From a virus (lineage: Duplodnaviria; Caudoviricetes), in the IMG/VR virus record IMGVR_UViG_3300030101_003030, positions 1 through 56,598 of that record: a stretch of 56,598 nucleotides of DNA; one strand, given 5' to 3'. Shown here in pieces: positions 1 through 56,598 of the stretch (positions are counted from its first letter, which is position 1; every line of letters begins with the position of its first letter). A program made the position numbers and the translations under genes. The notes beneath the pieces were generated by a model, which was given only the letters and a program-made list of their open reading frames with translations, was not told the origin of the DNA and did no database searches.

Positions 1-84
1 CCAATCACCAAACATTAACTTCTTAAACTCATCAAGAGGGGTGAAATGTTTTGAGTAATACTGATGTAACTCAAGTTCCCACTT
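1..84. repeat. Terminal direct repeat, copy 1 (circular assembly overlap)
   Basis: 1-84 is identical to 56515-56598 and lies inside a CDS. Confidence 0.97.
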
Positions 85-1998
85 ACGCCTTGCAAATGAA
101 TTGCCTGATCCCTTGATGGTATAGTTGGTAGTGATTGCAATCTTAGGAGACTTAGCAAATGGTATCTTGATAGCATCTTTGTTTTTCTTCTCAAGTGTCA
201 GTCCCTCAGTTACTACTGAGAACAATCTCTCAAAGTCAAAGTGTTTTTTTACATCATCAAAGCAAAGTATCTGCGTGTCTGCTGATACAAGTTGATATGC
301 GAAACTCTTTTCAAAAGCAAATGACTTACCATCAATCACTACCACCTTCTTCATCTTCTGTAATGCATTCATAAACAACCCCTTACCTGTGCCACCTTCA
401 GGGTTATCCGAGATGGCTTCATCATTTAGTATTACTGCAGGACAATAGCTGAGGTTTTTATAGCCATGCATTAAATATCCTATCGTTGATTCCATAGATA
501 AGATGCGTACTTGATCCTTGTTACATATGTTGCCAATAAACTTTTTGTAATCACAATCATTTGATTTGCATATGCTAAAGTTCCTATCAATGATATGATC
601 CTTCCATACGTAACCACCCAAATCTAAATAGTCTAGTGGTATTACCTTGTCCTTAGTTATTTTTACTGCACAATTTCTGTAATACAGATATGATGTGTGT
701 TTGGTGTCTTCAATGAAATACACATCAATAGATGACAGGAGAGTTAAGAACTCATCCTTGAAGAACCTAGTGTTATCAGCAAAGTAATTGTATATGCTTA
801 TATCGTCTAGTTCAATGAGGTGATTGAGAATAAAATCTTTTATCTCTTTCTCTGAGGTATGGTCTATTAGATTGTTAACCACTCGAACAAACACGTAGTT
901 TTTACTACCCTCAGGGCAATACTTATAAAAGCCATTATCCTCCAAGAATAGTTTGAATAGTATGTGAACGATCTTGATTGTACCCTTGTCATTCTTAGTC
1001 CAAAAGGTTAGCTTGTCATTATCTTCCTCAGCCCTGTTCAATACTGCCTCAATAACATTATCCTCAATGTCCTTGTCCTTCAACTCATCCCTTACCTCTT
1101 TTTTTGACATGCCACGCTTTAGCTTTATCTTAATGTTATTCACTCGCTCCTCATCCTCATAATATTTTGTTCCAAAGTTCTGAGTGTTTGAGTATGCTGA
1201 GTCAATCGTTCTTATTATCTCACGTTGATTAAAGTCTTTAGTTGCATATTGATTTAGTACATACTTAGCTAACTCTCTGTTGATCCCAAAGTCATTGAAA
1301 GCTGAAGCTAGTACAAAACAATTTTGATTACGCTGTCCCTCTTCCATTGGGAACTTCTTTACCCACCACTTAACAAGTATATCAACTATTTTATTCTCAT
1401 CTGTTATGGGTATGGTAGCTACGTCCCTATGTTTATTTACTTCTTTATACTCCGGCTCTTCAATCTTATCCCACACACTTGAGTTCTCATTGATGTGTAT
1501 CAATGGATCATAACTCTCATAACATACCCTTGATACATTCTTACAGGTCTCATCAAAGTATTCTGAATTGAAATATGTTTTAAGTGAATTGAAATAGTTG
1601 GTATGGTTCTCTTCGTCTTGTGGAATCTTGACAAGTACCTTTAGACCATTACCTGATGGTGATAAGAATACTGAATACACAAATGCGTTCTCACTATACT
1701 TTTGTTTTGCTTCAAGTAAATCTTTTTTCTTTTCAAAGCCATCAAAGTCTAGGCATATCAAACCACTATGCTCAAGTAGTGAAGAATCATTTCGTTTGGT
1801 AAACTTTCCTGAGAAACAGATAGCAGGTAACTTCTTCTTTAGTTCTTGACGTTCAGATTTATTTTTCTCGCTTCTTATATTTTTTACTAACTCTTTGCTA
1901 GTGCCGTTTTTTATTCTATCTAAAATATCCTTTACATCCCTGTAAAATGGGGTGCTTGTGGCTTTAATAGATTGGAATATTGTTATTAAGTGTGTCAT
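1..1998 (-). CDS. Primase-helicase, 5' part (VirE-N/BT4734-like primase + PriCT + SF3/D5-like helicase); continues across the join to 56095, ~805 aa total
   Basis: Hand translation from ATG 1998: MTHLITIFQSIK...HSGLICLDFD...SPSGNGLKVLVKI...EGQRN...PEGGTGKG (Walker A)...ILCFDD (Walker B); in frame with 56095-56529. Absent from the ORF track because it spans the end. Confidence 0.9.
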   Translation of the reverse strand, partial: MTHLITIFQSIKATSTPFYRDVKDILDRIKNGTSKELVKNIRSEKNKSERQELKKKLPAICFSGKFTKRNDSSLLEHSGLICLDFDGFEKKKDLLEAKQKYSENAFVYSVFLSPSGNGLKVLVKIPQDEENHTNYFNSLKTYFNSEYFDETCKNVSRVCYESYDPLIHINENSSVWDKIEEPEYKEVNKHRDVATIPITDENKIVDILVKWWVKKFPMEEGQRNQNCFVLASAFNDFGINRELAKYVLNQYATKDFNQREIIRTIDSAYSNTQNFGTKYYEDEERVNNIKIKLKRGMSKKEVRDELKDKDIEDNVIEAVLNRAEEDNDKLTFWTKNDKGTIKIVHILFKLFLEDNGFYKYCPEGSKNYVFVRVVNNLIDHTSEKEIKDFILNHLIELDDISIYNYFADNTRFFKDEFLTLLSSIDVYFIEDTKHTSYLYYRNCAVKITKDKVIPLDYLDLGGYVWKDHIIDRNFSICKSNDCDYKKFIGNICNKDQVRILSMESTIGYLMHGYKNLSYCPAVILNDEAISDNPEGGTGKGLFMNALQKMKKVVVIDGKSFAFEKSFAYQLVSADTQILCFDDVKKHFDFERLFSVVTEGLTLEKKNKDAIKIPFAKSPKIAITTNYTIKGSGNSFARRKWELELHQYYSKHFTPLDEFKKLMFGDW

Positions 1999-2160
1999 GT
2001 TGATGTCGATTTTATGTTGATTTTATATACGTAACTCATTGATAATCAGAGGGGGTGTTGATAATGTTAATTTTTCTTTCTTACATAAGGGGATTAAAAA
2101 TAAAAAAAATAAGAACACTATAGAGAGTATAGCTATAGAAAAAATTAACACCTCAACATC
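1997..2160. other. Origin-like element A (iterons + IHF site + AT-rich core)
   Basis: Repeated (A/G)TGTT(G/A)AT, WATCAANNNNTTR match on minus (2032-2044), A-rich tract, inverted AACACCTCAACATC; homologous to 12823-13001. Confidence 0.6.
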
Positions 2161-2163
2161 GGT

Positions 2164-2189
2164 AAAAAAGGGAGGAACCACCCTCCCTT
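2164..2189 (-). terminator. Intrinsic terminator after SSB gene
   Basis: GGGAGG/CCTCCC stem followed by T6 on minus. Confidence 0.8.
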
Positions 2190-2211
2190 ATAAACCATGC
2201 AAGGATAATTA

Positions 2212-2466
2212 TCAGAAGGGTAGATCATCTGTTTTCTTTACTACCTTTTCTTTCTTTTCACTTGGCTTCCAAGTGTCTAACTCTACGTAGTAATTACCAC
2301 TACGAGCCTTGTTAATGTTGAGGTTGATCCAACCATTCTTCATGTTCTTTTTTATGAAAGGTCCTGCATCTTCAACCTTAATACTAACCTGACCTACTAC
2401 AAAGTCAGGTGCGTTTTCTCTTCTTTTAAATGAGAATCCATCTGCAAAAATTTTATCTTCTGCCAT
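2212..2466 (-). CDS. Single-stranded DNA-binding protein-like
   Basis: Small beta-rich protein with acidic DDLPF tail, next to recombination genes. Confidence 0.7.
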   Translation of the reverse strand: MAEDKIFADGFSFKRRENAPDFVVGQVSIKVEDAGPFIKKNMKNGWINLNINKARSGNYYVELDTWKPSEKKEKVVKKTDDLPF

Positions 2467-2550
2467 AATATAAATTTAATTTGTCCCAAGATTATTTAGT
2501 TCACAAGGTATCAGGATGGTTGAGACATCCACCTAATACTCCTGTATATT

Positions 2551-3297
2551 TTAAAGTGTTTGATTGATATAGTAATTGTCTAGGTCATCTGTTGGGTTAT
2601 CCCCAAAAAACTTATTATAAACATCAATAGCCCTTTCAACTTTTTCTTCACCACCTCTAATAAAATCTTCTGTTGGTCGAAACATTCCAAGCTGATGTGT
2701 TATCTTATCCACTACTAAAAATATTAGTGGCTTACCAAATAGTTGTTGGTATATATAACACTGACTATCATAGTTGTACTTACGTGCTGACCATCTAAAG
2801 TCTTGTATGTTTGAGGTAGTTTTTAGATCAATCACATTTGTTGGTGTGAGTATGTCTGCCTTACCTTTCCATAGCATACCTTTAATGTTATCAACAGCAG
2901 GTTGTTCATAACTACTACCCTCTTGTGTTATCATATCAAAGAAATCAATGTTACCTCTAATTGTTTTCACAAGTTGTAATATGTTCTCACATTCCTTAGA
3001 TAGTAAAGCTACCTGTACATTATTGTCTGCAATAAATTCTTTGTATGATTTTGAGTTGCGTGATGATACGTCAGCACATAAAGTCTGCATTGCTTTGTCA
3101 GGCTCAAGTAATAACTGATGAAAGTATCTACCCTCAGCAAAGTTTTTGTTATCTTCTTGAGGTACTCTAAACATCTTAGGATTCTTTAGTAGTGTTCCTA
3201 TGTCTGAGTTGCTAAGGTATTGCCTACCTACATCTCCATAATAGTTAGCATCATCCTTTAGTGTTTCAATGATGTCCTTTGTTGCTATTTTACTCAT
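2551..3297 (-). CDS. PD-(D/E)xK exonuclease, RecE/ExoVIII-like
   Basis: LSNS...GRYFH...KGKAD...IDLKTT...YDSQCYIY motifs. Confidence 0.8.
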   Translation of the reverse strand: MSKIATKDIIETLKDDANYYGDVGRQYLSNSDIGTLLKNPKMFRVPQEDNKNFAEGRYFHQLLLEPDKAMQTLCADVSSRNSKSYKEFIADNNVQVALLSKECENILQLVKTIRGNIDFFDMITQEGSSYEQPAVDNIKGMLWKGKADILTPTNVIDLKTTSNIQDFRWSARKYNYDSQCYIYQQLFGKPLIFLVVDKITHQLGMFRPTEDFIRGGEEKVERAIDVYNKFFGDNPTDDLDNYYINQTL

Positions 3298-3595
3298 GAT
3301 CTTCAGGCTTTAAAGGTTCATAAACAGTGTGTCCAAGTAATTCTCCTTCATCAAAGTGAGCAATATACTCTAGTTGATTGTGAGGATTGTAATAGTATAT
3401 ATCTCCTGTTATATTTTTATAATGACCAATCAAAAGTTTTAATTTTGCATAGTATTCAACGCTACCATCATCATAAAATAGTGTATCATATATAATCATG
3501 GTGTCTCCTATTATTGTATCAGGATATACAATCTCATCTTGTGCATATATCATTGATGACAATGAGAATGTTATAATTAAAATTAGATTTTTCAT
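3290..3595 (-). CDS. Putative exported protein with MORN-like repeats
   Basis: Signal peptide MKNLILIITFSLSSMIYA|Q; FYDDG and YYNPHNQL...FDEGELLG. Confidence 0.55.
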   Translation of the reverse strand: MKNLILIITFSLSSMIYAQDEIVYPDTIIGDTMIIYDTLFYDDGSVEYYAKLKLLIGHYKNITGDIYYYNPHNQLEYIAHFDEGELLGHTVYEPLKPEDHE

Positions 3596-4173
3596 TTGAT
3601 TAGTTTTTTTATTTCAGTTTTTACTTTAGTTGTTACATTGTATTTTCTTTGTAGTTGCTCAACAATTTTTGTCAATCCCATTTCCTTGTTTGCTCCTACA
3701 TATTTCAATACCTTATCCCAATTATCATCATTGATATTTAGTTCAATGGTTTTCTTTTGTGTAGGTACAGGCGTTACTTCGGGCAGATCTTCTCCTGTCC
3801 ATAGACTTAACCCTAGACCATGCATAGCTATTGCTTTTGCAGTTGACCTTTGTATTGTTTTGTTTACATCCATTGATGTAATGCTATCTACTTGGATTGA
3901 TCTGTTTCTGTAGTCCATTACAGGTAGGTAGTCTATATGCTCTATGTCATCCACTACTATTCCTACTTTTACATAGGCATAGTTACCATCCGTAAAATAG
4001 TTTAGCCCTGTGTGATCATGTTCATATACTTTCCTTTGTGCTTTAGGATATTTTGTTTTGAGCATAGCCCATGCATTAGCCCATGATAAGTAGTCAAGTT
4101 GTCCCTTGCGTTCTATCTTATCTCTTACTGCAATACTACTTAGTGTTGCGAATACTGATTTAGTTGTTGCCAT
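3592..4173 (-). CDS. Sak (Rad52-like) single-strand annealing protein
   Basis: YLSWANAW...YLPVMDYRN...VNKTIQR...KAIAMHGLGL.LW.GEDLP. Confidence 0.88.
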   Translation of the reverse strand: MATTKSVFATLSSIAVRDKIERKGQLDYLSWANAWAMLKTKYPKAQRKVYEHDHTGLNYFTDGNYAYVKVGIVVDDIEHIDYLPVMDYRNRSIQVDSITSMDVNKTIQRSTAKAIAMHGLGLSLWTGEDLPEVTPVPTQKKTIELNINDDNWDKVLKYVGANKEMGLTKIVEQLQRKYNVTTKVKTEIKKLIK

Positions 4174-4183
4174 TTGATTTGAT

Positions 4184-4582
4184 TTAATTTATTAATAATT
4201 TATTTAATTTATTTGATGCTCCTCTATAAGATTCAATTAGACTTAACCTTGCTTTTTTGAGTGTCTTGATATGTTTATCATTTTTTCTTGTGTTTACTTC
4301 GTTACGCATTTTATCTTCTACAACTTTTAGTTTTCTTTTGTAGTTAATCAATGCTAACTTATGTACACCTATTACCCATCCGTACTCATAAAAGGTTTGG
4401 TATTGTTCTTCACTTATCTCTTGATAGAAAACACCTATTGTGGTATTGAATATTTGGAATGTATTATTTTCTTTAGTTATTTTTATTCCTTGTCTTAACC
4501 TTGCTTCATATCCTACACCATCAATATTTATACTGACTTCATCTGTGTTTGCTTGATTAAATATGTCATTTAACTTGTACAT
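4184..4582 (-). CDS. Hypothetical protein
   Basis: 132-aa ORF tightly packed in operon. Confidence 0.75.
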   Translation of the reverse strand: MYKLNDIFNQANTDEVSINIDGVGYEARLRQGIKITKENNTFQIFNTTIGVFYQEISEEQYQTFYEYGWVIGVHKLALINYKRKLKVVEDKMRNEVNTRKNDKHIKTLKKARLSLIESYRGASNKLNKLLIN

Positions 4583-4875
4583 TTTCTTATATCTTCAACC
4601 AAGTCCTTCATGTCTAGGTCATTCTCTAGGTGTCTATTTATTTTTTTAACACCATAGATTACATTTGAATGATCTATCTTATACCCATTATCATCCATAA
4701 ACTTTTGTATGTATGTAATTTTAATTGGACTTTCTCTATTTGCACATAGCCAATACAATAAATGCCTAGCATCTGCACACTCCGATCTTTTGTCCTTAGT
4801 GAATAGTAGATCCGTATCTATTTCGTATGCCTTACATACACTCTTTACGTACTTATTGAATATTTTCTTTTTCAT
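4570..4875 (-). CDS. DnaA domain IV-like HTH DNA-binding protein
   Basis: KR...ADARHLLYWLC...DHSNVIYGVKKI resembles the DnaA C-terminal signature (RDHTTV). Confidence 0.7.
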   Translation of the reverse strand: MKKKIFNKYVKSVCKAYEIDTDLLFTKDKRSECADARHLLYWLCANRESPIKITYIQKFMDDNGYKIDHSNVIYGVKKINRHLENDLDMKDLVEDIRKCTS

Positions 4876-4978
4876 TTGATTTAATTTTTAGTTGTTCATT
4901 TTTTATCTCCTCATCATACTTCCCCTCGCTTGTTTCTTGTTCTCTTATCTCTATAAATTTTTCTTTTACTCTTCCCAT
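4853..4978 (-). CDS. Small hypothetical protein (41 aa, MGRVKEKFIEIRE...)
   Basis: Hand-translated; fills gap, starts 1 nt after upstream stop. Confidence 0.55.
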   Translation of the reverse strand: MGRVKEKFIEIREQETSEGKYDEEIKNEQLKIKSNEKENIQ

Positions 4979-4979
4979 A

Positions 4980-5378
4980 TCAATTTAATTTAGTTTTAAT
5001 TATTTCTTTTACTTGATTGTTCCAAAAGTATTCTTCTGCTTTGTCAAGTGTAGTTGTCAGGAACACCACTCCATTACACTTCACATAATACTCATCAGTG
5101 TTTAGATATTGTATATAAAGATCATCAAAGTATTTAATTATAAACTTACAATCTTTATGTAGCACACTTTTATCAATGCCCTTGCTGTCTAATGATATTG
5201 CTCTTGCCATTTTTCTAAAGTCTTTCAATTCAATCTCATCTTTTTTATCAGCCATCCTTTGTAGCTTACGTATGTATTTTATATTAGGTCTAAGCCTTAA
5301 CTTCTCTGCTATTATTTCTGTGAATAAAAAGTTCATTACTTTATTATTGTTTGTATAAATATAGTTATTTGTTTTCAT
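4980..5378 (-). CDS. Hypothetical protein
   Basis: ORF with ATGA-type overlap to upstream gene. Confidence 0.7.
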   Translation of the reverse strand: MKTNNYIYTNNNKVMNFLFTEIIAEKLRLRPNIKYIRKLQRMADKKDEIELKDFRKMARAISLDSKGIDKSVLHKDCKFIIKYFDDLYIQYLNTDEYYVKCNGVVFLTTTLDKAEEYFWNNQVKEIIKTKLN

Positions 5379-5656
5379 AATTCAAAATTAAATCTTCTGT
5401 ACCACTTACCATCAATTAGTTTCTTATCTGATTCTTTCCAATCGTTTCTGTATTGTGTAGGTAGATGACCTGCTTCAATAACTATTGGTAGTTTAAGATG
5501 AAGTGCTTCGTCTATTTCAAGTGCGCTCTCTAGGTGTGATTCTGTTTCATCATCATGCAGTGCATAAAGATCAATGATACCCAATAGCTTATCAGCTATC
5601 TCCGTTACATCAATGAAAACAAAATTATCTTTCTTTGTTATTATTAATCTGTTCAT
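5375..5656 (-). CDS. Hypothetical early protein
   Basis: Preceded by junction motif AAAACAAATAGATATG. Confidence 0.8.
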   Translation of the reverse strand: MNRLIITKKDNFVFIDVTEIADKLLGIIDLYALHDDETESHLESALEIDEALHLKLPIVIEAGHLPTQYRNDWKESDKKLIDGKWYRRFNFEL

Positions 5657-5658
5657 AT

Positions 5659-5946
5659 CTATTTGTTTTTATTGTATTCATTTATAAATTCTACTACTGC
5701 ATTGTAAACATCTTCTCTCTGTCCATATGGTACGATATCCATTAGGTTTTCTCTGTACTCGTTCTCCAAATACTTTTCATCTTTTGTTATCTTAGATACC
5801 ACAGGCATTAACCAATCCCAAGAGGTGTGAAATTTTAATTCATTTAGAGGAATCCAATCTCCACTATTATAAATTCTTTTATAGTATTCTCCGTTACTCT
5901 CCTCCATGCCCATAAATTCTGCTATTAATTTGTTTTCTGTTTTCAT
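5659..5946 (-). CDS. Hypothetical early protein (NKLIAEFMG...SWDWLMPVV)
   Basis: Junction motif at start; ends KNK* within next motif. Confidence 0.85.
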   Translation of the reverse strand: MKTENKLIAEFMGMEESNGEYYKRIYNSGDWIPLNELKFHTSWDWLMPVVSKITKDEKYLENEYRENLMDIVPYGQREDVYNAVVEFINEYNKNK

Positions 5947-5988
5947 ATCTATTTATTTTATTTGTTATTTACACAATGCTTACACTAA

Positions 5989-6017
5989 TATAACGAATTA
6001 ATTACACATAAGTTACA
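5989..6017 (-). promoter_or_regulatory. ECF-sigma-type promoter TGTAAC-N16-CGTTATA
   Basis: Same motif and spacing at 8646-8674 and 12061-12089. Confidence 0.65.
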
Positions 6018-6036
6018 CATTGATTTGTTAAAAATG

Positions 6037-6210
6037 TTAAAATTTATTTAACTTCCTGTTAGTCAGCACTTTAACTATAAGATTTTTTCTTTCTGTTATT
6101 TCAAAGATCATCTTCATATATGCCCTTTCGTGTGCTTCATATTTACTATCGGCAATACCTCTCCACACTTCTTTGTTGTTCTGTTTGTTTACTACTTTAT
6201 AATGTTTCAT
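6037..6210 (-). CDS. Small hypothetical protein (57 aa, MKHYKVVNKQ...)
   Basis: Hand-translated; junction motif at start. Confidence 0.7.
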   Translation of the reverse strand: MKHYKVVNKQNNKEVWRGIADSKYEAHERAYMKMIFEITERKNLIVKVLTNRKLNKF

Positions 6211-6216
6211 GTCTAT

Positions 6217-6288
6217 TTATTTTAGTTTATATATTCTTATTTTGTATCTCAATATATTCAATCTGAATATGGTTTTATATCTGCTCAT
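6217..6288 (-). CDS. Micro-ORF (23 aa, basic, MSRYKTIFRL...)
   Basis: Fills the gap between coupled genes. Confidence 0.4.
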   Translation of the reverse strand: MSRYKTIFRLNILRYKIRIYKLK

Positions 6289-6289
6289 G

Positions 6290-6544
6290 TTATTCACTTT
6301 CTTGTTTCTTTTTAAATATTCCTTTTGCTTCTGATTGTTCGTCAATCATCTCAAAGATGTTCTCCATTAACCACTCACTTTGCATTACACTATCCAAAAC
6401 ATTTAATGCTTCCTCTGATGTGCAGTCATACTTAATCATCACATCATCAACGTGCCATAAGTTTTCGGTATAGTTACCTCTTAATTCTAACTCTTGTCTC
6501 AAGTCCTCGCTTGATACCTCTTTTAAATCTATTTCTTTTTTCAT
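6290..6544 (-). CDS. Hypothetical acidic early protein
   Basis: Junction motif at start. Confidence 0.8.
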   Translation of the reverse strand: MKKEIDLKEVSSEDLRQELELRGNYTENLWHVDDVMIKYDCTSEEALNVLDSVMQSEWLMENIFEMIDEQSEAKGIFKKKQESE

Positions 6545-6556
6545 ATCTATTTGTTT

Positions 6557-6997
6557 TTATGTTATTTCGTTTTCATAATTCTTTTTACATTCTTTACTGC
6601 AATACTCTTCGCCAACCTCAATCTCTTCTCCACAATAGCAGAAACTTTCTTCTTCATAATCCTCTAGGAAACTTTCTATCTCACTTCTCAATTCAGAAAA
6701 TTCTTCTCTGCATTTTTGTGATTTTAAAAGTGAAGCAAGTAACTCACTATTAATATCTATTGGTCTACATCCGTAGTCATCTGCTAAGGCCATGCTCTCC
6801 CGTAAACTTGCATCATTTTCTTTTAGATATTCAATAGCATTGTAGTAGTATATTACCTCTTGTTGAAATGCTCCTTGATCTTCTAGTTGTTCATATAGCT
6901 CATCATAATTTTCTATATCCTCTGCATAAACATATTCATTAATACTAAAGTCTAATTGCTCACTTAACTCTTCAAAAAATTCTTCTTTCTTATTCAT
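6557..6997 (-). CDS. Very acidic early protein with C-terminal Cys cluster (possible DNA mimic)
   Basis: High D/E content; CYCGEE...YCSKEC. Confidence 0.75.
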   Translation of the reverse strand: MNKKEEFFEELSEQLDFSINEYVYAEDIENYDELYEQLEDQGAFQQEVIYYYNAIEYLKENDASLRESMALADDYGCRPIDINSELLASLLKSQKCREEFSELRSEIESFLEDYEEESFCYCGEEIEVGEEYCSKECKKNYENEIT

Positions 6998-7003
6998 ATC
7001 TAT

Positions 7004-7183
7004 TTATTTATTTGGTTTAACATCATATACTTCTCCACTCAAATCATAATCACAAGTCCATCCTATTGATTCTAGTTCAACTTTAATCCTTGCACATTCT
7101 TTATATAAACTTTCGTTGTCATCATAAGAGTTTACTATATCTTTTATCTCTTGTGGAAAGTTATCATATTCTTCTGCTGTCAT
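7004..7183 (-). CDS. Small hypothetical protein (59 aa, MTAEEYDNFP...)
   Basis: Hand-translated; junction motif at start. Confidence 0.75.
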   Translation of the reverse strand: MTAEEYDNFPQEIKDIVNSYDDNESLYKECARIKVELESIGWTCDYDLSGEVYDVKPNK

Positions 7184-7195
7184 ATCTATTTGTTT

Positions 7196-7459
7196 TTAAA
7201 GTTCATATTGGTTTAATATCTTATTAATCTTTTTTGTATGCAAACTTTTAAGGTAAGTTGCTTTAATCATTCTTTGCAATGTATATTTGAATGAGTTCAT
7301 ATTTCCTAAGTTTACATTTTTTGCATCACCTATATCTATTCTTTCATATTGGTCGTAGTCTGCTTTTGAATTTAGTATTGCTATGAATTTGGTTACCTCC
7401 TCGTTTAATTCATCTTCTGCTTTTTGCAGTATTCTTTCATTTAATTTATCTGTTGTCAT
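7196..7459 (-). CDS. Hypothetical early protein
   Basis: Junction motif at start. Confidence 0.8.
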   Translation of the reverse strand: MTTDKLNERILQKAEDELNEEVTKFIAILNSKADYDQYERIDIGDAKNVNLGNMNSFKYTLQRMIKATYLKSLHTKKINKILNQYEL

Positions 7460-7461
7460 AT

Positions 7462-7662
7462 CTATTTATTTATTTGGTTTATAATTGTATTTATTTTATT
7501 TAATGTTTCATATTGGTTTACCTGTACACTACTTGCTATCTCAATGAAGTAACAATCATCTTGTTCAATCAAGTCTTTATATGTCATCTTTGTTTCCTCT
7601 TGATTCATTTGTATTGATGTTGATATCTCAAATAGTTCTTTCAATAATTCTTTCTTTGTCAT
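7462..7662 (-). CDS. Hypothetical early protein
   Basis: Junction motif at start; its stop is the TAG of the next motif. Confidence 0.8.
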   Translation of the reverse strand: MTKKELLKELFEISTSIQMNQEETKMTYKDLIEQDDCYFIEIASSVQVNQYETLNKINTIINQINK

Positions 7663-7673
7663 GTCTATTTGTT

Positions 7674-8054
7674 TTAGTCTATTGATATTAGTGTTCCGTT
7701 TATTTCTTCATATTGCATATCTTCTTCGCATTCCCATTCAGTATAGTAAACATAGTCAACATGATACCCAATCGTTAATAAATCTTTGTCAGTATCTTTG
7801 TTTTTCTTTGCGCTGTTTAATGCTGACTCTAATTCTTTTAAGTCATCATCATTGTGTATTGTATCTAGTTCATCTAAATCACACCCAAGATTATTGATTG
7901 CTTCAAGTATATACTCTCTATCTTTTCTGCATTCTTTCAATGTCAATTCTAATGTTGAGGTATAGAACTCTCCATCTCCCCATATCCACCCATCATTCAT
8001 TCCCTCTCCTGTTATATCACATTGTCTTGCCCATAATATTTTTTCTGTTGTCAT
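7674..8054 (-). CDS. Hypothetical acidic early protein (ARQCDITGEGMNDGW)
   Basis: Junction motif at start. Confidence 0.85.
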   Translation of the reverse strand: MTTEKILWARQCDITGEGMNDGWIWGDGEFYTSTLELTLKECRKDREYILEAINNLGCDLDELDTIHNDDDLKELESALNSAKKNKDTDKDLLTIGYHVDYVYYTEWECEEDMQYEEINGTLISID

Positions 8055-8056
8055 GT

Positions 8057-8236
8057 CTATTTGTTTTTAGTTATTAATACTTTCTCTAAATAATCTCTAA
8101 TGATGTCTTGATATTGAAATTCAGTTGACTCATCAGTATCTATACGATTAGGGCATAATCCCTCATCTACAAATTTATTTACGATACCCACAGCAATACT
8201 TGCTATTATAGTTTTATCAAATTTTTTCTTTGTCAT
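8057..8236 (-). CDS. Small hypothetical protein (59 aa, ends TKNK*)
   Basis: Hand-translated; motif at both ends. Confidence 0.75.
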   Translation of the reverse strand: MTKKKFDKTIIASIAVGIVNKFVDEGLCPNRIDTDESTEFQYQDIIRDYLEKVLITKNK

Positions 8237-8238
8237 GT

Positions 8239-8385
8239 CTATTTGTTTTTAAGTTCATATATTTTTTCGTCTATATACCTCATGTACATAAAGTCTTGTT
8301 TGTTAATAGGCTTTTTTAATTCTCTTTTTAAACATTCTATCCAAAAGTTTAAATCTTTTTTGTTTGTTTTATTTTCTGTGTTCAT
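8239..8385 (-). CDS. Small hypothetical protein (48 aa, ends LKNK*)
   Basis: Hand-translated; motif at both ends. Confidence 0.7.
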   Translation of the reverse strand: MNTENKTNKKDLNFWIECLKRELKKPINKQDFMYMRYIDEKIYELKNK

Positions 8386-8440
8386 ATCTATTTATTTTAG
8401 TTAGTTAAATTATGGGGGCTTTTACACCCCCAAGTTTAGA

Positions 8441-8578
8441 TTATATTGTTGGAATGTCAACATCAACTCCATGCACTACTGCAAAGTAGATTCCTACAAA
8501 AGCTAATGTACTTGTTGCCAATCCTACGAAGATAATTTTAACCCTATCTTCAATGGTTAATTTTTGAAACGATTTCAT
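8441..8578 (-). CDS. Small membrane protein (45 aa, one TM)
   Basis: MKSFQKLTIEDRVK-IIFVGLATSTLAFVGIYFAVV; first gene after promoter 8646-8674. Confidence 0.65.
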   Translation of the reverse strand: MKSFQKLTIEDRVKIIFVGLATSTLAFVGIYFAVVHGVDVDIPTI

Positions 8579-8645
8579 GTCCTAATAATTTATCGTGTTT
8601 CACTTTGCTTACTCTCATCAAGGTTTTTCAGCTACCTCCTATTAT

Positions 8646-8674
8646 TATAACGTGCATATTACACTTTTGTTACA
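8646..8674 (-). promoter_or_regulatory. ECF-sigma-type promoter TGTAAC-N16-CGTTATA
   Basis: Three copies with identical spacing in the early arm. Confidence 0.65.
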
Positions 8675-8695
8675 CTTATTTTATTTATTTTTTAT

Positions 8696-8714
8696 ATTTA
8701 TAATCATTCTAAAT
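8696..8714. promoter_or_regulatory. 9-1-9 palindromic operator (Fur/PerR-like), ATTTATAAT-C-ATTCTAAAT
   Basis: One mismatch from the perfect copy at 12143-12161; 21 nt upstream of promoter. Confidence 0.55.
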
Positions 8715-8724
8715 AAGGTTTGTA

Positions 8725-8862
8725 TTAATATAGTCCTATTCCTTTTATTGTTCTACAATCATCATCATATAATACAATCCATTTATAATTTATACTTATA
8801 TCCAATGTATCATAGTTTATTAATTCAATCCATTTGTTTTGTTGGTGCTTATAAAATTTCAT
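8725..8862 (-). CDS. Small hypothetical protein (45 aa, MKFYKHQQNKW...)
   Basis: Hand-translated; A-rich start. Confidence 0.55.
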   Translation of the reverse strand: MKFYKHQQNKWIELINYDTLDISINYKWIVLYDDDCRTIKGIGLY

Positions 8863-8867
8863 CTTTT

Positions 8868-8948
8868 TTATTTTAGATCTTTTTCGTTTAGTTTATATTG
8901 CATACATAATAATATGCTTATCAGTATTGTTGTTGCTATTGTGTTCAT
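8868..8948 (-). CDS. Hydrophobic micro-ORF (26 aa)
   Basis: MNTIATTILISILLCMQYK...; coupled to upstream stop. Confidence 0.45.
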   Translation of the reverse strand: MNTIATTILISILLCMQYKLNEKDLK

Positions 8949-8949
8949 T

Positions 8950-9132
8950 TTATTTGTTTTTAGTTATTGTATTATAATTATTATCTATCCATTTTTTTAC
9001 GTCTATGAATCTGAAATTTTGTTCATTAACCAATGCCTTTATTATTTCCTTTTTTGACATTCTTTCTTGTGTTTTAATATACCATTTTGATATACGAATT
9101 GCTTTTAAATTAAATTTATTTTTTGCTTTCAT
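8950..9132 (-). CDS. Hypothetical basic early protein
   Basis: Junction motif A at start. Confidence 0.7.
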   Translation of the reverse strand: MKAKNKFNLKAIRISKWYIKTQERMSKKEIIKALVNEQNFRFIDVKKWIDNNYNTITKNK

Positions 9133-9133
9133 C

Positions 9134-9352
9134 TTATTTTATTTTAGTTAATGTTTTTTTATTATAATCTAGTTCTTTTATTGCTCCAATATATATATCC
9201 CCTTTATCATCATCATCATCAAACCATTCATTGAGAGTACAAATCACATCTTCAATTAATAAATCACATGATTTTATTCTTTGTATCAAAAGTTCATTTT
9301 CTTTTTTTAACTGCTTTATTACATCATTTAACTTTTCTATATCTTTTGTCAT
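9134..9352 (-). CDS. Hypothetical early protein (ends TKIK*)
   Basis: Motif A at both ends. Confidence 0.75.
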   Translation of the reverse strand: MTKDIEKLNDVIKQLKKENELLIQRIKSCDLLIEDVICTLNEWFDDDDDKGDIYIGAIKELDYNKKTLTKIK

Positions 9353-9358
9353 CTTATT

Positions 9359-9523
9359 TTATTTTAAATTAAATTTTTGTTTATATCCCTCTTTTGTTAA
9401 CTGCATAATTATTTGACTTATACAATTGAAAGTATTTTCATCTTCTTTTTCTTGTTCAAATATTACAATTTCATCATTACGTATATCATATGAATAATTT
9501 CTTAATTTATTTTTAGTTTTCAT
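9359..9523 (-). CDS. Small hypothetical protein (54 aa, MKTKNKLRNY...)
   Basis: Hand-translated; motif A at start. Confidence 0.65.
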   Translation of the reverse strand: MKTKNKLRNYSYDIRNDEIVIFEQEKEDENTFNCISQIIMQLTKEGYKQKFNLK

Positions 9524-9524
9524 C

Positions 9525-9821
9525 TTATTTTATTTTAGTTAATTTTCCATCCCATAATTCACCATTTAAAAACCATTGAAAGTTTTTTTGTCTTATGCTT
9601 ACATTTGGCAAAGCATTTAGACGTTCTTTAGTGGTATTTGATTCCCATCCACAATTAGTTATAAATATCTCATTGTTTTCATTTAAAATTGCTATTGTAT
9701 TCCCGTGTAGTTCTAAATGGGTTTCATTATTATAATTGTTTAATGTTACTTCCATGTTTTGCTTTTTGAATTTCGTTCTGTTCAAAAATGCGTTGATTGA
9801 TTCTTCTGTTATTTTTCTCAT
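9525..9821 (-). CDS. Conserved-looking phage early protein (LHGNTIA...GW.SNTTKERLNAL)
   Basis: Motif recalled from other phage early genes; ends TKIK*. Confidence 0.85.
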   Translation of the reverse strand: MRKITEESINAFLNRTKFKKQNMEVTLNNYNNETHLELHGNTIAILNENNEIFITNCGWESNTTKERLNALPNVSIRQKNFQWFLNGELWDGKLTKIK

Positions 9822-9859
9822 TTTATTTTATTTTAGGTTTATTATTATAACGTTCTTAA

Positions 9860-10102
9860 TTAGTAATTATTGTGTAAATATTGGTAAATATCAAAATTAT
9901 ATATCTCCTCATCATTTTTATCATTTAGACTATATATGCTTAATGTATTTATAAATTCAAATACTATTTTTCTATTGTGGTAATTTAAAAATACTTCACA
10001 AATATTATCAATGCAGTTTATTAATTCATGTTTACAATTTACTTCTATTGCATGACAATAATGACTATTGTTTTTTATACACTCTTCTATTATCTTGTTC
10101 AT
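9860..10102 (-). CDS. Hypothetical early protein
   Basis: Hairpin plus AAAACCAAACAAGATG leader. Confidence 0.75.
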   Translation of the reverse strand: MNKIIEECIKNNSHYCHAIEVNCKHELINCIDNICEVFLNYHNRKIVFEFINTLSIYSLNDKNDEEIYNFDIYQYLHNNY

Positions 10103-10164
10103 CTTGTTTGGTTTTATGAGGGGGTTGCCCCCCTCGATTAATATTATTTTATTTTAGGTTATTA

Positions 10165-10389
10165 TTATCTGTTTTCGTACTCTTCAAAATCTAAACCGAT
10201 ACACTCGCAAAGGAATTGTTCTTCAAACCAAAACAAATCATTTATTTGTGTTTCTGTTGGTGGTTCTTGATGATAAATATCTTCTAAGATATATTCAATT
10301 TCTTTTAATTCAGTATATGTGAACTCATGTTCTTTTGCTCCACTCCAAAAATTGAAGTCTGTTAAATTTAATTCTGTTGTGTATTTCAT
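10165..10389 (-). CDS. Acidic early protein (start revised to 10389, MKYTTELN...)
   Basis: Hairpin-leader motif marks ATG 10389. Confidence 0.8.
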   Translation of the reverse strand: MKYTTELNLTDFNFWSGAKEHEFTYTELKEIEYILEDIYHQEPPTETQINDLFWFEEQFLCECIGLDFEEYENR

Positions 10390-10439
10390 CTTGTTTGGTT
10401 TTGTGAGGGGCAAAAGCCCCTCTGATTAATTAATTTTTT

Positions 10440-10670
10440 TTAGCAGAATATATAGTGTAGTTGTTTGTATCCTTTTAATAAACTTCTACATGCTTTGACT
10501 TGATTATATAAGTCATCAAATAATTCTTCGTGGTCATCACTTTCTTCATAGTATCCTTCCAAGTCCCAATACATTGAATCGTGCAAGTTGTCATTATACT
10601 CCATTAGTTCATCTTTTAATTCTGCATACTCATTGTATAGCTTTATAAAATTATTTGCTGTGTTTTTCAT
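10440..10670 (-). CDS. Acidic early protein
   Basis: Hairpin leader. Confidence 0.75.
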   Translation of the reverse strand: MKNTANNFIKLYNEYAELKDELMEYNDNLHDSMYWDLEGYYEESDDHEELFDDLYNQVKACRSLLKGYKQLHYIFC

Positions 10671-10709
10671 ATTGTTAGGTTTTGTGAGGGGATTGCTCCC
10701 CTCTAGTTG

Positions 10710-10925
10710 TTATATATTTTCTATATTTATGTTTATAGATAATGAATTTTGAATTAATGTTTTGTTGATGACTTCAATTAAAACTTCGTTTAAAAGCGTG
10801 TCAATGTCGCCTAAACCCGACCAATTATTTTCTTTTTTAATTTGAGTATTAATATTTTCATTCTCAATAATTTTATTTAGTTTATTTACTAAAAATTCTC
10901 TTTGTAATTGTGTTAATTCTTTCAT
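10710..10925 (-). CDS. Hypothetical early protein
   Basis: Motif A at start. Confidence 0.7.
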   Translation of the reverse strand: MKELTQLQREFLVNKLNKIIENENINTQIKKENNWSGLGDIDTLLNEVLIEVINKTLIQNSLSININIENI

Positions 10926-10931
10926 CTTATT

Positions 10932-11324
10932 TTATTTTATGGTTAATCCTTTTAATTTTACTATGCTAATATTATTTATTAAATACTCTTTAATTTGCTC
11001 AAAATTTGTGCATTGTGGCGTGTTTATTTGTTTTTCACCTTTCAATGCTAACTTGTTTAATTCAGGTGCAAACTTATGTATTTCAATGCCTATTATTAAA
11101 GAGTTAAATTTTTTGCTGTTTACAAATGTTTTTTTCTCTTGTTTCTCTTGTTCTAAAATACTTTGTTTAGCAAAGTCAAATTTTAAAACTTTTTCAATAT
11201 CAATATTATTTAATCTGTTAATATTTTTATTGTATTCATCAAGTATCATTTTATTGGTAATATTCTTTTTAAAAATACTTGGGGCTTCATTTAACTTTTT
11301 TTCTATAAATTTTATTCTGTTCAT
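10932..11324 (-). CDS. Hypothetical early protein
   Basis: Motif A at start. Confidence 0.75.
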   Translation of the reverse strand: MNRIKFIEKKLNEAPSIFKKNITNKMILDEYNKNINRLNNIDIEKVLKFDFAKQSILEQEKQEKKTFVNSKKFNSLIIGIEIHKFAPELNKLALKGEKQINTPQCTNFEQIKEYLINNISIVKLKGLTIK

Positions 11325-11325
11325 C

Positions 11326-11460
11326 TTATTTTATTTTAAGTTTTAATTCAATTTTATATTTTATTCTTGTTAGAAAGTATTTTAATTTACTTTCGCTTTC
11401 GTCTTTTAAAATATTGTGTTTATCAGTTGAGATAAAGTATTTTAATTGTTCCTTTGTCAT
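11326..11460 (-). CDS. Small hypothetical protein (44 aa, ends LKIK*)
   Basis: Hand-translated; AAAACCAAATAAGATG leader. Confidence 0.6.
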   Translation of the reverse strand: MTKEQLKYFISTDKHNILKDESESKLKYFLTRIKYKIELKLKIK

Positions 11461-11479
11461 CTTATTTGGTTTTAGGTTA

Positions 11480-11821
11480 TTAAAATTTTATTTCTATTTG
11501 TTCACTATTCATTATTATTTCAGCAATACAATTAAAGTATTTATCTGATGTTGCACACTCACACACATTTTTATTGTCTATCATTTCAGTTGCATACATT
11601 AAGTTAATAATATCAAAGTATGTGAAAGGAATTTTAATGCATGAGGGTAAACCTTGCAACCATTGCACAATAGACTTTTTTAATCCTATTCGAGTAACCA
11701 TAAAGCCGTATTCACGCCTAAAAATGTTTAATACTTCGTTTAGTGGTGTTTCACTTTCAATATTATAAGGCTCTAAATCTACAAGGCCTATAATGTGGTT
11801 TTTAAATTCGTTTGTCATCAT
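11480..11821 (-). CDS. Hypothetical early protein (WLQGLPS motif)
   Basis: Motif A at start. Confidence 0.8.
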   Translation of the reverse strand: MMTNEFKNHIIGLVDLEPYNIESETPLNEVLNIFRREYGFMVTRIGLKKSIVQWLQGLPSCIKIPFTYFDIINLMYATEMIDNKNVCECATSDKYFNCIAEIIMNSEQIEIKF

Positions 11822-11844
11822 CTTATTTTATTTTAAGTTATTTG

Positions 11845-12015
11845 TTATTTTATATTTAATAATCTGCCTTTATATAAAAGAAAGTCATTATCTAAATTAT
11901 TTATTGCGTTTATTTCTTCTTTTGTGTAATGTAAATGATAAGATTTACTTTTATTGTGGTCAATCATATCTTGTTTTAACGCCTTTTTAATTCTTTCTAT
12001 TAGTTCGTTTTTCAT
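11845..12015 (-). CDS. First gene of early arm (56 aa, MKNELIERIKK...)
   Basis: Hand-translated; downstream of promoters at 12047-12089. Confidence 0.65.
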   Translation of the reverse strand: MKNELIERIKKALKQDMIDHNKSKSYHLHYTKEEINAINNLDNDFLLYKGRLLNIK

Positions 12016-12046
12016 ATCGTTTAATATTTAATTAATTATTGTTTAA

Positions 12047-12089
12047 CAAATGTATATTATTAGAACGACATAAAAGCACTTTTGTTTCA
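12047..12089 (-). promoter_or_regulatory. Early-arm promoter: TGAAAC-N16-CGTTCTA (ECF-type) plus adjacent TACATTTG (-7 type)
   Basis: gtttca 12084-12089, aacg 12064-12067, caaatgta 12047-12054. Confidence 0.6.
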
Positions 12090-12142
12090 TTTTTTTTTAA
12101 ACTTTTTTATAAGTTATTAGTTATCAGTATGTTATGAACTAA

Positions 12143-12161
12143 ATTTAGAATCATTCTAAAT
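12143..12161. promoter_or_regulatory. Perfect 9-1-9 palindrome ATTTAGAAT-C-ATTCTAAAT (Fur/PerR-like)
   Basis: Direct reading; second copy at 8696-8714. Confidence 0.6.
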
Positions 12162-12266
12162 AAGATATTACTATTATCCTGTATTATTTGGGGCTTGATT
12201 GTTTACTGATTCGTGAGGGGTTGCTGTTATTATCCTCCTTCTCTCATTGTCTGTAACAAGTGGATA

Positions 12267-12309
12267 GGGTACGGGAATACGGGACGGGGGAACGGGGGAC
12301 GGGGATGGG
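12267..12309 (+). repeat. G-run array (ACGGG repeats) with G-quadruplex potential in the divergent intergenic region
   Basis: Seven runs of at least 3 G in 43 nt of an AT-rich genome. Confidence 0.75.
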
Positions 12310-12542
12310 AGCAACGGAAACAAGGAGAGCGAAGAACGGACACCATACAACAAGGACACCAAGAAGAAGAACAAGAGCATCCCGATACAAAAAGCCAAAA
12401 AAATCCACCTAGCACCACGAGAACAACACCCCCCCCTATCAAAAATAAATCACTTTGGGTTTGCAAAATTTTTACGTGTAGCCATATATAACCCAAACAC
12501 TCAGTATATCTAAAAAGATTTGTTTAATTAAAAAATTATTAT

Positions 12543-12550
12543 TATATTTG
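12543..12550 (+). promoter_or_regulatory. Bacteroidota housekeeping -7 element TATATTTG; further TAnnTTTG copies at 13021, 15321, 16051, 18589, 19519, 24408, 26922, 30381, 30768, 39709 (+) and 15333-15340, 53053-53060 (-)
   Basis: Each sits shortly upstream of a start codon and matches the TAnnTTTG consensus. Confidence 0.8.
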
Positions 12551-12566
12551 TAAAAAGACTTTTATT

Positions 12567-12764
12567 ATGAAAGATTATGTAGACGGATTATACGTAAAGG
12601 ATGGCAGATTAATTAATGATCGTCCTGATGGTATAAGTGGAATAGAGCAGGCTGCTATGATCAGACGTTCTGTAAAGAAAGCTATAAAAGTAGAAGAGAT
12701 TTCTCAAGGCATTCAAAAGGCTGAGGCAATGAAAATGATTGAGAAGAATATAAAAAGATTCTAA
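12567..12764 (+). CDS. Hypothetical protein
   Basis: Has its own promoter and terminator. Confidence 0.8.
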   Translation: MKDYVDGLYVKDGRLINDRPDGISGIEQAAMIRRSVKKAIKVEEISQGIQKAEAMKMIEKNIKRF

Positions 12765-12788
12765 CAACGATGTCCTAATATGTTGTTC

Positions 12789-12822
12789 AAAGGGTTACCC
12801 GAAACGGTAGCCCTTTATTTTT
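12789..12822 (+). terminator. Intrinsic terminator
   Basis: AAAGGGTTACC/GGTAGCCCTTT stem followed by ATTTTT. Confidence 0.85.
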
Positions 12823-13001
12823 GGTGTTAATTTTTATTTTAATGGTGTTGATTTGGTGTTGATTATTTATAGCTAACTACTTGATTATCAGTAGTGGTGT
12901 TAATAATGTTGATTTTTAAGCCTCGTATGTAGAAATAAAAAATAGAAGTAATAGGAATATATATATAGTATAGGAACACCATTTTTCAACACCTCAACAC
13001 C
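12823..13001. other. Origin-like element B
   Basis: GGTGTT(G/A)AT iterons, IHF consensus on minus (12874-12886), AT-rich core, inverted TCAACACCTCAACACC; same layout as 1997-2160. Confidence 0.6.
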
Positions 13002-13050
13002 TTGAGTATATTTTTTTTTCTATCTTTGTGTAAATTAAATTTAATACAAT

Positions 13051-14658
13051 ATGAATCAACAACAAGGATACTCTCCTAAAGATCTAAACTTTGGAGAGAT
13101 AGGACGTAATAAGTTAAAGAGTGGTATCACTAAAATTTCAGAAGCAGTAAAGAGTACCTTAGGACCTAGGGGTAATACTGTGCTTATTGAATCGCCACAG
13201 CACACCTCAAGCATAACAGTTACTAAAGATGGTGTTACTGTAGCTAAGGCTGTTGATCTAATGGATCCGGTGGAGAACTTAGCGGTCAAGATGATGAAGC
13301 AAGCTGCGGATAAGACCGCAAGTGTTGCAGGAGATGGAACGACTACAGCTATAGTATTAACTGAGGCTATTGTGAAGGCAGGTGATGAGTTTATGAGTGA
13401 TGATCACAATAGAACTGAGGTATTAAGGGAATTGAACAGAACGAAAGATTATATTGTTGAGTCCCTGCAGAAAGACTCACAAGAGTTGAGCACGAAAAAG
13501 TTACAAGATGTAGCCACTCTATCAGCGAACAATGATAGTTTTATAGGTGAGTTGATAGCAAAGACATATAGTGAAGTGGGTAAGGATGGCATAGTAACGG
13601 TTGAGAAATCACAGAGTGCTGACACTTACTATGAGAGTACGAATGGTTTAAAAGTAGATAGAGGATATTCATCTGAGTTGTTTATTAACAATCACAAAAA
13701 GGATGAGTGTATATTTGATGATGTTAGGATCTTAACATCAGATGCTGAGATAAGTAATGTCTTACAGATTGAGGCGGTATTGAAACCAATCATATCAGAC
13801 GGGAAGAAGTTATTGATCATTGCACCTTGTTCACAGAACGTGATTAATACACTAGCTGCCAATGTGATGAAGAACAATTTAAAGATATGTGTAATACAGC
13901 CACCTAACTTTGGATACAAGCAGCATGAGCTGATGAGTGATATTGCTGTGGCTGTAGGGGGGAAATATTTCTCAGAGAAGACAGGCGATGATCTGAGTTT
14001 AATTAACTTTGGTGACTTGGGTTATGCATCAAGAGTGATAGTGGGTAGGAACTCATCGGTTATCATCAAGGATGACAATCGTACTACTGAGGATGTACAG
14101 AAGAGAGTGGATGAGCTATGGGATGCTCACGCCATCACAGAGAAGAAACAAGACAAGGAATTTGTGCTGTCGAGAATTGCCACCCTTACGGGCGGCATAG
14201 GTGTTATCCACGTTGGAGGCGATACTGACATACAACAAAAAGAGTTGTATGATAGAGTTGATGATGCTGTATGTGCAGTACGCTCTGCACTTGAAGATGG
14301 TATATTACCGGGAGGTGGCGTTTCATTATTACACTACGCTGACTACTACAAGAACAAACATTCAAATGATAAGAATAAAAATGTAGCATATCAGATAATG
14401 GCTCAGGCATTAACAGCACCTGCTACGCAGATCCTAGCTAATGCAGGAAAAGATGTAAAGAAGATATACAAGCACCTGCCTCCTGTCAATCATGGGTATG
14501 ATGTGAAAAAAGAACAAAATGGAAACTTAATTGAGATGGGGGTAGTTGATCCGACAAAGGTTACAAAGAACGCACTGATCAATGCAATGTCAGTAGCTAC
14601 AACCATACTAAGTACAAATGCAATAATCACAATGGCACGCAGTTATGAAACCAATTAA
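13051..14658 (+). CDS. groEL: Chaperonin GroEL (Cpn60)
   Basis: TLGPRG, TKDGVTVAK, AGDGTTTA, DRVDDA, GILPGGG, GVVDPTKV. Confidence 0.98.
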   Translation: MNQQQGYSPKDLNFGEIGRNKLKSGITKISEAVKSTLGPRGNTVLIESPQHTSSITVTKDGVTVAKAVDLMDPVENLAVKMMKQAADKTASVAGDGTTTAIVLTEAIVKAGDEFMSDDHNRTEVLRELNRTKDYIVESLQKDSQELSTKKLQDVATLSANNDSFIGELIAKTYSEVGKDGIVTVEKSQSADTYYESTNGLKVDRGYSSELFINNHKKDECIFDDVRILTSDAEISNVLQIEAVLKPIISDGKKLLIIAPCSQNVINTLAANVMKNNLKICVIQPPNFGYKQHELMSDIAVAVGGKYFSEKTGDDLSLINFGDLGYASRVIVGRNSSVIIKDDNRTTEDVQKRVDELWDAHAITEKKQDKEFVLSRIATLTGGIGVIHVGGDTDIQQKELYDRVDDAVCAVRSALEDGILPGGGVSLLHYADYYKNKHSNDKNKNVAYQIMAQALTAPATQILANAGKDVKKIYKHLPPVNHGYDVKKEQNGNLIEMGVVDPTKVTKNALINAMSVATTILSTNAIITMARSYETN

Positions 14659-14902
14659 TAAATACATTATCGTAAAGGGGATTGATGAGGAGATGAAAAC
14701 AGACTCGGGACTATTGTTATCAGCCGAGGATGTAAATTTGTTTAGATACAAAAAGGGCGAGGTAATAAAACCGGGCACTGAGGTTCATGACATAAATGAG
14801 GGTGATGTGATATACTATGACAAGAGGGCAGGTCACTCAATGCTTATTGATGACAAGCCGGTTACTATTATTCTTGAGAGGGACGTTGTCGTAGTCGTCT
14901 AA
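14645..14902 (+). CDS. groES: Co-chaperonin GroES (Cpn10)
   Basis: KPINKYIIV...KTDSGLLL...GEVIKPG...EGDVIYY...ERDVV. Confidence 0.93.
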   Translation: MKPINKYIIVKGIDEEMKTDSGLLLSAEDVNLFRYKKGEVIKPGTEVHDINEGDVIYYDKRAGHSMLIDDKPVTIILERDVVVVV

Positions 14903-15305
14903 ACTCATTCATCTTTATGATCATATTGCGATATGTCTTATCGGTATATCGCACATTCTTTTTGAAGAGGGGATTAGTTTGGGGATCAACTGACAGTTCA
15001 GCACCACTCAGTTTGTTATATATATCAGTGAGTAATTTCTGTGACTTGTAGGTTAGCTTGTATATTGTCTCATGTTTTCTTGGTCTTTTAGAGAATACTT
15101 CTAGCCAACCATTAGCTAGAAGATATGTAAAGCGTTTTTTATTCCATGAGACAAGTTGGTTAAACTCATCAAACTTCTTTTTAGTAAAATACTTTTCTGA
15201 CTTGAGGAACAGAAGCATATCAAGGTCTGCTGCTTTCATGTCGTGCTTACGGAGGTAGTAATACTTAATTACTCTCCAATACTTGAGGTAGTCGTTATCA
15301 TGCAT
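14868..15305 (-). CDS. Putative winged-helix DNA-binding protein
   Basis: DLDMLLFL...LLANGWLEV...YKLTYKSQKL pattern; own TAACTTTG promoter. Confidence 0.6.
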   Translation of the reverse strand: MHDNDYLKYWRVIKYYYLRKHDMKAADLDMLLFLKSEKYFTKKKFDEFNQLVSWNKKRFTYLLANGWLEVFSKRPRKHETIYKLTYKSQKLLTDIYNKLSGAELSVDPQTNPLFKKNVRYTDKTYRNMIIKMNEFRRLRQRPSQE

Positions 15306-15369
15306 TAAATTTAATTTTATTATCTTTGCTTACAAAGTTAACTAATTGTACAATTAAAAAAAAGAAACG

Positions 15370-15657
15370 ATGGCAACATTAAAAAGTCAAAAAATGGTGA
15401 GAGGTAGAGACCTCAAGACACCACTAGCAGCATCCACAATGGATAAGAAAAGTAACGGTAAAAAAGGAGGGCCGGGAGATCCACCTAAGAAAAATAAAAA
15501 GGGTGAAATTAACATTAAAATTGCAAGAGATCCAAAGAGACCAAGCCTATATACAAACGCTTCTTTTACTCAAGCTCAGATTGATAGAGCTATACAAAAA
15601 GGCGTATTAAAAAAGGGGCAAGGGAATCGATATATGATGATTAAAAAGAAAAATTAA
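15370..15657 (+). CDS. Small basic protein
   Basis: K-rich ORF after promoter 15321. Confidence 0.75.
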   Translation: MATLKSQKMVRGRDLKTPLAASTMDKKSNGKKGGPGDPPKKNKKGEINIKIARDPKRPSLYTNASFTQAQIDRAIQKGVLKKGQGNRYMMIKKKN

Positions 15658-15782
15658 AATTTTAAACCAAATACACGCATTCGTATCCTTTCTCAATAGA
15701 GAGAGGATAAATGCTATGGTACATTCACACACCCCAATATTTTAACGACAGGGATGAAAAGAAAACAAAATACAGAAGTTAA

Positions 15783-16040
15783 ATGGAAGAAACATTATTG
15801 GACATCATAGTAGAAGCATATCCTGACGAGGAGATATTAAAAGCAGATGGGTTTGATAAAGCCATCATAGGGATTGACGATCACAGTATGCGATTAATAT
15901 ATTCAATACGTAAATGCATAGAGATATTAATGGAAGAAGACTTGAGTGATGAAGAAGCATTAGATGCTTTTTATTACAACACTCACTCAGCATATGTAGG
16001 AGAAAAGACACCGATATGGTGTAATGATTTTACATATTAA
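15783..16040 (+). CDS. Acidic hypothetical phage protein (ADGFDKAIIG...AYVGEKTPIW)
   Basis: Motif recalled from marine phage hypotheticals. Confidence 0.85.
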   Translation: MEETLLDIIVEAYPDEEILKADGFDKAIIGIDDHSMRLIYSIRKCIEILMEEDLSDEEALDAFYYNTHSAYVGEKTPIWCNDFTY

Positions 16041-16078
16041 TTTTTATGATTATCTTTGTGAGTATAAAATAAATTATT

Positions 16079-16237
16079 ATGCCAACAGTTACATACAAAT
16101 GTCCTGATACAGGAAAAATGAAAACAAAAAAATTTGCTTACAATGCAGTAGGCAAAGCACAAGCATCAGAGTTTGCTAAAAACATGGGAGGCAAAATTAA
16201 AAACAACCCCGGCTACGGCATGGAAACTAAATATTAA
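16079..16237 (+). CDS. Small basic protein (52 aa, MPTVTYKCPDTG...)
   Basis: Hand-translated; after promoter 16051. Confidence 0.75.
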   Translation: MPTVTYKCPDTGKMKTKKFAYNAVGKAQASEFAKNMGGKIKNNPGYGMETKY

Positions 16238-16241
16238 TATT

Positions 16242-16466
16242 ATGAAAAAGCAAGGATACAACGCAAGATTAGATGAGTCATTAGGTGCAAAGCATAAAGG
16301 ACCTCATAAGCAATCATTAAAGTCAAGAAGACATGAGAGTGAAGCAATGGAGAAAAAAACTTATGACCACAAATTTGGTTCTGATTCAAAGATGTCATAC
16401 AGACATGATCATCCTGAGTGCGTTAACTATGTAGGAAAACACATATCAGGTTTAATTAAAAAGTAA
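16242..16466 (+). CDS. Small basic protein (MKKQGYNARLDESLG..., start revised)
   Basis: ATG 4 nt after upstream stop. Confidence 0.8.
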   Translation: MKKQGYNARLDESLGAKHKGPHKQSLKSRRHESEAMEKKTYDHKFGSDSKMSYRHDHPECVNYVGKHISGLIKK

Positions 16467-16666
16467 TGGCTAAGAAAGGTAGAACTAAATTTATTAAAAT
16501 TAAAGAAGCTAATGAAGGCAAGTTCACCAAGTGGGTAGAAAAAAATATGCCCGGCAAATCTGTATGCAGTGCTGCTTCTTCTGTTTTAAAAAACAAAGAT
16601 AGGTATAAAGGCTCTGTTGTTAAGATGGCAAACTTTGCTAATAACTTTGGATGTAAAAGAAAATAA
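16466..16666 (+). CDS. Small basic protein (MAKKGRTK...)
   Basis: TAATG coupling. Confidence 0.8.
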   Translation: MAKKGRTKFIKIKEANEGKFTKWVEKNMPGKSVCSAASSVLKNKDRYKGSVVKMANFANNFGCKRK

Positions 16667-16668
16667 CT

Positions 16669-16836
16669 ATGCACAAGAACAAGTCAAGAGGTTTCGGAGA
16701 TTCAGTAGAGAAGTTTACTACTAAGACAGGTATAAAAAAAGTTGTCGAGAAAGTAACTAAGGCTGCCGGAATTGAAGACTGTGGTTGTGGTAAAAGGCGT
16801 GATACCTTAAACAGAATAATACCTTATAAGAAATGA
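16669..16836 (+). CDS. Small basic CGC-motif protein (55 aa, SRGFGDSVEKFT...DCGCGKRRDTLN..IPY)
   Basis: Hand-translated; ATGA overlap with next gene. Confidence 0.8.
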   Translation: MHKNKSRGFGDSVEKFTTKTGIKKVVEKVTKAAGIEDCGCGKRRDTLNRIIPYKK

Positions 16837-17054
16837 AAACAGTTGCAATGAGAAAAGCTGCCAAGGCAAAAGCCAATGGCAACGGTAAAGAAAAGAAACC
16901 CCGTAAAACCTCACGCGTTTCGACACCAAATAAACCTAACATAAAAGATTTTACGTCTATTAGTAAAGATTCTAAAGGTAATTTAACAAAGAATACCAAT
17001 TGGAAAGCATATGAGCGTGCACAGACGAATTATCGAGTACGTACAAAAAATTAA
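16833..17054 (+). CDS. Small basic protein
   Basis: K/R-rich ORF, coupled start. Confidence 0.7.
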   Translation: MKTVAMRKAAKAKANGNGKEKKPRKTSRVSTPNKPNIKDFTSISKDSKGNLTKNTNWKAYERAQTNYRVRTKN

Positions 17055-17059
17055 TAAAA

Positions 17060-17533
17060 ATGGCATACCAAAAATTACAAGCCCGTAGAGCATTAGCAGT
17101 AGTAACAGATGATAATATTGACATCCCAAATCCTGCAGCAACAGCAGCAAGTGGTCAAACAAGTGCAGCAACCGCAAACAAGTTAACTGATTCGATTGCT
17201 ACATTCCTTAATGACAATATAAAAGTTGGAGACATTGTATATGATACAACTACTCCTTCAGTAACTACAGTAACAGCAGTAGATAGTGATACTGTTTTAT
17301 CAGTAGCCACAGGAATTGGAAACACTAAAGATTATGTTATATATTCTCAAATTGACAATCCAAGTAACGGATGTGTTTTATTTGCAGGCGGAGCAGGAGA
17401 TATAGAGCTGATCACTGTAGATGATGACACTGTGTTATTCAAAGGAATTGTGGCAGGACAGTTTTTACCTGTACAGGTAAAAAGAGTAAAAGCTGCAAAT
17501 ACTACAGCGACTGACATTGTTGCATTATGGTAG
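17060..17533 (+). CDS. Putative virion structural protein
   Basis: A/T/V-rich; C-terminal GQFLPVQVKRV...TTATDIVALW. Confidence 0.7.
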   Translation: MAYQKLQARRALAVVTDDNIDIPNPAATAASGQTSAATANKLTDSIATFLNDNIKVGDIVYDTTTPSVTTVTAVDSDTVLSVATGIGNTKDYVIYSQIDNPSNGCVLFAGGAGDIELITVDDDTVLFKGIVAGQFLPVQVKRVKAANTTATDIVALW

Positions 17534-18318
17534 GAGGCGGACTAGCAAATATGATAGGAATTAACACCTGTGGCGGACAAGCCGGAGCAGGTGGAGGTGG
17601 AGGTGAGTTCAGCAATCTTTACTCTTGTGATTTTAACGGTGTAGATATGTACATTGATTGCGGAGTTTTATCAACTTTAAATGGTTTAACTGAAGCAAGT
17701 GTTTCTGTTTGGGTTTATTTAGAATCTAATAATGAGCAATTTATACTTTCTCAATGGGAAGGAACGGGCGGAAGTAATAATAATAGACAATTTACACTAT
17801 TTTTAAAACCTTCTAACAACCAAATTGACGTTAGTTTTGGGCCTAATACAACATATAGAAGTTCATCTATAACAATCAACACAGGGGAATGGTATCATAT
17901 TGTAGCCACTTATAACGCAAGTAATTCGCCAAGTAGAGACAAAACAAAAGTATATGTAAACGGCACGTTATATTTACAATCTATTAATTTTAATAGCCCA
18001 GCAAGTTTAAACCCAAACCCTACAAGCACGTTTAAAATAGGTAAAAGAGGTGGTGATAATTTTAAATTTACAGACGGACAAATTGACGAAGTATCTCTAT
18101 GGAATGTAGAGTTAAGTCTATCAGACGTAAACGCTATATATAATTCAGGCACTCCCACTGATTTAAGCAGTAGCGGTATAAGCGGACTAGTAAATTGGTG
18201 GCGTAATGGGGACCCAACAGGTCCCGGAGCCTTTCCTACTATTGTTGACCAAGTAGGGAGTAATGATGGCACAATGATAAATATGACAGACACACAAATA
18301 GTAACTTCAGTACCATAA
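17527..18318 (+). CDS. LamG/concanavalin A-like domain virion protein
   Basis: FNGVDMYID...SVSVWV...GEWYHIVATY...VYVNG...GQIDEVSLWN.ELS. Confidence 0.88.
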   Translation: MVGGGLANMIGINTCGGQAGAGGGGGEFSNLYSCDFNGVDMYIDCGVLSTLNGLTEASVSVWVYLESNNEQFILSQWEGTGGSNNNRQFTLFLKPSNNQIDVSFGPNTTYRSSSITINTGEWYHIVATYNASNSPSRDKTKVYVNGTLYLQSINFNSPASLNPNPTSTFKIGKRGGDNFKFTDGQIDEVSLWNVELSLSDVNAIYNSGTPTDLSSSGISGLVNWWRNGDPTGPGAFPTIVDQVGSNDGTMINMTDTQIVTSVP

Positions 18319-18323
18319 ACACT

Positions 18324-18581
18324 ATGTTTAAAGATTTTAGAAAATTTATTTATTCAAACATTCATATTGAAGATTTACAGTTTGTAGATTTTTCTCAAGT
18401 AACACAGACATCTGCTGATACTATTAGAAAATCATTAGATGATTCTCAATTTATAATTAGTTGGCTAACAACACCTACTTTTATTGAAGATGGAACTATT
18501 GAGCCTATATCTCTAATGACTCATGCAGAATGTTATGAGCTTGTTAATACTCCTGAATGGACTCCGGAAGACTTAATGTAA
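18324..18581 (+). CDS. Small acidic protein accompanying the LamG gene
   Basis: VDFSQV.QTSADTIRKSLD...TPTFI...PEWT. Confidence 0.8.
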   Translation: MFKDFRKFIYSNIHIEDLQFVDFSQVTQTSADTIRKSLDDSQFIISWLTTPTFIEDGTIEPISLMTHAECYELVNTPEWTPEDLM

Positions 18582-18628
18582 TTTTTTGTATATTTGTGAC
18601 AATGAATTAATAGACAACTTTTTATGTC

Positions 18629-18895
18629 ATGAATCTATCAGAAAAAACTAAAATAACTTTTACTCCTGCTAATCTTATTTCACTTATAACTACAGTAGCA
18701 GCAGTAACAGCAGTATGGTTTCATCTTAATGGTCAAATTGAAGAAGCAAAAGAACTTCCTAAAAATAAAAATAGTAAGGTTTTAGAAGAAACAATTATTC
18801 ATATGGACGCTAATACGCAATATATTAAAGAAGAAATAATTGAAATAAAAGAGCGTCTTAATAAAATGGAAGAAAGGCTTTACCAACTTAAATAA
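18629..18895 (+). CDS. Single-TM coiled-coil protein (holin/antiholin-like)
   Basis: TM LISLITTVAAVTAVWF, immediately before endolysin. Confidence 0.6.
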   Translation: MNLSEKTKITFTPANLISLITTVAAVTAVWFHLNGQIEEAKELPKNKNSKVLEETIIHMDANTQYIKEEIIEIKERLNKMEERLYQLK

Positions 18896-18898
18896 AAT

Positions 18899-19507
18899 AT
18901 GACTCTAGTAGATCAAATTACTTTAAACAAAATACAAGAAGTATTTGCAGAAAAGAAATATGCATTCTTTACCAAAGGAAATTACAACTTAAATATTATA
19001 GGAGTACGAAGCCCTAATCAAGTAGCAAATAGCTTTGATGACTATATGCTTGTTATATATAAGAAACATGACAAGTGGGTGATTGATGAATTTACTATTA
19101 CTACGGATGCAGGGCTGTATTGGTTGCAACATCCTATGAATAGAAAAGGAACAGCACTACTTGTTCCTAATCAGTATAGAAGCACATATAAACTTGATGG
19201 TCATGGAAGCACACGCTACGAAGCATTATGTCAGAGACTCGCTAACGTAGAAGTATATCGTGATGATAATAAAGATCAAATACTTAACTATGATGATGCT
19301 ACAAAAGAATGGGGTATGTTTGGAATAAACATTCACCGTTCACATCCTTACCATGAGAAAGACACAGTAGATAAATACAGTGCGGGCTGTCAAGTCTTTC
19401 AATCTATATATCAGTACAATGACTTCATTGCATTATGCAACACCTCAGCAAGATTGTACGGAAATAGCTTTACATATACCCTTCTTTTAGAAAGTGATTT
19501 ATTATAA
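18899..19507 (+). CDS. Putative endolysin with YkuD/L,D-transpeptidase-like catalytic motif
   Basis: GINIH-x14-SAGCQV; lysis context. Confidence 0.65.
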   Translation: MTLVDQITLNKIQEVFAEKKYAFFTKGNYNLNIIGVRSPNQVANSFDDYMLVIYKKHDKWVIDEFTITTDAGLYWLQHPMNRKGTALLVPNQYRSTYKLDGHGSTRYEALCQRLANVEVYRDDNKDQILNYDDATKEWGMFGINIHRSHPYHEKDTVDKYSAGCQVFQSIYQYNDFIALCNTSARLYGNSFTYTLLLESDLL

Positions 19508-19541
19508 TTTAATTTCGTTATCTTTGTAAAAAGACAATACA

Positions 19542-19781
19542 ATGAAATTAAATAAGGAAGAACTTGAACGACTTCAACAATTAAACAACTCGTTTAATAA
19601 ATTAAAAATAGCTTTAGGCGATCTTGAGATCAAAAGGCACTCAATGTTAAGTGAGCTTGATGGGCTCAAAGCTATGTTTAGTTCAGAGGAGAAAAAATTT
19701 ATTGATAAATATGGATCCGACTCTGTTATTAATTTACAAACAGGTACGGTGACTAAAAAAGAAACCAATGTCAAAGATTGA
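19542..19781 (+). CDS. Coiled-coil hypothetical protein
   Basis: Heptad pattern; KYG...INLQTG. Confidence 0.8.
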   Translation: MKLNKEELERLQQLNNSFNKLKIALGDLEIKRHSMLSELDGLKAMFSSEEKKFIDKYGSDSVINLQTGTVTKKETNVKD

Positions 19782-20028
19782 ATCATACGCAAATGCAGGA
19801 ACCCCAACCTTAAATGATAAATTAATTGGAACGGAAGTTGGAGCAACACCTGTTAATGCAACCAAAAACTTTACCACAACTCAGCTACTAACATTATTTA
19901 ATGCTAACTCTGTACCTGCAAGTGTAGGAGCAACAGGAACAGCAGGTATGATAGCTGCAGATACTAACCACTTATACATCTGTGTAGCTACTAATACATG
20001 GAGAAGAGTAGCTATATCTACATTTTAA
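19768..20028 (+). CDS. Short fibre-like structural protein
   Basis: GTAGMIAADTNHLYICVATNTWRR motif typical of phage fibre knobs. Confidence 0.65.
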   Translation: MSKIESYANAGTPTLNDKLIGTEVGATPVNATKNFTTTQLLTLFNANSVPASVGATGTAGMIAADTNHLYICVATNTWRRVAISTF

Positions 20029-20031
20029 AAG

Positions 20032-20256
20032 ATGGATATACGGAAGATTTCAATCGGTCCTGACTATAAGTCGGGAGCCATGCACTATCTTGTAGGGCAG
20101 GAAGTGCTTAACGGATCTTACCGTATTCATTTAATACAACTAGATAGGGTTAAACACTCGTTTAAAATTTGGATAATAAAGGACAAAGAAGTAGTTTTAT
20201 GGAAAGAGTTTACTTCTGATGTTCCCGTATCAATAGAGTATAACATAAACTTTTAA
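20032..20256 (+). CDS. Conserved hypothetical protein (IRKISIGPDYK..AMHY.VGQ)
   Basis: Clean ORF; motif recalled from Bacteroidota phages. Confidence 0.8.
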   Translation: MDIRKISIGPDYKSGAMHYLVGQEVLNGSYRIHLIQLDRVKHSFKIWIIKDKEVVLWKEFTSDVPVSIEYNINF

Positions 20257-20258
20257 TT

Positions 20259-20447
20259 ATGAAAACACGAATAGTATCAAATTATGTAACAACTATTATT
20301 GGGTTGTTAATCATGGCATTTTGCCTAGTAATGATTTACACAGAGAAAGCAGACAGCACTGAGATGAGTGGATGGCTAGCAGTATCTTTGTTGTTCTTAC
20401 GATCTAAAGATTCTTTAATTGCTCTACCTAAAGATGGAGAAAAATAA
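20259..20447 (+). CDS. Two-TM holin-like protein
   Basis: Two hydrophobic segments, charged C-tail, upstream of spanin-like gene. Confidence 0.65.
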   Translation: MKTRIVSNYVTTIIGLLIMAFCLVMIYTEKADSTEMSGWLAVSLLFLRSKDSLIALPKDGEK

Positions 20448-21147
20448 AGATGACATACTTACTATACGCAATATAATAATAGCGATATTAATTATCTTGT
20501 TGTGCATGAGCGGATGTTCTGCAATAAAAAATTATAACAAACTCAAAGACTACGAAAAAGAAATACAGAAATTTCAACTACACGAACAGGAGTTTAAACT
20601 TATACAAGATAATAACGGTAAGTTAATTGCTCAACAAGAGCAAGTGATATTAACACAAAAACAGGCTATCAACAATGGATTGATAGCCTATGTTGATTTA
20701 AAGAATGTACGAAGTCAAGTAAGAGTTAGGACTGTAACCAAGCTAGATAGTATATTCGTTCCTTTTGTTAAAGACAGTCTTGTTACACAACATGACACAA
20801 TTTATATAGATACTAATCAGCACATTGCAGATTTAACTACTCCCAAACAATTTAAAATATCAAGAGAGTTTTTTAATATAGGCGGGCACATCAAGCCTTT
20901 TGGAGTGGTGTTAGATAGCTTAAATATATTCAATCAAACCAATGTTAGTGTTGGTATGAAGTCGCAAGGATTTTTTAAAAAACCATTACCTGTTGTAAAT
21001 GTAGAGCACTCTAATCCATACATTAAAACAACAGGATTAAGTAATGTAATAATAAAAGACGAAAAGAAGTTCTATGATCGAAAGTTATTTTGGTTTGGAT
21101 TAGGGCTTGTTAGCGGTGTTACAACCACTATTTTTATAAATAAATAA
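20434..21147 (+). CDS. Spanin-like protein (possible unimolecular spanin; start revised)
   Basis: N-terminal hydrophobic stretch plus MSGC lipobox-like motif; C-terminal TM LFWFGLGLVSGVTTTIFI. Confidence 0.55.
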   Translation: MEKNKDDILTIRNIIIAILIILLCMSGCSAIKNYNKLKDYEKEIQKFQLHEQEFKLIQDNNGKLIAQQEQVILTQKQAINNGLIAYVDLKNVRSQVRVRTVTKLDSIFVPFVKDSLVTQHDTIYIDTNQHIADLTTPKQFKISREFFNIGGHIKPFGVVLDSLNIFNQTNVSVGMKSQGFFKKPLPVVNVEHSNPYIKTTGLSNVIIKDEKKFYDRKLFWFGLGLVSGVTTTIFINK

Positions 21148-21153
21148 AATCAA

Positions 21154-21717
21154 ATGCAATCACCTGATAGATTTATAGTTCGTCCTATAAAAGGAAAGAG
21201 GTATAATAATACCAAAGAGATTGGAGGGTTAGAGTTTATTACTAGCACCTCTGAAGAAGATTTCAAATTTTCTAATAGAGAAGCTGAAGTAATATCTGTT
21301 CCTTTAAATTATAAAGGAGAAATAGGGAAAGGAGATGTTCTACTTGTTCATCACAATGTCTTTAAATTTTATAACGACATGAAAGGCAGAAGACAAAGTG
21401 GTAGAAGTTTTTTTAAGGATAATTTATTTTTTATTGAAGATGAACAGTTCTATATGTATAAAAAGAATGGCAAGTGGAAAGCTCATGGAAGGAATTGTTT
21501 TATAAAACCATCTGCAGTAAAGAAAAGTTTTATAGATAAGCCGGGTGAGTATGAGCCTTTAATAGGAACAGTGAAATATATTAATGAAGAGTTAATAAAG
21601 TTAGGCGTAAAAGAAGGAGATGAGATTTCATTTCAACCTGAAAGCGAATATGAGTTTAGAGTAGATGATGAGATTTTATATAGGATGTTTACAAATAACA
21701 TTACATTTATAGTATAG
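21154..21717 (+). CDS. Tandem GroES-like (two-domain) co-chaperonin
   Basis: Domain 1 DRFIVRP..GGL..AEVISV..KGDVLLV; domain 2 CFIKP..GTVKY..VKEGDEISF..VDDEILYRM. Confidence 0.7.
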   Translation: MQSPDRFIVRPIKGKRYNNTKEIGGLEFITSTSEEDFKFSNREAEVISVPLNYKGEIGKGDVLLVHHNVFKFYNDMKGRRQSGRSFFKDNLFFIEDEQFYMYKKNGKWKAHGRNCFIKPSAVKKSFIDKPGEYEPLIGTVKYINEELIKLGVKEGDEISFQPESEYEFRVDDEILYRMFTNNITFIV

Positions 21718-21718
21718 A

Positions 21719-22009
21719 ATGGATACGTTTGAGATATTAACACAGTATGGAGTGTTAGGTATATGGGTTCTATATGCTATTACACGTGAGCGTTGGTTGC
21801 TTAGAAAGATTGAGGAAATATCTGAAAGGTCTACAAGAGAACGTGAGACATGGCATGAAGAAAGAGAATCATATATTAAAGAGATTGCTATGATACGTCT
21901 TGAAGAGAGAAATGCTTTTATAAGACAGATTCAAAAAATATTAAATGATAACAATGGAATCAAATCAACTCAAACTAAAAATAATAGAGGCAGGAAAAAA
22001 AGCAGTTAA
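21719..22009 (+). CDS. BhlA-like single-TM protein
   Basis: LTQYGVLGIWVLYAI followed by charged coil. Confidence 0.55.
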   Translation: MDTFEILTQYGVLGIWVLYAITRERWLLRKIEEISERSTRERETWHEERESYIKEIAMIRLEERNAFIRQIQKILNDNNGIKSTQTKNNRGRKKSS

Positions 22010-22235
22010 AGAATTAATAAAAGTTGCTCAAGAAGAAATAATAAAGCCTGACCCTGAAGATGAGCTTGCTGCAGATAGATTAAAGAATGCTGCGGCTACA
22101 AAGAAACTAGCCATCATAGATGCGTTTGATATATTAAAACGTATAGATGAAGAGAAAGAAAGATTAGAATACGAGAGTAAAGGAACAAAACGAACAGACA
22201 CAAAACAAGGATTTGCAGAGCGAAGATCAAAATAG
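21954..22235 (+). CDS. Putative terminase small subunit
   Basis: Helical protein overlapping the terminase large-subunit start. Confidence 0.55.
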   Translation: MESNQLKLKIIEAGKKAVKELIKVAQEEIIKPDPEDELAADRLKNAAATKKLAIIDAFDILKRIDEEKERLEYESKGTKRTDTKQGFAERRSK

Positions 22236-24459
22236 CCTATACAGAGTAGTAAAGGATTATATCCCTGCTAAAAAAATAGCTCGTTACAACAAGCTAAAGA
22301 AATGGGACTATGGATATAATAAGGATTATGACGTAGTTATTATTTCTAAAAACGGCACTATTGGAGATATTATTTGTATCAGTGGTTTATACATAGCTTT
22401 ACCGTCTGCTCCTGACAAAGTATATTCAAGAAGTAAAAAAACAAGCGAACAGTATTGGGAAAGAAAAGATTATGATCGTAGTTTAAGTAGAATCAATTCT
22501 ATATTTCAATGGAATGAAATGCCAAGAGAATTTAAAGACAAATGGGTAGACTACATTGAAGAAGAGTTTGATAGCAGGGACGATGGCTATTGGTTTAAAA
22601 ATAATGGAATGCCTACTTATATTACCGGAGCACACTATATGTATTTACAGTGGACCAAGATTGACGTAGGATACCCTGACTACAGAGAAGCTAATAGAAT
22701 ATTCTTTATTTATTGGGAGGCGTGCAAGGCTGACAAGAGATGCTTTGGAATGATATATTTAAAGATAAGACGTTCAGGTTTTTCATTCATGGGTTCAGCA
22801 GAAGCTGTCAACACAGCAACTATTGCAAGAGATTCAAGGGTAGGTATCTTGTCTAAAACGGGAGCAGATGCAAAGAAGATGTTTACAGATAAGGTAGTTC
22901 CTATATCTCATCACTTGCCTTTCTTTTTTAAACCTATTCAAGATGGTATGGACAAACCAAAGACTGAATTAGCCTACAGGGTTCCTGCCTCTAAGATTAC
23001 AAAAAAGAATATGTATGATGTAGACAACGAGGAAATTCAAGGGCTTGATACTACAATAGATTGGAAGAACACTGATGACAACTCTTATGATGGTGAGAAG
23101 CTATTATTACTTGTACATGATGAGAGTGGTAAATGGCTAAAGCCTAACAATATATTAAATAATTGGAGGGTAACTAAAACTTGTTTAAGGTTAGGTAGTA
23201 AGATAATTGGAAAGTGTATGATGGGATCTACATCAAATGCTTTAAGTAAAGGGGGTGGTACTTTCAAAAAACTATATGAAGATTCTAATGTCTTAAAAAG
23301 AAACTCTAATGGTATGACAAAGAGTGGTATGTATTCTTTGTTTATTCCTATGGAGTGGAATATGGAAGGCTTTATAGACAGATATGGACATCCTGTATTT
23401 AGAACACCTAAGACAGCTATAAGAGGAGTGGATGATGAGATGATTGACTTTGGTGCAGTAAACTATTGGGAGAACGAGGTAACATCTTTAAAAAGTGACC
23501 CTGATGCACTTAATGAATTTTATAGACAGTTTCCTAGAACAGAGTCTCATGCCTTTAGAGATGAAAGTAAATCTTCTTTATTTAATCTTACTAAGATATA
23601 TCAGCAGATAGACTATAACGATTCTTTGATACAAGATCATCATACAACAAGAGGATCATTTCATTGGCTGAATGGAGAGAAAGATACTAAGGTAGTATTT
23701 AGTCCTGATAAGAGAGGCAGGTTCCTTGTAAGTTGGACACCTGAGAAAGCCTTACAAAATAGAATCATTGTTAAGAATGGAATTAAATATCCTGCCAACG
23801 AACATTTAGGCGCGTTTGGTTGTGACTCGTATGATATATCAGGAGTAGTGGGTGGTGGTGGATCTAATGGTGCGTTACATGGTGTAACTAAATTCAATAT
23901 GGACAATGCTCCAAGTAATGAGTTTTTTTTACAGTATGTTGCACGACCACAAACTGCTGAGATATTCTTTGAAGAAGTGTTAATGGCTTGTGTTTTTTAT
24001 GGTATGCCAATACTTGCAGAGAATAATAAACCAAGAATACTTTATCATTTTAAGAACAGGGGCTACCGAGGCTTCTCAATGAATAGACCTGATAAAGTCT
24101 ATACGAAGCTCTCTAAGACCGAAAGAGAACTCGGAGGGATACCTAACACCTCTGAAGATGTAAAACAGTCTCACGCAGCAGCTATTGAGTCTTACATTGA
24201 AAAATATGTAGGAATAGATATGGAAGGAACATATAGAGATAGTGATGAAATGGGATCAATGATATTCACAAGGACATTGGAAGATTGGGCAAGATTTGAT
24301 ATAAATAACAGAACAAGGTATGATGCGACAATAAGCTCAGGACTAGCTGTAATGGCTATTCAAAAACACTTATATCAGCCTCAGAAAAAAGAGTCAAAAA
24401 TAAGCATTAACTTTGCAAGGTATAATAACAAGGGAAGAACAAGCGAATTAATAAGATAG
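22213..24459 (+). CDS. terL: Terminase large subunit
   Basis: KIRRSGFS Walker A variant, LLVHDESGK Walker B, FGCDSYD nuclease, upstream of portal. Confidence 0.92.
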   Translation: MQSEDQNSLYRVVKDYIPAKKIARYNKLKKWDYGYNKDYDVVIISKNGTIGDIICISGLYIALPSAPDKVYSRSKKTSEQYWERKDYDRSLSRINSIFQWNEMPREFKDKWVDYIEEEFDSRDDGYWFKNNGMPTYITGAHYMYLQWTKIDVGYPDYREANRIFFIYWEACKADKRCFGMIYLKIRRSGFSFMGSAEAVNTATIARDSRVGILSKTGADAKKMFTDKVVPISHHLPFFFKPIQDGMDKPKTELAYRVPASKITKKNMYDVDNEEIQGLDTTIDWKNTDDNSYDGEKLLLLVHDESGKWLKPNNILNNWRVTKTCLRLGSKIIGKCMMGSTSNALSKGGGTFKKLYEDSNVLKRNSNGMTKSGMYSLFIPMEWNMEGFIDRYGHPVFRTPKTAIRGVDDEMIDFGAVNYWENEVTSLKSDPDALNEFYRQFPRTESHAFRDESKSSLFNLTKIYQQIDYNDSLIQDHHTTRGSFHWLNGEKDTKVVFSPDKRGRFLVSWTPEKALQNRIIVKNGIKYPANEHLGAFGCDSYDISGVVGGGGSNGALHGVTKFNMDNAPSNEFFLQYVARPQTAEIFFEEVLMACVFYGMPILAENNKPRILYHFKNRGYRGFSMNRPDKVYTKLSKTERELGGIPNTSEDVKQSHAAAIESYIEKYVGIDMEGTYRDSDEMGSMIFTRTLEDWARFDINNRTRYDATISSGLAVMAIQKHLYQPQKKESKISINFARYNNKGRTSELIR

Positions 24460-26895
24460 ATGAAAGACGTTAAGATAAATATATCCTCAGCAGGATTTCC
24501 AAATCAGTTTGTATCTGATGCGGAAAAAGCAACCGATCAATATGGATTACAAATCGGTCAAGCCATTCAGTATGAGTGGTTTAGAAAAGATGGAAACCAA
24601 TGTAGATTTTACAATCAGTTTGCAAACTTTAATAGGCTAAGGTTGTATGCTAGGGGTGAACAGTCAATAGCTAAATATAAAAATGAAATAGCTGTTGATG
24701 GTGACTTATCTTATTTGAATCTTGATTGGACTCCCGTCCCTATACTCCCTAAGTTTGTAGATATAGTTGTTAATGGTATGTCAGATAGACTATTTAAAGT
24801 TAATGCCTACGCACAAGATGCTGTGTCTCAAGCTAAAAGAAGTAAGTATCAGGAGATGGTAGAATCTCAAATGAATGCTAGAGATCTACTAAGCCTAGTT
24901 AAAGAGGAGTCAGGAGTAGATCCTTTTATTATGCCTGAAGAAGAACTACCAAAAACAGATGAGGAGCTTAGTTTATTTATGCAGGTTAATTATAAACCTG
25001 CAATAGAGATAGCTGAAGAAGAAGCTATTGATACTTTGCTTGAAGCCAATCACTATCAAGACCTAAGAAAAAGATGTGACTATGACCAAATGGTATTAGG
25101 TGTATCTATGGCAAAGCATGAGTTCTTACCGGGAGCAGGAGTTAAAGTATCTTATGTAGATCCGGCCAATGTAGTATATAGCTATACCGAGGACCCTCAC
25201 TTTAAAGATTGTTTCTATTGGGGTGAGATTAAAACACTTCCTATAACAGAGCTTTTAAAAATTGATCAAGATCTAACTAATGAGGATTTAGAAGAAATAA
25301 GTAAGTATAGTCAAAATTGGTATAATTATTATAATGTTGCTCAGTTTTATGAGAATAGTTTATTCTATAAAGACACCTGTACTTTATTATATTTTAATTA
25401 CAAAACTACTCAGAAGACTGTATATAAGAAGAAATACTTTGAAGGAGGAGGAAGCAAAGTAATTGAGAAAGACGATAGTTTCAACCCACCTGCAGAAATG
25501 ATGGAAGAGGGTAGGTTTGAAAAGATAGAGAAAACTATTGATGTGTGGTATGAAGGAGTAATGGTGATGGGAACTAATATATTATTAAAGTGGGAGCTTT
25601 CAAAGAATATGGTTCGTCCTAAGTCTGCAACTCAACACGCTCTACCCAATTACATTGCTGTAGCACCAAGAATGTATAAAGGAAATATTGAGTCGCTTGT
25701 AAGAAGAATGATTCCGTTTGCTGACTTGATTCAAATAACACATTTAAAAATTCAACAAGTATTATCAAGAGTAGTACCTGATGGTGTATTTATAGATGCT
25801 GATGGATTAAATGAAGTAGATCTTGGAACAGGTAATGCTTACAATCCTGAAGATGCATTAAGATTGTATTTCCAAACAGGTAGTGTTATTGGTAGAAGTT
25901 ATACTCAAGATGGTGAGTTTAATAATGCAAGAGTTCCTATTCAAGAATTAAACAGTAACTCAGGAGCAGGTAAATTAAATATGTTGGTTAATAACTACAA
26001 CCATTATTTAAATATGATTAGAGATGTGACAGGACTTAATGAAGCAAGAGATGGTTCATCACCTAATCCTAATTCATTAGTTGGTTTACAAAAACTTGCA
26101 GCTTTAAGTTCTAATACAGCAACAAGACATATCCTAAACAGCAGCTTATATATGATGAGAACTTTAGCTGAAGGACTTACATATAGAGTAGCAGATATAT
26201 TAGAGTATGCCGACTTTGCTGATGAGTTTGCAAATCAAATAGGCAAGTACAATGTAGCGAGACTTGAAGATATAAAAGATCTTTACATATATGACTTTGG
26301 TATTTTTATAGAGGTTAGCCCTGATGAAGAAGAGAAAGCTATGCTTGAGCAAAACATTCAGATGGCATTGTCTCAAAAAGATATTAACCTTGAGGATGCT
26401 ATTGACATTAGAGAAGTTAAAAACATAAAACTTGCTACTCAACTATTAAAGGTTAAAAGAAAGCAGAAGCAAGAGCACGATGACTTTATGGCTATGCAGG
26501 CACAGCAGATGCAAGCACAACAACAAATGCAAGTGCAGCAAATGGCTGCTCAAGCTGCACAAGAAAAGATTCAGGCTGAAACACAATCTAAGATTCAAAT
26601 AAAAGAAGCTGAAATACAGTTTGAGGTACAGAAGATGCAAGCTGAAGCACAACTTAAACGTGAGTTAATGGCTGAAGAGTTTGCTTACAATCAAGAGCTA
26701 AGGGGAATGAGTGAAGCTGCCTTACAGGAAAGAGAAACACAAAGAGAGGTGGCTAAGTCTGACAGGATAACACAACAGAACAATCAACAGTCTAAATTGA
26801 TCAATCAAAGGAAGAATAATTTACCTCCTCAAACCTTTGAATCTAATGAAGATAGTTTAGATGGATTTGACCTTGCAGAATTTTCTCCAAGGTAG
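24460..26895 (+). CDS. Portal protein
   Basis: 811 aa after TerL; RDVTGLNEARDG, long Q/M-rich C-terminal coil. Confidence 0.88.
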   Translation: MKDVKINISSAGFPNQFVSDAEKATDQYGLQIGQAIQYEWFRKDGNQCRFYNQFANFNRLRLYARGEQSIAKYKNEIAVDGDLSYLNLDWTPVPILPKFVDIVVNGMSDRLFKVNAYAQDAVSQAKRSKYQEMVESQMNARDLLSLVKEESGVDPFIMPEEELPKTDEELSLFMQVNYKPAIEIAEEEAIDTLLEANHYQDLRKRCDYDQMVLGVSMAKHEFLPGAGVKVSYVDPANVVYSYTEDPHFKDCFYWGEIKTLPITELLKIDQDLTNEDLEEISKYSQNWYNYYNVAQFYENSLFYKDTCTLLYFNYKTTQKTVYKKKYFEGGGSKVIEKDDSFNPPAEMMEEGRFEKIEKTIDVWYEGVMVMGTNILLKWELSKNMVRPKSATQHALPNYIAVAPRMYKGNIESLVRRMIPFADLIQITHLKIQQVLSRVVPDGVFIDADGLNEVDLGTGNAYNPEDALRLYFQTGSVIGRSYTQDGEFNNARVPIQELNSNSGAGKLNMLVNNYNHYLNMIRDVTGLNEARDGSSPNPNSLVGLQKLAALSSNTATRHILNSSLYMMRTLAEGLTYRVADILEYADFADEFANQIGKYNVARLEDIKDLYIYDFGIFIEVSPDEEEKAMLEQNIQMALSQKDINLEDAIDIREVKNIKLATQLLKVKRKQKQEHDDFMAMQAQQMQAQQQMQVQQMAAQAAQEKIQAETQSKIQIKEAEIQFEVQKMQAEAQLKRELMAEEFAYNQELRGMSEAALQERETQREVAKSDRITQQNNQQSKLINQRKNNLPPQTFESNEDSLDGFDLAEFSPR

Positions 26896-26946
26896 CTTAA
26901 TTAAGTTGTGTTTTTTTTGTTTAACTTTGTAGTAAAATTTAATTAA

Positions 26947-28062
26947 ATGGAAATAAAAGTAAAAGCAATAGAAGGGAGTGGCGAAAAAAGCACTCAAGAA
27001 GTAGAAAAAGAATTACTTGAAAAGCACGAAGAACAACTTGAAGATTCTTCAGTTGAAGTGCAAGAAAAAACGGAAACTCCTGTAGAGGAAGTTCCACAAG
27101 TTGAATCGAAAGAGGAAACAAAAGAAGAAGCATCCTTAACGGATGATGACGTTCTTTCATATATTGAGAATAGGTACGGAAAGAAAATCAATTCATTTGA
27201 TGAGTTGATGACAGAGCGTGAGACATCAGAAGAATTACCTGAAGATGTAGCCGCTTACTTTAAGTACAAAAAAGATACAGGTCGTGGCATTGAAGATTAT
27301 GTTAAGTTACAACGAGACTTTGATTCAATGGAAAGCGACCATTTGTTAGCTGAATACTATATGGCTACAGAAGAAGGTTTAGACCGAGAAGATGTAGAAG
27401 ATATGGTAGATGATTTTTCGTATGACGAAGACATTGATGACGAGAAGGACATCAAAAAAATGAAGCTAGCAAAGAAAAAAGAAATTGCAAAGGCTAAGAA
27501 GTTTTTCAATGAGCGGAAGGAAATGTATAAACAACCCCTTGAGTCAAGTACGGTTGGAATGTCTGATGAAGCCAAGAAACAACTAGAAGAGTACAAGCAA
27601 TATGTAGACAATGCAAAGTCGTATGAAGAGGAGAACAAGCGTAAGAGCGAGTGGTTCGTAAAGAAGACAGATGAAGTGTTTGACAATGAGTTCAAAGGTT
27701 TTGAGTTCAAGTTAGATGACCGAAGCGTTACTTACTCTCCTGCAGATGCAGCAGAACTGAAGAAGGCACAGATGACTCCAATGAATTTTGTAAATAAATA
27801 CTTGGATGAAAATGGATTAATGAAGGATGCAGCAGGATACCACCGGGCATTATCTATAGCTATGAACCCTGAGAGGTTTGCTAAGTTCTTTTATGAGCAA
27901 GGTAAATCAGAAGCGGTAGACGGAGTGATGCGTAAACAAAAGAATGTCAACATGACAACACGTAAAGCACCTGAGACTGTTAATAAAGGGGGATTACAAA
28001 TTAAAGCTATGAATCCTGATTCAGGACGAGGGCTTAAAATTAGAAGTATAAAAAGAAAATAA
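26947..28062 (+). CDS. Scaffolding protein
   Basis: Acidic helical protein between portal and capsid. Confidence 0.75.
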   Translation: MEIKVKAIEGSGEKSTQEVEKELLEKHEEQLEDSSVEVQEKTETPVEEVPQVESKEETKEEASLTDDDVLSYIENRYGKKINSFDELMTERETSEELPEDVAAYFKYKKDTGRGIEDYVKLQRDFDSMESDHLLAEYYMATEEGLDREDVEDMVDDFSYDEDIDDEKDIKKMKLAKKKEIAKAKKFFNERKEMYKQPLESSTVGMSDEAKKQLEEYKQYVDNAKSYEEENKRKSEWFVKKTDEVFDNEFKGFEFKLDDRSVTYSPADAAELKKAQMTPMNFVNKYLDENGLMKDAAGYHRALSIAMNPERFAKFFYEQGKSEAVDGVMRKQKNVNMTTRKAPETVNKGGLQIKAMNPDSGRGLKIRSIKRK

Positions 28063-28085
28063 AAACAATTTAAAAATTAAAAAAA

Positions 28086-29552
28086 ATGGCAGTTTTAGCA
28101 ACACCGGGATTTGACTTACAACCAAGTGCACAACAGGTCCCAACATCAACAAACTACATTACCGATTTTGATTTCTTGAATCAGTATCTACCTGATACTT
28201 ATGAAAAAGAATTTGAAAGATATGGTAATAGAACAATCGCATCTTTCCTTAGAATGGTAGGGGCAGAGATGCCCACAAACTCAGACCAAATAAAATGGGC
28301 GGAGCAAGGAAGATTACATATAAAGTACACTAAAGTAGGATCAGCAGCTCTTGCAACAGCAACTACAGCAACATTACAAATAAATGATGATCCTGTCCCT
28401 GCAGGTTTAGCAGCACCACAAGGTAGCACAGCAGGAACTCCTTTCAACGCTAGTCATGGTATTGCACTCAGAGTTGGACAAACAATTATGTTGGTTCCAA
28501 ATGCAGGGGGTGCAAGTAACAAAGCTGTAATCACTGCAGTAAACACAACTCTTACTCAATGTACAGTAGCATTTTATGACAATGGTGGTTTAGCAGTAGC
28601 AGGTACAGGTGTAGGTAACTCAGACTATACTCTCTTTGTTTATGGTTCTGAATTTAAGAAAGGAACAGCAGGAATGTCAGGAAGCCTTGAGGGTGATGAC
28701 TTTATCTTTGCTAACAATCCTATCATTATCAAAGATACTTATAAAGTATCAGGTTCTGATATGGCTCAAATCGGATGGATTGAAATTTCAACTGAAGACG
28801 GAGGTACAGGATACCTTTGGTATTTAAAGTCTGAACATGAGACAAGACTACGTTTTGAGGATTACCTAGAAACAGCAATGATTGAAGCAGTTCCTGCAAC
28901 TACAGCAGCAGGTGGATCAGGAGCGGCAACAGCAGGCTTCATGGGATCTGAAGGTATCTTCTACGTTGTAGAGAATAGAGGAAATGTATGGGGTGGAGGA
29001 AACCCTGTAGCATTAGCTGACTTTGATGCAGTTATCCAAAGATTAGACAAGCAAGGTTCTATTGAAGAAAATGTTATCTTCTTGAATCGTCAGTTTAGTT
29101 TTGATATGGATGATATGTTAGCAGCTCAAAACTCTTACGGAGCAGGTGGTACGTCTTACGGACTATTTGATAACGATGAGGAGATGGCTCTTAACTTAGG
29201 ATTCTCAGGATTCAGAAGAGGATATGACTTCTACAAAACAGATTGGAAATACTTAAATGATCCAACAATGAGAGGTGGTATTTCAGGAGCAGGCGTAGGA
29301 ATCAATGGACTATTAGTTCCTGCAGGTTCAACTTCTGTTTACGATCAAATCCTTGGAAAGAATGCAAAACGTCCTTTCTTACACGTACGTTACAGAGCTT
29401 CTGAAACAGAAGACAGACGATACAAATCTTGGGTTACAGGTTCAGCAGGAGGAGCAAGAACTTCTGACGATGACTTTATGCAAGTAAACTTCTTATCTGA
29501 AAGAGCAGTTTGTACGCTTGGAGCGAACAACTTCTTCTTATTCAAAGACTAA
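28086..29552 (+). CDS. Major capsid protein
   Basis: Position, size, biased codons, WAEQGRLH; followed by strong terminator. Confidence 0.88.
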   Translation: MAVLATPGFDLQPSAQQVPTSTNYITDFDFLNQYLPDTYEKEFERYGNRTIASFLRMVGAEMPTNSDQIKWAEQGRLHIKYTKVGSAALATATTATLQINDDPVPAGLAAPQGSTAGTPFNASHGIALRVGQTIMLVPNAGGASNKAVITAVNTTLTQCTVAFYDNGGLAVAGTGVGNSDYTLFVYGSEFKKGTAGMSGSLEGDDFIFANNPIIIKDTYKVSGSDMAQIGWIEISTEDGGTGYLWYLKSEHETRLRFEDYLETAMIEAVPATTAAGGSGAATAGFMGSEGIFYVVENRGNVWGGGNPVALADFDAVIQRLDKQGSIEENVIFLNRQFSFDMDDMLAAQNSYGAGGTSYGLFDNDEEMALNLGFSGFRRGYDFYKTDWKYLNDPTMRGGISGAGVGINGLLVPAGSTSVYDQILGKNAKRPFLHVRYRASETEDRRYKSWVTGSAGGARTSDDDFMQVNFLSERAVCTLGANNFFLFKD

Positions 29553-29562
29553 GAACACATAT

Positions 29563-29592
29563 AAGGGGAGGGTTAGTTCCCTCCCTTTTTTT
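29563..29592 (+). terminator. Intrinsic terminator after capsid gene
   Basis: GGGAGGG/CCCTCCC stem followed by T7. Confidence 0.85.
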
Positions 29593-29616
29593 ATTATAAA
29601 TTTTAAATCAAATCAA

Positions 29617-30369
29617 ATGAAAACAAAAAAACAAGCACCTACTGTAAAGCAGTATAGGTTAAAGCAAAACTCAGCTCCTTTATCTTATTTACTTCCTACA
29701 AGACATACAAGGAGAGCACCATTACTTTATTTCGATAAAGACAAAAACATAAACAGACCTTTAAGATATTCATCTAATCAGAAGAGTCCTTTCGAGGATG
29801 AGCAGGATGGAAACTTTATAATTGAGCCAATCATTTTTGAAGATGGTTTTTTAACAGTTCCTGCAAACAATCCTGTTCTTCAACAATTCTTATACTATCA
29901 TCCGCAAAGAGATATTGTATTTGAGGAGGTTGACAAAGAAAGAGATGCTAAAGAAGTGGTGGAAGAATTAAATGCAGAAGTAGATGCTTTAATTAAAGCA
30001 AGACAACTTACCATAGAGCAATTAGAAAATGTATCACGTATCTTGTTTAATGTTGACGTATCTAAAGTTTCAACAGCAGAATTAAAAAGAGATGTGCTTA
30101 TATATGCACGTAATGAACCTGAAAACTTTTTAGATGTTTTATCTGATCCTGAGTTAGATCTTCAAGCTAAGGTAGCCATGTTCTTTGAAAAAGGACTACT
30201 TGGATTTAGAAATAAAAACAAAGATGTATATTTTTATACGCCATCTAATAAAAAGAGAATGCTAACAATTCCTTATAACGAAGATCCTTACTATGTAGTT
30301 ACTTCATACTTACAAAGTGATGATGGTATTGATGCATTAAAGATGCTTGAAAGCCATCTAGAAGACTAG
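29617..30369 (+). CDS. Conserved hypothetical protein (start revised to 29617)
   Basis: AAATCAAATCAAATG leader; the longer start would cross the terminator. Confidence 0.8.
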   Translation: MKTKKQAPTVKQYRLKQNSAPLSYLLPTRHTRRAPLLYFDKDKNINRPLRYSSNQKSPFEDEQDGNFIIEPIIFEDGFLTVPANNPVLQQFLYYHPQRDIVFEEVDKERDAKEVVEELNAEVDALIKARQLTIEQLENVSRILFNVDVSKVSTAELKRDVLIYARNEPENFLDVLSDPELDLQAKVAMFFEKGLLGFRNKNKDVYFYTPSNKKRMLTIPYNEDPYYVVTSYLQSDDGIDALKMLESHLED

Positions 30370-30428
30370 ATTTTTTTACGTATCTTTGTGTTGAGAATAT
30401 TCTCATAACACCATTTAAATTTTTAATA

Positions 30429-30704
30429 ATGGCTAAATATTTATCATTTACTACAGACGTAGGAACAGAATTAGTAAACGCAGGAGCAATCTCTTTTGTT
30501 GTGCTTCAAAGTGCAACTGAGGTTAGAATGTATGAGCTTACAGGAAACAAGCACTTTAAATTAACAGTAGTTACAGGAACTCAAGCTTTTGTTGATTCAA
30601 TCAATGCGGCTTTACAACAAGCTGCTGAGACTTCATGGCAAAACTCCGTTATCGCTGTAACAAATACAGGGGTAGCAAGTATCACAAGTGTTACTGTAGT
30701 TTAA
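30429..30704 (+). CDS. Small putative structural protein
   Basis: Own promoter (30381) and terminator. Confidence 0.75.
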   Translation: MAKYLSFTTDVGTELVNAGAISFVVLQSATEVRMYELTGNKHFKLTVVTGTQAFVDSINAALQQAAETSWQNSVIAVTNTGVASITSVTVV

Positions 30705-30728
30705 TTCCAATTTATTAAAACTTATAAA

Positions 30729-30764
30729 AGAGAGGATGTAAAAAAATGCATCCTCTTTTTTTTT
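30729..30764 (+). terminator. Intrinsic terminator
   Basis: AGAGGATG/CATCCTCT stem followed by long T tract. Confidence 0.85.
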
Positions 30765-30789
30765 CTTTATCTTTGTAAAAAGATCACAA

Positions 30790-31536
30790 ATGATAAACTC
30801 GATCAGAAACACTGTACTATCCATTATAAATAAAAATAACTATGGATATATTTCTCCTTCGGACTTTAATCTATTTGCTAAACAAGCACAGCTAGATTTG
30901 TTTGAAGATTATTTTTACACATACAATTTTCAAATCAATAAAGAAAACGCAAGAAGATCAGGAACAGGTTATGCTGACATAAAGAAAGGATTGGCAGAAG
31001 TAATTGAATTTTTTTCGGTTAGTGCTGACCTATCACAAAACTTAGGAAATACTTTTATTGTACCGACAGCAGCTACTACAGGTAGTGATTACTATCTTAT
31101 CAACAAAGTATTGTTTAATACCGGAGTGGCAGGAACACCTTTAAGAGAAATGGAGAAGGTAAACCATACTAAAATAACCATGCTTAACAATTCTTTACTT
31201 ACAGCACCTAACGAAACTTTTCCTGCATATACTTTAGAGGGAGATCTTATTACTGCATATCCTGCCACTATAGATGGTAGCGGGACTCAAAAGGTTAACT
31301 GTCAATACTTTAGGTACCCTAAAGATCCTAAGTGGACCTATGTAGTTCTTGCAAGCGGAACACCTGTATTTGATTCTACACAACCTGACTTTCAAGATTT
31401 TGAATTACCTTTATCTGACGAGCCATACTTGGTAGCAAAGATATTAGAATACGCAGGTATATCTATAAGAGAAACTGAAGTTTATCAATTTGGTAAAACA
31501 GAAGAAACACAAAACATTCAAGAAGAAAGTAGATAA
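30790..31536 (+). CDS. Head-tail adaptor/ring-type structural protein
   Basis: YFRYPKDPKW, LEYAGISIRE; position before tail genes. Confidence 0.65.
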   Translation: MINSIRNTVLSIINKNNYGYISPSDFNLFAKQAQLDLFEDYFYTYNFQINKENARRSGTGYADIKKGLAEVIEFFSVSADLSQNLGNTFIVPTAATTGSDYYLINKVLFNTGVAGTPLREMEKVNHTKITMLNNSLLTAPNETFPAYTLEGDLITAYPATIDGSGTQKVNCQYFRYPKDPKWTYVVLASGTPVFDSTQPDFQDFELPLSDEPYLVAKILEYAGISIRETEVYQFGKTEETQNIQEESR

Positions 31537-31538
31537 CA

Positions 31539-32462
31539 ATGGCATATTTAACTCAGTATCAATACTATGAAAATGCAGGAGTAGCTCCTACAAATACTAA
31601 TTGGGGTTCATACCAATACATTAGTTTAGAAGATGTTGTTAACAACTTTATGTTAATGTATAGTGGCAACCACGAACTAATAAACAACGAAGAAAGATAT
31701 AAGATTTTATTCCATGCTAAAAGAGCAATACAAGAATTAAACTATGATGCTTTTAAAGAAATTAAAACATTAGAGCTTACAGTATGTGATTTAGTAAGGT
31801 TTGTTCTTCCTTCAGATTATGTTAATTGGGTAAGAATATCTTTATATAAAGATGGTGTTCTAAGACCAATGACAGAAAACATTCAAATAAATGGAGCAAA
31901 AGCATACCTACAAGACAATGATTGTAATATATTGTTTGATGTAAATGGCAATGCACTATCTCCTCAATATTCAGAGCTTGACTTTGATAGAATAACAGGA
32001 TCAAAGAAAAGTATCTATCTTAACAAGTTAAGTCCTTATGACGGAAGAGAAGGTTATTGCTGTGATGGTAATTGGTATTTTGATTACAATATCGGTGCTA
32101 GATATGGATTGAATACTGAGACCGCTAACAATAATCCTACATTTAGAATTGACAACAAAGCAGGAGTTATTAACTTTAGTTCGGAAATGTCAGGAGAAAC
32201 TTGTATATTGGAATATGTTTCTGATGGTATGGAAGGTGGAGTAGATGCAAACATTACAGTCAACAAATTGTTTGAAGATTTTATTTATGCTTATATTCAA
32301 TATGCTATTTTAAATAGTAAGGTTGGGGCACAAGAGTATATAGTGCGTAGAGCACAGAAAAACAAATCAGCTTTACTGCGTAATGCTAAAATCAGAATCA
32401 GTAATATACATCCGGGTAGACTCTTAATGAATCTACGAGGAAGAGATAAATGGATAAAGTAA
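31539..32462 (+). CDS. Tail ring-type structural protein
   Basis: LPSDYVNWVRI, LEYVSDG; position. Confidence 0.6.
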   Translation: MAYLTQYQYYENAGVAPTNTNWGSYQYISLEDVVNNFMLMYSGNHELINNEERYKILFHAKRAIQELNYDAFKEIKTLELTVCDLVRFVLPSDYVNWVRISLYKDGVLRPMTENIQINGAKAYLQDNDCNILFDVNGNALSPQYSELDFDRITGSKKSIYLNKLSPYDGREGYCCDGNWYFDYNIGARYGLNTETANNNPTFRIDNKAGVINFSSEMSGETCILEYVSDGMEGGVDANITVNKLFEDFIYAYIQYAILNSKVGAQEYIVRRAQKNKSALLRNAKIRISNIHPGRLLMNLRGRDKWIK

Positions 32463-32463
32463 T

Positions 32464-35400
32464 ATGCCTAATTTAAAAAGGAATTTTATAAAAGGTAGAA
32501 TGAACAAGGCTGTCGATGAGAGGCTTGTGCGTGATGGCGAATACATTGATGCAATGAATGTTCGTCTTGGATCTACTGAGGAGACAGAGATTGGTTCAGT
32601 AGAAAACTCAAAAGGAAATTTACTTGCTACACCTGCTCTTATATCTTTTAATGGCCATGAGCTTAGTACATCAGCAAGATGTATAGGGGCTTATGAGGAT
32701 GGTGTAAATGAAACTTTATATTGGTTTGTAACTGATTCTGACTTTAACACATCAGGAGCGTCTACAGGTAAGTTAGATTTAATTCTTTCTTTCAACATAC
32801 AAACAAATGTTGTTACCTATCATGTGATAAGTATTAATGATGGAGGCGGAGTGAACACAACATTAAACTTTAATTCAAAGTATCTTATTACAGGAGTAGA
32901 TTTAATAGATGATATGTTATTTTTTACGGATGACCTAAATCCTCCTAGAAAAATAAATGTTACTAAAAGCTATCCTACACCTACCCCCTCAGGGCCAACA
33001 GGAATAGATGATCCTACTTTAGCTGAAGACATATTGGTTATCAAAGCACCACCTGTAGCTTCTCCTACTTTTACTTTGTTTAATTCAGGATCTCAAGATA
33101 ATTTTTTAGAGAGAAGATTTATTTGCTTTGCATATAGATATAGATATGAAGACAATGAATATAGTGCTACCTCACAATTTTCAGATGTGGCTTTTTCAAG
33201 TAGAGCTTTTGGATTATCTTTTTCTAACTTTCTTAATTTAGGTATGTTAAATCTTTTTAACACAGCAACCGTTACTTACAACACAGGAGGTCCGTTGGTT
33301 AAAGGAATTGATTTACTATTTAAAGAAGCAGATAACACAACCATTCGTGTTATTGAAAAGATTGAGAAGTTTGAGAATGGGACTCAAGTAATATCTGATA
33401 ATATTGATAGAACATTTGAGTTTGATAACAGTCGTATATATACAGTATTACCTTCATCAGAGATATTAAGATTATATGATAACGTGCCTAGATTTGCAAA
33501 AGCACAAAGTATAATGGGTAATCGTTTGATGTATGGAAATTATATAGATGGATATAATTTAATAGACAAGAACGGAAATGATTTGCGACTTGATTATCTT
33601 ACAGAGCTTCACACCGAAGCCATAGACTTTGTATCTATTCCAAATACAAGTGTAACATTATCTACTCAAGCATATCCTTTTGGAACACCATCAGGGAATA
33701 ATGTAGCGACTTTAGATTTATCAGGGTTAGCCTTAACAGAGGGAACTGTATTCAGTTTTTCCTTGGAGTTTACTCATGATAGTTTTGTAGGAACTTCTCT
33801 TGGGGCACAAACTACAAATAAAGAAATTTCATTTGCATTTACTTTACAGCAAAACTATACTTCAGTACAAGCAATGATAAACAGTGTTGAATTTAAAAAT
33901 GCTATAGGCGTAACAGGGGATGTCCTTACTCCTATAAGTAATGCTTGTAATGGAACTTCTTTTACTGATAATATGAGGTGTGTTTTGCCAAGCACTTTAA
34001 CAACATATTCTAAAAGCACCACAGGATTAACAGGGTTTAGTATAACAACTCCGGAAGGAATGTGGCAAGTAGGAGCATCAGGATCCAATAATTTTGTAGT
34101 AAAATTACTAGCTGCAAACTTTGTGGACTCTGCAGGTTTAACAACAATAGAGCTTTATAAAATACTCACTGTTAATGCTTCTTGGAATGATACCACAAAT
34201 GCTAGAAGCCTACATAGCGATAGAGACTATGAGGTGGGCATTGTATATATGGATGAATTTAACAGAGCTACTACTGCATTAGTAAGTGATAACACAAATA
34301 CTGTTCATGTTCCTTGTGATAATTCAGATTTACAAAATCAAATAAAGGTTACTCTTGATCCTACTATGCTTGCTCCTGCGTGGGCAAAGAGATATAAGTG
34401 GGTATTAAAACAAGACAAAGATACTTATGAAACTATTTTTTCTGCATTTTTTGTGAAAGATCCAAATAGTAATTATGTATGGTTTTTAGTTGAAGGAGAG
34501 AACGCAAACAAAGTTGCTGTTGGAGATAAATTAAAAGTAAAAACAGATAGCAATGGAGCTGTTAATACTTGTGTGTTTACAACCGTATTAGATAAACAAG
34601 CACAGCCTGAAAACTTTTTATCACCATCAGGTACTACACCACCTTCACCTTTATCTACTGCAGGGGTGTATGTTAAGATGAATCCTAATAATTTTAGTGC
34701 AGTATTTGATTCTAATTCAATTATTGATTTAGGGCTAAACACCTCAACAGCTACGTCTAGCGGTCAAGAGCCTTCAATGTTATACGTAGTAAATCAGCTT
34801 GATGCTGCCGGAACTAATTATGTTGATTTTGATATACCTGCAGGCAGTAAGATAGAGGTGGATATTGAGTTTATTAGAAATGGAACAGGTAACTCTTGTG
34901 GTAAAGACAGTTACTATTTCAATAAAACATTTGTTGCAGGCAATACCTATGCCAATATGTATGATTGGTGGATTGGAGACAATGTAGATGTAACTACAGG
35001 GGTGTGTGATTTTGATCCTAACTCTGAAACTTGTAATGATAATTTATTTGACAGCACGAATCCCGGTCCGTCAGGAGGAGGTGTTCCTTCTGTTACTCTT
35101 GTTCCTCAAAATTCAAAAAATAAATATCAATTTTATAGATTAAACACAAACAATGTTTTATATCTAGGGCTTACAAGTGGGACTCCTGCTTGTGGAGCAA
35201 TAAACAACGATAAGCATTCTATTATAAATTGTCATATAAAAGTATTTAGAAACGAAAACGTATTTGTATTTGAGACTGAGGCTAAGGATACTTCACCTGA
35301 TATATTCTATGAAGGAGCATTGTCGTATCCTATTGATGCTAATGGCTTTCATATAACAGAAACAAACCCTAATGAACCTAACAATATAAATCAAACTGCA

Positions 35401-37104
35401 TCTCAAGCAGGAGAAGTTTTCTTAGACTTCTTTAACTGTTTTGCTTTTGGTAATGGAGTTGAGAGCTATAAGATTGAAGATTCGCTTATAGGTAAATCAT
35501 TTGCTCTTGGTAATAGAGTTACTGCAGTAGCAGCACAAGACTATAAAGAAGCTGATAGATTTGCAGACATTACATATAGTGGTATAGTAAACGATGTAAG
35601 TAATGTAAATAAACTTAATGAGTTTAATCTTGGTTTAGCTAACTATAAGGCTTTAGAAGATACGTATGGATCAATAGAAATATTGCACGCAAGGAAAACG
35701 GACTTGCTTGTTTTACAAGAAGATAGAATATCTTTTGTACAAGTAGGAAAGAACTTGCTAAGTGATGCAGTAGGAGGTGGAGCAGTAACCTCAGTACCTG
35801 AAGTGTTAGGTCAGCAAATAGCAAGACCTGAAGAGTATGGTATAAGCCATAACCCTGAGAGCTTTGCAGTGTATGGATACGATAAATACTTTACTGATGC
35901 CAAGCGTGGAGCAGTATTACAGTTAAGAGGAACATCAGGACCTAATGAAAACTTAATTGTAATATCTGAAGCAGGTATGCGAAGTTGGTTTAGAGACCTG
36001 TTCAATACTTCTTTTAATACACAAAAGTTAGGAGGATACGATCCTTACATGAATGAGTTTGTATTATCATCTAATAATACACTTCTACCTACAGTTGAAG
36101 AGTGTGTTCCTTGTGGAAAAGAAAAACAAATATTTGTTCAAGTAGGTGCACCATATACTTTTTGTATAGATGTTTCAGGTAATGTAGGTGATGTGGCATT
36201 AGCATATAATATTGTCGGAGTGGCAGATATATCTGTGACATACAATTCAGCAGCCTCATCAACAGGAGAAGTTTCAGGGTCAGGAACGCTTACTTTTTCT
36301 AAAGACGTTGTGAATGTAAATACTGCAAGTATAACAATTACAGCAGCAGAAGAAAACGCCTCTATATCATTAACAATTCCTTGCCCTACTATAAAAGAAA
36401 TGGAGATAGTGAGAATAGTTCTTACATCAAATGTAAATGCTAATGAGTCTATTCACAATCAATTTAGATATACAGCAGGGACATATACATCTAGGACTAC
36501 TTCTTCAGGTATGATTTTTAAATCAGGATCGGCCACGCCAATAGTTAGCGAGTACACAAGATTAAAAGGAAGCCAAGGAGATGGGATTATTCCTACTGAT
36601 AGAAGCACAGTTACTATGATTAGTAGTAAGCAAGGATTTGATAATTTTGTGTTTGATACTAATAATAGCAAGTTTAGATTTTTAAGAAGCAATACTTTAT
36701 ATGATGGAGGCTCTTTAGCTGATATGACTACTATGATTGCTGCATCTACTCAAGCATTGCCACTTGTTAGCACAAGAGCACCTCAACAATACTCTGCTGA
36801 CTTTACAATGCCTGCAGGTACAGAAACATATTTATATCTTATATATGACTATAGAGATATTTACCAATGGGGATTATGCTTTGATGCATCAGTGGTATTG
36901 GATGTGTGCTGTAACTGTACACATAATTGGTATCTAGTTAGAAATTCAGCCGATGCTGAAGAAGAATACTTTGCACAATCAGCAGTAGCATTAGTTATTG
37001 GAACACATTATAAATTAAGAGGACTAGGAGATAGATGTTTTGAAGTAATTAGCACAACAACTACTCGTCCAACACAAACAATAGATGTAGCTTGTACACC
37101 ATAA
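32464..37104 (+). CDS. Tail nozzle/stabilisation (beta-propeller) protein with C-terminal extra domains
   Basis: GRMNKAVDER...GEYIDAMN; FFTDDLNPPRKIN; YGISHNPESFA; LGGYDPY. Confidence 0.8.
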   Translation: MPNLKRNFIKGRMNKAVDERLVRDGEYIDAMNVRLGSTEETEIGSVENSKGNLLATPALISFNGHELSTSARCIGAYEDGVNETLYWFVTDSDFNTSGASTGKLDLILSFNIQTNVVTYHVISINDGGGVNTTLNFNSKYLITGVDLIDDMLFFTDDLNPPRKINVTKSYPTPTPSGPTGIDDPTLAEDILVIKAPPVASPTFTLFNSGSQDNFLERRFICFAYRYRYEDNEYSATSQFSDVAFSSRAFGLSFSNFLNLGMLNLFNTATVTYNTGGPLVKGIDLLFKEADNTTIRVIEKIEKFENGTQVISDNIDRTFEFDNSRIYTVLPSSEILRLYDNVPRFAKAQSIMGNRLMYGNYIDGYNLIDKNGNDLRLDYLTELHTEAIDFVSIPNTSVTLSTQAYPFGTPSGNNVATLDLSGLALTEGTVFSFSLEFTHDSFVGTSLGAQTTNKEISFAFTLQQNYTSVQAMINSVEFKNAIGVTGDVLTPISNACNGTSFTDNMRCVLPSTLTTYSKSTTGLTGFSITTPEGMWQVGASGSNNFVVKLLAANFVDSAGLTTIELYKILTVNASWNDTTNARSLHSDRDYEVGIVYMDEFNRATTALVSDNTNTVHVPCDNSDLQNQIKVTLDPTMLAPAWAKRYKWVLKQDKDTYETIFSAFFVKDPNSNYVWFLVEGENANKVAVGDKLKVKTDSNGAVNTCVFTTVLDKQAQPENFLSPSGTTPPSPLSTAGVYVKMNPNNFSAVFDSNSIIDLGLNTSTATSSGQEPSMLYVVNQLDAAGTNYVDFDIPAGSKIEVDIEFIRNGTGNSCGKDSYYFNKTFVAGNTYANMYDWWIGDNVDVTTGVCDFDPNSETCNDNLFDSTNPGPSGGGVPSVTLVPQNSKNKYQFYRLNTNNVLYLGLTSGTPACGAINNDKHSIINCHIKVFRNENVFVFETEAKDTSPDIFYEGALSYPIDANGFHITETNPNEPNNINQTASQAGEVFLDFFNCFAFGNGVESYKIEDSLIGKSFALGNRVTAVAAQDYKEADRFADITYSGIVNDVSNVNKLNEFNLGLANYKALEDTYGSIEILHARKTDLLVLQEDRISFVQVGKNLLSDAVGGGAVTSVPEVLGQQIARPEEYGISHNPESFAVYGYDKYFTDAKRGAVLQLRGTSGPNENLIVISEAGMRSWFRDLFNTSFNTQKLGGYDPYMNEFVLSSNNTLLPTVEECVPCGKEKQIFVQVGAPYTFCIDVSGNVGDVALAYNIVGVADISVTYNSAASSTGEVSGSGTLTFSKDVVNVNTASITITAAEENASISLTIPCPTIKEMEIVRIVLTSNVNANESIHNQFRYTAGTYTSRTTSSGMIFKSGSATPIVSEYTRLKGSQGDGIIPTDRSTVTMISSKQGFDNFVFDTNNSKFRFLRSNTLYDGGSLADMTTMIAASTQALPLVSTRAPQQYSADFTMPAGTETYLYLIYDYRDIYQWGLCFDASVVLDVCCNCTHNWYLVRNSADAEEEYFAQSAVALVIGTHYKLRGLGDRCFEVISTTTTRPTQTIDVACTP

Positions 37105-37115
37105 AAAAATAAAGA

Positions 37116-38051
37116 ATGGCAGCTTTTGGAACATATTATATTGATGCACCAACCCTAGAGGGAGCAACCGCAGTATATACAGATGCAGCACTAACAGTAT
37201 GTGCTACAGATGGAGTATATTCAGATGGTATTATATATCGTCAACAAACCTCTTGCTCATTGGGGGCACCGCTAACTTGCCCAAGTTGTGTGGGTGCTTG
37301 TACAACTCCTATCGCAGGAACAGGAGCACAAGGTGTTTACAATGTGGCTTTCAATGTAGGTACAGGAACGGGAGCAGTGATCATAACTTTCACTCCTACA
37401 GGAGCAGCAGTCCCTAGTGCATTACAAGCTACATTTGATGGAGCAATATACAATGCTTTTAGTACAGCAAACTTTGGATATAAAGCAGGCACTGCAGGAC
37501 TGCCTACGTTTGTAGGTGATACAGCAGCAGACTGTGGTATTGTAGCAGGAAGTCCCTATACGTTAACTGAATATAGTTATTCAGGTGGTGTCTTTTCAGC
37601 TACAGGAAGCACTGTTGTTAAGACAGTAGTTGCAGGTCAGATGCAAATGACAGTAGGCGTTCCGGGAGCTTGTGTAATGGTAGTGCCTAAAACAAGTCTT
37701 ACTGCAAACTTAGACATTGAGATAACATCTCCATGTGGTACGCCACCTGCTTGGTCTATAGCAGCTACTTGCCCTACAGCACTAACAGGCTTCTCATCTA
37801 CTACAGATGTGTCAGCTACTTCAGTTGCTGCTTGTGCCTTGGCTACACCAACAACTTATTATAATGCTCCTGTAACAGGAACGGCAGGTAATCCAAACTT
37901 ATATGATTGGATATTTACAGATGTTAACGGACAGTTTCCTTTAGCATCATTTAAAGGTGCAGGATACTATCATTGGGATGATGGTAGTGCTGCAGGCAGA
38001 TGGATACAAATAGATAGCAATAGTGTTGTAATAAGCACAGGAGCTTGTTAA
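37116..38051 (+). CDS. Cys/Gly/Thr-rich virion accessory (fibre-like) protein
   Basis: Composition; GVYSDG...CPSC; tail region. Confidence 0.7.
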   Translation: MAAFGTYYIDAPTLEGATAVYTDAALTVCATDGVYSDGIIYRQQTSCSLGAPLTCPSCVGACTTPIAGTGAQGVYNVAFNVGTGTGAVIITFTPTGAAVPSALQATFDGAIYNAFSTANFGYKAGTAGLPTFVGDTAADCGIVAGSPYTLTEYSYSGGVFSATGSTVVKTVVAGQMQMTVGVPGACVMVVPKTSLTANLDIEITSPCGTPPAWSIAATCPTALTGFSSTTDVSATSVAACALATPTTYYNAPVTGTAGNPNLYDWIFTDVNGQFPLASFKGAGYYHWDDGSAAGRWIQIDSNSVVISTGAC

Positions 38052-38062
38052 ATTAAAATATA

Positions 38063-38221
38063 ATGGCAAAAAAAGGAAGAACAAAAAACAATAACAAGAT
38101 ATGTCCTGCAGGGATAGCATGGGCAAAAAGAACTTTTGATAGATACCCGTCAGCATATGCAAATATGGCTGCGAGTAAATATTGTAAAGACCCTAATTAC
38201 GCAAAAAAAGATAAACAATAA
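38063..38221 (+). CDS. Small basic protein (52 aa, MAKKGRTK...YPSAYANMAASKYCK)
   Basis: Hand-translated; A-rich start. Confidence 0.8.
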   Translation: MAKKGRTKNNNKICPAGIAWAKRTFDRYPSAYANMAASKYCKDPNYAKKDKQ

Positions 38222-38231
38222 AACAAAAAAA

Positions 38232-38363
38232 ATGGATAAGAAAAAACTACAAAAAATTTCAAGTGAATTGAAAAAAGCGTCTGCTATGCATAAAGGTCAA
38301 GCAGCAAAGATTGATAAAATGCTAAAGAGCATGAAGCCAACTAAAAAAACTAAACGTGGGTGA
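38232..38363 (+). CDS. Small basic protein (43 aa, MDKKKLQKISSELKKAS..HKGQA)
   Basis: Start revised from ORF track. Confidence 0.7.
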   Translation: MDKKKLQKISSELKKASAMHKGQAAKIDKMLKSMKPTKKTKRG

Positions 38364-38595
38364 GTTAAAAAAATGGAGAGATGAGAAGTGGGTTCGTATA
38401 GGAACTGATGGTTCAATACTTGGAGCGTGTGGCACAAGTAAGGATAAAAAAAATCCTGACAGATGCTTACCTTTGAATAAAGCAAAGAGCATGAGCAAGT
38501 CTGAAAGGGCAGCGACAGCTAAAAAGAAAAAAAGATTTGGTAGAAAAAAACAGTTTGTGGCTAATACCAAAGCAGGTAAAGTAACAAGAGGATGA
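38356..38595 (+). CDS. Small basic protein (LKKWRDEKWV...CG...CLP)
   Basis: GTG start overlapping upstream stop. Confidence 0.8.
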   Translation: MGELKKWRDEKWVRIGTDGSILGACGTSKDKKNPDRCLPLNKAKSMSKSERAATAKKKKRFGRKKQFVANTKAGKVTRG

Positions 38596-38885
38596 AAGCA
38601 GATAAATCTAAGATGGCTTGTAATAAAGTTAGACCATCATACAAGCGAGGAAAGAAGAAGATGGTTAAAGCCTGTGAAGGTGGCAAAGAGAAACTTATTC
38701 ACTTTGGTGCTAAGGGTTATGGACACAACTATTCATCTGCTGCAAGAAAAAGTTTTAGGGCACGACATAAATGTGGTACAGCTAAGTCAAAGCTAACTGC
38801 AAGGTATTGGGCGTGTAAACATTTATGGGCAGGCAAAGGCGGCTCAACAAAGAGTTCTCCATCAACAAGACGAGGTAAATATTAA
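38592..38885 (+). CDS. Small basic Cys/His protein (IHFGAKGY...RKSFRARHKC...ARYWAC..LW)
   Basis: Recurrent viral motif; ATGA overlap. Confidence 0.85.
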   Translation: MKADKSKMACNKVRPSYKRGKKKMVKACEGGKEKLIHFGAKGYGHNYSSAARKSFRARHKCGTAKSKLTARYWACKHLWAGKGGSTKSSPSTRRGKY

Positions 38886-38888
38886 GAT

Positions 38889-39701
38889 ATGTCACAAGAA
38901 TATACATTAACATACAGCGAGAGTGCAGGAGGGTTTCCTTCTTTTTATTCATACATTCCTGATAAGATCATAGGAATGAATAACTATCTATATACTTTTA
39001 AGCAAGGTAATTTATATAGACATAATGTTAATGCAGCTAGAAACACATACTACGGAACATACGTTGCTTCTTCAATTACTTCTGTGTTTAATGCAAAGCC
39101 ATTGGAGAATAAGTTATTTAAAACAATTAACCTTGAATCAGATGATGCTTGGAAAACTGCGTTAAGCACTGATATTCAGAGTGGTGCAAATATAGATAGT
39201 ACATTCTTTGAAAAGAAAGAAGGCTCATGGTATGCATATATTAGAAATGTATCATCACCTTATGCAGCTCCTGCGGCAGCTAGTGAGTATGATCTGCGTT
39301 CACTTAATGGTATAGGAAATAGTAGTAATATTCAGGCAGGTGTTCCTGCGGCAGGATCAGCTACTATCTCATTTGCTCTTACCACAAACATCGGAAGCAT
39401 TTTAAGTATAGGTGATTATTTTTATTATGCAGTCGGTGGAGGTACACCTGTATATGTTGGACAGGTTACCGCTATTAATATAAATTTAAGTGGTGGTATT
39501 AATGATGTGGTTATAAATACTTCATCAACAGGAGCTCAACCATTACCTGCAAACCCTGCTTTCTTTTTGTATATCAAAAACTTAGTAGCTGAGTCACATG
39601 GCGTATTAGGTCACTATTGTGAGTTTACTTTAACCAATGAAAGTACAACCGCTACAGAATTGTTTGCAGTAGAGACCGAGATAATGAAAAGTTATCCTTA
39701 A
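38889..39701 (+). CDS. Tail protein, probably the C-terminal part of the nozzle fold
   Basis: TLTYSE...SFYSYIP...YTFKQGNLYRH...KLFKTINLES...KEG.WYAYIR. Confidence 0.7.
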   Translation: MSQEYTLTYSESAGGFPSFYSYIPDKIIGMNNYLYTFKQGNLYRHNVNAARNTYYGTYVASSITSVFNAKPLENKLFKTINLESDDAWKTALSTDIQSGANIDSTFFEKKEGSWYAYIRNVSSPYAAPAAASEYDLRSLNGIGNSSNIQAGVPAAGSATISFALTTNIGSILSIGDYFYYAVGGGTPVYVGQVTAININLSGGINDVVINTSSTGAQPLPANPAFFLYIKNLVAESHGVLGHYCEFTLTNESTTATELFAVETEIMKSYP

Positions 39702-39723
39702 AATTTCTTATCTTTGTATGTAA

Positions 39724-40134
39724 ATGCAATTAAATATAATACCACTCGAACATCATCATTATGATACAGTGCTTGAGAAGTGGTGGAAAGATTGGGGTTG
39801 GGTTCCGCCTAAGCGTGATTTTTTACCTAACGATGGCACAGGAGGAATGATGGTATTAGATGGAAAGATTCCTGTTTGTGCAGGGTTTATGTACGCCACC
39901 AATTCTAAAGTAGCTTGGGTGGATTGGATAATCTCAAACAAGGAGTATAAAGATAGAGTAAAAAGAAAAGAGGCTTTAATGTTATTAATAGATACCATAA
40001 CAAATGTATGCAAGAACACAGGCTTCAAATATTCTTATGCTCTAATTAAACACAAAGCATTAATAAAAACATATGAGGAGTTGGGATATACGCAAGGGGA
40101 TGAGTACAATTCAGAAATGATAAAAGCATTATAA
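39724..40134 (+). CDS. GNAT-like protein preceding ejection genes
   Basis: AWVDWIISN...ALIKTYEELGY; position analogous to T7 gp13. Confidence 0.6.
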   Translation: MQLNIIPLEHHHYDTVLEKWWKDWGWVPPKRDFLPNDGTGGMMVLDGKIPVCAGFMYATNSKVAWVDWIISNKEYKDRVKRKEALMLLIDTITNVCKNTGFKYSYALIKHKALIKTYEELGYTQGDEYNSEMIKAL

Positions 40135-40135
40135 T

Positions 40136-40771
40136 ATGGCAGCAGTAACAACAGCAGTGATAGGAGGGGTAACGGCAGGAGCAGGAATCATTCAAGGTTT
40201 TCAACAAAACAAATTAGCCAAACAAGCAGCCGTTGCTGCTGAGAAGTCAATGGCTGAAGCAAAAAAGAACATTGGTATTATTGAGAGTGAGGCTCGTACC
40301 ATTCCTACTTTAGCTACAGAAAATTTACGTAGACGTTCCGACTTACAATCGGAAGCAATATTGTCAGCAGCACAAGCAGCCGATCCAAGAGGTCTTGCTG
40401 CAGTAGCAGGACAACTTGCTCAAGCTCAAACTGAAAGAGAAGCTAATATAGCAGCTAAAGAAGAACAGCAACTACTTGATATTGAGAAGGATGTGATAGC
40501 TGAAAAGAAAGCTAGAAACCTACAATTAGCTGATATTGATTTAGCTGAGTCGGCTAGACAAAGACAAGAGCAGATGGCAGCAAGAGAAGCGGCTATGAGT
40601 GCTTTCCAAGGTGCTTTAGGATCAGTAGCAGGAACAGTTGGTGCGATAGGTGATATTAAGAATCAAGAAGCTCTTGGAACGATTGAATCGTTTAAAGCTC
40701 AAACAGATAGAATAAAAGCAAATCCTTTATATGCTGTAACAAACGAAAGTATAAAACTTCCCTACGAATAA
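40136..40771 (+). CDS. Internal virion/ejection protein (small, A/Q-rich)
   Basis: N-terminal Gly/Ala hydrophobic segment followed by helical coil. Confidence 0.65.
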   Translation: MAAVTTAVIGGVTAGAGIIQGFQQNKLAKQAAVAAEKSMAEAKKNIGIIESEARTIPTLATENLRRRSDLQSEAILSAAQAADPRGLAAVAGQLAQAQTEREANIAAKEEQQLLDIEKDVIAEKKARNLQLADIDLAESARQRQEQMAAREAAMSAFQGALGSVAGTVGAIGDIKNQEALGTIESFKAQTDRIKANPLYAVTNESIKLPYE

Positions 40772-40784
40772 ATAATATTTTATA

Positions 40785-42320
40785 ATGGCAAAGACAGACA
40801 ATACAAATCCTAGAAGCTACAAAAGAACAGTAGATTGGGGTGCTATAGGTAAGCAGTTTACTGATGCTATCGTAGATACAAAGACCAAGCAAACTGAGAC
40901 AGCAAAGAAAGGCTTTGAGGCACAGAAAGAACGTGCTAAGGTAAAAAGGGAAAGAGCAGAAAGAAAAGAAGTTTTTAAGGATGAAGCCATAGAGTTTGCA
41001 AGACTTCAACGTGCTAATCAGCGTGCCATTCAAACCAATACTAAAAGTAGGAATGATATTACCTTGGCAGTTACTAGTCAAGGTGTTGATAAGTACAATG
41101 AATTGTTTCAAGGATTTAAGTCAGGAAAAATAAGTGAAAGAGAGTTCCTGCGTTCACGACAAAACCTAAAGGATGGGTTTAGTAATTATTTTAGAATAGC
41201 TAAAGAATATAATGACATGAAAGCTAATGCTGAAAAGTCAATAGCAGAAGGAGGATCTAAAACAATTACAGATTTTATGTTAGGTCAGCTTGAGTCATTG
41301 CAGAATACTGAGGAGCTAGAAGTATCATTCACTGACAAAGGACAATGGAATGTAAGTTATTTAGATGGAGTTACTCAAACAAAGCAAGAAATGCCTATCG
41401 AAACATTTGGTGTTATAGGTAGAGTTAACTACAGTGGTTTTGATGAGGAGACAGCAGCTAAAGAAATAGATGATACTATAGGTACGTTTACTAATCAATA
41501 TGGAAATGTAATAAAAATTGATCCTAGAGACAGACCTGACTATGAGAATTTGATAGATAAAAAACTAAATGTAGCACTAGGCAATGCAGGTCAGCTAGCA
41601 TCATATCTTTTAGATAATATTGATGTAGATGAAAATGGTGAACCGTTTGAATTAACTTTTGATCCTAAAGTAGCTGCCACTAATAAAAACTACATCTTAG
41701 TAACTATAAGTAACAATGATAGTGTCCCTACTTTTCAAGTTTCTGATGAAGCAAAAGAGTATGCTAAACAAAAATTAAAAGAACAAGTTGAAGGTCGCTT
41801 TGATATTTCTAAAAAAGTAACTAGAAACAGAGGCGGTGGCAGCAGTAGAGGCGGCGGCGGCGGTGGTGGCACTACATCGAAACCTACTTTTGTTCCCTTG
41901 AGTAGTGATAGGGAGTTGTTTACAAAACTTATAGCATATGAAGATAAAATAGGTGGGGGCGAAGGAAGGTCTAGACTTGAGATTGCAACAGGTGCTATAA
42001 GGGAGAAAAGGTTCCCCATGGAAGAGAGGGATGAAGTAAAAGCTCTTTTAGGTGGAGAGTTTGATAGTGAAGGAAACCTATCTGTAAAAGGTGATAAATA
42101 TTATCGCCCTGCAGTGGTAAGATATTTAGCAAACACAGGGTTTTTGCCACCGGGTACTGAACTAATAACTGAAGAGAAAGATGGCGTTTTAAAAATAAAC
42201 CGAGAGGCATTACAAAAAGCAGATCAATACATAGAGGGTGTGACTACAGGTACAATAACTCCTCCTTCAGGCTCAAACTCAGGGACAGGATCTAAATATA
42301 AAATTGAAGGAAAACCATGA
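40785..42320 (+). CDS. Internal virion/ejection protein (medium)
   Basis: VDWGAIGK, helical, Gly-rich linker; position. Confidence 0.6.
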   Translation: MAKTDNTNPRSYKRTVDWGAIGKQFTDAIVDTKTKQTETAKKGFEAQKERAKVKRERAERKEVFKDEAIEFARLQRANQRAIQTNTKSRNDITLAVTSQGVDKYNELFQGFKSGKISEREFLRSRQNLKDGFSNYFRIAKEYNDMKANAEKSIAEGGSKTITDFMLGQLESLQNTEELEVSFTDKGQWNVSYLDGVTQTKQEMPIETFGVIGRVNYSGFDEETAAKEIDDTIGTFTNQYGNVIKIDPRDRPDYENLIDKKLNVALGNAGQLASYLLDNIDVDENGEPFELTFDPKVAATNKNYILVTISNNDSVPTFQVSDEAKEYAKQKLKEQVEGRFDISKKVTRNRGGGSSRGGGGGGGTTSKPTFVPLSSDRELFTKLIAYEDKIGGGEGRSRLEIATGAIREKRFPMEERDEVKALLGGEFDSEGNLSVKGDKYYRPAVVRYLANTGFLPPGTELITEEKDGVLKINREALQKADQYIEGVTTGTITPPSGSNSGTGSKYKIEGKP

Positions 42321-45300
42321 ACGAAGAAGCAATAAGAGACGGGTATAACTATTTTGTTAGTACAGGATACAATGGGACTTATGATGATTATGTTGCCTTG
42401 ATTAATGGAAATGAAAACGCACTCAATGATACCTATTTACACTTTACATCTACAGGTTATAACGGGGGTATAGATGACTTTAAAACTTTAATGGGTGTTG
42501 GAACTAAGATACAGGAGAAAGTAGAAGTTCAACCTAAAACCCCTATAACTAAAGGAGTAAAAGGAGTTGCTTCTGAAATATTAAATATTAAAAAAAAAGA
42601 AGATACGGAATCAGCATCAGAGGATGGTTCATTGGTATCACCAAAAGCTACTACAGTTGAGGAATTTAAAGAGATGTATATGGGTAAAAGTGACCCCATA
42701 ACAGTAGAGCAGGCAAGTAAAAAAATAGATTTTAATTCTCTTAAAACTGAAGAAGAACGAGTAACCTATTCCAATATGGATGAGGAAACTAAACGTACAT
42801 ACAATAATTTATCGGATGAAATAAATAGACTTCAAACAAAACTAGATGATCAACTTAAACAACCATCTAATCCTTTTCAAGAGCAGTCTATTGCTAATAC
42901 TAAAAATCAATTATCTTTTAATAAAAAAACAAGAGAATTATTATATAATCAGAATAAACCTGTTGATCCCATACTTGGACCCCAAGATGATGTGAATTGG
43001 TTTAGTGAAAGTGTAGAAAAAATAGTTAATCCAAGACTGATAGCAGGTGAAGGAGCATTATCAGGAGGGATAGAAGAAACTGTAGTCAATCAATTAAATT
43101 ATACTTTTGGTGATTATGGTTTTAAATTTGAAGAGGCAGATTACTTGGGCGATGGGATGAATGTATATACTGCTACAGGTGAAAAGCTCTATATTGATTT
43201 AGATAATTTTACAGATGCTAATAATAAAAAAGAATCTGAAAAACTTAAAAAGTTTTTATACGATAATAAAAGGTCTAGTGAACTTGCATATTCTATGGAT
43301 AAAGGCCCTATAAGAAAAACCAAAAAGTATAGGGACGAGAAAGAACTGCAACGTGAGATGAAAATGTTTCAGTATAAAACAAATCAATTTCAAAAAGAAA
43401 CTCAAGATTTTATAAATAAAAGAATATCTTTTGAAGAAAAAGTAAAAGAGTTTAACAAAAAGGCACAAAAAGAAGGGGCCACTGAAGAGAATATTTTATT
43501 GCAACAAGAAATTATTAAAGAGCAAGAAGAATTAACTGCAGAAGCAAAGTTGTTAGAAGAAAAAAATAATGATTTTGCAGGAAGAGGACAGGAGATAGAT
43601 AAGCTCACAGCAGAATATTATAATGTTCTTGAAGATAGAGGAGGTTTCTTTGGAACTACAAACTCTATGTTTATGGAGGGAGTGGGAGAGATAGTAGCAG
43701 GAGCAGTGGAGACAGGAAGAATGCTACCTGAAATAATAGGTGATACATTAACTTTTATTTCAGGCAAAGCATTACAAGGAGTAGGATATGTAACAGGAGA
43801 GGACATTGAAATGAAGGATGTTAATATCATTCCTACTTCAGCACTTATAGACAACTATGATTACTATCTTTTAGAAGCAGCAAAAGAAAAAGGATACAAA
43901 TCTATTGATGAACTTCCTCCAAATATTAAAAATGAAATAGATCGTGACCTTAGAGATAAAGCAATCAAGACACAGTTATATGGAAAGAAAGGTCAAAGCA
44001 ATCCTTATTCTAAATATACCAATCAATTACTTAAAGACAGAAGCGGAGGTGTATTAGATAATATAAGAGATGGTTTTAGAACAGCGTTAGGAGAAACATC
44101 AACAAGACAATATGATGAAGACTTTCAAAACTCATGGCTTGGTCAAGTGTATGCCGGAACTATTAAATCTGTTCCTGCCATTTTATCTTTATTCTTAAAT
44201 CCTGTATCAGCAGGAACTAAAGCAAGTACAATAGCAAAGAGAGCGTTGAACCCAAAAGAAAGTTGGGCATTGATATTTCAATCTCAAGATGCTATCAGTC
44301 AGCAAATGAATACTGCTGAGTTTGAAAACGTAAGTGAGACAGAGAAACTTGCAGTGTCAGTTCCTATTGCTCTAACTACTGCTACTCTAGAAAATATTGG
44401 GTTTCGTAACATGAGTAAGTTGAAAGGTTTTACCAATGGTATTCTAATGAGGGCTTTAGGTAGGACAGGAGGTAAGCAGGTAACAGCCAAAACATTTGAA
44501 GAGATAATTAAAAATGAAGTAAAAAGTTTAACAGCAAAAGGTCTTCTTACTATGGGTGCTATGGGAGCGGCTGAGTTTGAAACAGGACTTGCTCAAGAGT
44601 TTGCAGACGTTACAGTTAAACAAATTTACAATGCTGTTAAAGGATCTGAAATGTTTGAGACTCCTGAATCATTAGCTGAATACACTTTACAATTATTAAA
44701 TAGTGGAGCTCAAGAGGCAGTAGGTGCACAGATTTTAGGTATGCCTAAAACTGTTTCTGTATTGGCAAGTAAAAATGATTTGAAAGCTGCTGACAATGCG
44801 ACATGGAATTTGTTTACCAACCTAAATAACAAGCCTACATTTTTAGGTTTATTCAAAGAACATTTAGAGGTAGAGATTCGTAATAAAAGAATGAGTGCTG
44901 CAGAAGCTAAAAGAGTTTTTGAAACTTACAAAAACACTACGCAGGCTTATGAGCAAATACCTAAAGATATGTCACGTGAAGCTCAGAAAGAATCTGTTGA
45001 TTTGATAATGAGAAGACAGGCTTTAGAAGAAAGTAAAAGAGATAAGAACCCTAATCTTGTTGTACCTATTGACAATGAGATACAGGCAATCGACAATAGG
45101 TTAAAAGAAATATCAGAACAGGATGCCATTCAAAAGCAAAGCACAGGAAAAGTGGATGCGAATCAACAAACCTCGGATGCACAAACAGTGGAGACAGGAG
45201 AATCCACAACAGAGTCTCAAAAACTTACCGGAGAGGAACTCCAAGATCAGGAAGCAGATGCAGTCCAAGAGGTAACTGAAGAAGAAGTTAAAAAAGAAAT

Positions 45301-48300
45301 AAGTGGTATAGTAGCTGAAACAGCGTTGCCATTAAAATTAGAAACAGGGAAGCTAGGAACTGTATCCAAGAAAATGGATCAGGCTGAATTGATAAATGAA
45401 AAAGAAATTAATGAGGCGGCAGATGAACTGTATGACCTAATGGATGAGGTAAATAACAGACAAGATATATCCGAAAATTCTAGAAAAAAAATATTAAATG
45501 AAATAGAAAGTGAAATAAGAAAATTAGAAGCATATGAATTTGAAACAAAAACTGAGACTCGCACACTTACCAAAAAAGAAAAGGTTAAAGGTATTAGAAA
45601 AGTTGGAACAGATACAAAAAGGCAAAAAGTAATACCATCTACTTTAGGTAAATCTAAAGGCAAGACAGTCAGGTTTATTGGTAAGACACAGAAAGAAGTA
45701 GGAGGTAAAGGTGTATTGACAACAGAAACACGACCTGATGGTAAAGAAGTTTTCATAGTAGAATATCCATCCGGACAGAAGAGTGTGGTGAATGAAACAA
45801 TGGAATCACCTGTAGTCAACAAAGATAAGAACGGAGATCCTGTAAGTGTAACCCTAACAGATAAAAGCGGTAATCAACTTACAGTGTTGGATGCTGACTA
45901 TGCATTAGATGAAGCTATTATTCAAAGAGAAAATGCTCTTGGACCTATTGAAGAAAATGTATTTGAACAAGTATTAGAAGAGGTTGAAAGAGAAGTTACT
46001 GAACAACAAGAAGTTATAAAAGAAAAACAAGCAACACCTGAAGCTGTTGTTACGGAAGAAGTAGTGACTGAAGAAGCAGTAGAAAAAACTCCTGTTGCTA
46101 AAGAGACAATAGACGAAAGCCTTGAGTCTTTATTTGATGAGATAGTAGGTGAACCTAATACAACTGAAGATGCTCCAATTAAAAAACAAAAGACAGAGGT
46201 TGAAAGTGTTACTGTTAACAGATCAAGCGACAGACCTTTTAGTTCTCCTATTAAAAAAATTATTGGGCAGGCAAAACGTGCAGCAAAGTCAATAAAAAAT
46301 ATTGCTCCCAATGTAAAGATAATCTTACACGAATCAGAGGCTGACTACAGAAACTCTGTGCCGGGAGCACAAGATGGAGAAGCAGGTGCATTCAATGCAG
46401 GAACTAACACCATTCACATTAACCTTCCTAATGCTGCTGCAAGAACTAATATAACTACAGTAGGGCATGAAACTTTTCACAGCATACTATTTAATCTATT
46501 CAACAATGAGGCGTTAACACAGGCGTTCTCAAGAGATATGTTGGAGGGATTAAAGAAGGCTTCTGTAAAAGGTTCTGCTATTGAAAAACAACTTGATGCG
46601 TATATTAAACAATATGATGATCAAGGCGTACACAATGAGGAGAAGTTGGCTGAGATCTTTGGGTATCTTGCAGGCAACTATGAAACCTTAGATGTAAAGT
46701 CTAAAAATATTCTAAAGAGACTTATAGAAAAGCTAGCTAAGATTTTAAACATAGCAAAATATAAAGCTAAGTTTACTGAGGATGATGTGGCTATGGTTAA
46801 GCTAATGAATAACTTATCAGCTAAAATATCTGAAGGAATAGAAATAACAGAGGCTGATATTCCTATAGAAGTATCAAAAAGAAAAGAACAGCAGCAAAAT
46901 TTAAAAAGACAATTAAAAGAAAAAATAAATGAAAAAGAAAAAACAACAGCAGGAAGCAGGCTCATCAATGAGCCCTTACAGGATGCGACAAAAATTGCTA
47001 ATAGATTTGCAAAAAGAAAAGGCTTCTCTTTTAGAGGAGATGAGACAAGCACAGAGTTCAACAAAGAGCGTGCAACAAGGATAGCCAAAGCCTATGAGGC
47101 AATGGCTAATGATCCTAATAACCCTGAAGTAAAAGCAGCGTATCAAGCCTTGATTGATGAAACTCTTGAGCAGTATCAAGAGATATTAAAAGATGGCTAC
47201 GTTGTAGAGATTGACAATGAAGATGCTTACAATAATTCTCAAGAAATGATTGAGGATGTAAGAGAAAATAAAAGGTTAAAAATCTTTGCAACAGAGGCAG
47301 GTTTTGGTGACGTACAAATTACAGATGAACAAAGAAAAAGAAACCCTCTTTTACAAGACAGTGGGCTAAAAGATGTTAACGGAAAAATACTTTTAGTTAA
47401 TGATGTGTTTAGATTTGTTCATGACTTCTTTGGTCATGCTAAAGAAGGCAATAGCTTTGGTCCAAAGGGAGAAGAGATAGCTTGGAGAGTTCATTCGCAA
47501 ATGTATTCTCCGCTTGCAAGAAGGGCGATGACTACTGAAACTAGAGGTCAGAACTCATGGGTAAACTTCTCAGGTGTTAATGAAGAGGCTTTTAAATTAC
47601 GTGATAAAGCGAGACAACTAAGGAAAGAAGGTAAGCTTGAGGAGGCTTTAAAGTTAGTTGATCAGGTATATGAGATGATGTCTTTTGCAGAACAAAAGAT
47701 AGGACTGTTACCTGTCGAATTTACAGTATTAGAAAAACAACCAAGTATAAAAAGACAGTTAGGTGACACTAATAAAATAAATGAATTTGTAAAACAAGCA
47801 AAAGAAAAAGGAGCTACAGATAGTGCTATTAAACTTGTGCTTGAATCTAGGGGGGTAACTAAAAGTGTTATAGATAAAATATTTGCTGCCAAGGTACGAA
47901 CCAAGAGACCACCTTCAGCAGCTAAAATATTAGGTAAGCCAAAGCCTAAAAAGGTAACGGCAAATGAAATGACATTGCTCAAAGAAAAGATAAGAGCCAT
48001 TGCAAAAGAAACAAGAAGTGTAGGGGTAGCAGTAAATAAAATACGTAAAGAGTTACAACGTGAGATAGCACAAATAGGTAAGGGAAGAAAGGTAGAGCTT
48101 TCACCTGCGACATTAACTAAGATAACCTCACGTATTAATAAAGCAAAGTTATTTACTAAAGAAGGAACGCTTAACAATGAGATGATTGATGAGATCGTTC
48201 AGTACATTGATGAGCAATACACTACCCTTGAAAGGAAAAAAGAAAATGTAGCTCTTAACAAAAAGAGAAAGACAGCATTAAAAAATATTATGTCCGGCAA

Positions 48301-51300
48301 GTTGGGAGTGCCAAAAGTAATAACGAGACAAATGCAAAGATTGTTTGCGGCAGACTCCACTCTTATTCCTGACTCAGCTTTAAATAAATATAAAGCTCTA
48401 GTCGAATCCATAGGGGAAAGAACTAGCGTTTTAACAGTGGATGAAGTATCACAAGTAGAAAGACAAGTTGATTCTATATTAAAAGATCTTGACTTCAGAA
48501 CATCTCAAATAGATATATATGCTGAGATGTATAAAGACTATGATAAAAAAGTAAAGAATGCTGATGGAAGTATTAGCTATTCTAAAACCATAGATAAGAT
48601 GGTGGATGATGGTGAACTTAATTTATCTACCGAAGATGCTGCACTAATGAAGAAGTTTAAAAAAGAAATACTTCCTCCGCCTGAACCAAAAACTAAAGAA
48701 GAAAAACAAAAAGAAGAAGAAGAAGCAGCAATAGAAAAAGAATTATTTCTTGAAGAGATTGGAGAGCTGAGTATAAAATCAGACAAGCTAACAACTAGGG
48801 ATGAGAGAAAGGTTGCTAATAAATTAAATAAACTTATAAAAACAGACGGAGTAAAAGACCTGAGCAACAATGATTTAAAAAAATTAATAAAGATCATTGA
48901 CAATATAAATAACGGATGGCTTCCTCACCTATCACAAATAATGGTAGAGAAGATCAATAGTAATAATAGATCTAAAATAGTTTCATCAGCTATTCGGAAA
49001 GCTAAAGTATTTAGTCCTCTTCAACAAGCTAAAAAATTAAGAGCCTTACTTAATTCTCAGCTAAGTCCTGACGGAAGAAGAAAGAATAAAATATATCAAG
49101 CAGTGTCAGTGCGTTCACTTAGTTACATAGACTCAGTGATAGGGCTAAAGGGAAGAGAGATATTTAAAAATATATTCGACTCAACAGCTAAAGCGTTTAC
49201 AAATTTTGATTCAGACAACAACAAAGTAAACAAGCGTATAGATGAAGCATTAAATAAAATATCAAAATCATACAAAAATAACAACAATAAAATACATGAG
49301 GCAAAAGCACGTATGATGACATACTTAATTCAAAGAGAGTTTGAGTCTAATCCTGAGCGAGTGGGAGAGGTTAACCCTGCAATAGATTATTTAAACGATA
49401 CTATTAAAAATGAAAGGGAACAAGGTAATGAGGGTGAGGCTGATATGCTTCAAAACATAATAGATAAGTATTCTATAGAGGGAGAGCTCGATGCAGATGG
49501 GAAACCTACTAAAGAAATATCTCTTGATAAGATATATAAATCTTTTAACAAGGCAGAACTAAATGGCATTAAAGTTATTGATGAAGTAAATAAAGAGCTA
49601 ACTGATATAGCAGAGTTTACTGCAGGTGTAGTAAGAGGAAAGATAATGAGTCCTATTGTAGACTACATTCATATGTGGGTCAAACAAGATAATACACAGC
49701 AACAATTTGAAGATAAAAACTCTGACTTTAATTCTTACATGAAGGGTACTAAGCCATCCACAAAAGCTAAAAACTTAGAGGAAAGAACACAAAAATCTAA
49801 GGCTATAAATTTTGATCCCTTTGGAGCAACAAGAAGAGGGGCAAGAATGACCTTGCTTGATTACCACATGACACCTGTAGTGAGAGAAACAAACAGAACC
49901 CTTAGAAAGACAAAAGATATTTTAGAAGAGGATAACAAACAAACAAGGGAGATATTTAGAGGGGTTAAGGCAGCATACGATCAAGTAGTAGAGGATGTAA
50001 TAGGAAGAGGATTTAATAGTAGCTCAGTAGGAGATAATGCTATTAAGTATATAGCTAAGGCAGGTTATCGAACAATGCTTTCGAGTCCTGCAAGAATGAC
50101 ATTAGAATTTCTCGCCAACCTTCTTAATGCAGGCGTTATAAATCCATTAGGGTTTGCTAAAGGGTTTAGTGTGATGAGTAAATTAAGCGGACAAGAGCAG
50201 GCGGAGCTTCTTAGAATTTTAGAATCAAAACAACAAACAAGATTATATTCGGATGCTTTAAAAGGAAGAATGGTAGATACAAGTATTATTGAATCAAAAG
50301 CAGGAATACAAAACACAAAACTGAAAGGAGAGGTAATTAATAGAGCATCTCAAATTGGATCTTATCTTAGAAAATATCCTTCGGGTATAGAGTTTATAGC
50401 TGACACCATGATTACCACTCCGGATAAAGCGGTAATGCGACCTTTGTGGTTAGGAACTTTTAGCAGAGAGTTTAAAAAAATAACAGGCAAGGAAATAGAC
50501 ATGGATAAAGTTCTTGCAAAGGATGAGGCATACTTAAATAAAAACCAAGAGGCACTCGATAAGGCAACTGAAGTAGCTGATAGAGATAGTATATTTTCAG
50601 GATACACTGACAATCCTTTTATGAAAGTTATTAGTGGAACAAAAAGGTCGGAAACAAAAATAGATCCAATAAAAAATATATATAAAGACTACAACAGGTT
50701 TATGTTAAGTTTTTTATTGAACGAATATGAAACGACAAGATATTCTATTAATGTTCTGTATGAAGGAGGAGAAATATCAAGAATAAAAGCAGGGCAACTA
50801 TTAGCCGCTACTACCTCACGTATGGTTTTATATACTTCTTTGATTGGATTAGTAGGGAATGTCTTTGCAGACTTTATAAGAAGCATGTTCGGAGCCGACA
50901 TGGAAGACGAAGAAGAAGAGAAAGATTTAACCCTGTCAATAGGTCAAGGATTGGTTTCTACTTTTAATACCTTAGCTTTTGGAGCATCTTACGGACAGTT
51001 TATGAGAAGTATAATTAATAACCCTTACTTTGGAACTGAATACTTTAATGAAAAATATCTTACTGCTCTGCAAGAAGGAGAGTATGATCCATACAAAGAT
51101 GCTATAGGGTTCTCTGCATTCACTAAACCTACAGGGCAGGAAAAATATAAAGGAAAAAATACTTTCAAATTTTTTGTAAACTTTTTAGGTCCTTACTCTC
51201 CTCTAGCAAAAACATTTGATAAATTCTACACCATGAAAACAAGAGAAGAGGAGGCTAAAAAAGAAGAAACAAAAGCAAGAAGATCTCAAGAAGAAATACT

Positions 51301-51505
51301 TCTAATAATGCAAGGTTTAGGTCATTTTAACTTAATCCCTTTCTTTAAAGATGTCAACAAAGCATACACAAGAGAAGTGTATAAAGACTTTAGAAAGGCA
51401 GAGAAAGAAATAAAGAAAACGTCAAGAGAAAAAAGAGCGGAAAAATATTTAAAGAAAAGAAAGGATAGAAGAAAAAGATATTTAGACAGAAGAAAGAGAG
51501 AATAA
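42317..51505 (+). CDS. Giant ejection/polyvalent protein (3062 aa) with zincin HExxH and HDxxGH domain
   Basis: GHETFH...EEKLAE; VHDFFGH...TETRGQNSW; last gene of virion arm. Confidence 0.8.
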   Translation: MNEEAIRDGYNYFVSTGYNGTYDDYVALINGNENALNDTYLHFTSTGYNGGIDDFKTLMGVGTKIQEKVEVQPKTPITKGVKGVASEILNIKKKEDTESASEDGSLVSPKATTVEEFKEMYMGKSDPITVEQASKKIDFNSLKTEEERVTYSNMDEETKRTYNNLSDEINRLQTKLDDQLKQPSNPFQEQSIANTKNQLSFNKKTRELLYNQNKPVDPILGPQDDVNWFSESVEKIVNPRLIAGEGALSGGIEETVVNQLNYTFGDYGFKFEEADYLGDGMNVYTATGEKLYIDLDNFTDANNKKESEKLKKFLYDNKRSSELAYSMDKGPIRKTKKYRDEKELQREMKMFQYKTNQFQKETQDFINKRISFEEKVKEFNKKAQKEGATEENILLQQEIIKEQEELTAEAKLLEEKNNDFAGRGQEIDKLTAEYYNVLEDRGGFFGTTNSMFMEGVGEIVAGAVETGRMLPEIIGDTLTFISGKALQGVGYVTGEDIEMKDVNIIPTSALIDNYDYYLLEAAKEKGYKSIDELPPNIKNEIDRDLRDKAIKTQLYGKKGQSNPYSKYTNQLLKDRSGGVLDNIRDGFRTALGETSTRQYDEDFQNSWLGQVYAGTIKSVPAILSLFLNPVSAGTKASTIAKRALNPKESWALIFQSQDAISQQMNTAEFENVSETEKLAVSVPIALTTATLENIGFRNMSKLKGFTNGILMRALGRTGGKQVTAKTFEEIIKNEVKSLTAKGLLTMGAMGAAEFETGLAQEFADVTVKQIYNAVKGSEMFETPESLAEYTLQLLNSGAQEAVGAQILGMPKTVSVLASKNDLKAADNATWNLFTNLNNKPTFLGLFKEHLEVEIRNKRMSAAEAKRVFETYKNTTQAYEQIPKDMSREAQKESVDLIMRRQALEESKRDKNPNLVVPIDNEIQAIDNRLKEISEQDAIQKQSTGKVDANQQTSDAQTVETGESTTESQKLTGEELQDQEADAVQEVTEEEVKKEISGIVAETALPLKLETGKLGTVSKKMDQAELINEKEINEAADELYDLMDEVNNRQDISENSRKKILNEIESEIRKLEAYEFETKTETRTLTKKEKVKGIRKVGTDTKRQKVIPSTLGKSKGKTVRFIGKTQKEVGGKGVLTTETRPDGKEVFIVEYPSGQKSVVNETMESPVVNKDKNGDPVSVTLTDKSGNQLTVLDADYALDEAIIQRENALGPIEENVFEQVLEEVEREVTEQQEVIKEKQATPEAVVTEEVVTEEAVEKTPVAKETIDESLESLFDEIVGEPNTTEDAPIKKQKTEVESVTVNRSSDRPFSSPIKKIIGQAKRAAKSIKNIAPNVKIILHESEADYRNSVPGAQDGEAGAFNAGTNTIHINLPNAAARTNITTVGHETFHSILFNLFNNEALTQAFSRDMLEGLKKASVKGSAIEKQLDAYIKQYDDQGVHNEEKLAEIFGYLAGNYETLDVKSKNILKRLIEKLAKILNIAKYKAKFTEDDVAMVKLMNNLSAKISEGIEITEADIPIEVSKRKEQQQNLKRQLKEKINEKEKTTAGSRLINEPLQDATKIANRFAKRKGFSFRGDETSTEFNKERATRIAKAYEAMANDPNNPEVKAAYQALIDETLEQYQEILKDGYVVEIDNEDAYNNSQEMIEDVRENKRLKIFATEAGFGDVQITDEQRKRNPLLQDSGLKDVNGKILLVNDVFRFVHDFFGHAKEGNSFGPKGEEIAWRVHSQMYSPLARRAMTTETRGQNSWVNFSGVNEEAFKLRDKARQLRKEGKLEEALKLVDQVYEMMSFAEQKIGLLPVEFTVLEKQPSIKRQLGDTNKINEFVKQAKEKGATDSAIKLVLESRGVTKSVIDKIFAAKVRTKRPPSAAKILGKPKPKKVTANEMTLLKEKIRAIAKETRSVGVAVNKIRKELQREIAQIGKGRKVELSPATLTKITSRINKAKLFTKEGTLNNEMIDEIVQYIDEQYTTLERKKENVALNKKRKTALKNIMSGKLGVPKVITRQMQRLFAADSTLIPDSALNKYKALVESIGERTSVLTVDEVSQVERQVDSILKDLDFRTSQIDIYAEMYKDYDKKVKNADGSISYSKTIDKMVDDGELNLSTEDAALMKKFKKEILPPPEPKTKEEKQKEEEEAAIEKELFLEEIGELSIKSDKLTTRDERKVANKLNKLIKTDGVKDLSNNDLKKLIKIIDNINNGWLPHLSQIMVEKINSNNRSKIVSSAIRKAKVFSPLQQAKKLRALLNSQLSPDGRRKNKIYQAVSVRSLSYIDSVIGLKGREIFKNIFDSTAKAFTNFDSDNNKVNKRIDEALNKISKSYKNNNNKIHEAKARMMTYLIQREFESNPERVGEVNPAIDYLNDTIKNEREQGNEGEADMLQNIIDKYSIEGELDADGKPTKEISLDKIYKSFNKAELNGIKVIDEVNKELTDIAEFTAGVVRGKIMSPIVDYIHMWVKQDNTQQQFEDKNSDFNSYMKGTKPSTKAKNLEERTQKSKAINFDPFGATRRGARMTLLDYHMTPVVRETNRTLRKTKDILEEDNKQTREIFRGVKAAYDQVVEDVIGRGFNSSSVGDNAIKYIAKAGYRTMLSSPARMTLEFLANLLNAGVINPLGFAKGFSVMSKLSGQEQAELLRILESKQQTRLYSDALKGRMVDTSIIESKAGIQNTKLKGEVINRASQIGSYLRKYPSGIEFIADTMITTPDKAVMRPLWLGTFSREFKKITGKEIDMDKVLAKDEAYLNKNQEALDKATEVADRDSIFSGYTDNPFMKVISGTKRSETKIDPIKNIYKDYNRFMLSFLLNEYETTRYSINVLYEGGEISRIKAGQLLAATTSRMVLYTSLIGLVGNVFADFIRSMFGADMEDEEEEKDLTLSIGQGLVSTFNTLAFGASYGQFMRSIINNPYFGTEYFNEKYLTALQEGEYDPYKDAIGFSAFTKPTGQEKYKGKNTFKFFVNFLGPYSPLAKTFDKFYTMKTREEEAKKEETKARRSQEEILLIMQGLGHFNLIPFFKDVNKAYTREVYKDFRKAEKEIKKTSREKRAEKYLKKRKDRRKRYLDRRKRE
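45123..45275 (+). CDS. Nested out-of-frame small basic protein (50 aa, MPFKSKAQEKWM...LPER)
   Basis: +1 frame inside the giant gene; resembles the recalled MPFKS..Q..WM..P...W..E.P..LPER phage family; A at -3 and A-rich upstream. Confidence 0.65.
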   Translation: MPFKSKAQEKWMRINKPRMHKQWRQENPQQSLKNLPERNSKIRKQMQSKR

Positions 51506-51512
51506 AAACACT

Positions 51513-51941
51513 TCAATAATACTTTACGTACTTAAATGACTTGTTGAATTTAAAGTAAGCCATTAGCTCCTGATCGTTGACCGCTCCTTCACGTGGTGGT
51601 CTACCTCCCCACATTACCTCTCCCTTTAATATTCTAACAGGTGAGTAGATGAGACCATCATCACACGCCCATATCATTATAGGGTTCAGCCTCTTGTCTG
51701 ATAGCTTAACCAACTTACGCAAGGCTACAGGTAATGGGAATGCTTTGTTCATATTGCAATGCCTACCCTTGATCTCAGCATAGGCTATCAGCTCACTCTC
51801 CTCATTGAAGATCTTGTAGTCAATGTCATTGTCACCTAGCTTTTCAAATGATCCTTTGAAGATACGAACAAAAGCCTTGACAGCTTTACGCTCCCTCTCA
51901 ATATCTGCAGTGGTTTCAAATCTCATAGGTTCATCAAACAA
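51513..51941 (-). CDS. PD-(D/E)xK-like nuclease
   Basis: IDY...AEIKGR. Confidence 0.65.
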   Translation of the reverse strand: MFDEPMRFETTADIERERKAVKAFVRIFKGSFEKLGDNDIDYKIFNEESELIAYAEIKGRHCNMNKAFPLPVALRKLVKLSDKRLNPIMIWACDDGLIYSPVRILKGEVMWGGRPPREGAVNDQELMAYFKFNKSFKYVKYY

Positions 51942-52633
51942 TTAAAGGCAGTGTGTCCACCGATTACTATACCAACTCCTATCGCCTGCTTCTTAAAGTT
52001 CTTTGCATAAGCAGCAGCGTATGAGGTCCTATCTATACCACACCCCACTTGCATTCCAAATATCTTTTCATGTGTACCTACTGTCCAATCTACATACGCC
52101 TGTGTATGTATATGTCCCTGACAGGTAGACATCATATCGTTCTTTGCACGTGTCCTTGCTGTGCCACCCTCACCATGTACGTACTGCACATCATCATACA
52201 CCACCCTGTCCTGCCAATTCCATTTTGTACCAAGCACATCATTGTATGACTTGATCCACTGCTTAGGTATGGCAGATGAAAAAGCCTTTCTCATTATCAT
52301 GCGATCATGGTTACCGATGATCACGTCTGCTTTCTTAAATGATTCTTTCCATGGTTTTAGTTTTCTAATAGCCGCAGTCAGTTCATCTCCTCCGCCCATA
52401 GCATTAGGATCAGTCTCATGATAGCTTGAATAGTGGTTGTCAATAATATCTCCAATAAATATTGTGTGGTTGCAGTTGTATATATTATATATATGTTTAC
52501 AGAACTCAAAGTAACCCTCTTGAATAAAGGGTGCATGTAAGTCCCCTATCACTAAGACTCTTCTTTCTTTTTTATTTAAGTTCTCAAAAGCTTCTTTTCT
52601 TTTTCCTTTTAGTCTTGGTCTAATTGATGTCAT
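51923..52633 (-). CDS. Calcineurin-like metallophosphoesterase
   Basis: GDLH, GDIID, GNHD, HG, GHIH motifs. Confidence 0.92.
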   Translation of the reverse strand: MTSIRPRLKGKRKEAFENLNKKERRVLVIGDLHAPFIQEGYFEFCKHIYNIYNCNHTIFIGDIIDNHYSSYHETDPNAMGGGDELTAAIRKLKPWKESFKKADVIIGNHDRMIMRKAFSSAIPKQWIKSYNDVLGTKWNWQDRVVYDDVQYVHGEGGTARTRAKNDMMSTCQGHIHTQAYVDWTVGTHEKIFGMQVGCGIDRTSYAAAYAKNFKKQAIGVGIVIGGHTAFNCLMNL

Positions 52634-52811
52634 CTTGTAACGAATCTAATAAAACTTGGAGGCTTTTAATCTGTTCTTTTACCACAGACTTTAAGTCCTC
52701 ATACTCTCTGTCAATTAAGTGTTCGTAGATTTGATTATTTGTTTCGTGCAGCTCCTTCATCATCATGTTTATATGACGTAATCTTTCTTGCTCTATTGCA
52801 CTTATGCTCAT
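52620..52811 (-). CDS. Hypothetical helical protein
   Basis: Coupled ORF. Confidence 0.75.
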   Translation of the reverse strand: MSISAIEQERLRHINMMMKELHETNNQIYEHLIDREYEDLKSVVKEQIKSLQVLLDSLQDDIN

Positions 52812-53047
52812 TGAATTGTATCCATGGTCTCCATATAAAAGCGACCTTGATTTTCATTTACTTTTCTTATTCTTCTATAAATTGCTCTAGACATTCTCTT
52901 AACTGCATCCTTCTCTGCCTTAGTGGAGTCGCTACCAAGATGTGCATATAACGAACAGTCTATGCGTAATAGCTCATCAAGTTTTTGCTTGTCCGTCCAA
53001 GAGGAGAACTCTACAATCTTATCTATATCTTCAAATTTATAAGTCAT
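52808..53047 (-). CDS. Hypothetical protein
   Basis: Promoter TATATTTG just upstream. Confidence 0.8.
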   Translation of the reverse strand: MTYKFEDIDKIVEFSSWTDKQKLDELLRIDCSLYAHLGSDSTKAEKDAVKRMSRAIYRRIRKVNENQGRFYMETMDTIQ

Positions 53048-53092
53048 CTAAACAAATATACTAAATTAAAACAAATATTACAATAGCAAATA

Positions 53093-53290
53093 GTTTGATT
53101 AAAATCAAACAAATCAAACTTTGCCCATTTAGGGGCAAGACCATAACATTTATGTTACACTACTGTAACATGGCTAGTGTTTATAAGGGTTTCAGCCTGC
53201 CCATTTAGGGACAAGACATGGTATCATGCCTAAAAAGACATGGTATCATACCCAAGCAATGGGTAAAATCTTTGCATAATGGGTAAAGAA
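53093..53290. repeat. Non-coding cluster of direct and inverted repeats
   Basis: TGCCCATTTAGGG(G/A)CAAGAC x2, AAGACATGGTATCAT x2, AATGGGTAAA x2, several palindromes. Confidence 0.8.
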
Positions 53291-53303
53291 AAATTATATA
53301 CAC

Positions 53304-53334
53304 AAAAAAAGGGGACATTGGCGTATGTCCCCCT
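53304..53334 (-). terminator. Intrinsic terminator
   Basis: GGGGACAT/ATGTCCCC stem followed by T7 on minus. Confidence 0.85.
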
Positions 53335-53386
53335 TCCTGATTTACTAAAATAAATAGAAAAATATATGAGATTATAAATATAATAA

Positions 53387-53653
53387 TTATTTTCTAATAG
53401 TTTTAGAAGGTGACTTTATTTTTCTAATCTCTTCCTGAATAGCTTTCTTGCTGTTCTTTGCTTTGCTATTCCATATGTCCCACCAATCCTTAAACTTGTC
53501 CTCCTGTTGTTCGCCAAGATCTTCCACTGAAATAATAATCTCAGGCTTTACTTTTCTGATAGCCTCTGACTTGCTATCTGCAGGAATTAAGGTGTAGTGT
53601 GTTACATATCCTGTCTCATGTTGTTGACTGTGTGTGATTTTAAATACGTTCAT
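53387..53653 (-). CDS. Hypothetical protein
   Basis: Packed ORF. Confidence 0.7.
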   Translation of the reverse strand: MNVFKITHSQQHETGYVTHYTLIPADSKSEAIRKVKPEIIISVEDLGEQQEDKFKDWWDIWNSKAKNSKKAIQEEIRKIKSPSKTIRK

Positions 53654-53969
53654 CTGATAAAATTTGATTTAAGTTAATATAATCGAGATAGTCATCCACA
53701 TCTATCTCCTTTATGCTTATGTATATTGGGACATCTCCCTCTTGTTTTAAGTATTCGATCTCAAAGTATAAAGGCTCATCAAGTTTTACTACGCCACCTA
53801 CCTTCTGTGCCCATCCATCTTTCTCAGGTAACAGAGGTGCATTGACATCAACCTGATTGGCTATGTTCAATGAATAATGAAGCTCATAATCTTTTAGCTG
53901 ATCAATGAATTGCATATCAACCTCAAAGTTATTCTGTTGCTCCTCTATATATTTCTGTTCTGCATCCAT
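53640..53969 (-). CDS. Acidic hypothetical protein
   Basis: Packed ORF. Confidence 0.7.
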   Translation of the reverse strand: MDAEQKYIEEQQNNFEVDMQFIDQLKDYELHYSLNIANQVDVNAPLLPEKDGWAQKVGGVVKLDEPLYFEIEYLKQEGDVPIYISIKEIDVDDYLDYINLNQILSDERI

Positions 53970-54177
53970 GGTCTTTTAGTTCTTTTAGTCTATACTCCTG
54001 TAGCTTTGACACCCTGCCTTTTGGTGTCTTCACTTCGCTGAATAAAACATCACAATCTTTTGGTATAGCTATGATGTCAGGGATTCCATTCTTATTTGTC
54101 TTTACTAACTTGATAACGTAGTATCCTTCAGCTTCAAGTTGTTTGATTCGTTTAGATTGGATTTGTTGCTCGGTCAT
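53929..54177 (-). CDS. VRR-NUC/Holliday-junction resolvase-like nuclease
   Basis: EQQIQ...GIPD...FSEVKTPKGRVSKLQ. Confidence 0.88.
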   Translation of the reverse strand: MTEQQIQSKRIKQLEAEGYYVIKLVKTNKNGIPDIIAIPKDCDVLFSEVKTPKGRVSKLQEYRLKELKDHGCRTEIYRGATE

Positions 54178-54476
54178 CTTATGGTATCTCCTACATCTGT
54201 AATGTCTAGGTCTATGCCCTTTAAATATTTTAATATATTAATAATAAAGTTATTGTGATAAGCTGTGTCTACGTGCTTATCTTTTTCATCAAAAACTAAA
54301 CATATTCCTTTAGATATACCTAGCTCTCTTCTGTGTGTGGGATGGGCATACACATCATCCATACGTCTAGCTGTCTTAATTATTTCTTTATGGCTATGAG
54401 TTCCTATGATTTTACTCAGCTCCTTAACACTTGTGAAATTTTCTTTAATCATTTTTTTTATTTTTAAATTTAACAT
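54174..54476 (-). CDS. Hypothetical protein
   Basis: Packed ORF; start may be ~24 nt downstream. Confidence 0.65.
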   Translation of the reverse strand: MLNLKIKKMIKENFTSVKELSKIIGTHSHKEIIKTARRMDDVYAHPTHRRELGISKGICLVFDEKDKHVDTAYHNNFIINILKYLKGIDLDITDVGDTIR

Positions 54477-54636
54477 TATACAAAGACAGGTATGGCTCCA
54501 CCTCTTTTAGTTTAGCAAACTTAATATATTCTCCTTGTTCGTCTAAAACTTTTACCATTGAGATTACAATCTTTGGTTCACCATCTATTAGTTTATAATC
54601 ATATCTTGTCACTTCTAAGCTACCTACTTTTTTCAT
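54445..54636 (-). CDS. Hypothetical protein
   Basis: AAATCAAATG leader, TATCTTTA upstream. Confidence 0.75.
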   Translation of the reverse strand: MKKVGSLEVTRYDYKLIDGEPKIVISMVKVLDEQGEYIKFAKLKEVEPYLSLYNVKFKNKKND

Positions 54637-54680
54637 TTGATTTAATTTATTATAAAGATACGAAATCCTTTTTTAAAAAA

Positions 54681-54872
54681 TTAGTCACGAGGTGTGCCTA
54701 CATAAATCTCTCTCTCTAGTTCTTTTATATTTTCTTTTAGTTCATTTACTTTATTACACGTATGGTTTAAAGATTCAATTAGCTCTTTTTTTATTTTAAT
54801 AAGTGTAATTATAACGCTTTCCTTATGCTCAATTACTTCTTGCATGTGTTTTATTTTTTCATCTTTTGTCAT
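54681..54872 (-). CDS. Coiled-coil hypothetical protein
   Basis: ATGA overlap with helicase. Confidence 0.7.
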   Translation of the reverse strand: MTKDEKIKHMQEVIEHKESVIITLIKIKKELIESLNHTCNKVNELKENIKELEREIYVGTPRD

Positions 54873-56098
54873 ATAAATTGTTTTTTAAAATGGTTAAGTG
54901 TATAATCTTTCTTCTTGGTTACTGTTTTATATATCTGCTTTTCAATGCCACCTTTAGCAAAGATCCAATACACATCGTTATGTAACCTGTCTTTAGTGGT
55001 CATCCTATCTCTACTCTGCCAATAAGACGTAGCACTAAAGTCAATGTTATAATACACAAGTGCTGATGCCTGTCGCAATGACAGTCCCTCCCTACCACTA
55101 ACAATCTGCAGGGCTATTGACTTGTCAGTAGATTCAAACTCACCAAGCTCAGTGGTAAGCTCATCACCAAACACATCCTTCATTGCCTTGAGTTCTGCTG
55201 TAAACTTGTAGAAGATTCCAATCTTCTTACCCTTGAAATGTTTCTTAATAAACTCAGCCTTACTGTAGTCCATCACCATAGAACTGCCTGACTCAAACTT
55301 AACTGTGCCTGAGAACATCTGATGTAACTTCATCATTAACTTTACAGGTGTGTCAGCAAGTATGGTTTCTTTCTTTCCCTCGATCACCAAGTCTTTCTGC
55401 AACCTCTTGGTCATATCATAAGTATATGGTTTCATCTCCACCTCTAATACTTTCTCTGTAGTCTTGACCTTAAATCCTGCGTTCTCCTGCGTGAAACGGA
55501 TGGTGTATGGTGTCATCATATCTATAATCTTTTTAAGTCCCTTAGAATAGTCGTTAATGAACATTCCGTTGATTTTTTTCTGTGTTACTTTCACATACTC
55601 ATGAGCAAACTTATAAAAGTTTGTGCAATGCTTGAAAGGATTGTTAGGAATACCATACACCTGATGGTACATCTGTGAGTAAGACTCAGGTGTAGGTGTT
55701 CCCGACATCAATATAACTTTGCTATTACATTTTTGTATCAAATCTTTTACTGACTTCGCTCTCTTGTTTGGCTTGGCAAATGCACCAAGACTATGTGCCT
55801 CATCACATATGATCACGTCCCACTTAACATCAGGTAACTTATGCATACTTTCATAGTTAATTGTAAACAATATATAATTAGTAGGGCATAACATATCAAA
55901 ATCCTTAGTGATTGAGCTGATTGCCTTCTTCTTAGTCAAGAAGAGTACGTGTTCAACATTAAGTTTCTCACATATACCAAGACTTGTTAGTGTCTTTCCG
56001 GTCCTAACTTCCATAGCAAGATATAAGAAGTCGTGTGCTTCTATTATAGATGTTCCTAGTTCTATAATAGATAACTGATAATCTCTGTATTCTATCAT
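54869..56098 (-). CDS. SNF2-like superfamily 2 helicase (start revised to 56098)
   Basis: RDYQ, MEVRTGKT, DEAH, SGTP, GREGLSL, QSRDR. Confidence 0.9.
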   Translation of the reverse strand: MIEYRDYQLSIIELGTSIIEAHDFLYLAMEVRTGKTLTSLGICEKLNVEHVLFLTKKKAISSITKDFDMLCPTNYILFTINYESMHKLPDVKWDVIICDEAHSLGAFAKPNKRAKSVKDLIQKCNSKVILMSGTPTPESYSQMYHQVYGIPNNPFKHCTNFYKFAHEYVKVTQKKINGMFINDYSKGLKKIIDMMTPYTIRFTQENAGFKVKTTEKVLEVEMKPYTYDMTKRLQKDLVIEGKKETILADTPVKLMMKLHQMFSGTVKFESGSSMVMDYSKAEFIKKHFKGKKIGIFYKFTAELKAMKDVFGDELTTELGEFESTDKSIALQIVSGREGLSLRQASALVYYNIDFSATSYWQSRDRMTTKDRLHNDVYWIFAKGGIEKQIYKTVTKKKDYTLNHFKKQFI

Positions 56099-56598
56099 AG
56101 CTTCAATGTTCCTGTTTCTTCTACGTCTTGTTTGCGTAAAAATATTATCCACTTACCATGCTTGTCTCTTCCGTCTTTTGGTTCAACGCCATGGTGGTAC
56201 TTTCCATAATCATTTAACCATCTATAAAATTCAGTACGTGAGATCTTCATATTACCTCTTGATGAATAGTCAGGGTAGTCCTCAATAAACTCCAAGTACA
56301 GATCCTGCTTATATGTTTTTACATTGGGCGTAAGTAATGTATTGAAAGGATAACCCTCAAGTAAACCACACCACTCCAAGAAGTCTTTACTTGTATCTCT
56401 TATGAGGTTTTTAAGATGAGCGTTAACTAATTCACTCTTAACAAAACCTTTTTCTAAGTAATACTGTAAACAACTTATCATGTAGTTATCAAAGATACAC
56501 CACTCATCATCATCCCAATCACCAAACATTAACTTCTTAAACTCATCAAGAGGGGTGAAATGTTTTGAGTAATACTGATGTAACTCAAGTTCCCACTT
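56095..56598 (-). CDS. Primase-helicase, 3' part (continuation of 1-1998)
   Basis: Same frame through the terminal repeat. Confidence 0.9.
   Translation of the reverse strand, partial: KWELELHQYYSKHFTPLDEFKKLMFGDWDDDEWCIFDNYMISCLQYYLEKGFVKSELVNAHLKNLIRDTSKDFLEWCGLLEGYPFNTLLTPNVKTYKQDLYLEFIEDYPDYSSRGNMKISRTEFYRWLNDYGKYHHGVEPKDGRDKHGKWIIFLRKQDVEETGTLKL
56515..56598. repeat. Terminal direct repeat, copy 2
   Basis: Identical to 1-84. Confidence 0.97.

What the first reader, a model, noticed from the sequence alone, without database searches (positions are those of the whole stretch)
45123..45275. Hidden gene nested out of frame inside the 3062-aa ejection protein
Seen: the +1 frame encodes MPFKSKAQEKWMRINKPRMHKQWRQENPQQSLKNLPERNSKIRKQMQSKR*, with A at -3 and an A-rich upstream region (a good Bacteroidota start). 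The main frame there is a disordered-looking linker (DAIQKQSTGKVDANQQ...). From recall, MPFKS..Q..WM...P...W..E.P...LPER is a recurrent stand-alone small phage protein family. Inference: a real overprinted gene, possibly a partner, chaperone or inhibitor of the injected polyprotein's zincin, and invisible to standard annotation.
Basis: partly seen in the sequence, partly recalled or inferred. Interest (0 to 1): 0.8.

Follow-up and report, generated by a model that had tools for sequence, protein, structure and literature searches.

The report
Small gene nested in giant phage gene
A 50-codon gene for a very basic small protein lies in a second reading frame inside a phage's 3062-codon virion-protein gene, and related phages show evolution has preserved it there, where standard annotation does not list it.

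Summary
The +1-frame ORF 45123..45275 exists exactly as described. Its length alone is unremarkable: 48% of codon shuffles give an ORF this long. Comparative evidence shows it is a real coding sequence.

- All five homologous giant genes first fetched keep the ATG and the open frame.
- Against two 80%-identical relatives, 8 and 9 of 10 and 11 substitutions in the overlap fall on host codon position 1, which is peptide position 3. None falls on host position 3. In the flank, 180 of 290 fall on host position 3 (Fisher p=8e-5 and 3e-5).
- Two other alt-frame ORFs in the same gene lose their start or gain stops in these relatives.
- The peptide belongs to a widespread family of stand-alone 40-70-aa phage proteins: 18 phmmer hits and 393 profile hits. 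Its relatives match phrog_1375, function unknown.
- In 48 of 80 viral loci the family member is nested in the +1 frame. The host gene is either a giant virion gene or the scaffold-position gene next to the portal.
- It is also nested and unannotated in cultured Flavobacterium Elemovirus phages.

Translation and function are untested. My best guess is a small capsid-interior or packaging-associated protein with net charge +12.

The parts
45123..45275 (+). Nested gene in the +1 frame of the giant gene: 50 codons plus TAA, encoding a basic two-helix small protein (net charge +12).
   Evidence: The ORF and its translation are. The ATG and frame are kept in 5 of 5 first homologues and in all giant-class and scaffold-class loci. 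Substitutions fall on peptide codon position 3. Stand-alone homologues exist. AlphaFold2 gives mean pLDDT 80.7 with helices 6-15 and 17-26.
45093..45122 (+). Likely translation-initiation region of the nested gene: A-rich, weakly structured, with no Shine-Dalgarno sequence, like this phage's other gene starts.
   Evidence: The MFE of -30..+30 around the ATG is -1.0 kcal/mol. Windows across the giant gene average -6.9, which puts this site at the 4.6th percentile. 25 real gene starts average -3.1. The A fraction upstream is 0.60. Position -3 is A. In other lineages, 8 of 18 unique giant-class upstream regions carry a 4-nt SD core at -18..-5.
42317..51505 (+). Host gene: a 3062-aa giant virion (internal or ejection-type) protein whose reading frame runs through the nested gene.
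   Evidence: The ORF is. It has homologues at 23-84% identity in 17 giant-class loci. It is related to the 3694-aa 'structural protein' of Flavobacterium phage Elemovirus. A relative's host protein matches phrog_6651, internal virion protein.
45122..45271 (+). Host-frame reading of the overlap: an acidic linker (net charge -9) that ends the conserved N-terminal module of the giant protein.
   Evidence: Composition is. Host-frame identity to L002 and L003 is 40 of 50, against 48 of 50 in the peptide frame. L001 is 94-100% identical to the window in 150-nt bins from about the giant gene's start up to the nested ORF's stop, and unrelated after that.
26947..28062 (+). Scaffold-position gene (371 aa, between the portal and the capsid-like protein). 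Its orthologues in a sister phage group are the alternative host of the nested gene. The window's copy carries no nested gene.
   Evidence: It is 37% identical over 281 aa to the 387-aa host in L025. The portal (phrog_6547) and capsid-like (phrog_13704) neighbours are shared. The window holds a single family copy.

Best explanation
Positions 45123..45275 are a genuine second protein-coding gene embedded in the +1 frame of the giant virion-protein gene.

Shown:
- Both reading frames of these 153 bases are under selection. The embedded frame is the more strongly constrained of the two.
- The embedded protein belongs to a widespread family of stand-alone 40-70-aa phage proteins. The family has an invariant N-terminus (M-P-F-K-S-K), a confidently predicted two-helix hairpin, an L-P motif and a lysine/arginine tail.
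- The window peptide is this complete phage genome's only copy of the family.

Inferred:
- Ribosomes start independently at the internal ATG. It sits in an A-rich, nearly structure-free stretch like this SD-less phage's other starts. Relatives from other lineages carry SD-like cores there.
- The small gene is the older reading. The large gene grew or fused across it, so the acidic host linker is the younger reading. Stand-alone members average 4.2 stops in that frame, while nested members have none.
- The same small gene has ended up inside two different morphogenesis genes in syntenic sister phages: the giant internal protein and the scaffold-position protein.

Function is my guess, at about 0.3. 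I propose a late-made, very basic (+12) protein of the capsid interior or packaging machinery. It would bind DNA or the acidic segments of the scaffold and core proteins. The grounds are its gene neighbourhoods and its natural fusions to virion proteins.

The confidence given here is for the gene being real, selected and separately initiated, not for the functional guess.
For: Conservation of the frame:
- ATG and the open +1 frame are kept in 5 of 5 homologous loci, including two at only 43-47% host identity.
- All 80 viral loci fetched with the peptide profile begin M-P-F-K-S-K.
- Giant-class hosts are only 23-84% identical to the window's, yet each keeps the nested ORF.

Phase of substitutions:
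- Window versus L002 and L003, in the overlap: host positions 1, 2, 3 take 8, 2, 0 and 9, 2, 0 substitutions.
- In 2356 nt of flank they take 79, 31, 180 and 79, 31, 184. Fisher p for position 3 is 8e-5 and 3e-5.
- The peptide frame is 48 of 50 identical, the host frame 40 of 50.
- In 27 scaffold-class genes, the entropy at host position 3 is 0.44 in 37 overlapped columns and 1.27 in 292 other columns. The peptide frame is more conserved than the host frame in 332 of 351 pairs.
- The pattern is replicated in giant clades A (p=1e-4) and B (p=0.011).

Negative controls:
- Two other alt-frame ORFs of the same gene lose the ATG or gain stops in L002 and L003. Their substitutions fall mainly on host position 3.
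- The antisense ORF over the same bases gains stops in 6 of 8 more distant loci.

Family:
- phmmer finds 18 hits, the best at 2.8e-9.
- The profile finds 393 small proteins.
- 9 of 10 relatives tested match phrog_1375 at E<=1, and 4 of 10 at E<=1e-3.
- The alignment has invariant M1, P2, S5, Q8 and P17.
- AlphaFold2 gives pLDDT 85-94 over residues 1-30.

Both frames selected:
- The host-type frame has 0 stops in 46 of 46 unique nested copies.
- It has a mean of 4.24 stops in 25 stand-alone copies.

Copy number and start context:
- There is one copy per record in 11 of 11 records searched, including this complete one.

Functional hints:
- The peptide is nested in the giant virion gene or in the scaffold-position gene beside the portal.
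- Stand-alone copies lie next to a portal or adaptor gene (L010, L078, L065, L051), a large terminase (L076), or virion structural genes (L052, L028).
- Natural N-terminal fusions exist to a phage tail lysozyme plus virion structural protein (P0146) and to DUF5661 (P0142).
Against: - No direct evidence of translation exists. No Ribo-seq or proteomics was available. The RNA-library contigs that could be laid do not cover the ORF.
- By length alone the ORF is ordinary.
- The window peptide itself hits no Pfam or PHROG model, even at E<=1. The link to phrog_1375 is transitive.
- The phase signal is absent or not significant in three of five giant clades. Clade C gives 12, 5, 7 (p=0.41). Clade E gives 14, 11, 15 (p=0.87). 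In clade D no overlapped column was aligned.
- The 80 loci are the best tblastn matches to this peptide and include near-duplicates (67 unique peptides). The nested fraction therefore does not represent the family.
- Function is not established. There are no structural relatives in PDB. BFVD returns only uncharacterised small phage proteins at E>=0.12.
- Some stand-alone copies sit beside ribonucleotide reductase (L014, L056), which does not fit a virion role.
- One database protein (P0144) has the peptide in frame with a scaffold-class protein. That could mean fusion products exist.
Confidence: 0.82

Rival explanations
1. The small gene is real in origin but is now an untranslated relic. It was swallowed when neighbouring genes fused, and its frame merely looks conserved because the fusion is recent.
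For: The family is older and mostly stand-alone. The ORF sits exactly at a module boundary of the giant gene. No translation data exist.
Against: The nested state persists across hosts that have diverged to 23-40% identity. The ATG is invariant and substitutions stay concentrated on peptide position 3. A relic would accumulate stops, as the control ORFs do at only 80% host identity. The nested copy is the only copy in 11 of 11 records.
Confidence: 0.06
2. The peptide frame is not a separate product. It is joined to host-frame sequence by programmed frameshifting. Either host ribosomes shift +1 into it, or ribosomes starting at the ATG shift -1 back into the host frame and make an isoform with the peptide as a new N-terminal domain.
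For: The domain is the N-terminus of longer proteins in 63 database proteins and in L032, L034, L066 and L082. P0144 has it in frame with a scaffold-class protein. A -1 shift from the peptide frame does land in the host frame.
Against: No canonical X_XXY_YYZ heptamer and no homopolymer run of 6 or more lies in either frame at 45032..45282. The ORF ends at a conserved TAA in the window, L001, L002 and L003. The M1 ATG is invariant, as expected for a start. P0144 is a single contig and may carry an indel.
Confidence: 0.05
3. Conservation is driven by the host frame or by the nucleic acid itself, for example a conserved cleavage or linker motif (D-A-I/V-Q-K/E-Q-S-T), an RNA structure, or a recombination site. 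On this view the +1 ORF is only its shadow.
For: The host-frame motif recurs in both host classes, and twice in the Elemovirus giant protein. Recombination breakpoints coincide with the ORF's end.
Against: Host codon position 3 is the least variable position and host position 1 the most variable. Selection on the host protein cannot produce that pattern. An RNA or DNA element would not free exactly every third base in the +1 register. Stand-alone homologues conserve the peptide reading while the host-type frame carries a mean of 4.24 stops. The region is predicted to be almost unstructured.
Confidence: 0.03
4. The ORF is a chance alternative-frame ORF with no biological meaning.
For: 48% of codon shuffles of the giant gene give an alt-frame ORF of 50 aa or more. 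Two others of 49 and 51 aa exist in the gene.
Against: All the comparative evidence argues against this.
Confidence: 0.01

Closest known systems
phiX174 gene E inside gene D (recalled textbook knowledge, not from a call)
   Same: A small gene lies wholly embedded in the +1 frame of a morphogenesis gene. In phiX174 the host gene is the scaffolding gene. Here the host is the scaffold-position gene in the sister group and a giant virion gene in the window. In both cases the small gene is translated, or here presumed translated, from its own internal start.
   Different: E is a lineage-restricted, membrane-anchored lysis protein that arose de novo inside an older gene. Here the embedded protein is soluble, very basic and widespread as a stand-alone gene, so it is probably the older reading. 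The same embedded gene also occurs in two unrelated host genes.
Lambda Rz1 inside Rz (recalled textbook knowledge, not from a call)
   Same: A gene fully nested in the +1 frame of a larger phage gene. In other phages the same function exists in separated or merely overlapping arrangements.
   Different: Rz1 is a lipoprotein with a signal sequence, and it pairs functionally with its host gene's product. The window peptide has no signal peptide and no cysteine. Any pairing with the host protein is untested.
phrog_1375 and unnamed clusters of 40-70-aa phage 'hypothetical proteins'
   Same: They share the N-terminal M-P-F-K-S-K-A-Q motif, the two-helix core, the L-P-E/K motif and the basic tail. 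ESM Atlas places the peptide nearest to 43-51-aa viral hypothetical-protein clusters, with scores of 0.94-0.95.
   Different: Those members are stand-alone genes that gene callers find. The window copy is embedded in another gene. The window peptide does not itself reach the phrog_1375 model.
DUF3008 (PF11450)
   Same: It is also a small protein family. The Atlas's nearest cluster with any Pfam label has 15% DUF3008 members, at a score of 0.86, which the tool calls a lead only. My recollection is that DUF3008 has a similar S-K-A-Q start and a late L-P-E motif. That is recalled, not tested.
   Different: No Pfam hit at E<=1 for the window peptide, nor a DUF3008 hit for any of the 10 relatives and fused forms scanned.

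Membership tests
Overlapping (dual-coding) gene | An open reading frame with a start codon in an alternative frame of a gene that is itself intact. | tested here: met
Overlapping (dual-coding) gene | The alternative frame and its start are conserved in diverged homologues of the host gene. | tested here: met
   5 of 5 loci. 21 giant-class loci at 23-84% host identity. Control ORFs are not conserved.
Overlapping (dual-coding) gene | Synonymous variation in the host frame is suppressed, and substitutions sit at the embedded frame's third positions. | tested here: met
   (p=8e-5 and 3e-5), and 103 (clades A and B significant; C and E not significant; D not evaluable).
Overlapping (dual-coding) gene | A plausible translation-initiation signal at the internal start. 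| tested here: met
   The context is unstructured and A-rich, like this genome's own SD-less starts. An SD core is present in 8 of 18 unique giant-class upstream regions from other lineages.
Overlapping (dual-coding) gene | Direct evidence that the embedded frame is translated. | not testable with these tools
   No Ribo-seq or proteomics was at hand. The RNA-library contigs do not cover the ORF.
phrog_1375-like small phage protein family | Significant sequence similarity to family members over the whole core, starting from residue 1. | tested here: met
   phmmer found 18 hits at E<=1e-3, and 13 of them align 1-to-1 at the N-terminus. The conserved columns are shared.
phrog_1375-like small phage protein family | A direct match of the window peptide to the phrog_1375 profile. 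| tested here: not met
   No PHROG at E<=1 for P0001. Relatives match: 9 of 10 at E<=1 and 4 of 10 at E<=1e-3. Membership is therefore transitive.
DUF3008 (PF11450) | A match to the Pfam model. | tested here: not met
   Searches gave no DUF3008 hit. The only link is an Atlas lead at score 0.86.
Programmed-frameshift product | A slippery heptamer or homopolymer at the frame junction. | tested here: not met
   None at 45032..45282 in either frame.

The most novel reading that the evidence does not exclude
The 153-bp segment is a portable dual-coding cassette. An ancient gene for a basic capsid-interior protein has repeatedly been absorbed into, or moved between, the disordered acidic linkers of different morphogenesis genes: the scaffold-position protein and the giant internal protein. 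The +12 peptide and the -9 host segment, read from the same DNA, would be a charge-complementary binding pair. The small protein would dock on the very linker that encodes it, to time assembly, processing or ejection of the host protein. The segment would also serve as a recombination joint for swapping giant-protein modules.
Probability: 0.1. Interest if true: 0.85.

Novelty: new variant of a known kind. Interest (0 to 1): 0.7.

Why it matters
- **Missed by annotation.** Deposited records of 68 cultured Flavobacterium phage genomes match it at sites annotated only as 'structural protein', and the one record I opened lists no small CDS there. The same is true of a complete metagenomic podovirus. 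For this phage the missed copy is the genome's only copy of a widely conserved family.
- **An unusual route to overlap.** A large gene appears to have extended across an older small gene. The same small gene sits inside two different host genes in syntenic sister phages. That makes it a natural system for studying how dual coding is tolerated, and how acidic and basic readings of one DNA stretch co-evolve.
- **A marker for giant virion proteins.** The nested ORF marks a module boundary and recombination joint in these poorly understood proteins of marine Bacteroidota phages.
- **A clean experiment is available.** One host-silent base change removes the nested start in a cultured phage.

Tried and rejected
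**Searches that found nothing**
- Pfam and PHROG scans of the window peptide found nothing at E<=1.
- The word-index protein search with the single peptide found nothing.
- blastn of the region and tblastn of the window peptide against the phage collection found nothing. A family relative (P0010) was needed to reach the cultured phages.
- Foldseek against PDB gave 0 hits. A PDB profile search returned only designed proteins at E about 0.06. BFVD returned only uncharacterised proteins at E>=0.12.

**Complex prediction**
- Complex prediction of the peptide with this phage's portal gave 'no answer': scores 0.00 and 0.00, and the controls were not run. I count it neither for nor against binding.

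**Sequencing runs**
- One metatranscriptome contig is identical over 44563..44718, and another library covers 45912..46170.
- Nothing from an RNA library covers the nested ORF. DNA carry-over cannot be excluded. This says nothing about expression of the nested gene.
- A DNA contig (X3) shows 8 of 10 differences inside the ORF at peptide position 3. It probably belongs to the same lineage as L002 and L003, so I do not count it as independent.

**Homology tests that failed**
- I looked for an unfused ancestor arrangement. The proteins flanking the stand-alone copies in L052 and L066 show no similarity to any host protein.
- The giant N-terminal module was not detected in three scaffold-class records. 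The 2066-aa giant ORF of G002 shows no blast similarity to the window's.

**Other rejected or weak readings**
- The antisense ORF 45113..45268 was rejected as a by-product. It gains stops in 6 of 8 more distant loci.
- Frameshift signals: none found.
- The zincin was not confirmed.
- L075, L076 and L079 were dropped from the nested count. They are high-GC loci, and in L076 the 'host' frame is a terminase whose homology begins at residue 138.
- L054 has a split scaffold-class host of 118 aa, below my 150-aa threshold. I left it out of the count of 48.
- The peptide tree rests on 44 columns, and 48 of its 72 inner branches are unresolved. I use it only to say that starred branches force at least two context changes per group.
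- The actinophage matches (Gordonia, Mycobacterium, Streptomyces) are weak (E 0.008-0.7) and cover only part of the core. I do not rely on them.

**Literature**
- A full-text search for the 8-residue N-terminal motif found 0 papers.
- Two searches on overlapping or nested phage genes listed only general papers. I saw titles and abstracts only.
- Of the Baltic Flavobacterium phage paper PMC7077304 I saw only five passages, and they do not concern the elemo phages.
Full report
**Observation**

The window is a complete 56,598-bp virus record with an 84-bp terminal repeat. ORF 45123..45275 (+) has an ATG, 50 codons and a TAA stop. It lies in the +1 frame of the 3062-aa ORF 42317..51505.

By length alone it is ordinary. 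The giant gene contains 82 ATG-started same-strand alt-frame ORFs, the longest being 51, 50 and 49 aa. In 48% of 1000 codon shuffles at least one reaches 50 aa. Whether it is a gene therefore rests on comparison with other sequences.

**Conservation in homologous giant genes**

A scan of viral contigs with the surrounding host protein returned five loci. One is 98% identical, two about 80%, and two only 43-47% over a short stretch. All five keep the ATG and an open +1 frame.

I compared the window with L002 and L003.
- In the 150-nt overlap, substitutions at host codon positions 1, 2, 3 number 8, 2, 0 and 9, 2, 0.
- In the 2356-nt gap-free upstream flank they number 79, 31, 180 and 79, 31, 184.
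- Fisher's test for position 3 gives p=8e-5 and 3e-5.
- The peptide frame is 48 of 50 identical and the host frame 40 of 50.

Host position 1 is the embedded frame's third position. This is the pattern expected if the embedded frame is the more constrained reading.

Two controls from the same gene behave differently.
- The alt-frame ORFs at 42846..42995 and 43215..43313 lose their ATG or gain a stop in L002 and L003.
- Their substitutions fall mainly on host position 3.
- The antisense ORF over the same bases gains stops in 6 of 8 more distant loci.

**A family, and two host genes**

phmmer of the 50-aa peptide against 1.84 billion representatives gave 18 hits at E<=1e-3, the best at 2.8e-9. 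Most are 43-85 aa, and 13 of the 18 align from residue 1 to residue 1.

Of these, 242 encode a relative, and the best 80 were kept. All 80 start M-P-F-K-S-K, and 67 of the peptides are unique.

In 51 of the 80 loci a frame of 150 aa or more is open across the peptide, always with the peptide in its +1 frame. On inspection these divide as follows.
- 21 are giant proteins. Seventeen of them are BLAST-detectably homologous to the window's at 23-84% identity. One matches phrog_6651, internal virion protein.
- 27 are proteins of 381-431 aa.
- 3 are high-GC loci, which I discount.

The 381-431-aa host is the orthologue of the window's 371-aa gene at 26947..28062.
- The two are 37% identical over 281 aa, starting after a non-alignable acidic N-terminus.
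- The host lies between a portal (phrog_6547) and a capsid-like protein (phrog_13704), exactly as in the window.
- A 52.6-kb record of that class is syntenic with the window, with terminase 69%, portal 51% and capsid-like protein 53% identical.
- That record has giant ORFs of 2066-2584 aa but carries the peptide only in the scaffold-position gene.

Every record searched has exactly one copy: 11 of 11, including the window.

**Replication of the selection signal**
- In 27 unique scaffold-class genes, the 292 gap-free non-overlapped codon columns have entropies of 0.77, 0.50 and 1.27 at positions 1, 2 and 3.
- The 37 overlapped columns have 0.76, 0.54 and 0.44. The peptide frame is more conserved than the host frame in 332 of 351 pairs.
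- Over the first 27 codons, nested sets are most variable at peptide position 3, as are stand-alone genes.
- Giant clades A and B repeat the depletion at host position 3 (p=1e-4 and 0.011).
- Clade C shows only a trend (p=0.41) and clade E shows none (p=0.87). Clade D had no aligned overlapped columns.

The host frame is also selected. It has no stop in 46 of 46 unique nested copies, whereas stand-alone copies average 4.24 stops in that frame.

**Which reading is older**

The peptide reading is the widespread one.
- A 76-sequence profile finds 393 small proteins. The 120 listed carry no Pfam domain and are nearly all named 'hypothetical protein'.
- Relatives match phrog_1375, function unknown.
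- The host reading of the same DNA is confined to two gene families and lies in regions that are otherwise not alignable.

I therefore infer that the large genes extended or fused across an older small gene.

The ORF's end is a module boundary. L001 is 94-100% identical to the window (by 150-nt bins) from about the start of the giant gene up to the nested TAA, and unrelated beyond it. L002 and L003 also diverge there.

A poorly resolved peptide tree still needs at least two context changes per group. One well-supported clade mixes giant-nested, scaffold-nested and free copies.

**How it is probably expressed**

This phage's gene starts have no Shine-Dalgarno sequence and are A/T-rich, as expected for a Bacteroidota host. 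Relatedness to Flavobacterium Elemovirus phages supports that host assignment.

The nested ATG has the features of such a start.
- It has A at -3 and 60% A in the 20 nt upstream.
- It has the weakest predicted structure class in the gene: -1.0 kcal/mol against a mean of -6.9, which is the 4.6th percentile.
- In other lineages, 8 of 18 unique giant-class upstream regions carry a 4-nt SD core at -18..-5, including full GGAGG boxes.
- No slippery heptamer or homopolymer run is present.

Independent internal initiation is therefore the likeliest mechanism. It is inferred, not shown.

**What the protein may do**

AlphaFold2 with the family alignment gives mean pLDDT 80.7, with 85-94 over residues 1-30. 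It predicts two helices (6-15 and 17-26), a loop carrying the L-P motif, and a low-confidence basic tail. No structural or sequence relative exists in PDB.

The peptide has net charge +12. The host reading of the same DNA has net charge -9.

Gene context points mostly to morphogenesis.
- The peptide is nested in a giant virion gene or in the gene beside the portal.
- Free copies lie next to portal or adaptor genes, a large terminase, or virion structural genes. Two lie next to ribonucleotide reductase.
- Among 63 longer proteins that carry the domain, it is usually N-terminal in the ten I read. One is fused to a phage tail lysozyme plus a virion structural family, and one to DUF5661. Several are fused to glycine-rich, hydrophobic proteins, two of which show an H-E-L-G-H motif by eye.

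My best guess, at about 0.3, is a late, basic protein or module of the capsid interior or packaging machinery that binds DNA or acidic scaffold and core segments.

**Cultured phages and novelty**

A family relative matches 68 Flavobacterium phage records (host Flavobacterium sp. BAL314) at sites annotated only as 'structural protein'. In NC_055853 the 42-aa ORF lies in the +1 frame of the 3694-aa gp18, and the record lists no small CDS there. A truncated second copy lies 396 nt upstream. A complete 60.8-kb metagenomic podovirus shows the same nesting.

I found no paper with the motif and no paper describing this arrangement (listings and abstracts only).

Nested +1-frame genes in phage morphogenesis and lysis genes are a known kind. 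Two things are new here. The embedded gene is an old, widespread one rather than a novelty born inside an old gene. The same embedded gene also recurs in two different host genes.

**Verdict**
- Translation and function remain to be shown.

Noticed in passing
window 42317-45275 versus L001 about 900-3860: A separate viral contig (38.8 kb) is 94-100% identical to the window (by 150-nt bins) from about the start of the giant gene up to the stop of the nested ORF. On both sides of that stretch it is unrelated (about 30% identity). The first roughly 986 codons of the giant gene therefore behave as an exchanged cassette, and its 3' joint is the nested gene.
   Followed up: partly
L086 7605-7637 and 8001-8129 (NC_055853.1): The Elemovirus giant gene holds two copies of the nested start. 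A truncated one (10 codons) lies 396 nt upstream of the full 42-codon ORF. The intervening 132 host codons are bracketed by the same host-frame motif, which looks like a duplication or an insertion at this joint.
   Followed up: partly
window 4947-11259 and 54831-54882, minus-strand gene starts: A motif of about 20 nt lies directly upstream of the start codons of 13 small minus-strand genes. On the + strand it reads ..TCAT(A/G)TCTATTT(A/G)TTTT.., where CAT is the reverse complement of the start codon. It may be a shared early promoter, leader or initiation element (families D1-D4 and D7).
   Followed up: no
window 10085-10722: Three copies of a 70-nt unit sit about 285 nt apart between small minus-strand genes. 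Each holds a G+C-rich hairpin (GAGGGG...CCCCTC) and looks like a terminator (family D5).
   Followed up: no
window 13051-14658: The phage encodes a 535-aa GroEL-type chaperonin (phrog_5725, E=7.8e-127).
   Followed up: no
window 1-84 and 56515-56598: An exact 84-bp direct terminal repeat, consistent with a complete, circularly assembled or terminally redundant genome. No tRNA genes were found.
   Followed up: no
protein P0144 (one ENA contig): A 228-aa database protein has the small-protein domain in frame with a scaffold-class protein. This is either a real fusion or frameshift variant, or an indel in a lysine-codon run of that assembly.
   Followed up: no
L054 1114-2243: One scaffold-class host gene is split into two frames while its nested ORF stays intact. 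It may be an assembly error or a natural frameshift.
   Followed up: no
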